Part shown: piece after piece, positions 1-32,000 of the stretch | Numbering within the stretch: the first letter of the stretch is position 1 | Layout: the number at the start of each line of letters is the position of its first letter | Source: Pirellula staleyi DSM 6068 | GTDB taxonomy: Bacteria; Planctomycetota; Planctomycetia; Pirellulales; Pirellulaceae | Assembly (NCBI GenBank): GCA_000025185.1 | Contig: CP001848.1 | Coordinates: forward strand, 3,480,001-3,512,000 | Length of the DNA stretch: 32,000 bases | Direction of reading: 5' to 3' | Made by a program: the position numbers and the translations under genes | The notes under the pieces: generated by a model | Database searches by the model: none | The model's input: the letters and a program-made list of their open reading frames with translations, nothing else | Told to the model about the DNA's origin: nothing

Positions 1-521
1 GGATCACTAAGAACTTTGTTGACGATTTGAGTGCGAGTCGGGCGAAGGCGGCGCACTTCTTCGAGCGACAGGTTCATTACGCTCGAGGTAATCTTGGCTG
101 CCGTTTCATCGTCGTAACGATCAGCAGTATTCATCGACTGCGAAGCATCGCGTGCTAGGATGAGCGTGGGTCGGACTTCGCGATTCTGCAGGTAAACCAG
201 CGATGGGCCAAGGAAGATCACGACGAGCAGCAGCACGACACCGCAGCGCATGCCAGCGAGGAGAAGCTTGACCCAAGCGGGGCACGTGTCGAGCTCGCGA
301 CGATAAAGATTCACAACGCCGTAGAGCATGGCCGCAACTGCGGCAATCAGAACGAACACTCCCCAACTCGTTGGCAAGTTGGTGAGCAGGAACTCTACCT
401 TCGCACCTTCGGGAACTTGCGAAGCGTCGTAACCAAACCAACTGACGATGGTGTCGGTGAACGATGCTGCTAGTGGCAACAGATTCATCTTCGATCCGCC
501 AATCGCGCTAGGGGTGGTCAT
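1..521 (-). CDS. Membrane-anchored vWA (BatB/BatD-like) protein, N-terminal part only; the gene continues past the left edge
   Basis: This minus-strand frame is absent from the ORF track because it has no stop inside the window. My translation from ATG 521 (alternative ATG 488) reads MTTPSAIGGSKMNLLPLAASFTDTIVSWFGYDAS..WGVFVLIAAVAAMLYGVV..LLLAGMRCGVVLLLVVIFLGP, giving two hydrophobic helices. It continues TLILARDASQSMNTAD, a DxSxS MIDAS start. An in-frame TAA lies just upstream of 521. I checked every codion of this frame from 3 to 332 and saw no stop. Confidence 0.6.
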   Translation of the reverse strand, partial: MTTPSAIGGSKMNLLPLAASFTDTIVSWFGYDASQVPEGAKVEFLLTNLPTSWGVFVLIAAVAAMLYGVVNLYRRELDTCPAWVKLLLAGMRCGVVLLLVVIFLGPSLVYLQNREVRPTLILARDASQSMNTADRYDDETAAKITSSVMNLSLEEVRRLRPTRTQIVNKVLSD

Positions 522-626
522 CAGGAAGTCGAGCGAAGAAGCGATCACGAGAGAATCTCTCACGCTAGTTTAAGTTCTTAAGGAATGGATCGGGGTGCAG
601 GACAGGTCGGACAAAATCAGGCGAGG

Positions 627-2462
627 CTAAAATCTCCACGCGCGGCTGAGAGCAGGCATGTCGATCTTTCGGAGTTCTTTACCCGCAGCATCTATCTCGG
701 TCACGCCGGTGGAATCGACCACAACCGTGGTGCCAGTCGCCAAGCGTTGCGCTGAATACGGATTCTTAAACTTTCCCTGCTGCCAAACCACTTTTCCATC
801 GCGGCTGTATTCGCGAATCTCTTGCAGGTTCAGAGAGCAAACTAAGGTGTTGCCATTTTCGAGACGTTGTACGGAAAAAGGCATCCCGACGCCGCCGATT
901 TCCCACACTGTTTTGCCGGAGGCATCGATTTCAATCACCTTCTGCACGTTCTGCAGCGCCACGAGTGTGCGACCATCTTCTAGTCGCCGCGCATCCACAG
1001 GACGCCCTTCGAGAGCCGCTTTCCAAACGATTTTCTTCGCCGGATCGATCTCGAGGACTTGCGAGCCTTCTGTGCAGGCAATCAGTGTGTTGCCATTCTC
1101 GAGTCGTTCGACACTTGTGGGACCTCCGGGAAGGCCATCGTAGCGCCAAACTTCTTTACCTGTGTCGTCGTACTCCACTAGCGAACGCTCGTTGAAGCTG
1201 CCGATCAGGCGATGTCCATTGGGAAGCCCTTGGCAGGCCCAGGGCTGAACACCGGTCGCACGCTCCCAAAGTTTCTTGCCAGTCACATCGAATTCGATCA
1301 CTTTGTTCTGGCCGTGATTGGTCACCAAGATGCGACCAAGATCGATCGGAACATTATCGAGGGGATGTTTGAGGAGCGCGGTGGAGGAACTCTTTTCGAG
1401 CCATTCATTCCACTTCTCGAGTGGCGCCGAGCGTTCTTCTTTCGGAGCATAGACGGTAAATCCAAACGCCTCGCCAGTGTAGCTACGAAGGGTTCGAAAG
1501 GCTTCGAGTCGCACCGCGACATCATCGGCATCGAGCAGCTTGACAAGCGTTGGGAGCGATTCGCGGCGATTGTTTACTGCTAAGATGCGAGCTGATGTGG
1601 CCCGCACAATCGGAGCATCGTCGCTGAGGAGCTTGAGTGAAAGTTCGACCGAGCGAGCGGTGTCGAGTTCGGCAATGGCACCGAGCACGGCAATGCGGTG
1701 CTGAGGATCGGCCTCGCTGAGTCCTTCGACAAGCATTGGCAAATCTTTGGTGGTTGCCGTGGCGATCAGAGCGCGGCGCAGTGCAATCCGCAGATGCTCT
1801 TCGTCGCAAAGAGGTAGCGATTTTAGCAGCGAAGAGGCGAGCCCTGGCAGGTTCTCTTCGCGAATGATCGTGAGGGCCGCAAACAAAAGCGAACGACCTT
1901 CTGCCTGGGTTTGATCGAGAATGCGTTTCGAGCGCCAGCGGATTTCCGGATCGTCACTCTTGGTGGCACTGACGAGCACATCGTGCAGGCCGGCTGGTTG
2001 CCGCATGAGCAGCTTCATGGCCGTCTCGCGTGCTGCGAAACTCTCGCTCCCGAGTTCCCGTATATGCTGCTCGAGTTCAGTGCGTCGCTCGGGGCTCGGC
2101 TGCATCGCATCAAAATACTTGATGAGCGATTCGCTCGTTGGCTGAAGGTCGTAACGCGCAAGCACTGCAATCTGGGGCGAAACTCCGGGCTCAGCAGTGG
2201 TCGCCTCAGCTGTTTTGTCACCAGCAGCGTCGCGAACTTTTTCGACATCCACCTTGGCCCGGGCAGCAGCAGCTTCTTTGATCGCTTCCTTAACGATTGC
2301 CTTCTTAAGTTCGATCTCTACAGCGCCCTCTTGTGCAACGGCTATCGAGCCAAGACCAACCAGCACCAAAACCAGGGAACACCGTGCGCACGAGTACACC
2401 GAGCGTAGCAACCGACTGGTTGTACGCGAGGTGATCGACGCTGCGATGGACACGTGGTTCAT
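627..2462 (-). CDS. Exported HEAT-repeat protein with a C-terminal 6-bladed beta-propeller (paralog of the C-terminal module of the upstream gene)
   Basis: This is ORF 627..2657 trimmed to ATG 2462, because the longer form overlaps the stop of the upstream gene at 2492. The N-terminus MNHVSIAASITSRTTSRLLRSVYSCARCSLVLVLVGLGSIAVAQE looks like a signal peptide. HEAT-like repeats are present (LLSDDAPIVRATSARILA, LLDADDVAVRLEAFRTL). Six blades of about 40 aa follow, each ending RLENGNTL-like. Confidence 0.8.
   Translation of the reverse strand: MNHVSIAASITSRTTSRLLRSVYSCARCSLVLVLVGLGSIAVAQEGAVEIELKKAIVKEAIKEAAAARAKVDVEKVRDAAGDKTAEATTAEPGVSPQIAVLARYDLQPTSESLIKYFDAMQPSPERRTELEQHIRELGSESFAARETAMKLLMRQPAGLHDVLVSATKSDDPEIRWRSKRILDQTQAEGRSLLFAALTIIREENLPGLASSLLKSLPLCDEEHLRIALRRALIATATTKDLPMLVEGLSEADPQHRIAVLGAIAELDTARSVELSLKLLSDDAPIVRATSARILAVNNRRESLPTLVKLLDADDVAVRLEAFRTLRSYTGEAFGFTVYAPKEERSAPLEKWNEWLEKSSSTALLKHPLDNVPIDLGRILVTNHGQNKVIEFDVTGKKLWERATGVQPWACQGLPNGHRLIGSFNERSLVEYDDTGKEVWRYDGLPGGPTSVERLENGNTLIACTEGSQVLEIDPAKKIVWKAALEGRPVDARRLEDGRTLVALQNVQKVIEIDASGKTVWEIGGVGMPFSVQRLENGNTLVCSLNLQEIREYSRDGKVVWQQGKFKNPYSAQRLATGTTVVVDSTGVTEIDAAGKELRKIDMPALSRAWRF
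630..1337 (-). repeat. Six tandem blade repeats of about 40 aa (about 120 nt) encoding a beta-propeller
   Basis: The blades, delimited by eye, are GRILVTNHG..QGLPN, GHRLIGSF..ERLEN, GNTLIACT..RRLED, GRTLVALQ..QRLEN, GNTLVCSL..QRLAT and GTTVVVDS..AWRF. Each carries a conserved (V/I)xE(I/Y/F)D..GK.VW core. Confidence 0.7.
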
Positions 2463-2491
2463 AGTGCTGAAAAGGAACTGAGTGCCTACAA

Positions 2492-5400
2492 TTAGTACTG
2501 CGATACGCCGGTAATATTGCCCATCCGTTGTTGCCATTTCACCTGCGTGCCGGTGGGGTCGACTTCCGAAACGCCGTTGTTGTCGGCAATCAAAGTGTTT
2601 CCATTCGGCAGACGCTGGGCACAGAATGGATTGACGAGCGGAACCTTCGCAGTCCACACCGTTTTCTGACCACTGGGATCAACTTCCACCACTTGTCCGG
2701 TGTACATCTGGCAGACGATGGTGTTTCCGTTTTCCAGTCGTTCGACATGGCACGGTCCATTCATATTGCGAGCTTCCCAAACAGTCTTGCCGGTGGAGTC
2801 GACTTCCACGACGCGACCTCCTTGCTGCAATGCCACCAGTGTGTTGCCATTGGAAAGTCGTCGGGCAGACATCGGACGACCTTGTACGGTGATGGTGGTT
2901 TGGGTTCCGTCGGGAGCAATCTCGATGATCTGTTGCACGTCGGCACATGCCACCAAAGTCCCGCCATTTTCAAGTCGCTGGCAGCTGTACACAGGACCAG
3001 GAAGACGGTCTTTCTTCCAAACTTCTTTGCCTTCTTCGTCGTACTCCACAACGGTGTTCTGAGCGAAGAGAGTGACGAGCCGATGTCCGTTGGGAAGACC
3101 CTGACAGCTCCATGGATTCGGGACTTGTTTACGCCAACGCTCTTTGTGGTCGGCATCGAGTTCGATGATCAAACCTTGTGCCTGTGAGACCAGCAGCGTG
3201 CGCCCGAGAGGCATGTCTACATCAGGAAGGGGTAGCTTCAGCTCAGCGGTGGCACCGGTGGTCGAGATCCACTCTTTCCAGGCCGCTACTGCTTTTTCAC
3301 GTTCTTCGGGTTTGGCTTCCGCTATGAATGGAAGGGTTTGGCCGGTCGCGGCGCGAAGCGATTGATAGCTGCGTGTCCGAACCTTGCTACTGAGCGCGTC
3401 GAGCAACTCGCCCAGCTTCGTGAGCGCGGCTCGATCGCCGAGATTCATCAAAGCACGAGCTGCTGCCAGCTGCACATTTTCATCGGTATCGCCAAGTAGC
3501 TTAGGGAGCGACTGCTTGGCTTCGTCGGGGGCGAGCTTGGCGAGGATGCCAGCTGCCATGATCGGACCAGCCGCTTCTTTCGCTTCGAGTGCAACGCGAA
3601 TGGCTGGCAAATCGTCGGCTGTTGGCGGAAGTGCAGTGAGAGTTTGAGCGGCTGCTGTAATCAGGTGTTCTTGATCGAGGATCGGGGCCAGCTTGAGGAT
3701 ACGCTCGGTTTGTCCCACGAGCTTCTTTTGTCGCACGACAAACAGCGTGTTCACCAGCAAGCTGCCACGCTTCATCGCCATCTCTTTGCTAATCGTGGGA
3801 CGTTCTGTCGGAGCGACAAACATCTCGTTCATCAGGTCGATCGTCACATCGGGGTTCTGCTGCGACAACTTCAGTTCAGCGATTGCCGCAAAGAGACGTG
3901 CGGCAGCCTCATCGGGTGTCGACTTGGCGAGCACCAGTTGGTAGCCACCACGCAAGTCGGCCAGCGTGCGATCGAGATCTTTTTGCTTGCTGTATAGCCG
4001 CATTCGATTGAATTGTGCGTCGGCATCCCCTGCTTTGATTTGTTCCGCCAGCATGTTCAAGCGGTGGTCGAGATTGGTCATCGCATAGACCCGGCCACCT
4101 CCGGTAACCCAGAACTTTTCGCCGTCGCTGTAGAGATTTCCAACCGGATCGTCGGTAGTGAGCGAAACTCCAACTTGCGTTTGCTTCGTCCCTTTCTCAA
4201 GGTCAAGCTTGACGATCGAATCATTCACCGGCATGTAAATCGCATCGCTCGTGAGTGTGCCACGTCCGAGTGAATCTTCGAGTTCGGTGACCCAAACAAG
4301 GCGTCCGCTGGGAATGTCGTAGCGGCGAACCACGTTCTTGCCAGCCACGAACAAGCCACGTCCCGAGACTCCTAAAACATAGGTGGCAGGGACTTCCCAC
4401 TTCACGCGCGGCGATTCCCAAATGATCTGCCCACTACGGCGATCGAGCGCAACGATTTTGTCGCTGTCGCTCGAAAGGACGACGAGCGTTCGTCCCGATG
4501 GGATCACCACATCCTCGGTCCACCCCTCGAAACTCATCATGGCGCCATACTGCGTTCCGTACATTTGCCGCATTCGATCATCGGGCTTACCGTCTCGTTC
4601 ATAGCGCACAGCCCAGCGGATGTTTCCACCTACGGCATCGATGGCAAACACCACACCGTTACCGCACGTCAGGTAAGCATCGCGACCGTCGACCGCCATG
4701 ATGGTTGGCGACCAGGGGGCGGCACCACCTTGAGGTTCATCGCACAGGTAGGTCTTCCAGCGTGTGCTTCCATCGGATTTGGCCATCGCATAAAGCCAGA
4801 TCGTTCCACCATCGGTGACAGGAGCGAGTAGCAGTTCACCGGAGCCAACCGGGGCAGCGAGAAATCCGACATCTTGCGAGCCTTCTTTGTCTTCATCGCT
4901 CGCACCGCGATGCCACTTCACTTTTCCGCTATCGGCTTCATAAGCTGCCAAAAAATTTGTGCGGGTACGGCGGGGCGTTACTCCCCACTGGAATCCGCGC
5001 TGCTGACGAGCGACGCGCGGAGGCGTTTCATCTCGCCCGAGACGTTTGCCTTCAATCGAGTAGATCATGTCGTCGACCAGCGACATCGATTGATGAATCC
5101 GATCGCCAAACAGCATCACCTCCGCAGCGGACTTGGGACGCTGCGACGCTTGCGTTTGAATCCCCATGTTCATCTGCATCATCATCAGCATCTGGCTCAT
5201 GCCATCGAGCTCAAACTGATTGAGCCAAACGCTGCGCCACACAGGCTGCGAGTTGAGTGCCGAGGTGTGGAAACAAATCAGCTCATCGGCCAATTTGATG
5301 TAGACCTTGTTGTCGCGGAACAGAAGTTGGCCCGTGGGGAGCCAGCCATTCTGACGCCACTGCGAAACGAGTTGTTCACGCGAGAAGACTTGAGGCTGTG

Positions 5401-6436
5401 CGTTGGGATCGCGAACAGCGGAGCGGCGAACCATGATTCCCGGAGCGACCATGCCACCCCAAGGATTCATGACATTCGAATCCGAAGCAGAGAGCTCGAC
5501 CTCTTGTACCCATAGTTCGGTGAGGGTCCGCTCCGACGCTGCTGAGGGCAAAGGGCGCATCGCGCCACTGCGACTGCTGCTTCCGAGAAGCATGGGCCAA
5601 TCGAGCGAAAATTCGCTAGAAAACGAGCTCGAAGTGGCGGCTAATTGCTCGGTCACTGCATCGAGAATCGAACGCTCCGGACGAGGGCCAGCCACGGAAG
5701 CAATGCTGCTGAGTGAGGTTTCAGCACCTTGCTTATCCCCCACGCGGCTGCTGGCCACAGCCAGTCGCAGCAGCACTTCGGCGCGAGGAACTGAGGGATC
5801 TGGATGCCGTTCGAGAATTTTGTTGAGCAGGCGACTTGCGCCGACGAAATCGTGTCGATCAAGCGCGAGGCAGGCGAGCCGAAACGCAGCATCGTCCCCG
5901 AGAGAACTTAGAAAATAGCGGTTTGCGACACGTGCAAGGGCATCTTCTTCGGTCTCGGGCGTCGCACGGCTTAGGATCGCTTGAGCTTCCCCGTCGGCCG
6001 TAATTCGGTAGGTCGAGAGGGCGAGTGGTGGAAGCGAAGCGAGAGTCAATTCGATCTCGTCGGCGAGCGAAGTATAGGTGCGGCCATCTCGCGTCATCAG
6101 CGTATCGCCAGCTTCGTCGAGCACTTTTTGCCACAGCACCACCGCCAGATCGAGGCGCCCATCGGCCACGCATTGATCCGCACGCTTCAGCAAACGCTGC
6201 TGTTCAGGATCCGTTTTCAGTGCTGCTCCGCCCGGAAATCGAGTTTCGCTGGGATCGGGAGCACTGTCATCTTCTGCCTTCGCGGGGCCTGCGACTGCAC
6301 GCTTGATGCCAAAGGCGCCCGGCAACGGAATCGGGGCCAGCTGCGCGGAAAGTGTCGACGTGAATAGAAACGAACCGACAAGAGCAAACACAACTGCGCG
6401 AGTGCTCGACCAGTAAGGAAGGATCGATTTGTTCAT
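2492..6436 (-). CDS. Large exported multidomain protein: TPR-like N-region, PQQ/BamB-like beta-propeller, helical region, HEAT repeats, second 6-bladed propeller
   Basis: This is ORF 2492..6571 trimmed to ATG 6436. A GGAG lies 8 nt upstream, and the longer form would overlap the batA-like gene that ends at 6474. The signal-like N-terminus is MNKSILPYWSSTRAVVFALVGSFLFTSTLSAQ. PQQ-like repeat signatures include GKVKWHRG, DGSTRWKTY, GGNIRWAVRY, SGQIIWESP and SGRLVWVTEL. A HEAT repeat reads LLGDTDENVQLAAARALMNLGD. The C-terminus has six RLENGNTL-type blades. Confidence 0.85.
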   Translation of the reverse strand: MNKSILPYWSSTRAVVFALVGSFLFTSTLSAQLAPIPLPGAFGIKRAVAGPAKAEDDSAPDPSETRFPGGAALKTDPEQQRLLKRADQCVADGRLDLAVVLWQKVLDEAGDTLMTRDGRTYTSLADEIELTLASLPPLALSTYRITADGEAQAILSRATPETEEDALARVANRYFLSSLGDDAAFRLACLALDRHDFVGASRLLNKILERHPDPSVPRAEVLLRLAVASSRVGDKQGAETSLSSIASVAGPRPERSILDAVTEQLAATSSSFSSEFSLDWPMLLGSSSRSGAMRPLPSAASERTLTELWVQEVELSASDSNVMNPWGGMVAPGIMVRRSAVRDPNAQPQVFSREQLVSQWRQNGWLPTGQLLFRDNKVYIKLADELICFHTSALNSQPVWRSVWLNQFELDGMSQMLMMMQMNMGIQTQASQRPKSAAEVMLFGDRIHQSMSLVDDMIYSIEGKRLGRDETPPRVARQQRGFQWGVTPRRTRTNFLAAYEADSGKVKWHRGASDEDKEGSQDVGFLAAPVGSGELLLAPVTDGGTIWLYAMAKSDGSTRWKTYLCDEPQGGAAPWSPTIMAVDGRDAYLTCGNGVVFAIDAVGGNIRWAVRYERDGKPDDRMRQMYGTQYGAMMSFEGWTEDVVIPSGRTLVVLSSDSDKIVALDRRSGQIIWESPRVKWEVPATYVLGVSGRGLFVAGKNVVRRYDIPSGRLVWVTELEDSLGRGTLTSDAIYMPVNDSIVKLDLEKGTKQTQVGVSLTTDDPVGNLYSDGEKFWVTGGGRVYAMTNLDHRLNMLAEQIKAGDADAQFNRMRLYSKQKDLDRTLADLRGGYQLVLAKSTPDEAAARLFAAIAELKLSQQNPDVTIDLMNEMFVAPTERPTISKEMAMKRGSLLVNTLFVVRQKKLVGQTERILKLAPILDQEHLITAAAQTLTALPPTADDLPAIRVALEAKEAAGPIMAAGILAKLAPDEAKQSLPKLLGDTDENVQLAAARALMNLGDRAALTKLGELLDALSSKVRTRSYQSLRAATGQTLPFIAEAKPEEREKAVAAWKEWISTTGATAELKLPLPDVDMPLGRTLLVSQAQGLIIELDADHKERWRKQVPNPWSCQGLPNGHRLVTLFAQNTVVEYDEEGKEVWKKDRLPGPVYSCQRLENGGTLVACADVQQIIEIAPDGTQTTITVQGRPMSARRLSNGNTLVALQQGGRVVEVDSTGKTVWEARNMNGPCHVERLENGNTIVCQMYTGQVVEVDPSGQKTVWTAKVPLVNPFCAQRLPNGNTLIADNNGVSEVDPTGTQVKWQQRMGNITGVSQY
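2495..3205 (-). repeat. Six tandem blade repeats of about 40 aa, paralogous to 630..1337
   Basis: The blades are GRTLLVSQ..QGLPN, GHRLVTLF..QRLEN, GGTLVACA..RRLSN, GNTLVALQ..ERLEN, GNTIVCQM..QRLPN and GNTLIADN..VSQY. They match the blades of the downstream gene in the same order. Confidence 0.7.
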
Positions 6437-6473
6437 CGTCATGACTCCTTCGGGATGCGCCGGTGAGGGCATC

Positions 6474-8888
6474 TTAGCGACGTCGACCGAACCACCAACC
6501 AAGAAGTTGCTCGCCCGAGAGGATTGCAACCACTGCCCACAGCAAATACCACCAAACTTCCGATTGTGCACCGACTGAACCTAGCCCCGCTGCTTCCTCG
6601 GCATCGATTAGTTGCACGTTCGCGCCAGCCAATTGACGACGGAACGAATCGCGGTCGACTGCTTTGAGGTTCCCTTCGGTCGGATCGACATTCGCCGCGA
6701 AGAGCACGGGTTGCTCGGCACCATCGCGGCGTGTGAGCTTCATTTGATAGAACCCGGCGGTATTCACATCGGCATACTCGGCCAGCCAAACGGTGGCGCT
6801 CGAGTCCGCTGTCGGCGCTACATTCCCTTTTTGAAGCGAAACCGGCTCGGCTGGCACTGGCGTCGACTTCGGAGCCTCGGCTGGTTTACCTGGCGAAGGG
6901 GCACCATCTTCCGGTGGCTGGGCTTGCAAATTAGCTTCTCGATTCGCAGGCCCTTTGACCGAAACGTCGATTTCGAACTGCGCTAAATCGATCTTCTGAC
7001 GGAGCGGCTCACCCACACGCACGGAGGCCGATTCACCACTCGAGCCCGACATATACCGGACCAATTCTTGCATCGTCAGCAAGTAGCTTGGATCGCTGGT
7101 CCAGTTGGTCCAGTCGGCATCAGCAGGCATCGCCAGCACCATTGTTCGGCCCCGTCCCATCCCCTTTTCAGCAATGGCGGGAGACGAATCGGGATCGCTA
7201 AAGCGAGCAGGAATCGAAACGCTGCTGCCGAGTTGCTCTTTCTTCGGCGCCGAAGCCCACCATCGAAACACTTTCATGTTGTCGAGAAACGGATTGTTTT
7301 GCCCAGCGAAAATCGACAGGACAGGATGCTGCGGCTGTTCGACTCGCAGCGAAACCCAGGTGTTCTCGGTCTCGTCGCCGCGTACATTCTCGAGTCGCAG
7401 CGGCGAGAGCCCCGCCCCGTCGCGGTAGTAGTTGTCATTAAAAAACTGCTCGTCGATTTGATCACCAGGAAAAATCACGAGCCCACCACCCGCTTCGGTC
7501 CAGCGCTCAAGTCGCAAAAGATTTTCGAGCGTCTTATCGCCGAGCCGATACACGTTGCAGAGAAAAATCACCTCATATTTGTCGAGCTGTGCTGCTTCGA
7601 GTTCGTTTTCGGTAATCACATCGACAGCCACTCCACTCGGAACAGGTCCCAGAGGAGAGAGAGCCCTTTTGAGATAGAACGATTCGCTCCGCCCAAACGA
7701 CGCACTCGGATCGCCATCGACAATAAGTGCCGGAATGCCCCGCACCACACGGGCCGGAAAATAGGCCACGCTATCGCCTGCGAGCGAATCGCTTTCGGCA
7801 TCCATTTCGGGGGCGAGTTCGATTTTCACTTCGCGTGGTTCGAGATCGGCCTCCGCTCCGGTGGCACTCTCATCGGAGCTGAACGTGAAGGAAAATGTCG
7901 CCGCCGCTGACTGGCCTGCTGGAATTTTCTCGATGGTGTTCTCGAGGGGGAGTGCATCACCGGCGGTGAACTTCACACGCACATCGCGAACTTCAGTGGC
8001 CGAAGGATTCGAAACGAGCACATCAAAGCGAGAGGAAACTCCCGCAACCAAAGTTCCTTCAGGTCGAACTTCCGTCACGATCAGATTCCGATCGCCACTG
8101 TCGCCGGCGGTAATCACATACGAACCGTTGACGAGCTTGCTAACCCGCTCGAGAACTTTAATCGGTGTCTCTGCAGTGGTGTCGGATGCTTTCCAGTCGC
8201 GCTCGCGTAGGTCAGTAACGATGTAGAGCACACGGTTGATGTTCGACGGGGTTTCCGTGAGCGAATCTTCGAGTTCCTTGAGTGCCACATCGAGCGAGGC
8301 AGCACGATCGCTCGGCTCGAGCTTTTCGATCGTCGAGACCACGTCGTCGATCGTCTCGTCCGACAGGTGGGTGCTAGCCAGCAGTGGCTGATCGGGCTTC
8401 GAGGTGACGATCAGCGTGACGCTGTTGTCGCTATCGTCGTCGGCGAGCGAGCGAACCAGGTCGACCAGCCGCGTGCGAGCAATTTCCCACGACGACTCAT
8501 TTCCTTGCCGCGTTTTCATGCTCAGCGAATCGTCGAGCAGGATGATGCGCTCGAACTGATTCGCGTCGAGCAGTCCCGCTGTCAGTGCTGTTGGAAAGAA
8601 GGGACGGGCAAGCAGTGCACCCAGTAGCGCCACGGCCAAGCAGCGTAGCAAAAGAAGCAGAATATTTTCGATCCGGATGCGACGACGGTTTTTCTTGTCG
8701 GCGTCGAGCAAAAAGTCCATCGCAGCCCAGTCGACGATCTTGAACTTCCGCTTGTTCAGCAGATGGATCAGGATCGGAATCGCAATGGCCGCGAGCCCCG
8801 CGAGAAAAATCCCGGGGTTCACCATCCAGCCTTCGAACAGGGCAAACATTGGCCACGCCAGCGACGGGCTAGAGAGCAATTCAAGCAT
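6474..8888 (-). CDS. BatA_N (aerotolerance-regulator N-terminal) domain membrane protein with a vWA-like domain and a C-terminal TM anchor
   Basis: The N-terminus ..MVNPGIFLAGLAAIAIPILIHLLNKRKFK followed by ILLLLLRCLAVALLGALLA is the classic BatA_N pattern. ERIILLDDSLSM contains a DxSxS motif. The C-terminal helix is VWWYLLWAVVAILSGEQLLGWWFGRRR. The ATG at 8888 was verified in the sequence; alternative ATGs lie at 8849 and 8825. Confidence 0.85.
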   Translation of the reverse strand: MLELLSSPSLAWPMFALFEGWMVNPGIFLAGLAAIAIPILIHLLNKRKFKIVDWAAMDFLLDADKKNRRRIRIENILLLLLRCLAVALLGALLARPFFPTALTAGLLDANQFERIILLDDSLSMKTRQGNESSWEIARTRLVDLVRSLADDDSDNSVTLIVTSKPDQPLLASTHLSDETIDDVVSTIEKLEPSDRAASLDVALKELEDSLTETPSNINRVLYIVTDLRERDWKASDTTAETPIKVLERVSKLVNGSYVITAGDSGDRNLIVTEVRPEGTLVAGVSSRFDVLVSNPSATEVRDVRVKFTAGDALPLENTIEKIPAGQSAAATFSFTFSSDESATGAEADLEPREVKIELAPEMDAESDSLAGDSVAYFPARVVRGIPALIVDGDPSASFGRSESFYLKRALSPLGPVPSGVAVDVITENELEAAQLDKYEVIFLCNVYRLGDKTLENLLRLERWTEAGGGLVIFPGDQIDEQFFNDNYYRDGAGLSPLRLENVRGDETENTWVSLRVEQPQHPVLSIFAGQNNPFLDNMKVFRWWASAPKKEQLGSSVSIPARFSDPDSSPAIAEKGMGRGRTMVLAMPADADWTNWTSDPSYLLTMQELVRYMSGSSGESASVRVGEPLRQKIDLAQFEIDVSVKGPANREANLQAQPPEDGAPSPGKPAEAPKSTPVPAEPVSLQKGNVAPTADSSATVWLAEYADVNTAGFYQMKLTRRDGAEQPVLFAANVDPTEGNLKAVDRDSFRRQLAGANVQLIDAEEAAGLGSVGAQSEVWWYLLWAVVAILSGEQLLGWWFGRRR

Positions 8889-8996
8889 CGGGCCCGCCTT
8901 TCTGGGTGATAGCCAAAGGGTCGAAACGTTGCATAGCGAATATCTTGTGGTAGCTGATCGTCAGGGTGGGGAAACTCGGTAGGTCCAGCTGCGGTC

Positions 8997-9929
8997 TTAG
9001 CCTCGCTGAATTGCCGACCGTCGCATGCGCTGCCTAAATGTCAGGTAGCTTCCGAGTACGGCATCAAGCGGGTCTTTGGTGTTCATCAGGACGTAGTCGA
9101 CGCCGCTCGATGCACAGGTCTTCTTCACGTCGGCCAAAAAGTTGCCGACTGCTTCGAGATAACCCTTGCGAAGTGCGCGAGGCTCGGTGTGCAGCTGCAC
9201 ATCGGTCTCGAGTCCTCGGAAGAGGGTGTTGTCTTGAAACGGGAAGGTCAACTCGTCGTCGTGCATCACATGAAACACGACAACTTCGTGGCGACGAAGG
9301 CGAAATTGCTTCAAGGCTTCGTTGAGTGTGGCAAGATCGAGAAAAAGGTCGGAGACCAAAATCACCATGCCGCGACGACGGACTTGCTGCGCGAGTTGGG
9401 GAAATACCTGCGCAACATCCGACGTTTCATCGGGGGTGGTGTTCTCCAGTTCGTGAAGCATCAGTTTGAGATGATTCGGGTGCGAACTAGCAGGGAGATT
9501 TTTGGTGATGCGGTTGTTGAAGGTCACCAGACCGACCGCATCTTGCTGCTGCTGCATCAAGTACGCCAGACTCGCAGTGGCTGTCGCGGCATAGTCGAAT
9601 TTGGAAGGCCCCTCGCCATACTTCATGCTCTTACTGCAGTCGAGAATGAGTGTGCATTTGAGGTTGGTTTCTTCCTCATACTCTTTGATGTAGAGACGAT
9701 CGGTTTTCGACCAGACTTTCCAGTCGATATGACGCAGGTCGTCGCCGGGGGTGTATTCGCGGTGCGTGGCAAATTCCACGGCGAAACCGTTATAGGGACT
9801 CCGATGCTGACCGGTGATGAAGCCTTCCACCACCAGCCGGGCGCGCACATCGAGTCGCTTCACGCGATCGAGCGTTTTCCAGTCGAGATAGCGAGGCTGA
9901 TTCGTTGCCCCAGGGCTCGTGACAGACAT
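8997..9929 (-). CDS. DUF58 family protein (vWA-like, MoxR-associated)
   Basis: The DUF58 signature reads GQHRSPYNGFAVEFATHREYTPGDDLRHIDWKVWSKTDRLYIKEYEEETN. LILDCSKSM gives a DxSxS motif. The gene sits directly downstream of moxR. Confidence 0.9.
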   Translation of the reverse strand: MSVTSPGATNQPRYLDWKTLDRVKRLDVRARLVVEGFITGQHRSPYNGFAVEFATHREYTPGDDLRHIDWKVWSKTDRLYIKEYEEETNLKCTLILDCSKSMKYGEGPSKFDYAATATASLAYLMQQQQDAVGLVTFNNRITKNLPASSHPNHLKLMLHELENTTPDETSDVAQVFPQLAQQVRRRGMVILVSDLFLDLATLNEALKQFRLRRHEVVVFHVMHDDELTFPFQDNTLFRGLETDVQLHTEPRALRKGYLEAVGNFLADVKKTCASSGVDYVLMNTKDPLDAVLGSYLTFRQRMRRSAIQRG

Positions 9930-9993
9930 CGTTGCAGGTTCGACTTTCGATTCTGAAGTGAGAACTACGAGGCCTTACGATCGCGGGTATCGA

Positions 9994-11058
9994 TTAGCTG
10001 CCAAATGCGCGAGCCAGAGCGGGGGGAACTTCGTCGCCAGCGCTACGTTGTGGAATGTCGGTGAGCAAGCGATCGATCACCTTATCGCTGGTGATGCCAC
10101 TCGACTCGGCGTTGAAGTTGGTGATCACGCGGTGACGAAGCACCGGATGGGCCACGGCGCGAATATCGTCGGTGGTGACAAAGAATCGCCCTTCGAGCAT
10201 CGCCCGAGCCTTCCCTCCCAGCAGCAGATACTGCATACCGCGAGGACCGGCACCCCAGCTGACCCAGTCCTTCATGAAGGCGGGTGCCTCTTGCTCGTGC
10301 ACGCGTGTGGCGCGAACCAAGCGGAGTGCGTAGTGAATCACATGCGGGGCAACCGGCACGCGGCGCACCAGTTGTTGCAAACGAATGATATCTTCAGCCG
10401 ACAGCACTTCTGTGACCGTCACGCTGCTAGGGGACGTGGTCGATTCCGCAATGCGATACTCTTCGTCGTAGCTGGGGTACTTCACGAAGACTTTGAACAT
10501 GAAGCGGTCTTGCTGGGCTTCAGGGAGAGGATAAGTACCCTCTTGTTCAATCGGGTTTTGCGTCGCGAGCACAAAGAACGGCGAGGGGAGCGTATGTCGC
10601 TGACCACCGATCGTCACCTGTCGCTCTTGCATCGCTTCGAGCATCGCGGCTTGCGTCTTGGGCGGCGTACGATTGATTTCGTCGGCCAGCACGATGTTCG
10701 AGAAGACCGGACCGGTGAGAAACTTAAACGCTCGTTCGCCGGTCGAGCGATTCTCTTGAATCACTTCGGTGCCGGTGATGTCGCTCGGCATCAAGTCGGG
10801 GGTGAATTGAATGCGGCTGAAGAGGAGCTTCAGCGACTTGGCCAGCGTGCTGACCATCAACGTCTTCGCCAGACCTGGCACACCTTCGAGCAAGCAGTGC
10901 CCTTGGGCAAAAATGGCGACGAGCAGCTGCTCGATCACAAGTTCCTGACCGACGATCACTTTGCCGAGTTCGGCCCGCACTGAAGCGTACGCCTTCTTCA
11001 GGTTCTCGAGCGCCTGCAAATCGTCAGCCGATGGTGCCTGATGAGTCTCTTGCGACAT
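9994..11058 (-). CDS. MoxR-family AAA+ ATPase
   Basis: Walker A is GVPGLAKT, Walker B is [24 protein letters not shown], and the [22 protein letters not shown] motif is present. The length of 354 aa is typical for the family. Confidence 0.95.
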
Positions 11059-11536
11059 GTTGCCAAATCCTGATGTCTCGAAGCGAGAAGTGTTGATGGA
11101 TGGAAGGTTGGTCGATTCGCGTTCAGCAGCGTCAGTTGCCGTGGTTCACACCTAAGACGAATTGGCCGGAGGAATCGTTTTGGACTCGATCACCGGGCAA
11201 TGGTCTCTGGCAGCAAACAGGGCAAACGATCCGCACGCGCCTCCGATTTTGAAGGTTGGAGCAGTGTTTGCCACGGAGTTTGCCGTTGTGGTGAGTGACT
11301 TTGGCGAGGGGAAAGGTTCAAGCAGTTTCGTGCGTGCTAGGCTGAATTCCCCAGCCCGTGGGGGAGAGGCGATTTCTATTCTAAATTCTGGCCAGCCAGA
11401 TACCAGCGAAATGCTTGCTCCAAGGGGAAACTTCGTCGACAATTCTTGACAGCCGAAGTGGTTGTCGCGATTCGAGTTCTGAAAATGCTCGCCTTGCCGA
11501 CAACAGCCCTAAGTCTCCTTCTCTGCGCGTGGCACT

Positions 11537-12628
11537 ATGCTCGACCCAGCCTTCGCAAATTTGGTGAAGGAAACGACGTCGCACCGACGTCCAGCGGTGT
11601 CGTGGCTGCTCGCCTGCGGATTGCATGGCTGCGTCGCCTTGGGAGGTGCATGGATGTTTGCCAGCAGCGACCTGCCGATGGCCCCTCCGGTGGCTGTTCG
11701 CGAGGCGGGAATCGTCATCGTGACGGCGCATGCGACCCCCCAGTACTTTGCCGAAAACCATTCTAACCGCTCGGCGGACACAACTGGTCAATCTGCTGGC
11801 CAGTCGCCAGATTTTGCGGCATCGCCCGAGGTTAATCCATTACCAATCTCCGCTGAGTTGCCCCAAATCGCTCGCCGTTTGCCGCAGCAGACCGAAGGCC
11901 CACCGTCCGTCGAGGGGACTGAACAAGAGGGGAAGCCAAGCGTGTCGTCGCTCGCCAGTTTTTCGCGCGAGACGAAGTCGCCCGGGGGCCGGCCGCTGCG
12001 CGAGATTCCGTCGATCGATGTTGCGGCTGTTATGGCCGACGAGCTGCGCCGCAATCCGCCAGCCGCCAAGCCGATTGGCGAGGTCGCCAGCTTTTCGATG
12101 TTTGGAGCAACAGCCCGTGGGCGCTCGTTTGTGCTGGTGATCGATCGCTCGCAAAGCATGGGGGGCGAGGGGCTGGGGGCGATCGCTGCCGCGATGCAAG
12201 AGCTTCAAGTGCAACTCGCTGCTCTCACGCCGCAGCAACGTGTGCAAGTGGTGGCGTATAACGATTCCGCAGCGCTCTATGGCGATGGACGACTCGTGCC
12301 GGTCACACCAGCCGAGCAAGAGAAGCTGGTTCGCTTTGTCGGTGGCATTGTGGCCAGTGGCGCCACGGAGCATCGGACCGGCATTCTAGCCGCACTAAGG
12401 CTCGCGCCCGAAGTCGTGTTTTTGCTGACCGATGGAGGTGACCCGCCGCTGTCGAATCACGATTTGCGAACACTGGTCGAAGCCGCCGCTGGTCGGACGC
12501 AGATTATCGTGCTCGAGTTCGGCCGTGGTAAGCTGTCCGAAGAGAATTCGCAGGACGAAAAACTGAAGAAGCTCGCTCAAGCGACTGGCGGCATGTACCG
12601 CTATGTCGATCTGCTCGACGAGCGCTGA
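11537..12628 (+). CDS. Membrane-anchored vWA domain protein, divergent from moxR
   Basis: ATG 11537 was verified. The N-terminal hydrophobic helix is VSWLLACGLHGCVALGGAWMFA. The MIDAS set comprises VLVIDRSQSMGG, SGATEH and FLLTDGGD. A Pro/Ser-rich linker separates the TM helix from the vWA domain. Confidence 0.8.
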   Translation: MLDPAFANLVKETTSHRRPAVSWLLACGLHGCVALGGAWMFASSDLPMAPPVAVREAGIVIVTAHATPQYFAENHSNRSADTTGQSAGQSPDFAASPEVNPLPISAELPQIARRLPQQTEGPPSVEGTEQEGKPSVSSLASFSRETKSPGGRPLREIPSIDVAAVMADELRRNPPAAKPIGEVASFSMFGATARGRSFVLVIDRSQSMGGEGLGAIAAAMQELQVQLAALTPQQRVQVVAYNDSAALYGDGRLVPVTPAEQEKLVRFVGGIVASGATEHRTGILAALRLAPEVVFLLTDGGDPPLSNHDLRTLVEAAAGRTQIIVLEFGRGKLSEENSQDEKLKKLAQATGGMYRYVDLLDER

Positions 12629-12661
12629 AGATGTCGAGGCCTGCACTGCAGCCAGAGCGAA

Positions 12662-13741
12662 TCACGCGAAGTGGGCTGTGAGCGACGCAAGTGCTTGGAC
12701 AGCAAACGCTGTGGCGATCAGGGGGTCGTCTTCGCGCATCCGACTACTGGCATTCGCCCAGCTCCCATCGCGCCGCACTTCTTTTTTCAGCTCTGCCAAG
12801 ATTCCTTTGGCAAAGGTTGCGCGGTTGTTGGGGGTGAAATGGACAAGCAGCGGCGCGAGAGAAGCGTAGTAATAGTAACGCAGGCCGCGCTGCCAATCGA
12901 CTTCCTGAGGGAGCGTTTCAAAACCGGGTACAATCTCGAGATTCAGCTGCTTTTGAAGCCAAACGATAGCCGCGTCACTTTTCCACTCGTGATCAGATTT
13001 TGCTGCGGCCAGTACGAGAACGCCATCGCATGTGGCCGATCCGTAGGGGCGCGCTTCGAGCTGCTTGCTATCGACATAACCGGCTTTGTTGCTGAGCGAC
13101 ATCGGCTCGGTAGTAAATGCAAAGCCTTCCTTGGTGCGGCAGCGATGGACGTAGTCAGTGCCACGCTCGATCGACAGCTCGCGCTCGTTTGTTTCCGGCA
13201 GAGTGAGCAGCGCACGGATCACTAGCGACGTGACGGAAATGCTTGTGCCGGTGGTGATCCCCTGGGCATCTGCGCGTGAGAGAAAATCCCAGCCTCCGTA
13301 CTGCGGATGATCACTCGCAAAACCTCGACCTTCAGTCAGCTGCGATTCGACCAGGAATTTCGCGAGCAGCTCCTCGGTTTTGTCGTTGCGAAAATCGCCC
13401 CCCAGAGCTTGGATTGCGAGTAGCCAATGAGCAGCCGCATAGGTGGGAAAATCGAGTGTTCCATCAGGCGCAGCAGGGGCTTGTTTTTTGGCAAGGCCAG
13501 CCGACAAGAAGGCCTGCCCGCGCAGAAGTTCTGGAGTGAACTTTGCGCGCTGAGCGGCTGGAAGTTTTGCCAGTGTGTAGAGTATCAAGGCCGTGATCGC
13601 GGCCCCATCTTTTAGCTGGCCATAGTGATGCGAATGCCAACCCCCATCGCGTCCGATTTGCAGACGCAAGTACTTCGCGCCACGAACTAACTGCTCGAGC
13701 GATTCCTGCTGAAGTCCCTCGGTCGATGACAAGTCTTGCAT
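12662..13741 (-). CDS. Prenyltransferase/squalene-oxidase (QW) repeat protein, no signal peptide
   Basis: This is ORF 12662..13813 (TTG at 13813) trimmed to ATG 13741, which lies 5 nt after the upstream stop at 13747. QW-like motifs include RGAKYLRLQIGRDGGWHS, HPQYGGWDF and EVRRDGSWAN. Confidence 0.8.
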   Translation of the reverse strand: MQDLSSTEGLQQESLEQLVRGAKYLRLQIGRDGGWHSHHYGQLKDGAAITALILYTLAKLPAAQRAKFTPELLRGQAFLSAGLAKKQAPAAPDGTLDFPTYAAAHWLLAIQALGGDFRNDKTEELLAKFLVESQLTEGRGFASDHPQYGGWDFLSRADAQGITTGTSISVTSLVIRALLTLPETNERELSIERGTDYVHRCRTKEGFAFTTEPMSLSNKAGYVDSKQLEARPYGSATCDGVLVLAAAKSDHEWKSDAAIVWLQKQLNLEIVPGFETLPQEVDWQRGLRYYYYASLAPLLVHFTPNNRATFAKGILAELKKEVRRDGSWANASSRMREDDPLIATAFAVQALASLTAHFA

Positions 13742-13746
13742 CGACG

Positions 13747-14874
13747 TTATGCCTGCGAGATAGGCAGGTAGCGATTGGGAGCGCTCAGCACCAGGATCGC
13801 TGCAGCCGTGCAAAACGTGCGGCTGGTGATGCAGTGATGGCCGGTCCAGCTGCCGTCGCTATTTTGCACGCCGACAATCCTGTCGCGAACGGTGGGGAAC
13901 CATTTGCTCCAACCTTCGCCACCTTCCTGCAGCATCGTTTCGGTGATGAGATGGAACGCGAGATATTCTTCGCCACCTGCTTGCGAGAAAGCGGTGTTGT
14001 CTTTGTTGACGAGCTGCAGCACATCGGCGAAGGCCTTCTTAGCTGCTGGTTCGTTTTCCATACCCAGAGCATACAGAACACGAACACCGGTCGCATTTTT
14101 GTAGAGCGTGTGCATCCAGCTTCCCTGATTGGGATTGGTCGCCGCGCTCATTTGCTGCAGCAAGTGCTTGGCGGTGAGGTCGGGTGAGCCACCCACTTTC
14201 AGCCCTGAATAATGAGCCGCTCGCAAAGCCACCCAGCCCATCACGGTACCTAAGGTCGGAGCCCAACTCTGATTGCCCCAATGTCCCTCGGCGGTTTGCG
14301 AGCCCACGATTGCTGCGACCACACGTCGCAAGGCATCGCGTACCGGATCGGTGTCCCAACCTTCGCCAATCGCTTCGGCCAGATAAAGTGCCGCAAAGAA
14401 GCTGTGGGCATGTCGGCCAATTTTGTTTTGCAGCTGCGTCCCTTGCATCGAAGTGATGTCGTCGGCTGGCATCACTTCCGTTGCTTGGATCAGGTACGAA
14501 ACGATCCGCTGCACTTCGCGACTCCGTGGCCCCTCCACCGGCGTGTTGCCTGTGGCCATGAGCGCAAGTCCCACCATCGAGGAGCAACCAATGTCGGTCG
14601 GCTGACCAATATCGACTCCGCAACCACCGTCGCGGTGCATCGTCTTCATCAGCCACTCGACCCCTCGGCGAATCGACACTTCGCTCTGCGGCGTGAACTC
14701 TTCGAACGTGGCGGCTGCCGTCGCAGGAGCTGTCGACGCAGGGGCTGTTTTCTTTTCGTCACCTTCGGCGGCCCAAACGCGGGCTCGGTATCCGGCCAAT
14801 CCTGCCGCAGCAAGCGTTGCCGCTGAAATGCCCGAAGTCGTTAGCCAGTCGCGACGTGTGAACCGCTTACTCAT
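13747..14874 (-). CDS. Tat-signal prenyltransferase/squalene-oxidase (QW) repeat protein
   Basis: ATG 14874 is preceded by GGGGAG with a 10-nt spacer. MSKRFTRRDWLTTSGISAATLAAAGLAGYRARVWA is a twin-arginine signal (TRRDWL). Exact QxxxGxW motifs are SQTAEGHWG and VQNSDGSWTG, and HRDGGCG is also present. Confidence 0.8.
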   Translation of the reverse strand: MSKRFTRRDWLTTSGISAATLAAAGLAGYRARVWAAEGDEKKTAPASTAPATAAATFEEFTPQSEVSIRRGVEWLMKTMHRDGGCGVDIGQPTDIGCSSMVGLALMATGNTPVEGPRSREVQRIVSYLIQATEVMPADDITSMQGTQLQNKIGRHAHSFFAALYLAEAIGEGWDTDPVRDALRRVVAAIVGSQTAEGHWGNQSWAPTLGTVMGWVALRAAHYSGLKVGGSPDLTAKHLLQQMSAATNPNQGSWMHTLYKNATGVRVLYALGMENEPAAKKAFADVLQLVNKDNTAFSQAGGEEYLAFHLITETMLQEGGEGWSKWFPTVRDRIVGVQNSDGSWTGHHCITSRTFCTAAAILVLSAPNRYLPISQA

Positions 14875-15130
14875 CGAAAAGATCTCCCCGGTGGGCCCGC
14901 TCTGCGATGGTCGCCAGAAGCTACATTCGCAGAAAGGACGCAGGCCTCGATTATCGAGTCCTGCGCGAGCCGCGTCAAACATTCGTTACGAGCGCGGAGC
15001 GATTTTGGCTCCGGGTGAAACTACGATAAACCTTGACCCTTAGTGCACTTTGCCCTGGTCCAGGTTTTCAGAAACTCCTAAAATTTAAGTCTGGTTCGCC
15101 TTTTCTCTGCTAGCGTTCAAAAGCGGTCTC

Positions 15131-17041
15131 ATGGGTTATCGCAGCCTCAAAAAATATCTCGGGGAGACAAATCTCGAGCGCAAGTGCCGCTGGCTCTTCG
15201 GTATTTGTTTGTTTGGGCTGATTTTCTTTGCGTTCTTCCTGGTCGATTGGATCGGCGAAGACCTGGTGAAACGAAACATTCACCGCAATGGCCGCGAATG
15301 GGTACGCGATTTCCTCTACGACGCTCACTGGGAAGCCTGGGAAACCGATCCCACCAAAAAACCGGTCCGGGCGACCCTCAGCCGACTGCTGCTGCCGCAA
15401 AAGTTCGAGGCTCGCGTGATCGCCCTCGATCGCTCGCTCGTCGATGCCATGAATCAAGAGGGGCTGAACTTTCGCGAAGGTGAGAACCAGCAGCCTCGTC
15501 AGCGATTGTGGGCACCCGACGATCCTGAAGAAGCCAAACTGCTAGAGTCTCTGAAAAGCGATTTCGAGAAAGCACTCGCTCCCAAACCTGCGCTCACTTC
15601 CCCCTCCGATGCGCCGCTTCCTCCCGACGATCCGCTGGCGGAGACTTCCGGCGGTTTTGAAGTCTCCGACGAGGATGAACCGTTCAAAGCGCATCCCGAC
15701 CCTGAAAGTGGCCGGTACTATTTCTATCAACCAGTCTCGTGGCAGCATAATTTTTGCAAAAGCTGCCACGAAGGTTCGTATGGCAAGTTCGCCATGAGCG
15801 CGTCGGAATCGTTTGCGCCGCAGGAAGCCGATCTGCCGTTCTTGGTGGTTCGTGTTGCGCTTCCCTATAGCGACGCGCGTGCGGCGATCAACTGGACACG
15901 CGCCGTGCTGCTGGCGGTCGGCATTCTTACGGTCTTCATGTCGATGGTGGCGCTCTGGATGGTGGTGAAGTACGTCGTCATCAAGCCACTTTCGCACCTG
16001 CGAAGTGTGAGCGAAGCGGTGACGCGTGGCGATCTTCAGCAGCGGGCCGATATTCACACGAACGACGAATTCGAAGATCTCGCCGCATCGTTCAACAAGA
16101 TGCTCCGCCACTTAACCGACGCGCAGTCGGAACTGAAAGAAGCCAACTACGATCTCGATGCGAAAGTCGATCAGCTCGCGCAGCTGAATATGCGATTGCA
16201 TGAAATGAATCGTCTGAAGGGCGAGTTTCTCGCGAATATGAGCCACGAACTGCGCACCCCGCTCAACAGCATCATCGGGTTTTCCGAAGTGCTGGCCGGA
16301 ATCGATTCGCTCACCGATAAGCAAAAGCGTTACGCACAAAACATTCAAAAGTCGGGCCGTTCGCTCCTCGAAATGATCAACGACATCCTGGATCTCGCCA
16401 AACTCGAGGCGGGAAAAATGGATGTGCGTTTGAGTGAATTTCGTATCGATTCGATTCTTTCGGCTCACTGCGACATGGTGCGATCGCTCACCGAAGATAA
16501 GAACATCGATCTCGTCCTCGATATCGAAAACGATCTGCCGGCCCTCTATCAGGATCAAGCCAAGCTGCAGCAAATCCTGACGAATCTGCTCAGCAACGCT
16601 ATCAAGTTCACCCCCGAAGGTGGTCGCATCACCGTTGGCGCGAAAGGGGATTCGCGAGGTTTCATCGAGATGTATGTCTCCGACACTGGCGTGGGAATTG
16701 CCGATGCCGACAAAGAAATCATCTTCGAGAAGTTTCGCCAAGGGACCGCTGTGCTCGGTCGTGACAATCTCACGCGCGAGTACTCGGGAACCGGCCTGGG
16801 ACTCTCGATCGTTAAAGAGCTTTGCAAACTTCTCGGTGGTGAAGTGAGCGTCGAAAGTGAACTCGGACGCGGCAGCACGTTCCGTGTAACGATTCCTTGG
16901 ATGCGTGCCGATCAACCACAAGCAGCAGCGAAGTTGCAATCGCGACTCGATGATCTGACCAAGCCACGGCGGCTCGATTTTCAGCGTGGCGATGAACCCG
17001 ACACAACTTCCTCGAGTCAGCCAGCCGCTGCCGGTTCTTAG
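15131..17041 (+). CDS. Sensor histidine kinase (2 TM, extracytoplasmic loop with CXXCH, HAMP, HisKA, HATPase_c)
   Basis: TM1 is WLFGICLFGLIFFAFFLV and TM2 is AVLLAVGILTVFMSMVALWMVV. The HAMP region reads PLSHLRSVSEAVTRGDLQQRADIHTNDEFEDLAASFNKM. The H-box is FLANMSHELRTPLNSIIGF, the N-box is LLSNAIKFTPEGG, and the G-boxes are DTGVGI and GTGLGLS. No response regulator gene is present in the window. Confidence 0.9.
   Translation: MGYRSLKKYLGETNLERKCRWLFGICLFGLIFFAFFLVDWIGEDLVKRNIHRNGREWVRDFLYDAHWEAWETDPTKKPVRATLSRLLLPQKFEARVIALDRSLVDAMNQEGLNFREGENQQPRQRLWAPDDPEEAKLLESLKSDFEKALAPKPALTSPSDAPLPPDDPLAETSGGFEVSDEDEPFKAHPDPESGRYYFYQPVSWQHNFCKSCHEGSYGKFAMSASESFAPQEADLPFLVVRVALPYSDARAAINWTRAVLLAVGILTVFMSMVALWMVVKYVVIKPLSHLRSVSEAVTRGDLQQRADIHTNDEFEDLAASFNKMLRHLTDAQSELKEANYDLDAKVDQLAQLNMRLHEMNRLKGEFLANMSHELRTPLNSIIGFSEVLAGIDSLTDKQKRYAQNIQKSGRSLLEMINDILDLAKLEAGKMDVRLSEFRIDSILSAHCDMVRSLTEDKNIDLVLDIENDLPALYQDQAKLQQILTNLLSNAIKFTPEGGRITVGAKGDSRGFIEMYVSDTGVGIADADKEIIFEKFRQGTAVLGRDNLTREYSGTGLGLSIVKELCKLLGGEVSVESELGRGSTFRVTIPWMRADQPQAAAKLQSRLDDLTKPRRLDFQRGDEPDTTSSSQPAAAGS
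15755..15769 (+). other. CXXCH (CKSCH) c-type heme attachment motif inside the kinase sensor loop
   Basis: The codons TGC AAA AGC TGC CAC were read directly at 15755-15769, in the context YYFYQPVSWQHNFCKSCHEGSYGKF between TM1 and TM2. Confidence 0.6.
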
Positions 17042-17064
17042 TCCGAGCGAGCCTCGCTGATCGA

Positions 17065-18300
17065 TCAGCTTCCCGAAAGTGGCTGCACGATCACCTCGGC
17101 CTCGCGTTCGTAAGTAATATCTCCCGCTGGGAAACAGATCAAAGCGTCGGCCTGTGCGAGCGTTCGCAGATCGCCCGAACCTTTCCAGCTGAGCGGCTCG
17201 ACCAGCAGTTTCGTCGCCTCTCCGGTCAGCAACTTTCCGGGCCAAAACGTGGGGCGATCGCCGCGGCAAGTGTGCGTTTTGCTAAGTGCCGCTGGTCGTC
17301 GTTGGATCGAAGAGGAGGCCAAACCTTGCAAGGTTGCGATGGCCGTTCGTACAAACAGCTCGAAACAAACCAGACCACTCACAGGATTGCCGGGTAGTCC
17401 AAAGACGAGTGTCGGTGGCGCATCGGGGTGGCTTGGGGTGCTGCGATCTTTGGTTCCAAACCAAAGTGGTTTGCCCGGCTTCAGGCTCACCTTGTGAAAG
17501 TGATTTTTAACTCCGAGCGATTCGAGCACTTGCGGAACCAGATCGAGCACTCCGGCAGAAACGCCCCCCGATAACAGCAACAAATCGTGCTGGAGACCAG
17601 CCGCGATATGTTGCTCGAGGCTATCGCGATCATCACGGGCGATGCCGAGGATGGTGACCACCGCGCCGCAGCTCTCTGCAAGTCCTGCCAGGAGTGAACT
17701 GTTGCTGTTTCGCAGCGCACCAGCAGGGGGCTTTTCGCTCGGATCGACCAGTTCATTGCCGGTGGCAAGAATCGCGACACGAGCGGCCGGAACAACCGTG
17801 GGATGAGTGTAGCCGACTTCGGCCAGCAGACCCATTTCGATGCCACGAATTTTTGTTCCCGGTGATAGAACTACTTCACCAGTTTTCATCGACGAACCGC
17901 GCCGCGCGATGTTTTGTCCCAACGTGATTTTTGATTCGTCGATCACAATTTTGCCATCAGCCACTTGTGTTTTCTCGATCATCACAACTCCCGCAGTCGC
18001 TGCAGGAATTGGTGCGCCGGTCATGATTCGAGTGCAAGTGCCAGGCTCGATGGCTTTCGTCGGGAGCGAACCCGCAACCACTTCTTCGAGCAGCGTGAGG
18101 GGTGTGCGTGGAGCATCGATCAGCGAAGCATGAATGGCATAGCCATCGACGATCGATTTGTCGTGCGGAGGAGAATCGACATCGCTCACCACTTCGGCCG
18201 CGAGCACCCGCGCCAAAGATGCAGCCAGCGGCATCGAACAAGCTGGCAGGGGACGCAAATGCTGGCGGATCTTAGCGATCGCCGATTCGACCGTTTCCAT
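17065..18300 (-). CDS. moeA: Molybdopterin molybdotransferase MoeA
   Basis: The N-terminal signature is SPPHDKSIVDGYAI. An MoCF-binding-like central domain is present (ILATGNELV, LLLLSGGVSAG), along with GLPGNPVS. The length of 411 aa fits the family. Confidence 0.9.
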   Translation of the reverse strand: METVESAIAKIRQHLRPLPACSMPLAASLARVLAAEVVSDVDSPPHDKSIVDGYAIHASLIDAPRTPLTLLEEVVAGSLPTKAIEPGTCTRIMTGAPIPAATAGVVMIEKTQVADGKIVIDESKITLGQNIARRGSSMKTGEVVLSPGTKIRGIEMGLLAEVGYTHPTVVPAARVAILATGNELVDPSEKPPAGALRNSNSSLLAGLAESCGAVVTILGIARDDRDSLEQHIAAGLQHDLLLLSGGVSAGVLDLVPQVLESLGVKNHFHKVSLKPGKPLWFGTKDRSTPSHPDAPPTLVFGLPGNPVSGLVCFELFVRTAIATLQGLASSSIQRRPAALSKTHTCRGDRPTFWPGKLLTGEATKLLVEPLSWKGSGDLRTLAQADALICFPAGDITYEREAEVIVQPLSGS

Positions 18301-18333
18301 CGCAGGTCTTACCTTGGAGAGAGGCTGGCGAAA

Positions 18334-18915
<582 letters not shown>

Positions 18916-19094
18916 CGTAGGGCTCGAAAGAAAGCAGCGATTCGCTCGTGGAACTTGAGGTGACGACCAGGGGCGAGCCATCGCTCACGTTGGTCTTACA
19001 GATGATACACACTGCGAGCGGTTTTGCAGGAGTACTAGTTGCGCCGCTATACCAGAACGAGAGCCCGGCGGAGGGTTGGAGGTTCGCGGCCAGC

Positions 19095-19838
19095 TTAGTT
19101 CAAGCTGAACGGAGGGGGGTAGGGGCTTCGATCTGGGCGATCGCCGGTTTTGTCGAGCAGCCGCGTGAAGTGGTCGATCATTTGATGTGCTCGACGATCG
19201 ACATTCCATTCCGCCAGCAGCCGCTGCTTCACGGTGAGCGAAAGTCCCAGCGTGTAGGCAAAAATGTCGGTGAGCATGCCGAGCGAAATTTGGCTGGCGA
19301 GAAGTTCGTCGAGTTGGCGCTGAATAGCACTGTTGTCGGGCATGAGAGTCCGTGCACGATCGACAAGTGTCCGCTGAAGCTGCGGCCGTTTGGCGGCAGT
19401 CGTGCTGGGATAAAAGTCGTCGAGCAGATCGACTTCCGCCCGCCGAAACGCTTGGCTCATCGGAAGTTCGCGACGAATTGCCGCCCGACGAACACCTTGC
19501 AGCAGCACATTGTGCCGACCATCGTCGGCGGGTTGATGCGAAATGATTTTGCACAGGCATGCCACGGGCGAAATGGCCGGGCGACCACCGTAGTCGCGTT
19601 CCCACCCTGGTTCGAGCAGCACCATCGCAATCAAGCGATCGGTTTCGAGTGCTTCGGTAAGCAAGTCGACATACCGCGGCTCGAAAATGTGCAAAGGCTG
19701 CACAACGTGCGGAAAAACGACTAGGTTCGGCAAGGGAAACAACCTCACCTGACCAGAGAACTGGCCGAGCGAAATCGAGCTGTCATCAAAGGACGACATA
19801 GGTTGGTTCGTAACGAAGTTGCCGAGGGGTACAGTCAT
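19095..19838 (-). CDS. LON substrate-binding (Lon N-terminal) domain protein
   Basis: RLFPLPNLVVFPHVVQPLHIFEPRYVDLL matches the Lon N-domain start. There is no AAA or protease domain. An alternative ATG lies at 19799. Confidence 0.8.
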   Translation of the reverse strand: MTVPLGNFVTNQPMSSFDDSSISLGQFSGQVRLFPLPNLVVFPHVVQPLHIFEPRYVDLLTEALETDRLIAMVLLEPGWERDYGGRPAISPVACLCKIISHQPADDGRHNVLLQGVRRAAIRRELPMSQAFRRAEVDLLDDFYPSTTAAKRPQLQRTLVDRARTLMPDNSAIQRQLDELLASQISLGMLTDIFAYTLGLSLTVKQRLLAEWNVDRRAHQMIDHFTRLLDKTGDRPDRSPYPPPFSLN

Positions 19839-19951
19839 TCGCGTGGCTAGATTACACCACTCTAGGTGGTCTAGTGCGAAAGTTTAGCACTCCCCAAAGT
19901 GGCGGTAAAGTGCATGCCTGGAAATGTATTTCGGATTTTGACTCGATCGTT

Positions 19952-20539
19952 TCAGATTTCTTGCAGCATTTGAGCGAAAACTTCCAACGGAAGTCCCACG
20001 ACATTGGACTCACTTCCTTCGATGAGGTGGACCCAGTCGAGCCCATCCTGATAGCCGAACGCCCCCGCTTTTCCTTCCCAGCCGTCGGTGTCGAGATAGG
20101 CCTCGAGTTGTTGGTCGGTGACAGGGTCCATGATGAGTTTGCTGCGGTCGACCCGAATCTGGGGGCGAATGCCGGGGCGTTTCCAGAGGCACAGTCCGCT
20201 GTAAACGTGGTGCTCGCGGCCGCGCATCATGCGGAGCATCTCCCGGGCGTGATCGCGGTCGCTAGGCTTCCCGAGGATCATGCCGCAACATTCCGCGACG
20301 GTGTCGCAGCCGATCACGATTCCGTGGTCGACCTGCACTGCCACGTCGGCTGCTTTTTGCATCGCCAGTCGAGCGACGAGTTCCGGAGGTGTTTCGCGGC
20401 TGCAGATGCCACACTCGGCCGTGTCGGCCGGAGCAAACACCGTAAAGTCATAGCCAGCTTCACTTAAGAGCTGTCGACGTCGTGGCGAACTGCTCGCCAG
20501 GTACAACGGTGGCAGGGGGCTGTTCATCGAGGAGTTCAC
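19952..20539 (-). CDS. maf: Maf-family nucleoside triphosphate pyrophosphatase
   Basis: LYLASSSPRRRQLL, IGCDTV and GKAGAFGYQ are present. The track start at 20539 is a GTG, and the first ATG lies 12 nt downstream at 20527. Confidence 0.9.
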   Translation of the reverse strand: MNSSMNSPLPPLYLASSSPRRRQLLSEAGYDFTVFAPADTAECGICSRETPPELVARLAMQKAADVAVQVDHGIVIGCDTVAECCGMILGKPSDRDHAREMLRMMRGREHHVYSGLCLWKRPGIRPQIRVDRSKLIMDPVTDQQLEAYLDTDGWEGKAGAFGYQDGLDWVHLIEGSESNVVGLPLEVFAQMLQEI

Positions 20540-20674
20540 ATCGAAAGAGCGGCGGAATCACCAGAACCGAGAGAGCTTGGCAACATTCTAGCAATGTTTG
20601 CCAGCAGCATCCGTGTGCGGCAACTGACAGCTGCTAAGATAGAGGTATCACACGACTTGAAGCCTGTCGTCGTT

Positions 20675-20703
20675 GAGGGAGAGCGACCTCCCTCGATGTT
20701 TTT
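20675..20703 (+). terminator. Intrinsic-terminator-like hairpin plus T-run in the leader 30 nt before the rluA-family start
   Basis: The stem is GAGGGAG (20675-20681) and CTCCCTC (20688-20694), with the loop agcgac. It is followed by gatgTTTTTgagcgaTTTTT. No plus-strand gene lies upstream for it to terminate. Confidence 0.35.
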
Positions 20704-20732
20704 GAGCGATTTTTCTTGCAGCAGCTTCGCCT

Positions 20733-21425
20733 ATGCCCCGCACACCGAGTCTCGACATCCTGCACGAAGATAACCACTTGTTGGTCATCAACAAGCGCCC
20801 GCTGTTGGCCACGCAAGGTGTCGCCGAGGGGACCCCGAGCCTTGTGACCGAAGTGCAGCAGTACCTTAAGGTTAAGTATAAGAAGCCGGGCAATGTGTAC
20901 GTGGGGGTCGTGAGTCGGCTCGACGCGCATACTAGTGGCGTGGTGGTGCTGGCGCGGACAAGTAAAGCGGCCAGCCGACTTGCGGAGCAGTTCCGCGAGC
21001 AGGGAGTCGAAAAAACATACTGGGCGGCTGTGGAAGCGGCTCCCGAGCCAGCCAGTGGGGAACTTGTTAGCTGGGTGGTGAAGGACGATAAGAATCGCCG
21101 GATGACCATTGCCGATCGTAAATTGGCAGGGTGCCAGAAAGCGGTGCTGACTTACGAAACGCTCGAACAGAATAAATCGGCGGCGCTGGTGTCGGTGAAG
21201 CTCGAAACGGGCCGAAAACATCAGATTCGCCTGCAACTGGCAGACGAACTTTCGCTTCCGGTGATTGGCGACCGAAAGTATGGTAGCCGGATCGAGTTTC
21301 CCGAAGGGATCGCGCTTCACGCACGCGAACTGGCGTTCGATCACCCGGTGGGTGGCAAGCGGCTGTCGTTTGTCGCGCCCCTGCCAGCGACCTGGAAGGG
21401 GCTCAAGTTCAAAGCGGGGAAATAA
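20733..21425 (+). CDS. RluA-family pseudouridine synthase (no S4 domain)
   Basis: ILHEDNHLLVINKRP is present. VSRLDAHTSGVVVLA carries the catalytic Asp, and ETGRKHQIRLQLA is also present. Confidence 0.9.
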   Translation: MPRTPSLDILHEDNHLLVINKRPLLATQGVAEGTPSLVTEVQQYLKVKYKKPGNVYVGVVSRLDAHTSGVVVLARTSKAASRLAEQFREQGVEKTYWAAVEAAPEPASGELVSWVVKDDKNRRMTIADRKLAGCQKAVLTYETLEQNKSAALVSVKLETGRKHQIRLQLADELSLPVIGDRKYGSRIEFPEGIALHARELAFDHPVGGKRLSFVAPLPATWKGLKFKAGK

Positions 21426-21549
21426 GTGACTGTGACTTGCTGGTTGTAACTTGGAAGTATCGCGAGAACGAATCGGCTGGGGGATCGTCATACTAGAAGT
21501 GGTGTGCGAATAGAAAGCACTGGCCTTGGCATTTTTGGGACGCTTGATC

Positions 21550-21870
21550 CTAGCGCCAGTCGATCCAGATTCCGCCGGGTCCCCAGTGAACGTCGCTGAG
21601 AACCGCCTCGAGACAATCCCACAAAATCTCTCTCCAGGCCGGTTTGCGAAACTTTGGCATCGGGTTGCGGGTTAGTTTGAAGTGGAGAAGTTCGGCTCGC
21701 GATGGTCGAGCGTGACAAATGCGCAATTCTCGGCGGGAAATTTCCGGGAGCCATTGATTTTTTAGTTGCCGAATCGATCTACTAATTACTTCGATTTCGA
21801 GCAGAAAGTATTTGACTACTTCACCGTAGGGGCGTTGGTTCGATGCGTTCGATGTTTCGCAATTCGGCAC
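21550..21870 (-). CDS. Doubtful small ORF (106 aa, Trp-rich C-terminus) in an A/T-richer gap
   Basis: This rests only on an open frame. I recognise no motif in it. Its codons (AGT, AGA, CTA, AAA, AAT, ATT, TGT) are atypical for the window. Its 5' end overlaps the kinase start by 28 nt. Confidence 0.2.
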   Translation of the reverse strand: MPNCETSNASNQRPYGEVVKYFLLEIEVISRSIRQLKNQWLPEISRRELRICHARPSRAELLHFKLTRNPMPKFRKPAWREILWDCLEAVLSDVHWGPGGIWIDWR

Positions 21871-23279
21871 TTCTGAGCGGACTGGTTACCCAAGACCAGG
21901 TCGACGAGGCAATTGCGCATCTACGCTCGAGCGGATCTCTTTCGGCAACTGCGGTGGAACTCGACGATTCGCTTCTCGCCGCTCGACTTGTGGAGAAGGG
22001 GATTCTGACCCCCTATCAGGCCGATCAGATCCGTAGCGGACGCACCAAGCTGAACCTGGGGCCCTACATCATCACCGAATGGATTGGCCAAGGTGGTATG
22101 GGGCAGGTGTTCAAAGCACTCCACCAAGTGATGGGGCGCGAGTCGGCTGTAAAAGTGCTGCCACTCACCAAATCGACCCCGGAAGCGGTGAACAACTTCA
22201 ATCGCGAGATTCGAACCCAAGCGCAACTCGATCACCCGAACCTCGTGCGAGCCTACGATGCGGGGCGCGATGGCAATGTCCATTATCTGGTGGTCGAGTA
22301 TGTCCCCGGGACCGACCTGCGGCGGCTGGTTCGTTCGCAAGGCCCGCTCACGCAGCAGCAAGCGGCGAGTGTGATTTTGCAAGCAGCGCGAGGACTCGAG
22401 CACGCCCATCAGCGTGGTTTGATTCACCGCGATGTGAAGCCGGGCAACATTTTGGTGACGCCCAAGGGAATCGCAAAGGTTTCCGACCTCGGGCTAGCTG
22501 GATTCATGAACGAAGCAGAAGCGGATCCGCGCGCAGGAAAAATCGTCGGAACAGCCGACTATCTTTCGCCTGAACAGATTCGTACACCCACCGAGATCAC
22601 GCATGCGAGCGACATCTACTCGCTCGGTTGCACGCTCTACTACGCCGTCTGCGGCAAAGTTCCATTTCCTGGAGGAACCGCCCGCGACAAAGCGCGGCGG
22701 CACTGCGAAGAAACGCCTTGGCACCCTCGACGCTTCAACCTCGATCTGCACGAAGAGTTTGTCGACGTTATCGCCGACATGATGGAAAAAGATCCGCGCA
22801 ACCGCATTCCTACCGCCTCGGAAGTGGTGGCTCGTCTTGAGCAATGGGCCGGTGATGCGAGCCCCATTGCTGCACGCTCGGCCATTCGCAGCCCCTGGAC
22901 AGCACCGCCGCTGCCAGCAGCTCCCGATGGCGAAGATCGCGCCGACAACCTGCAAGATACCGATGGTGGCGAGCCCAGCAGCGGACTCGAGAGCCCGAGT
23001 CAAATTTCGCAGCTGTCGCAAGCTTCGCAGCAAACCGCTTCGCAAGGTGCTGCGAGCCAAGAGACCCTTCCGGCCAAGCCTGGACGGATTCGCCCCGTAA
23101 CTGCTGGTGCCACTGGCTCAGGAAGTTCGGCCCTCAGTAGCGCGAGTGGAATTTTCTCCACACCCATCTCGAAGTGGCCAACGACCACGGTGGTAGCCGT
23201 CACACTTGCGGTGGCTGTTCCCGTGTCGATGTTCGTCGGCGCACTCGTCGCCTCCGTGCTCTTCTATCTGATGCGCTAA
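21843..23279 (+). CDS. Ser/Thr protein kinase, C-terminally tail-anchored, with a helical module of about 70 aa at the N-terminus
   Basis: The Gly-loop is IGQGGMGQVF, the conserved Lys lies in SAVKVL, and the catalytic loop is HRDVKPGNILV. A DLG triplet replaces DFG, and GTADYLSPEQ is present. The C-terminal helix is VVAVTLAVAVPVSMFVGALVASVLFYLMR. Confidence 0.9.
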   Translation: MRSMFRNSALLSGLVTQDQVDEAIAHLRSSGSLSATAVELDDSLLAARLVEKGILTPYQADQIRSGRTKLNLGPYIITEWIGQGGMGQVFKALHQVMGRESAVKVLPLTKSTPEAVNNFNREIRTQAQLDHPNLVRAYDAGRDGNVHYLVVEYVPGTDLRRLVRSQGPLTQQQAASVILQAARGLEHAHQRGLIHRDVKPGNILVTPKGIAKVSDLGLAGFMNEAEADPRAGKIVGTADYLSPEQIRTPTEITHASDIYSLGCTLYYAVCGKVPFPGGTARDKARRHCEETPWHPRRFNLDLHEEFVDVIADMMEKDPRNRIPTASEVVARLEQWAGDASPIAARSAIRSPWTAPPLPAAPDGEDRADNLQDTDGGEPSSGLESPSQISQLSQASQQTASQGAASQETLPAKPGRIRPVTAGATGSGSSALSSASGIFSTPISKWPTTTVVAVTLAVAVPVSMFVGALVASVLFYLMR

Positions 23280-24910
23280 CTTCCGGCGGCTGGTGAAGTT
23301 GGCGGCGCTGGCGGTCCGGTGAAAGGATCGGCAGGTGTTCCCGAACCGGGCGATGAAGCAGGCACAGGCGCTGCGGCAGGCTGAGTAGGGGCTACAGGTG
23401 CTGCTGGTGCAGGCTGCGGAGCTGTTGGCGCGGCTGCACCGCCCGCTTTTCTCTTGGCGAGTTCTTGTGCCAGGATGCTCGCTGTGTCGCTTTTTACAAA
23501 CTGAGGAACAAGCCCTCGCGCTGTTGTGAACAGCTTATCGATGCGGGCTTGGGTCGCTTTGTCGGTCGAACTGATCCGCTGCGACTGCTGATCGATCGCA
23601 CGCTGCAAATTCTCTCCCGAATCGAGTTCGCGAAATTGATCGAGCAGCACCTGCGCTTCGTCAATTTTTCCCTCCGCTAACCGTTTACGAAATCGGGCAG
23701 CGGCTAGCTCTCGCTGTGCAACGAGATCCATGATGCGGCTTTGAAAACTAACCACGACACCTTCCGCTTCTAGTCGTGGCGTGTCGTCGGGAAGCGACGC
23801 GACAAGTTCACTCTCTTGACCAGGAACCAGCGGAAGTCGGGCCAATAGTTGCTGGCCACTTTTCACCAGCAGCACTTGAATACCGAGCGATGCTGGAAGT
23901 CGCACGGCGCCGCGCCAATCGCTCACGCCAATCAGAGTTGCATCTTCGCCCGTTTCGCTTCGTAGATAAACGCCATAGCCCACGAGGGGCTGTGGATTGG
24001 TGCCGCGCGATTGCAGCACGAGATCGGTCACCGGCGCTTGAGGCTTCACAACGAAAGCAAGTCGCTCGGTTCGTTGGCCACCTTTCACAGGAATGGCGTA
24101 GCGAAATCCCGAGATCAATTCGCCAGTCAGTTGAGCACCAGTGCGCGACGTGGTGCGAATGAGGGACCATGGCACCGATTGAATGCCTCCCTTCATCGGT
24201 TCCCCTTTGCGATCGTTGCGCCGAACGACAGGGCGCAGCACCGCTTGATCGGTGATGGCGGCTGGTTGGATGTCATTCGTCACAAGCCCACCCGCTCGAG
24301 CGCGCCCTGCGAGTTTGTTGCCGTCGACGCGCTCGATGCGCATCATCGGTGTGAATGCACGAACGACTCCATCGACAGCCGCATACGGAACCAAACTCCG
24401 CTCTAGCGATGGACGAAAGAATTTGCCAAGCCATAGCTCGCTCCTGACATCGAACTCACCAACGCGGAGATCGATGGTGCCGTCGAGCGACTTCGATCGA
24501 GCAGCGTGAATCAGCATCAGCTTGTCGAACTTGGCATACTCGGGCAGAAGTTCCTTCAGCCGATCGCGCGTGATATCTGCGGGGGATTCAGCGAGTTCAG
24601 CCTCGAGCGCGGGGCTCGCGAGCATCACCTGCGATTGCCAAGTGGCACGGAACATCAACTCACCCTGCTCGAGCACCTGACGCTCGATCGCCTGTTCGAG
24701 CAAGTCAGGATCGGGCAGAGCAGGGGAGACTGCAATCACCAGCTGCACCCGGTACGGATTGAATTCCCAAGCCGATTGTGCATAAAGCCGCGAGGTGCCA
24801 AAGCTAAGTCCGCTGACCAGTAGCACAATTGCGAGCGATAGTCTTGCTAAATAGATCGGCATCGACTGGCACGAGAAGCTGCGGAGAAAACAGGAGCGAT
24901 GATGGTGCAT
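23276..24910 (-). CDS. Exported protein of unknown function with a coiled-coil-like segment and a Pro/Ala-rich C-terminal tail
   Basis: The long ORF shares the orientation of its neighbours. ATG 24910 overlaps the upstream stop as TGATG; an alternative ATG at 24862 gives MPIYLARLSLAIVLLVSGLSFGTSRLYAQ. I recognise no family motif. Confidence 0.75.
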   Translation of the reverse strand: MHHHRSCFLRSFSCQSMPIYLARLSLAIVLLVSGLSFGTSRLYAQSAWEFNPYRVQLVIAVSPALPDPDLLEQAIERQVLEQGELMFRATWQSQVMLASPALEAELAESPADITRDRLKELLPEYAKFDKLMLIHAARSKSLDGTIDLRVGEFDVRSELWLGKFFRPSLERSLVPYAAVDGVVRAFTPMMRIERVDGNKLAGRARAGGLVTNDIQPAAITDQAVLRPVVRRNDRKGEPMKGGIQSVPWSLIRTTSRTGAQLTGELISGFRYAIPVKGGQRTERLAFVVKPQAPVTDLVLQSRGTNPQPLVGYGVYLRSETGEDATLIGVSDWRGAVRLPASLGIQVLLVKSGQQLLARLPLVPGQESELVASLPDDTPRLEAEGVVVSFQSRIMDLVAQRELAAARFRKRLAEGKIDEAQVLLDQFRELDSGENLQRAIDQQSQRISSTDKATQARIDKLFTTARGLVPQFVKSDTASILAQELAKRKAGGAAAPTAPQPAPAAPVAPTQPAAAPVPASSPGSGTPADPFTGPPAPPTSPAAGS

Positions 24911-27288
24911 CAGCGGGCTCCTGCGGTGAGAGAGGCGGGATATGTTGGTCTGCTACTTTGTGCGGTGGCGGCAGCAGGAGCAAGCCAGCGATCGATATCT
25001 TGATACAGCGAAATACGGGGACCTTCGAGCACCACGCGATCTTTGCGATAAGCGTAATGATCGACCAACTGCCAGAGCGGCAGGACTTCTACTTCTTCAT
25101 GAACAAGGCGGTGCAGTTGAGCTAATCGCTGCCGCGCAACTTGCCAGTTACGAGCCCCATCAAGCTGTTGCAGCGATAATTTAATGAACGGGTTGTTCGT
25201 CGGAGCAATCCCCAACTCGCCGAACAGCCGCGAGGCGTCGGTGAGAGGTTCCCAAGCCGCCAGTTGGCGGTAGACCAAATCGCAGCTTCCGTCAGGATCA
25301 TCAAATACCCCCGGTGGAAACTCTTTCAAGGTGCATTCGATCTTGAGGAGCTTCCACTGAGCCTTAATTGCGCGACAAGCAATGCGGCTGGTTTCGTCGG
25401 CGGGATGTCCGAGCACGAGGGGCTCGAGTTTGGGTACCGCTTCCATCGCTTTCTCTTTGGCCGAACGAATTTCAGCTTCCGCCAAAATGCGTAGTGTGGC
25501 TGCGAGTCGTGGATCGTACGGGCGCGGGAGAACCGTTTCGTCGTAGGCATACGCCCCTTGCTGATTCCCTTCAAAGGGAGCCGGAAACGGACCACTCACG
25601 AGTTGTGAACCAGCAATCTGTCGATCCCCAAGCAGACCTTTGTCGAGAATCAGCTGGCGGTTGATGCCATACAGCAGAGCGCGCCGAAAGGTCCGGTTCG
25701 AGAGAAACGGATGGTTCATCCGCACGGTCAGCAGATGGGTTGTCGGGACGTTGTAAGGAGCGACGACGATATTCGGATCGCTTGAAAATGCGTTAATATC
25801 CCCAGGAAAGAGGGCATCAATGACATCGATTTCGCCCCGCCTTAGTCCGTTGATCGCGCGGTCGGTGTCGTCGTAGACTCGCTCGGCCACTTCGCTCGGA
25901 CTGCTCGGAGTTGTCTCGGTCGACTGAGCACGCACGAGTCGCATCACCGTGCTGTCTTGCGCGAGAATTGCGTACTGCTTCAGGTTGCCGACCCCGGTGG
26001 TTGGCAGAGGAACATTCCGCAGCAAAGCCTGCGGCATGACGTGGAGCAACTTGAACTCCGTGATCACCCGCGCGGGACTGGCAACGCGCACGCTGTCGAT
26101 AGTGCGGGCCCAGGCGGCATTGAATTCGTCGCTCGCCGGATCGGCAGTTCGCAGTAGCACGTTCGACAGCCAAACTGCAGCCGGCATTTCTCCTTGGGCA
26201 TTGCTCGCCGCAGCTAGCGCCGGGGGCAAGACAAACGTCAGCTGCAGTCCATCTTCGGATAGCGTGGTGGTGCCAAGTGGCGAGGCATACACGCCCCCTT
26301 CAGCGGTGAGTGATTTCAGCTGCATCAGCGTCGCCGAAGTGAGTTGCCCCGTTCGGCGGGCTGCCGGATTTTGCAAACTCGTCGGCGCGAGTTCGTGAGC
26401 AGGATGCGTTACACCGATGACGACGCGAGGATATAAGCGTCGCAGTTCCGCCACGAGGGCCGCGCCCCCTTCGACCTCGGGCCAAACGGCCTGCATGTTC
26501 GATAGCTCATCGTGCGCTTCGGCAAAACGTTTCGCTTTCAGATGTTCCGCAGCAGCATCGCGATGAATGGCGGCTAGCGAGTCGAGCTGTTCACGCCACT
26601 TTTTAGCAAACGTTTCATTCGATGCTTTGTAAGTCGTTTCGAGTCGCTTCAGCAGCGTGCGTGTGCTGGAATAGTCTTCCTTCTCGAAATAGCCCGCCAA
26701 CATGCGATCGGCAATATTTCCGAGCACCGCCATCAAGGTGGGAGCCGTTTCACTCGCTCGATATTGCGGGTTCTGTGCCCACAGCTCTTCAAGGACCGCC
26801 AGCGCCTCGTCGTACTTATGCTTACTAAAAGCAGCCCCGGCCGATCGGTAAAGGAACGACTCGCGCGAGTTCTTCAGCCCGTCGAGCTTCGGGTAATAGT
26901 CCAGCAAGAAGACCAGGTAGTCGAACGCTTCATCGAGCTTGCCATCGGCGATCAACTTGTCGGTCTCTGCCAGTACGATCTGTTCGTAGAGCTCCAGTTT
27001 TTTGATATCCCCCCAAGCGATTTCGAACTCACGCGCATCGTTAACCAGTCGCAAGCGAAGTTTTTCTGTTGGGCGCGGATTCGACGGCACCAGTCGTCCA
27101 GGAAGCTTGAGAGGCTGAACGACTAGCACTTGGGGCATCCCCATCTCTTCGATCGTGATGCGATCGAACGGGACCTGCTGATAGAGTCGCTTCCCTCCTT
27201 GCGCTGAAACTTCGCGCGACCATGCCGACACCAGCGCCAGCCAGGCGAGTGCAAGAAGAATCGGTTTAGCGAAGTGTGGCGAAAGCAT
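24910..27288 (-). CDS. Family-5 (peptide/nickel type) solute-binding-protein-like exported protein with a TPR-like N-terminal extension
   Basis: The signal peptide is MLSPHFAKPILLALAWLALVSAWSREVSAQ. The SBP_bac_5-like core reads GEIDVIDALFPGDINAFSSDPNIVVAPYNVPTTHLLTVRMNHPFLSNRTFRRALLYGINRQ. The window contains no permease or ATPase genes. Confidence 0.8.
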   Translation of the reverse strand: MLSPHFAKPILLALAWLALVSAWSREVSAQGGKRLYQQVPFDRITIEEMGMPQVLVVQPLKLPGRLVPSNPRPTEKLRLRLVNDAREFEIAWGDIKKLELYEQIVLAETDKLIADGKLDEAFDYLVFLLDYYPKLDGLKNSRESFLYRSAGAAFSKHKYDEALAVLEELWAQNPQYRASETAPTLMAVLGNIADRMLAGYFEKEDYSSTRTLLKRLETTYKASNETFAKKWREQLDSLAAIHRDAAAEHLKAKRFAEAHDELSNMQAVWPEVEGGAALVAELRRLYPRVVIGVTHPAHELAPTSLQNPAARRTGQLTSATLMQLKSLTAEGGVYASPLGTTTLSEDGLQLTFVLPPALAAASNAQGEMPAAVWLSNVLLRTADPASDEFNAAWARTIDSVRVASPARVITEFKLLHVMPQALLRNVPLPTTGVGNLKQYAILAQDSTVMRLVRAQSTETTPSSPSEVAERVYDDTDRAINGLRRGEIDVIDALFPGDINAFSSDPNIVVAPYNVPTTHLLTVRMNHPFLSNRTFRRALLYGINRQLILDKGLLGDRQIAGSQLVSGPFPAPFEGNQQGAYAYDETVLPRPYDPRLAATLRILAEAEIRSAKEKAMEAVPKLEPLVLGHPADETSRIACRAIKAQWKLLKIECTLKEFPPGVFDDPDGSCDLVYRQLAAWEPLTDASRLFGELGIAPTNNPFIKLSLQQLDGARNWQVARQRLAQLHRLVHEEVEVLPLWQLVDHYAYRKDRVVLEGPRISLYQDIDRWLAPAAATAQSSRPTYPASLTAGAR

Positions 27289-27348
27289 GCGATGATGGGC
27301 TGCGATGTGTGCCGTCTAAGGAAGGGAAAACGTTTCGCGAGCAAAATT

Positions 27349-30300
27349 CTAGGGGCTTGCCGGTTTGGGAATCGTGACAAACAGCAATTGACCATCGGCG
27401 GCGGCGACAGCGAGTCGCGTTTCAAGCACGGCATTCACGCCAGTCACGACGCGTCCAATTTCGCCCGTCGCAATGATTTTTCCCGTCGCTCCCTCCACAC
27501 GGACCAGCTTGCCACTGGTGCTCACCAGTAGCAGATCGCTTCCGAGCACCACCGGCGGGCCAGCGAGTTGATCGCTGTAGTCGAGGATCCACTTAGTTTC
27601 ACCATCAGCACCAAGCGCGATGATCCCTTCGGGCTGCGTAGCGACGAGCACCAAATCGAGCGCCGCAAAGGGACCACTCGTCACTCGTCCGGCAAGTTTT
27701 TTGGTCTCGGTGACCGCGAGTGTTTGCGGGTGGATGGTCACTAGGCTGTCGACCGCTTCACCACGTCCCACACCAACGATCGTGCTGGCCACGCGGGCGA
27801 GTTGCTTAGCGAGTGGAAGCGTTGAAGTGGATTCTCCAGCAAGCGCCAATTGCGGTGGTGTCCCCGCACGCTCGACCAGTTTGTAGAGCATCACACCCCC
27901 GTCGGAGAGGAGAATGTTTTTGCCATCCTCCAGGAGTAGTGGCGAGAGCCAGGGGAACTTCGCGCCTGCTTTCAGCGGCGGAGTGAATGGGAAGATCGGG
28001 GCCTCACCTGTGAGAGGATTCACCGCTTGCACAGGCCCTTTTTCGAGCGGCACAATCACCGAACTCCCGAGGACGAGTGGCGTGCAACGAGAGCTTCCAT
28101 CGATCGAGCTGAACTCGGTGTAGCGGCTCTTCTCTTTCTCTTCGAGGTTGCACAGGATACCGCGATTTCCGGTTCCAAAGCCGCTGATCAAATACTGATT
28201 GTTGCCGAGATTCGAGAGCTGCGACAGCGAAATCGGACCACCTCCGAGAGGTGGTGTGAGCTGCGGAGTTGCGTAAAGTCCTTGTCGCAGTGCATCCCGC
28301 GGAATGCTGTAGAGCAGCCCTCCACGGGTGGCTGCAAAAACTTCGGAGCGAGGCTGATGAATCAGCACCGCAGCGAGTTGCTGCGCGATGCGTGTGGTCC
28401 AAATCGCTTTGCCGTCGGCCGGATTGCAGGCCTCTACCAAAATGCCATCTTGCGTTCCGCGGCGACGCGCGTGCACCAGCACTCCACCAGAAAACTGCAG
28501 TGGCGCGACGAATCGATCCCCCGGGTGAAGTGTCCAGCGCCGAGCTAGTTGTGCGAGAGACGCTTGAATTTCGTAAGCACTCGCGCGAGTGCCTACGAGC
28601 CAGACCTGATTGGCTTCGACAGCTGGGTAGGTTGTCGTGGGTTCCGAATCGGTCGCTTCGAGTTTGCTGATCTCGCGAACGCTCTGCTGCGGGCTCGTGG
28701 GGTCGATCTCGATGACCGATGTTTGGCCAAGATCGGTCACCGCAATCACCCGGCGACTTGCTGTGAGCAGCGGTTCGGTAATTCGTCCCGCGAGCCGAAA
28801 CACTTTGCTCGTCGGTTGAAGCTGTTTGTTCTCGCCGGTTGGGGCGAGTGTTCGCAGCACGCTGTAGTTGATCCCCGGGCTCTCCGCGATCACCACATGG
28901 TCGAGCACCACCAGCGGCGGAACAAGAATCGAACCTTCAAGATGCCCCAGAAAACTCGTCTCTTCACACGCCAGCGTTTCCATCCGCAGGGCGAACAGCG
29001 TGCTGTGATCTCCCAGTTGATAGATGCGGCTGCGGCGCGAATCGAGACCAACAGCGGTACTCAGTTTCTGAGGAAGTTTGACCTGCCGTGGCGATGTTCC
29101 GTCGGCCAGCGCGATCTCGTAGATCGTCCCACTTTCGCAGCTGATGTAGGCGACGTCGGTTCCTACCACTGGACCAAAAAAACGTTCCCCTGGCGCGTGT
29201 CGCCACTTGATGCTGCCGGTCGCTGGCTCGAAACAGCAGAGAGTGCTCGTGCGCACATCGACAGCGAGCCAGTCGCCCGTCGGAGTCACCACAACGGCAG
29301 GGGCTCCCTGTCCTAGATACTTGTGCCACTTGAGAGCACCAGTGCCGAGGTCAAACGCATGGAGGCTTCCTTCGACAACCACAGGAACCAATCCGGTTGT
29401 GGCTCCTGTCCCTGCGGTTTCCGCATGCGAAAGCGCGATCGCAATCACACCTTCGGCAGCGGCAGCGGGGGCAGCAGGAAGGGGATTGTCACGCACTTCA
29501 ATTTGCAATTGTTCCCCTTGCGACAGCCGATATGTCGCCGCCATTAACGATTCGGAAATTTCGAGGGCTGGATACTTCTTGAGCAGTTCGCGGCGCGTGG
29601 CGTAGCCGGTCGCGGCTTGATTTTGGTCCGCAGCGGCCGTCATTTTTTCGACGGCCGTTTGCAGATCTCGATCTTGATCGATACTGCGCCGCGCGGCATC
29701 GAGTTTCTCGATGATCTGACTGATCCGCACTTCCTGATCTTTGCGTAGAGACGACGGAATGTACGACGGATTGTTCACCAGCGCGATCGCCGCTTCGGTC
29801 TTGGCGACAAGTTCAACGCGCTTCGCGGTGTCGGGTTCGTCTTTCGCTTTCGTGGCAAATCCATCAGCAATATCGGGCAAGATCGACGCCAGTTCGGTAC
29901 GGGCTTCATTGAACGATTCGGTCTCCACCTCAATTTGCGGCAACACCTGCTGCGCTGCTTTCAGGCCTTGCACCGGATCGCTCGCTTTATCGGTCACTTG
30001 GCGAATCTGCGCCATACCACGACGCACACGTGCGAGGCTGCTGTTAGGGTCGCTCGGATACTTTTTCAGAAACTCATCGAACACCGCGATCGCCGTGGAG
30101 TACGATCCGCTCCGATAATCCTCTTCCCCTTTTTGAAACAGCTCTGATGCCGAGCCACGCGTAAGCGAGTAGACCAGTAGGCCTGCAGCCAGCAGCAGCA
30201 CGCCGAGAGCGCCGCCACCAATGAGCAGCAGCGGAGAATCCCACTGGTTCTTCTTTTTCGGTGGAACAACAACACCGGCTGCTGCAGCGGGTTGACCAAG

Positions 30301-31131
30301 CGGACCAGCGAGAGGACCTGCCAAAGGGCCACCCATGAGTGGATCGCTCCCCAGTGGAGCAGGTCCTGCAATGGGATCGACCGCAAACAGATCGTCGATC
30401 GGGGCCGGACCGCTGGGGACGGACAGCGGCGTCAATTCCGTCAGAACTTCCAGATTATCTTCAACCGGAGGCGCGATGGAGGGGGGAGAAATCGGGGCAG
30501 GCTTGCTCTCGCGCTTAGGTGGTGTCGAGCCAGGTTTCTCGAGCGTCTTGAAGCCACGCGGCGCAGGTTGAGGCTTAGGTTTGGGTTCGCTTTTCGGAGG
30601 CGAAGGAGCAGCTTCTGCTTTGGGCTTCTCGGGCTTCGGCTCCACTGGCTTTGAGGACGATTTTGGATTCTCGTCGAAGTCGAGAGGGGCCATGTCGATC
30701 GAGTCGTGAGCCGATGGCGCAGGGGCCACAGGAACCGGCGCTGCTGCAGGAGCCTGGGGAGCCGCTGGAACTGCGGGCTCGAGGTCCACTAGCTCATCGA
30801 GCGGATCGACTTTCGCCGCAGCAGGTGCCGCAGGCTCGAGGTCGACAATGTCCTCTTCTTCCTCAATCGGGAGCATCTCTTTCGCAGGAGCTTTGGTCGG
30901 TGCAACTGCTTGACGCGTTGTGGTGGGAGCATCGGTCGCTTCACTCGCCGACGCGACTAATTTACGCGCTTGAAAATTCGTCAGGTGCTCGTGATCGACC
31001 AGAACTTTGGCCAGCGCTTCGGGAGTGACAATAAACTTCGATTCGCGCAGCTGACGACGCAGTTCGGAGATCACCTTCTCTTCCAGCAGACCTTGTTGCT
31101 CCGCCAGGTCGAGCATCTTCGAAGCCGACAT
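27349..31131 (-). CDS. 1260-aa single-pass membrane protein: cytoplasmic helical N-module plus Pro-rich region, TM, periplasmic TPR-like region and PQQ/BamB-like beta-propeller repeats
   Basis: ATG 31131 was verified. KKKNQW precedes the TM helix LLLIGGGALGVLLLAAGLLVYSL (30166-30234), so the N-terminus is predicted to be inside. A TPR-like segment reads YRSGSYSTAIAVFDEFLKKYPSDP. Propeller signatures include TGALKWHKYLG, TGSIKWRHAPG, DGKAIWTTRI and DGETKWILDY. Confidence 0.85.
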   Translation of the reverse strand: MSASKMLDLAEQQGLLEEKVISELRRQLRESKFIVTPEALAKVLVDHEHLTNFQARKLVASASEATDAPTTTRQAVAPTKAPAKEMLPIEEEEDIVDLEPAAPAAAKVDPLDELVDLEPAVPAAPQAPAAAPVPVAPAPSAHDSIDMAPLDFDENPKSSSKPVEPKPEKPKAEAAPSPPKSEPKPKPQPAPRGFKTLEKPGSTPPKRESKPAPISPPSIAPPVEDNLEVLTELTPLSVPSGPAPIDDLFAVDPIAGPAPLGSDPLMGGPLAGPLAGPLGQPAAAAGVVVPPKKKNQWDSPLLLIGGGALGVLLLAAGLLVYSLTRGSASELFQKGEEDYRSGSYSTAIAVFDEFLKKYPSDPNSSLARVRRGMAQIRQVTDKASDPVQGLKAAQQVLPQIEVETESFNEARTELASILPDIADGFATKAKDEPDTAKRVELVAKTEAAIALVNNPSYIPSSLRKDQEVRISQIIEKLDAARRSIDQDRDLQTAVEKMTAAADQNQAATGYATRRELLKKYPALEISESLMAATYRLSQGEQLQIEVRDNPLPAAPAAAAEGVIAIALSHAETAGTGATTGLVPVVVEGSLHAFDLGTGALKWHKYLGQGAPAVVVTPTGDWLAVDVRTSTLCCFEPATGSIKWRHAPGERFFGPVVGTDVAYISCESGTIYEIALADGTSPRQVKLPQKLSTAVGLDSRRSRIYQLGDHSTLFALRMETLACEETSFLGHLEGSILVPPLVVLDHVVIAESPGINYSVLRTLAPTGENKQLQPTSKVFRLAGRITEPLLTASRRVIAVTDLGQTSVIEIDPTSPQQSVREISKLEATDSEPTTTYPAVEANQVWLVGTRASAYEIQASLAQLARRWTLHPGDRFVAPLQFSGGVLVHARRRGTQDGILVEACNPADGKAIWTTRIAQQLAAVLIHQPRSEVFAATRGGLLYSIPRDALRQGLYATPQLTPPLGGGPISLSQLSNLGNNQYLISGFGTGNRGILCNLEEKEKSRYTEFSSIDGSSRCTPLVLGSSVIVPLEKGPVQAVNPLTGEAPIFPFTPPLKAGAKFPWLSPLLLEDGKNILLSDGGVMLYKLVERAGTPPQLALAGESTSTLPLAKQLARVASTIVGVGRGEAVDSLVTIHPQTLAVTETKKLAGRVTSGPFAALDLVLVATQPEGIIALGADGETKWILDYSDQLAGPPVVLGSDLLLVSTSGKLVRVEGATGKIIATGEIGRVVTGVNAVLETRLAVAAADGQLLFVTIPKPASP

Positions 31132-31224
31132 GAATCACCACCACTACGAGAGATCAAGGTTCAGTTTCAAGGATTTGTCCCACACTTGCAGCCCACACCC
31201 AAGCGCGTTGCAAGCTTCACACAC

Positions 31225-32000
31225 CTACGGCGCTTCGTCATCCTCCACGCTCAGCAGTTGCACTTCTTCCATCCCGACATCGTTCCCCGCATCGATTGCC
31301 ATCACCACGCGTTCGTGCAGCGCTTCACCACTGGCGATGACCAGCATTTTCGTGGGGACCGAGCTTCCACCATCTTCACGAGCCTGACGCAATTTTACCA
31401 GCAATTCCTGCTCGCTAGGGGCTTCTCGTTCGTCGTCCCAGTGGGCGGCAGAAACATAAAACGTGTTCAGCGAATCGACTCGTACCACCACATAGTCGGG
31501 GTTCTCTTCATAGTCCTCGACCGATTTCGCTTGCGTACTCGGTTGATCGCTTTCAGGCTTCGGAATGCTGAGCGATTTCTGCATCGTGAACGAAGCGGTC
31601 ACCATGAAAAAAATCAGCAGCAGGAAGGTGACGTCGACCATCGGCGTCATGTCCATGTCAGCCTCTTGCGGCTGACGCGTCTTACGTTTCATCGAGGGTC
31701 GCGGGGGCTCGTCTTCTTCGTCCACAGCAGCAGGTGGTCGCGGGGGGGAACCTTTCCAGCGAGATTCGCCACTTATCGCAAACGGAGGGGGAGCTGTTTC
31801 CTCATCAACCACCGCCAGTGTCGCGAGTCGTTCGTCGCTAAATGGTTCCACCGATGCATCGGAGGCGTAATTCGGCTCCATCACCACGGTCATTTGCAAG
31901 TCGGAATCGGGAACTTGCACGATGTCGAGTGCAGCCTCATCGCCGGCAACAGCCGCTGCTGATTCGTCTGCAGCGACATCGATAAACAGGTCGCTTGGGT
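31225..32000 (-). CDS. ExbD/TolR-family biopolymer transport protein; the frame stays open to the right edge (possible long acidic N-extension or partial gene)
   Basis: The core is MKRKTRQPQEADMDMTPMVDVTFLLLIFFMVTASF followed by a periplasmic domain. The canonical-looking ATG is at 31692. The track start at 31920 is a GTG. My translation of 31921-31998 in the same frame has no stop (PSDLFIDVAADESAAAVAGDEAALDIV..), so the true start is unresolved. Confidence 0.8.
   Translation of the reverse strand, partial: PSDLFIDVAADESAAAVAGDEAALDIVQVPDSDLQMTVVMEPNYASDASVEPFSDERLATLAVVDEETAPPPFAISGESRWKGSPPRPPAAVDEEDEPPRPSMKRKTRQPQEADMDMTPMVDVTFLLLIFFMVTASFTMQKSLSIPKPESDQPSTQAKSVEDYEENPDYVVVRVDSLNTFYVSAAHWDDEREAPSEQELLVKLRQAREDGGSSVPTKMLVIASGEALHERVVMAIDAGNDVGMEEVQLLSVEDDEAP

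Follow-up and report, generated by a model that had tools for sequence, protein, structure and literature searches.

A gene cluster of Pirellula staleyi DSM 6068 combines a MoxR ATPase with several vWA proteins and two exported repeat proteins, and the question it raises is which kind of system this is. The initial annotation proposed an expanded Bat-like operon and also saw a likeness to the MoxR-vWA ternary conflict systems. The first proposal has been borne out; the MoxR is of the classical (MRP) type and the propeller gene is syntenic with moxR, DUF58 and batA. The likeness did not hold. The cluster is real, is strongly conserved in Pirellula-type planctomycetes, and represents a lineage-specific version of an operon type already known rather than a novel kind of defence system. 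A common, poorly understood MoxR ATPase/vWA membrane system has gained an exported TPR and BamB-like propeller scaffold in these planctomycetes.

Layout and conservation of the cluster

The window is the whole 32,000-nucleotide stretch analysed (contig CP001848.1, positions 3,480,001 to 3,512,000), and its numbering is used throughout. Genes were assigned from the ORF list and Pfam.

1-521, minus strand: second membrane vWA gene, N-terminal 173 aa (the window edge cuts the rest)
627-2462, minus strand: gene of the 611-aa exported HEAT and propeller protein
2492-6436, minus strand: gene of the 1314-aa exported scaffold
2492-4072, minus strand: accessory C-terminal module of the 1314-aa protein, with HEAT solenoid (residues ~789-1075) and propeller (~1076-1314)
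4073-5524, minus strand: BamB-like beta-propeller of the 1314-aa protein (residues ~305-788; AlphaFold and Foldseek)
5636-6208, minus strand: TPR-like helical repeat region of the 1314-aa protein (residues ~77-267; AlphaFold)
6474-8888, minus strand: BatA_N/vWA gene, 804 aa
8997-9929, minus strand: DUF58 gene, 310 aa
9994-11058, minus strand: moxR, 354 aa
11059-11536, no strand: intergenic region between moxR and the divergent vWA gene, 478 nt
11537-12628, plus strand: divergent vWA gene, 363 aa

Six co-oriented genes had been described, and their order, strand and gaps are as claimed (64 nt at 9930-9993, 108 at 8889-8996, 37 at 6437-6473, 29 at 2463-2491 and 105 at 522-626), as is the divergent vWA gene at 11537. 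The cluster is larger than six genes, however, and runs beyond position 1 into the remainder of an 871-aa vWA protein and then a 780-aa membrane protein, after whose gene dnaG-rpoD are located. Separate promoters and terminators had been named as signs against a single operon; sigma-70 and terminator scans, uncalibrated for planctomycetes, found no promoter-like or terminator-like sites in the five gaps. Judged from position only, 11059-11536 is likely the shared promoter region of moxR and the divergent vWA gene, and a scan not calibrated for planctomycetes found no sigma-70-like match in it. The gene caller puts an 89-aa ORF without a Pfam match in the same region.

The locus was compared with 79 other species-level genomes, counting only loci with enough flank. 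Conserved co-occurrence of the propeller gene with moxR, DUF58 and batA, which the initial annotation had proposed to check, was found: the TPR/propeller gene is immediately preceded by MoxR, DUF58 and BatA in 52 of 55 loci and has the second vWA gene downstream of it in 60 of 63. The 780-aa gene is present in 47 of 50 loci, and the divergent vWA gene is found upstream in 33 of 48 operons. This gene order is kept in at least 72 other species-level genomes, so chance does not account for the association. The locus is vertically conserved, adjoining dnaG-rpoD. The 1314-aa protein has 168 full-length homologues, and distant relatives of other lengths (~31-38% identity) also co-occur with moxR/DUF58/batA. 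Two such members (1917 aa, 38% identity; 1578 aa, 33%) stand in MoxR-DUF58(-BatA) clusters, where one 1578-aa family gene is placed right after a DUF58 gene.

Cytoplasmic and membrane components

The moxR product matches Pfam AAA_3 (2.2e-64, 215.6 bits) and AAA_lid_2, with GVPGLAKT as Walker A and DE as Walker B, the latter kept in 56/56 orthologues. The DUF58 protein matches Pfam DUF58 (4.4e-48, 163.8 bits) and VWA_2 (9.2e-10). Hydropathy revealed no hydrophobic segment in either, and both are therefore assigned to the cytoplasm: MoxR is a cytoplasmic AAA+ ATPase of the classical MoxR (MRP/AAA_3) type, and the DUF58 protein is its cytoplasmic vWA-like partner. The DxSxS motifs reported earlier were all found, namely DCSKS (DUF58), DDSLS (BatA), DASQS (second membrane vWA) and DRSQS (divergent vWA). 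All four vWA families conserve the MIDAS D-x-S-x-S, T and D. In DUF58 orthologues DxSxS is kept in 60/62, the T/S in 60/62 and the D in 62/62; the MIDAS residues of the divergent vWA protein are conserved in 22/22.

The 804-aa protein is 100% identical to a protein of Pirellula staleyi DSM 6068 and matches Pfam BatA (1.6e-17, 64.1 bits), VWA_2 and TIGR02226 two_anch (70.6 bits). Two N-terminal TM helices enclose a basic, invariant cytoplasmic loop (H42-E74), which is the densest stretch of invariant residues in this protein, and are followed by the vWA domain (DDSLS, T, D226). In the AlphaFold model (pLDDT 82.7, pTM 0.72), the remainder consists of a CARDB-like beta-sandwich, a GATase1/ThuA-like alpha/beta domain, an Ig-like sandwich and a C-terminal TM helix; Foldseek matches include 2gk3 STM3548, a GH42 trimerisation domain, ThuA-like 4jqs, CARDB 3idu and vWA domains. 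Its paralogue in the inner membrane, the second membrane vWA protein (871 aa as called, or 862 if counted from the Met at 521; the full gene is in L001), matches Pfam VWA (2e-05) and MG2 (1.7e-04) and shows two TM helices, a vWA domain, beta-sandwich/MG2-like and alpha/beta regions and a C-terminal TM helix.

The divergent 363-aa protein (Pfam VWA_3 9.5e-10, VWA_2, VWA) has one N-terminal TM anchor and a vWA domain. The database gives a 324-aa start, but the orthologues retain a TM helix upstream of it, and the 363-aa start is therefore right. By the positive-inside rule and by homology with BB0173, the vWA domains of the 804-, 871- and 363-aa proteins, each with a complete MIDAS, are placed in the periplasm. 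BB0173, which is BatA-like, is an inner-membrane protein whose vWA domain was mapped experimentally to the periplasm (PMC5700661). The 780-aa protein, encoded by the last gene of the operon, has three TM helices, and a DUF4175 match was obtained for 1 of 28 scanned orthologues.

The exported scaffold and its accessory module

The 1314-aa protein, counted from the MNKSIL start (the stop-to-stop ORF has 1359 aa), consists of a signal peptide, a TPR-like solenoid, an 8-bladed BamB-like propeller, a helical/HEAT solenoid and a second, 3no2-like propeller. Its sole hydrophobic segment is N-terminal (15-33), ends LSA|Q and is signal-peptide-like. Pfam returned PQQ_2 (4.4e-27, 95.7 bits), HEAT_2 (2.1e-09) and the second propeller. 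The TPR assignment made earlier stands in part: no significant Pfam TPR match was obtained in this protein, only weak ones including YbgF-TPR, but the AlphaFold model shows ten paired helices (fragment residues 37-227, pLDDT ~90). This region is rich in invariant residues across the family. The N-module comprising the TPR-like region and the propeller was modelled with pLDDT 86.7 and pTM 0.87, and BamB structures were the best Foldseek matches of the propeller (E 1e-15, TM on target 0.69-0.76). These N-terminal ~800 aa are the constant core of the family and, on the modelled structures, are predicted to act as two paired scaffolds for protein binding and not as an enzyme.

The HEAT/propeller module is a lineage-specific add-on. 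Pfam places HEAT_2 at 995-1073 and propeller-family matches at 1146-1343, the PDB sequence matches are alphaRep HEAT proteins and 3no2, and the propeller blades carry RLxNGNTL. The module shares 40% identity with the 611-aa protein across 411 residues (E 6e-91). The latter (Pfam HEAT_2, HEAT, PQQ_2, Mala_s_1-like) is an exported, free-standing paralogue of the module, with a sole hydrophobic segment that is N-terminal (25-43), signal-peptide-like and ends AVA|Q; the gene caller favours a 636-aa start overlapping the upstream gene. The module is fused in 32 of 70 operons, and 16 of 28 fused-type operons have an extra free copy. In the other 38 of 70 it is absent and the TPR-like/BamB-like part occurs alone. 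The 611-aa protein has 249 homologues, some outside MoxR operons. The proposal that about 1900 aa of scaffold replace the usual TPR components is best narrowed to the constant N-terminal ~800 aa.

A candidate mechanism and its alternatives

The classical MoxR (MRP-subfamily)-DUF58-BatA cassette is widespread. The reading favoured here, at slightly better than even confidence, is that of a Pirellulales envelope operon built on this cassette, in which MoxR would drive a complex of membrane vWA proteins and exported scaffold. The membrane separates MoxR/DUF58 from the propeller proteins, and any coupling must therefore pass through the TM proteins; to our knowledge, such transmembrane coupling has been demonstrated in no Bat/MRP system. 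The membrane vWA proteins, the 780-aa protein and the exported scaffold(s) may form one periplasm-facing complex, whose MIDAS sites would engage the scaffold, or clients that it binds, via a metal-bridged acidic residue. A MoxR hexamer with DUF58 could dock on the basic cytoplasmic loop of the BatA_N hairpin, and its ATP use would assemble, remodel or reset the complex across the membrane. The HEAT/propeller module would be an optional scaffold extension gained in the Pirellula/Anatilimnocola lineage. The operon's physiological role is probably to assemble or maintain envelope proteins rather than to provide defence. This scheme is modelled on MxaR, S, A, C, K and L, the only homologous cassette whose role has been demonstrated: all six are needed to insert Ca2+ into methanol dehydrogenase in the periplasm, and it has been proposed that they make up a MoxR/VWA complex (PMC12276312). 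MRP-subfamily MoxR proteins have also been tied to activating methanol dehydrogenase and to membrane integrity in Rhizobium (PMC3893208).

It is very improbable that the cluster is one of the MoxR-vWA-beta-propeller ternary conflict (immunity) systems that Kaur, Burroughs, Iyer and Aravind (2020) described. Such systems are reported from planctomycetes and act near the membrane, a membrane segment, TPR and a beta-propeller are typical of their third component (PMC7159879), and the MoxR does exceed the bpMoxR Pfam threshold (42.3 versus 27 bits). Its AAA_3 score, however, is five-fold its bpMoxR score, and its P-loop is the canonical GVPGLAKT in 54/56 orthologues, not GxxxTAKS. What defines the class is a propeller of about four blades fused to the vWA protein (PMC7159879), whereas neither the AlphaFold model of the 804-aa protein nor its Foldseek matches include a propeller. 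Profile searches matched no bpX, VMAP, EAD, effector or other defence families, and PADLOC gave only weak HEAT-repeat matches. Past the signal peptide, the propeller protein has a conserved rather than a hypervariable N-terminus, and vertical conservation with fixed gene order also argues against this reading. With a classical AAA_3/MRP MoxR, no vWA-fused propeller and no defence-family matches, the cluster is assigned to the Bat/MRP-type envelope systems.

Two other readings concern the propeller itself. It might be a client, an exported 8-bladed periplasmic enzyme or metal-dependent binding protein into which the MoxR/DUF58/vWA cassette loads a metal or cofactor. The cassette resembles MxaRSACKL, whose client is likewise a periplasmic 8-bladed propeller enzyme (PMC12276312), and in nearly all operons the propeller gene lies between the two vWA genes. 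The propeller carries a near-invariant C565-D566-E567-P568 motif and many invariant acidic residues, precomputed PF01011 (PQQ enzyme) matches exist for some homologues, and an enzyme, tetrathionate hydrolase, is among the top structural matches. We nevertheless regard a client role as unlikely: PF01011 reaches 17 bits against a cut-off of 26.7, the best structural match, BamB, is non-enzymatic, methanol dehydrogenase ranks 45th (TM 0.43 on target), pqq genes, a cytochrome partner and MxaA/MxaK-like families were not detected within the window, and TPR and HEAT fusions are typical of scaffolds. Less probable still, the propeller and HEAT genes could be separate periplasmic proteins, syntenic passengers in a standard MoxR-DUF58-BatA-vWA-DUF4175-like operon. 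The frequent absence of the HEAT/propeller module fits this, as do the independent promoters apparent within the Leptospira bat cluster (PMC3557215). HEAT/propeller paralogues, and whole clusters in which a 1314-like gene joins HEAT/propeller genes, are also present in unrelated settings without MoxR nearby: beside ABC-2/GldG-like and DUF4340 genes (L030), beside a PSCyt2/PSD1 gene (L083) or alone (L082, L084). These parts can therefore function on their own. Against the passenger reading, and in favour of a shared complex, the 37- and 29-nt gaps lack terminator-like sites in the uncalibrated scan, and the TPR/BamB-like gene holds the same slot between the two vWA genes despite divergence to ~35% identity, and does so whether the family member has one or another of three lengths. 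At locus L085 a family member immediately follows a second DUF58 gene, and it is the most divergent relatives (28-37% identity) that occur away from MoxR.

Gene content and conservation of the operon

The MoxR operon of P. staleyi DSM 6068 belongs to a known, functionally obscure operon type, of which it is a well-conserved variant specific to its lineage. Its skeleton is a classical MRP-type MoxR cassette, to which a TPR/BamB-like scaffold has been added as an integral component. Its genes in the window are listed below, together with the divergent vWA gene.

Genes of the operon and the divergent vWA gene (Pfam/NCBIfam matches)
9994-11058, minus strand: moxR, 354 aa, AAA_3 (215.6 bits) and AAA_lid_2
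8997-9929, minus strand: DUF58 gene, 310 aa, DUF58 (163.8 bits) and VWA_2
6474-8888, minus strand: BatA_N/vWA gene (BatA804), 804 aa, BatA_N/two_anch and VWA_2
2492-6436, minus strand: 1314-aa gene, PQQ_2, HEAT_2 and a second propeller
627-2462, minus strand: 611-aa gene, HEAT and propeller matches
from 521, leaving the window, minus strand: membrane vWA gene, first 173 codons inside the window
11537-12628, plus strand: divergent vWA gene, VWA_3, VWA_2 and VWA

The ORF lists bear out all coordinates of the initial annotation, including the gaps of 64, 108, 37, 29 and 105 nt, and the four DxSxS motifs that it reported (DCSKS, DDSLS, DASQS and DRSQS) are each present in the sequence. No terminator-like or promoter-like sites were detected in the five intergenic gaps, which is weak evidence since the scan was of the sigma-70/E. 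coli style, and no tRNA or Rfam family was found in the window. Past window position 1 the cluster continues, as seen in the corresponding locus (L001) of the near-identical metagenome-assembled genome GCA_002483025.1, with an 871-aa membrane vWA protein and a 780-aa protein, followed by dnaG and rpoD. The 1314-aa protein is unchanged in this genome. The flanking genes show a few amino-acid substitutions (e.g., FLFSTMNHVS vs. FLFRTMNHVS), and the two genomes represent the same or a very close strain. The 780-aa product of the last gene (L001 18611-20953) comprises three TM helices, a region rich in beta structure, a long helical stretch resembling a coiled coil, and a tail rich in Pro and Ala. 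The P. staleyi protein has no Pfam or NCBIfam match, and a link to DUF4175 is tentative because only one of 28 orthologues matches this family (E 1.8e-07).

Scanning one genome per GTDB species with a profile of the 1314-aa family gave 79 loci, and nearly all of them carry the label Pirellulaceae, Anatilimnocola, Pirellula, Mariniblastus, or unclassified Planctomycetota; these loci were gathered through the propeller-family profile alone, and the homologue lists hold the best 120 matches. Neighbours were counted by tblastn with each operon protein, the denominators being the loci with sufficient flank.

Neighbours of the TPR/propeller gene (tblastn)
MoxR, DUF58, and BatA directly upstream: 52/55 loci
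871-aa-type vWA gene downstream: 60/63 loci
780-aa-type gene downstream: 47/50 loci
divergent vWA gene upstream: 33/48 loci

The co-occurrence of the propeller gene with moxR and batA, on which the initial annotation had made its reading depend, therefore holds in the 52 of 55 loci with the upstream trio, and DUF58, which lies 64 nt from moxR in the window, adjoins it in every one of the 52 complete upstream flanks. The propeller, BatA, and vWA proteins diverge to about 35% identity, so the gene order has been kept across a long divergence; MoxR remains near 75%. Four loci lacking MoxR (L026, L030, L038, and L049) were judged to be distant paralogues, with 28-37% identity. An exhaustive HMMER search at E <= 1e-30 placed the TPR/propeller family in 373 clusters (50% identity) of three length classes, about 800-900, 1300-1400, and 1500-1900 aa. 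A distant member of 1917 aa is found at a locus with the order MoxR-DUF58-BatA-[propeller]-vWA-737 aa, and another of 1578 aa lies directly after a DUF58 gene, beside a second complete operon. The latter belongs to a metagenome-assembled genome with two systems in tandem (L085, 1-17615). The first set consists of a cut gene, DUF58, and the 1578-aa TPR/PQQ protein, with no BatA between DUF58 and the propeller gene; the complete second set comprises an SQHop-like gene, MoxR, DUF58, BatA, a 1128-aa PQQ_2 protein, and a vWA gene. The literature searched gave no account of the arrangement seen in Pirellulales; its coverage is incomplete and does not prove absence.

The exported scaffold and the HEAT/propeller module

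Only the N-terminal ~800 residues of the 1314-aa family are constant, and a short gene form (~800-900 aa) occurs in 38 of the 70 operon-linked loci. The AlphaFold model, which covers residues 41-860 (pLDDT 86.7, pTM 0.87), shows ten paired helices (77-267), a large propeller (305-788), and the beginning of a helical solenoid. In Foldseek searches the best structural matches of the propeller are BamB proteins (E 1e-15, TM on target 0.69-0.76); tetrathionate hydrolase comes next, and methanol dehydrogenase only at rank 45. The structural matches and the ~36 strands, rather than a direct count of blades, suggest that the core propeller is eight-bladed. A C-D-E-P motif is conserved within it. The signal peptide ends LSA/Q, with no lipobox cysteine. 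The protein varies only in about the first 60 residues, where no globular variable domain was found, and the rest is conserved with a mean column identity of 44-52%.

The likeness to BamB, which extends to a preceding TPR-like solenoid of the fold class of BamD, is one of fold only. Identity to BamB is about 15%, TIGR03300 reaches 45 bits where its cut-off lies at 285.2, the lipoprotein cysteine is missing, large insertions are present, and the gene is encoded in a MoxR operon and not with bam genes.

The C-terminal extension of the 1314-aa protein (residues 892-1300) is paralogous to the 611-aa protein (40% identity, E 6e-91). They represent a HEAT/propeller module assigned from Pfam and PDB sequence matches, those in the PDB being to alphaRep proteins for the HEAT region and to entry 3no2 for the C-terminal propeller. 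The extension is fused in 32 of the 70 operon-linked loci, and a free-standing copy follows in 16 of 28 extension-bearing loci. Relatives with about 40% identity are also found outside MoxR operons, alone in one locus (L082), beside a PSCyt2/PSD1 gene in another (L083), and in the clusters of L030 and L084 described below. The module is an optional, semi-autonomous add-on. The earlier proposal that two giant exported proteins replace the usual small TPR components has therefore been restated: the TPR/BamB-like scaffold is integral to the operon, and the HEAT/propeller module, fused in fewer than half of the loci, is not.

Paralogous clusters occur in L030 (9656-15535) and L084 (4316-11665), where a 1314-like gene is followed by one or two HEAT/propeller genes, with no MoxR, DUF58, or BatA nearby. 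In L030 the neighbours of the cluster encode an ABC-2 permease/GldG-like protein and a DUF4340 protein. An extracytoplasmic domain of the GATase1-like type is found in GldG-like proteins, and BatA804 contains a domain of this fold class. A 778-aa protein from a eukaryotic collection (P0340, "eukprot") is 41% identical to the 611-aa protein and most likely represents planctomycete contamination in a eukaryotic assembly.

Membrane topology and relation to known MoxR systems

Hydropathy analysis revealed no hydrophobic segments in MoxR and DUF58, a single N-terminal segment in the 1314-aa and 611-aa proteins (the latter ending AVA/Q), two N-terminal TM helices in the 804-aa and 871-aa proteins, and one in the divergent vWA protein. 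The MIDAS positions (DxSxS, T/S, and D) are conserved in all four vWA families. The BatA_N hairpin of BatA804 matches PF07584 (64.1 bits) and TIGR02226 (70.6 bits), and the 871-aa protein combines its helices with a vWA domain and has no BatA_N match. The loop joining the two BatA_N helices (NKRKFK...KKNRRRIR) has a strongly basic composition, which should place it in the cytoplasm and the vWA domain in the periplasm. The topology mapped experimentally for the BatA-like protein BB0173 agrees with a periplasmic vWA domain (PMC5700661). Residues 42-74 of this loop (window 6666-6765, minus strand) form the most invariant stretch of BatA804 across 59 orthologues, with the densest invariant run (H42, L43, R47, W54-M57, F59, L60, A63, R68-R70, and E74), yet their pLDDT is below 50. 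Such a combination is characteristic of motifs that become ordered only when bound to a partner. The cytoplasmic MoxR/DUF58 pair probably docks at this loop.

The AlphaFold model of BatA804 (pLDDT 82.7, pTM 0.72) shows, in order, two TM helices, the vWA domain (111-260), a CARDB-like sandwich, an alpha/beta domain (374-615), an Ig-like sandwich, and a C-terminal TM helix. Foldseek matches in the PDB include STM3548, a GH42 trimerisation domain, a ThuA-like protein, CARDB, and vWA domains, and homologues carry precomputed CARDB, ThuA, and GH42M matches. No propeller was present in the model or among these matches, and no propeller-family matches were found in the 871-aa and 363-aa vWA proteins by sequence family searches. 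Orthologues of the divergent vWA gene retain a TM helix (of the "PAWLLS..H" type) upstream of the 324-aa start used in the database (L001 3809-4783), so that the 363-aa start at 11537 proposed by the initial annotation is the better one and restores the membrane anchor within the region 11537-11653 (plus strand). The 324-aa start is likely a start-codon mis-annotation.

Several known systems share parts of this gene set. In classical MRP operons, such as the Rhizobium RL3499 cluster and those of Francisella and Borrelia (BB0170-0176), an AAA_3-type MoxR followed by DUF58 is likewise combined with two membrane vWA proteins, one of which has the BatA_N double-TM hairpin, with a membrane protein that closes the operon (a DUF4175 match occurs in one of the 28 orthologues here), and with periplasm-facing MIDAS domains. 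The class follows the classification of Snider and Houry (2006), as summarised in PMC3893208. The Pirellulales operon differs in the exported TPR-like and BamB-like propeller gene that separates its two vWA genes almost without exception, in the HEAT/propeller extension and free-standing copy of many lineages, in a third, divergently transcribed periplasmic vWA gene, and in the large size of its membrane vWA proteins (~800-870 aa), with CARDB, GATase1-like, and Ig-like domains. The Bat operon shares MoxR, DUF58, BatA_N/vWA, a second membrane vWA protein, and a TPR element, and a large membrane-associated complex held by vWA and TPR interactions has been proposed for both. No BatD match was found in any operon protein or in the 28 orthologues of the 780-aa protein, and the operon has no stand-alone TPR or SH3 protein of the BatC/BatE type; TPR occurs here only as the N-terminal domain (residues ~77-267) of a larger propeller protein. 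The earlier description of the operon as Bat-like or MRP-type is thus retained for its MoxR, DUF58, BatA_N/vWA, and second membrane vWA genes, without BatD or a BatE-type protein. P. staleyi is an aerobe. In Bacteroides fragilis the Bat (aerotolerance) operon is batA-E, with moxR and DUF58 upstream (Tang et al. 1999, as described in PMC3557215), and the Bat proteins of Leptospira have no demonstrated specific function (PMC3557215).

The initial annotation had also pointed to the MoxR-vWA-beta-propeller ternary conflict systems, which have been reported in planctomycetes (PMC7159879). These systems of Kaur et al. 2020 similarly cluster MoxR, vWA, and a membrane-proximal TPR and propeller protein, and the 1314-aa protein has a TPR-like region, a propeller, and an N-terminal hydrophobic segment, but it varies only in about its first 60 residues and probably lacks a variable N-terminal effector region. 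The assignment fails on the defining features. No vWA-propeller fusion was found in the BatA804 model or among the family matches of the 871-aa and 363-aa vWA proteins; the MoxR match to AAA_3 reaches 215.6 bits across the full 131-position profile, compared with 42.3 bits for bpMoxR; the P-loop is the canonical GVPGLAKT in 54 of 56 orthologues (Walker B DE in 56 of 56), whereas GxxxTAKS is frequent in the bpMoxR clade; no bpX or effector domains were found in the operon proteins; and the synteny is vertically conserved rather than sporadic. A defence reading was also rejected after PADLOC returned only weak HEAT-ARM repeat matches. Clustering of MoxR, vWA, and propeller genes alone does not indicate an NTP-dependent conflict system, and mis-filing on this basis should be avoided. 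Archaeal arCOG01314 clusters, predicted to form a secretion or surface-assembly system, contain MoxR, secreted vWA/Ig proteins, and membrane-anchored extracellular flavodoxin-like (GldG/GH42-trimerisation-like) proteins (Makarova et al. 2015, PMC5898192). Both systems join MoxR to membrane-anchored extracytoplasmic vWA, Ig-like, and GH42-trimerisation-like alpha/beta domains, which reside on separate proteins in the Archaea and are fused in one here; a propeller or TPR component is not described for the archaeal clusters.

Possible functions and neighbouring genes

We know of no homologous cassette with a demonstrated biochemical output other than the Mxa cassette. All six of MxaR/S/A/C/K/L are needed for Ca2+ insertion into the periplasmic eight-bladed methanol dehydrogenase, and they have been proposed to form a MoxR/VWA complex (PMC12276312). 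Other MRP members have been tied to membrane integrity and stress tolerance (PMC3893208). By analogy with the former and in view of the membrane-integrity links of the latter, we propose a mechanism with three parts. An inner-membrane platform would consist of the 780-aa protein together with the three MIDAS proteins that face the periplasm; depending on metal, this platform would bind either the exported TPR/BamB-like scaffold or clients that the scaffold carries; and the MoxR-DUF58 pair would drive assembly or resetting of the complex via the BatA_N loop.

The main alternative is that the propeller is itself a client receiving metal, as methanol dehydrogenase does. The Mxa cassette likewise combines MoxR, a DUF58-type vWA protein, and two further vWA proteins, with a genetic tie to an exported eight-bladed propeller, and the conserved C-D-E-P motif of the core propeller fits such a client. 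In contrast to the Mxa case, the propeller here is BamB-like with TPR/HEAT fusions and not a PQQ dehydrogenase (PF01011 at 17 bits, cut-off 26.7), its gene is embedded within the cassette itself, and no MxaA, MxaK, MxaJ, MxaI, or cytochrome genes were found among the family matches of the window. We regard the client reading as rather unlikely. A bolder possibility starts from the resemblance of the TPR-like and BamB-like protein to a fused BamD and BamB. Connected to the cytoplasmic AAA+ motor and to the three MIDAS proteins of the periplasm, it would be central to a hitherto unrecognised trans-envelope assembly machine in Pirellulales that is coupled to ATP, perhaps inserting or maintaining outer-membrane or cell-surface proteins of the unusual planctomycetal envelope. 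This is a long shot, less probable still than the client reading; if true, the Bat/MRP MoxR cassette would gain its first defined periplasmic partner outside methylotrophy.

MoxR(MRP)-DUF58-BatA cassettes are present across many bacterial phyla. The Pirellulales cassette has a dedicated exported partner in the same slot of almost every genome, which makes this bacterial order well suited to finding out which partners the MIDAS domains bind in the periplasm and how an AAA+ ATPase of the cytoplasm can be coupled to what happens there. As P. staleyi DSM 6068 is cultured and its genome complete, the proposed platform and scaffold interactions can be tested there; the main use of the dedicated periplasmic partner could be to make the mechanism of the cassette testable in a cultured organism.

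Other genes surround the operon. Two lie upstream on the same strand (12662-13813 and 13747-14982, both minus), one of them with a Tat-like signal (RRDWL) and weak matches to the SCO2321 family and squalene-cyclase repeats. Relatives are found directly upstream of moxR in six other loci (L007, L028, L039, L081, L085, and L086) and, in L063, in the interior of the operon, flanked by the propeller gene and the second vWA gene, making 7 of ~50 loci; they may represent a further accessory component. A second cluster of large proteins occupies 23276-31131 (minus strand).

Genes of the second large-protein cluster
27349-31131, minus strand: 1260-aa PQQ_2 propeller protein
24910-27288, minus strand: 792-aa protein, weak SBP_bac_5 match
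23276-24910, minus strand: 544-aa protein, no match

The 1260-aa protein was considered as a paralogue of the 1314-aa protein and rejected (best BLASTP E 0.016). Two kinase genes lie near the operon on the plus strand, one for a HAMP/HisKA/HATPase_c sensor kinase (15131-17041) and one for a Ser/Thr protein kinase (21843-23279), and the histidine kinase adjoins the operon in L001 too.

Follow-up and report, generated by a model that had tools for sequence, protein, structure and literature searches.

What does an ExbD-family protein drive at a locus that encodes three large envelope proteins and no recognisable TonB? The window analyzed here, a stretch of 32,000 nucleotides from Pirellula staleyi DSM 6068, ends inside such an exbD gene. 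This gene and the three that follow it make up the distal half of a cluster that is conserved in Pirellulales and specific to them, and that consists of an ExbB/ExbD-type proton-driven motor and five lineage-specific envelope proteins. In our reading, the cluster encodes an envelope system that is driven by the proton motive force, has not been characterised before, and resembles Tol more than Ton. A first-pass annotation of the locus, which had proposed an ExbD-led operon with the 1260-aa protein as energised partner, stands in part.

Four co-oriented minus-strand ORFs were confirmed (Table 1). In the series ExbD2, Prop1260, SBP792, and U544, the genes are spaced by 93 nt, by 60 nt, and by a 1-nt overlap reading TGATG, as the first-pass annotation had described. 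Dozens of homologues match each protein over its full length, so that these are genuine genes rather than ORFs arising by chance. The 231-aa GTG start of ExbD2 is a window-edge artefact: no stop codon interrupts the frame as far as base 31998, so that the ORF extends to at least this base. The signal or TM segments assigned earlier to the other three proteins were recovered by hydropathy, as one TM helix in Prop1260 and N-terminal signal-like segments in SBP792 and U544. No promoter or terminator signals above chance were found inside the window part of the cluster.

Table 1. Features of the cluster, in window positions.
Feature	Position	Strand	Description
ExbD2	31225..32000	-	ExbD/TolR-family protein; N-terminus truncated by window edge
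ExbD2 TM helix MVDVTFLLLIFFMVTASFT	31585..31641	-	Hydropathy; carries conserved proton-binding Asp
Prop1260 (1260 aa)	27349..31131	-	Single-pass inner-membrane protein, N-terminus cytoplasmic
Prop1260 N-terminal module, aa 1-62	30946..31131	-	Cytoplasmic; hhalign
Prop1260 Pro/Ala-rich linker, aa 63-291	30259..30945	-	Cytoplasmic; poor column conservation (0.19-0.34)
Prop1260 juxtamembrane motif N-x-W-D-S-P-L-L-L-x-G-G-G + TM helix, aa 295-323	30163..30249	-	
Prop1260 helical/TPR region, aa 329-560	29452..30147	-	Periplasmic; YfiO 18.5 bits, TPR_14/16
Prop1260 PQQ-type beta-propeller region, aa 580-1260	27352..29394	-	Periplasmic; two PQQ_2 stretches
SBP792 (792 aa)	24910..27288	-	Exported; signal-like segment aa 6-24
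U544 (544 aa)	23276..24910	-	Exported; N-terminal signal-like segment
U544 TolB-N/FlgT-N-like alpha/beta domain, aa 53-205	24296-24754	-	
U544 beta-sandwich domains, aa 224-373	23792-24241	-	
U544 long helical region, aa 377-488	23447-23782	-	Followed by disordered Pro-rich tail
STK478	21843..23279	+	Convergent Ser/Thr protein kinase; Pkinase 193 bits
up581	outside window, on L036		581-aa periplasmic alpha/alpha-toroid plus HEAT protein

The rest of the cluster is carried by a conspecific contig (L036), which is 98.56% identical to window positions 22422-32000 over 9585 nt and continues beyond the window edge with the full ExbD2, ExbD1, ExbB, up293, and up581. The order is up581, up293, ExbB, ExbD1, ExbD2, Prop1260, SBP792, and U544, often followed by a Ser/Thr kinase. 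The exbB/tolQ gene that had been predicted past the right edge is present on this contig. ExbD2, however, is the fifth gene of eight and does not lead the operon.

Synteny was scored with family HMMs over 30 informative related loci. ExbB-ExbD1-ExbD2 lies immediately upstream of Prop in 17 of them, and the full order is likewise seen in 17. In nine loci, up293 is immediately upstream of Prop without the motor, and in one locus the motor is inverted inside the cluster. In 13 loci the cluster lacks the motor, and the Prop-SBP-U trio has none next to it. Prop and SBP adjoin in 27 of the 28 loci having downstream sequence. The whole cluster is still together at 26-27% protein identity (L035, L032), and the check across relatives suggested at first pass has shown the motor-to-trio linkage to be kept over deep divergence.

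The motor proteins score 88 bits (MotA_ExbB) and 69 and 68 bits (ExbD). Among NCBIfam models they match tolQ and tolR best, with scores far under the Ton and Tol equivalog cut-offs. The window part of ExbD2 reaches 72 bits against Pfam ExbD PF02472 (cut-off 25.4), and its best NCBIfam match, tolR, 46 bits, far under the cut-off of 127. At full length, ExbD2 has 335 aa (L036:5749-6756); its cytoplasmic part carries a double zinc ribbon at the N-terminus, and also an acidic linker. The TM Asp is kept in all ExbD1 and ExbD2 orthologues among those listed.

A candidate for the protein driven by this motor is up293, a protein of about 300 aa that adjoins exbB on the upstream side and that, for this locus, lies outside the window and is seen only in L036. 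Its AF2 model has the three-domain shape of TonB and TolA: a TM helix (16-47), a linker with disordered segments, and a globular domain at the C-terminus (CTD, 148-290, pLDDT 85-90). Asp18 is invariant. Within the TM helix, conservation peaks periodically along a single face (in 1.65% of shuffles the moment is as high as observed), and a conserved PAVPVxVLE motif comes after the helix. At 50% identity, the CTD family falls into 1037 clusters, and nearly all of them share the up293 architecture. The CTD fold has no match in the PDB (best Foldseek E 0.13), and no profile similarity was found to the E. coli TonB CTD. In Pirellulales, this CTD is also found fused to zf-HC2 plus Pkinase, and to BlaR1-type M56 sensors and LRR/STN/FecR_C-like proteins.

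Prop1260 has a single TM helix (aa 302-320). Its domain matches are PQQ_2, at 64.6 bits in two stretches, and weak TPR/YfiO/YbgF; the TPR region scores 24.5 bits against TIGR03302 and 22.2 bits against TIGR02795 (BamD/YfiO- and YbgF/CpoB-like), all below the cut-offs. Annotation pipelines give homologues the names BamB or BamD, with which Prop1260 does share PQQ-type propeller repeats and a YfiO-like TPR. Orthology to either was rejected, at 63 bits against the BamB cut-off of 285 and 24.5 against the BamD cut-off of 81.4. Furthermore, unlike these proteins, Prop1260 has 1260 aa, an inner-membrane anchor, a cytoplasmic tail, and no lipoprotein signal.

SBP792 contains a near-complete family-5 solute-binding fold at about aa 340-770 (bases ~24979-26271), preceded by an N-terminal extra region of about 300 aa with weak TPR_19. 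It scores 74.7 bits against SBP_bac_5, and its family profile matches AgaA, AccA, NikA, DppA, and OppA over profile positions 335-755. It had been called an orphan, and indeed in the window and related loci the SBP-like gene never has its own permease or ATPase genes of the ABC type beside it.

By sequence, U544 has no Pfam, NCBIfam, or PDB match. Its confident AF2 model (pLDDT 88.7) matches in the PDB the LPHT ring of the Vibrio flagellum (8z5n, E 5e-9), the H-ring protein FlgT (3w1e, 8e-8), and TolB (1e-6), and also LpoB-C, CsgG, and DUF330. The first two matches are the best and span about 300 columns. Like FlgT, U544 is exported, has a TolB-N-like domain followed by beta domains, and is encoded alongside a motor of the 5:2 stator type. 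Unlike FlgT, it lies near no flagellar genes, adds a long helical region and a Pro-rich tail, has no detectable sequence similarity, and gives low global TM-scores (0.17-0.26). The TolB-N-like fold is a generic periplasmic fold, common to LpoB, CsgG, and DUF330. Judged from the predicted structure, U544 looks like a FlgT/TolB-N-type scaffold; of the earlier proposal of a cargo binder or scaffold, the second half is retained and the first is not.

From the gene content, synteny, domain and fold assignments, and topology observed here, we infer which parts touch, which way force flows, and what the system does physiologically. In the best explanation, to which we give a probability of roughly 0.45, the motor acts on up293, which engages a kinase-controlled assembly of Prop1260, SBP792, U544, and up581 in a Tol-like role. 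In a proton-driven motor of 5:2 stoichiometry, ExbB would provide the pentamer, enclosing a heterodimer of ExbD1 and ExbD2, both of which keep the TM Asp. This motor would drive up293, whose CTD would engage the periplasmic assembly: Prop1260 with its TPR and propellers, SBP792, U544, and up581. U544 would be the FlgT/TolB-N-like scaffold and Prop1260 the inner-membrane-anchored member, whose cytoplasmic tail would tie the assembly to Ser/Thr-kinase control. The repertoire of TolQ/R-like, TolB-N-like, propeller, and YbgF-like TPR domains, together with the lack of an outer-membrane barrel, points to an envelope-organising or tethering role of the Tol type over TonB-type import.

Tol-Pal (TolQ-TolR-TolA-TolB-Pal-CpoB/YbgF) is reported to be largely reduced in Planctomycetes (PMC8871954). 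Its domain repertoire is present in the cluster but redistributed over different polypeptides: the motor is closest to tolQ and tolR, up293 is bitopic and, as in TolA, its TM helix is joined through a linker to a globular CTD, U544 has the TolB-N-like fold, and Prop1260 combines a beta-propeller with a weak YbgF-like TPR. In contrast to Tol-Pal, the cluster scores far below the equivalog cut-offs, has a heterologous pair of TolR-like proteins, of which one bears a zinc ribbon, and lacks the SHLS motif, a TolA/TonB-type CTD, a Pal/OmpA-like lipoprotein, and YbgC. Its propeller is PQQ-type and inner-membrane-anchored, and an SBP5-like protein, an alpha-toroid/HEAT protein, and a Ser/Thr kinase are added. 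With TonB-ExbB-ExbD the cluster shares members of the ExbB and ExbD families, including the conserved TM Asp, and the order of a transducer-like gene, exbB, and exbD resembles tonB-exbB-exbD. However, no TonB_C, SHLS/His motif, Plug domain, or barrel receptor was found in the window and annotated related loci. TolA and Pal were likewise not found there, in agreement with the first-pass annotation, and none of the cluster's genes codes for an outer-membrane or peptidoglycan-binding component.

A precedent for non-TonB transducers that adjoin tolQ plus two heterologous tolR genes exists in PVC bacteria, where vWA-type force-transducer clusters consist of a TPR-encoding gene, one tolQ-like gene, two heterologous tolR-like genes, and the vWA transducer (PMC12204202). 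They belong to the same superphylum as the up293 cluster. However, the up293 CTD is not vWA and has no PDB match, and that study describes no propeller, SBP-like, or FlgT-like partners. The SHLS/His motif used in the TM helix by TonB, TolA, and vWA transducers (PMC12204202) is absent from both candidate TM helices, those of up293 and Prop1260.

The convergent kinase STK478 has a C-terminal TM anchor (aa 450-468, hydropathy), and its ORF end overlaps that of U544 by 4 nt. A motif of about 30 residues is common to the N-termini of Prop1260 and this kinase (hhalign probability 94%, E 1.4e-7), and in one distant Prop orthologue (L034) an FHA domain (28.2 bits, cut-off 20.7) takes the place of the N-terminal module. 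The cluster is probably regulated by Ser/Thr phosphorylation. These features, and the fusions of the up293 CTD to kinase and sensor proteins, would also suit a trio that, together with the kinase, serves mainly to sense conditions in the periplasm. SBP792 would then bind a ligand as co-sensor, and Prop1260 and STK478 would be the two halves of a transmembrane receptor and its kinase, with a motor that is only loosely associated or that energises trans-envelope signalling. We consider this unlikely. The kinase adjoins the cluster in about nine loci (the window, L001, L022, L023, L025, L028, L030, L032, and L036) but is missing from the neighbourhood in most. Its linkage is rarer than that of the motor and up293, and for U544 and up581 no part in sensing is apparent. 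Sensing is nevertheless compatible with a motor acting through up293, because regulation and mechanics can coexist.

The first-pass annotation had instead made Prop1260 itself the energised TonB analogue, with the SBP-like and 544-aa proteins binding cargo or serving as scaffolds in the uptake of polymers or peptides. Its gene is immediately downstream of exbD2 in the 17 loci with an upstream motor, its topology is N-in bitopic as in TonB, its juxtamembrane motif and TM helix are nearly invariant in 27 orthologues, with NxWDSPLLLxGGG at the cytoplasmic end conserved far beyond the needs of a passive anchor, and the SBP fold could bind a ligand. The architecture, however, is unlike that of known transducers. 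The long disordered Pro-rich region (~230 aa) is cytoplasmic, and the TPR helices begin about 8 residues past the TM helix, with no periplasmic linker or strand motif. TM conservation has no helical periodicity (44% of shuffles reach the observed value), and the SHLS/His motif is lacking. Moreover, no motor adjoins the trio in 13 of the 30 loci, and no outer-membrane channel for uptake is encoded. Prop1260 is thus an unlikely energised partner, and a weaker candidate than up293, which has the true TonB/TolA architecture, adjoins exbB, and lay outside the view of that annotation.

It is very improbable that the adjacency is meaningless and ExbB-ExbD-ExbD a general Ton/Tol motor for a canonical TonB or TolA encoded elsewhere: the loci lacking the motor, and the dispersal of the up581-up293 pair and the Prop-SBP-U trio as intact modules in Anatilimnocola, would fit this, but the ExbB orthologues (56-71% identical) and the same ExbD1/ExbD2 pair keep their order while Prop drops to 27% identity, the ExbD1 and ExbD2 genes overlap by 4 nt (L036), the window part shows no promoter or terminator signal above chance, and the motor scores lie far below both sets of equivalog cut-offs. 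In the related-locus search, the most conserved peptide patterns came from the juxtamembrane motif and TM helix of Prop1260.

The four co-oriented minus-strand ORFs that the first-pass annotation described in window 23276-32000 are present, spaced as it had stated by 93 nt, 60 nt and then a 1-nt overlap reading TGATG. They encode an ExbD-like protein (ExbD2), a 1260-aa propeller protein (Prop1260), a 792-aa SBP-like protein (SBP792) and a 544-aa protein (U544), and full-length homologues are numerous for all four. The ExbD2 frame is stop-free up to the window edge, and thus the window cuts the gene short. A search with Prop1260 gave about 90 homologues (E <= 0.001), and every named one comes from Pirellulaceae or related planctomycetes. 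P0001, a homologue with 100% identity to Prop1260 in the best local alignment, is encoded on L036, a 15.6-kb ENA contig of the same species that has 98.56% nucleotide identity to window 22422-32000 across 9585 nt and runs 5980 nt past the right edge. The gene order on this contig is up581, up293, ExbB, ExbD1, ExbD2 and then the remaining three window genes, all in one orientation, with a 4-nt overlap of the ExbD1 and ExbD2 genes. The operon is therefore not led by ExbD, as had been proposed, since other genes lie upstream of it. The exbB-type gene predicted past the right edge was found 1.1 kb beyond it in L036 (MotA_ExbB), and in 17 related loci. In L001, a relative with 68% identity, the same eight genes occur together with the convergent Ser/Thr protein kinase gene. 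The best-supported reading of this cluster is a motor of the 5:2 type, driven by the proton-motive force and tied to two bitopic and three exported Pirellulales-specific proteins.

Features of the window and of the conspecific contig L036
Feature	Sequence	Position	Strand	Description
up581	L036		cluster orientation	560-aa exported protein; HEAT_2 and weak squalene-cyclase/TED-like matches
up293	L036		cluster orientation	about 300 aa
ExbB	L036		cluster orientation	215 aa
ExbD1	L036		cluster orientation	158 aa, plain ExbD
ExbD2	L036	5749-6756	cluster orientation	335 aa, N-terminal double zinc ribbon
ExbD2	window	31225 to at least 31998	-	ORF, ExbD-like gene
Prop1260	window	27349-31131	-	ORF, 1260-aa gene
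SBP792	window	24910-27288	-	ORF, 792-aa gene
U544	window	23276-24910	-	ORF, 544-aa gene
Ser/Thr protein kinase	window	21843-23279	+	convergent with U544
Shared N-terminal module, Prop1260	window	30946-31131	-
Shared N-terminal module, kinase	window	21843-22070	+
HAMP/HisKA histidine kinase	window	15131-17041	+
VWA protein	window	11537-12628	+
MoxR AAA+	window	9994-11058	-	AAA_3; bpMoxR match 5.6e-11
DUF58	window	8997-9929	-
BatA/VWA	window	6474-8888	-
Large PQQ-propeller and HEAT protein	window	2492-6571	-
Large PQQ-propeller and HEAT protein	window	627-2657	-

The U544 and kinase ORFs share a 4-nt 3'-end overlap at window 23276-23279, in which the stops TAG and TAA are interlocked. This leaves no space for a terminator between them. 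Promoter and terminator scans of the window gave nothing above chance, and its Rfam and tRNA scans were empty.

ExbD2 is a member of the ExbD/TolR family (PF02472) by its domain score (72 bits, cut-off 25.4, aa 111-249 of the 257 aa visible in the window), its transmembrane (TM) Asp and its adjacent ExbB partner. Hydropathy gives one hydrophobic segment, an N-terminal TM helix with a conserved protonatable Asp (TPMVDVTFLLLIFFM), which is retained in all ExbD1 and ExbD2 orthologues. ExbB matches MotA_ExbB at 88 bits, and both ExbDs are above the Pfam cut-off. The best NCBIfam models are those of tolQ (73 bits, cut-off 221) and tolR (43-46 bits, cut-off 127), not exbB or exbD. These scores are far under the equivalog cut-offs, which places the motor proteins in a divergent branch of the family. 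ExbD2 orthologues begin with a cytoplasmic double zinc ribbon (F-x-C-P-x-C ... R-C-P-x-C) and an acidic linker. This N-terminal extension lies outside the Pfam ExbD match, which covers profile positions 4-124 and aa 189-327 of the protein in L036.

The candidate force transducer is up293, whose modelled architecture has the three-domain shape of TonB and TolA. Its cytoplasmic N-terminus is short, contains an invariant Asp and leads into a TM helix in which conservation is helically periodic; the observed moment was reached by only 1.65% of shuffles. In the segment after the helix, hydrophobic residues alternate in a conserved motif, PAVPVxVLE, and there is a GGGGSGD run. We take the sequence SIDAVMVD of E. 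coli TolA to resemble this motif. PAVPVxVLE is also reminiscent of the strand termed "motor box" in TolA and TonB (PMC12204202). A disordered, acidic and Gly-rich linker with one helix connects this region to the C-terminal domain (CTD, aa 148-290), which was modelled at pLDDT 85-90. Searches of the CTD against Pfam and NCBIfam gave no match, and Foldseek of the model against the PDB gave none below E 0.1 (best E 0.13); the top matches, of the GHKL/Hsp90 type, were discarded as insignificant. Profiles of up293 and U544 returned only noise against PDB sequences. The hhalign comparisons of the CTD with those of TonB and TolA from E. coli and with the ExbD periplasmic domains of the same cluster were negative. 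A CTD-only profile collected 1037 clusters at 50% identity, almost all of them proteins of 270-330 aa in which the domain is C-terminal. Rare fusions (P0323, P0364, P0373, and P0396) carry the CTD behind zf-HC2 and Pkinase, behind Peptidase_M56 (BlaR1-type) in a fusion that also has VWA, or behind LRR with weak STN/FecR_C matches, and the M56 and LRR fusions with a source name come from Pirellulaceae and Pirellulales. Judged from these sequences, the CTD behaves as a lineage-specific periplasmic interaction domain, apparently mobile and centred on Pirellulales.

Prop1260 carries PQQ_2 propeller repeats (64.6 bits in Pfam) and weak TPR, YfiO, and YbgF matches. Its N-terminal cytoplasmic module (aa 1-62) is well conserved, and the Pro/Ala-rich cytoplasmic linker of about 230 aa that follows is conserved poorly. 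A motif of about 30 residues (LVxxGxLTxxQAxxL) is common to the N-termini of Prop1260 and the kinase (hhalign probability 94%, E 1.4e-7). BLASTP with the two N-termini gave no match, and the similarity emerges only in profile comparison. In a distant Prop1260 orthologue (L034), a bona fide FHA domain occupies the position of this module, and the kinase adjoins the cluster in nine loci, very distant ones among them. The shared motif, the FHA domain and the kinase adjacency together suggest that the cytoplasmic tail of Prop1260 may be phospho-regulated. A mainly sensory role of the cluster would also accommodate these features, but we consider it doubtful. In the motor-based reading, the tail of Prop1260 would be the route by which kinase input reaches the machine.

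The single internal TM helix of Prop1260 (aa 302-320 by hydropathy) is entered by a nearly invariant motif, NxWDSPLLLxGGG, that runs into it. TPR helices follow almost at once, and then two PQQ-type propeller stretches. The conserved TM entry argues, at the level of sequence, for a specific membrane partner, and would be in keeping with the original proposal that Prop1260 itself is the energised partner. The disordered spacer is cytoplasmic, which is the wrong side for a TonB-like rod, and we regard that proposal as unlikely. Prop1260 homologues are annotated as BamB or BamD, which we rejected because the scores are far under the cut-off and the topology is wrong; for BamB (TIGR03300), Prop1260 reaches 63 bits against 285, has an internal TM helix, lacks a lipobox, and is 1260 aa long where BamB is a single propeller of ~390 aa. 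A membrane-coat-like reading was also rejected, as the order of propeller and solenoid is opposite to that architecture.

SBP792 and U544 both start with a signal-like segment by hydropathy. SBP792 scores 74.7 bits for SBP_bac_5 against a cut-off of 32.4, and its family profile aligns with residues ~50-530 of solved SBP5 chains (AgaA, AccA, NikA, DppA, and OppA), nearly the whole fold. This fold is preceded by an additional stretch of about 300 residues that matches TPR weakly. No co-oriented ABC permease or ATPase genes adjoin it in the window or in related loci, so its label as an orphan SBP is correct; the FtsX/ABC pair in L035 is unrelated and on the opposite strand. U544 has no match in Pfam or NCBIfam. 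Its model (pLDDT 88.7) consists of an alpha/beta domain, beta-sandwich domains, a long helical region and a Pro-rich tail. The best Foldseek matches are the Vibrio LPHT ring (5e-9) and FlgT (8e-8), followed by TolB (1e-6, N-terminal domain), LpoB-C, CsgG, and DUF330. The predicted fold is TolB-N-like, as in scaffold and lipoprotein families of the periplasm; the global TM-scores are low. U544 had been proposed as a cargo-binding or scaffold component; on this modelled fold, a scaffold is the better of the two readings.

The gene neighbourhood was compared in 28 fetched genome loci and several more, scored with HMMs for each family, of which 30 were informative. The search for related loci was built on an alignment of eight sequences, a first one of 22 being too divergent. 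The cluster is strongly syntenic in this set. ExbB-ExbD1-ExbD2 lies immediately upstream of the propeller gene in 17 of the 30 loci, and up293 without the motor takes this place in nine. In a single locus, L014, an inverted motor stands between up581 and up293, and three Anatilimnocola-like loci have the trio of Prop1260, SBP792 and U544 alone. The propeller and SBP genes are adjacent in 27 of the 28 loci with enough downstream sequence. The exception, L016:8403-18270, is the sole locus in which the propeller gene has neither SBP-like nor U544-like genes downstream, which could reflect a rearrangement or a co-assembly artefact. L035 keeps the complete eight-gene order with a propeller protein of 27% identity. 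A distant marine lineage (L032) with a 26%-identical U544 retains ExbB-ExbD-ExbD, an extra propeller paralogue, propeller, SBP, U and kinase, as well as Maf and pseudouridine-synthase neighbours. The extra paralogue (833 aa, L032:1507-4008) lies between ExbD2 and the propeller gene, and the kinase there is co-oriented with the cluster instead of convergent. In Anatilimnocola aggregata, the up581-up293 pair stands on its own. The cluster is thus composed of three usually fused modules, up581-up293, the motor and the trio, and their fusion is classic gene-neighbourhood evidence of shared function; that the adjacency of motor and trio is meaningless, as the loci in which the motor is missing might allow, is very improbable.

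The absence of a TonB C-domain, TolA, Pal and a TonB-dependent barrel, noted at first pass, holds more widely: TonB_C (PF03544), TolA, Pal/OmpA, and Plug/barrel domains are found in no ORF of the 32-kb window, nor in the Pfam lists of L001, L002, and L031-L036. The cluster differs from TonB systems in lacking TonB_C, a neighbouring TonB-dependent transporter and the SHLS/His motif, as His is absent from the TM helix of every up293 and Prop1260 orthologue (motif per PMC12204202). In comparison with Tol-Pal, the TolQ/TolR-like proteins best match tolQ and tolR yet stay under equivalog level. TolB combines TolB_N and a PD40 propeller in one periplasmic protein; here the TolB-N-like fold is in U544 (Foldseek E 1e-6) and the propeller is PQQ-type, on the separate membrane-anchored Prop1260, with no sequence-level TolB match. 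No cluster protein has an OmpA-family match or a lipobox Cys as Pal would, and the CpoB/YbgF model TIGR02795 reaches only 22.2 bits against 90.1, over aa 330-379 of Prop1260. With most of the defining features failing, the cluster is not a Tol-Pal member. In PVC bacteria, a tolQ-like gene and two heterologous tolR-like genes are found beside vWA-type candidate transducers (PMC12204202). The Pirellulales cluster shares the arrangement of one tolQ and two tolR genes with them, but has no vWA domain in up293 or its other proteins. Non-TonB transducers beside tolQ/tolR in PVC were already published as a concept in 2025 (PMC12204202); the literature searched held no description of the cluster itself.

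5:2 motors of the ExbB/ExbD-TolQ/TolR type are the sole known route by which energy reaches the periplasm and outer membrane of diderm bacteria. Nearly all that is known of them comes from the Ton, Tol, flagellar, and gliding/T9SS systems. Planctomycetes divide without FtsZ. Their Tol-Pal system is reported to be largely reduced (PMC8871954), and the players in their uptake of macromolecules into an enlarged periplasm are described as unknown (PMC12673574). In the mechanism we favour, an ExbB pentamer around an ExbD1/ExbD2 heterodimer would be driven by the proton-motive force, and up293 would transmit the force to a periplasmic assembly of Prop1260, SBP792, U544 and up581. Gene content, synteny, domains, folds and topology are observed; which proteins touch, which way the force flows and what the physiological output is, we infer. 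A Tol-like, envelope-organising role is more plausible than Ton-like import because of the repertoire of TolQ/R-like, TolB-N-like, propeller and YbgF-like TPR components and the lack of a barrel. Tentatively, with a probability of about 0.3, the cluster may encode a trans-periplasmic machine, specific to Pirellulales and driven by the proton-motive force, in which the up293 class, not described before, replaces TonB/TolA, and the TPR and double-propeller platform anchored in the inner membrane with its SBP-like and FlgT-like partners replaces TolB/CpoB/Pal. If true, this machine could fill the place of the missing energy coupler in envelope remodelling or in the unexplained uptake of macromolecules into the enlarged planctomycetal periplasm, and up293 would join the vWA-type transducers of 2025 (PMC12204202) as a further class. 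The cluster, in which a motor is joined with five lineage-specific envelope proteins and a Ser/Thr kinase, is a concrete, genetically testable candidate for energising and regulating a periplasmic process in Pirellulales.

Elsewhere in the window, two minus-strand ORFs of 383 and 411 aa without a Pfam match (12662-14982) adjoin the HAMP/HisKA histidine kinase gene. A second envelope-type gene set occupies window 627-12628 and resembles the Bat/aerotolerance or MoxR-vWA-beta-propeller ternary arrangement.
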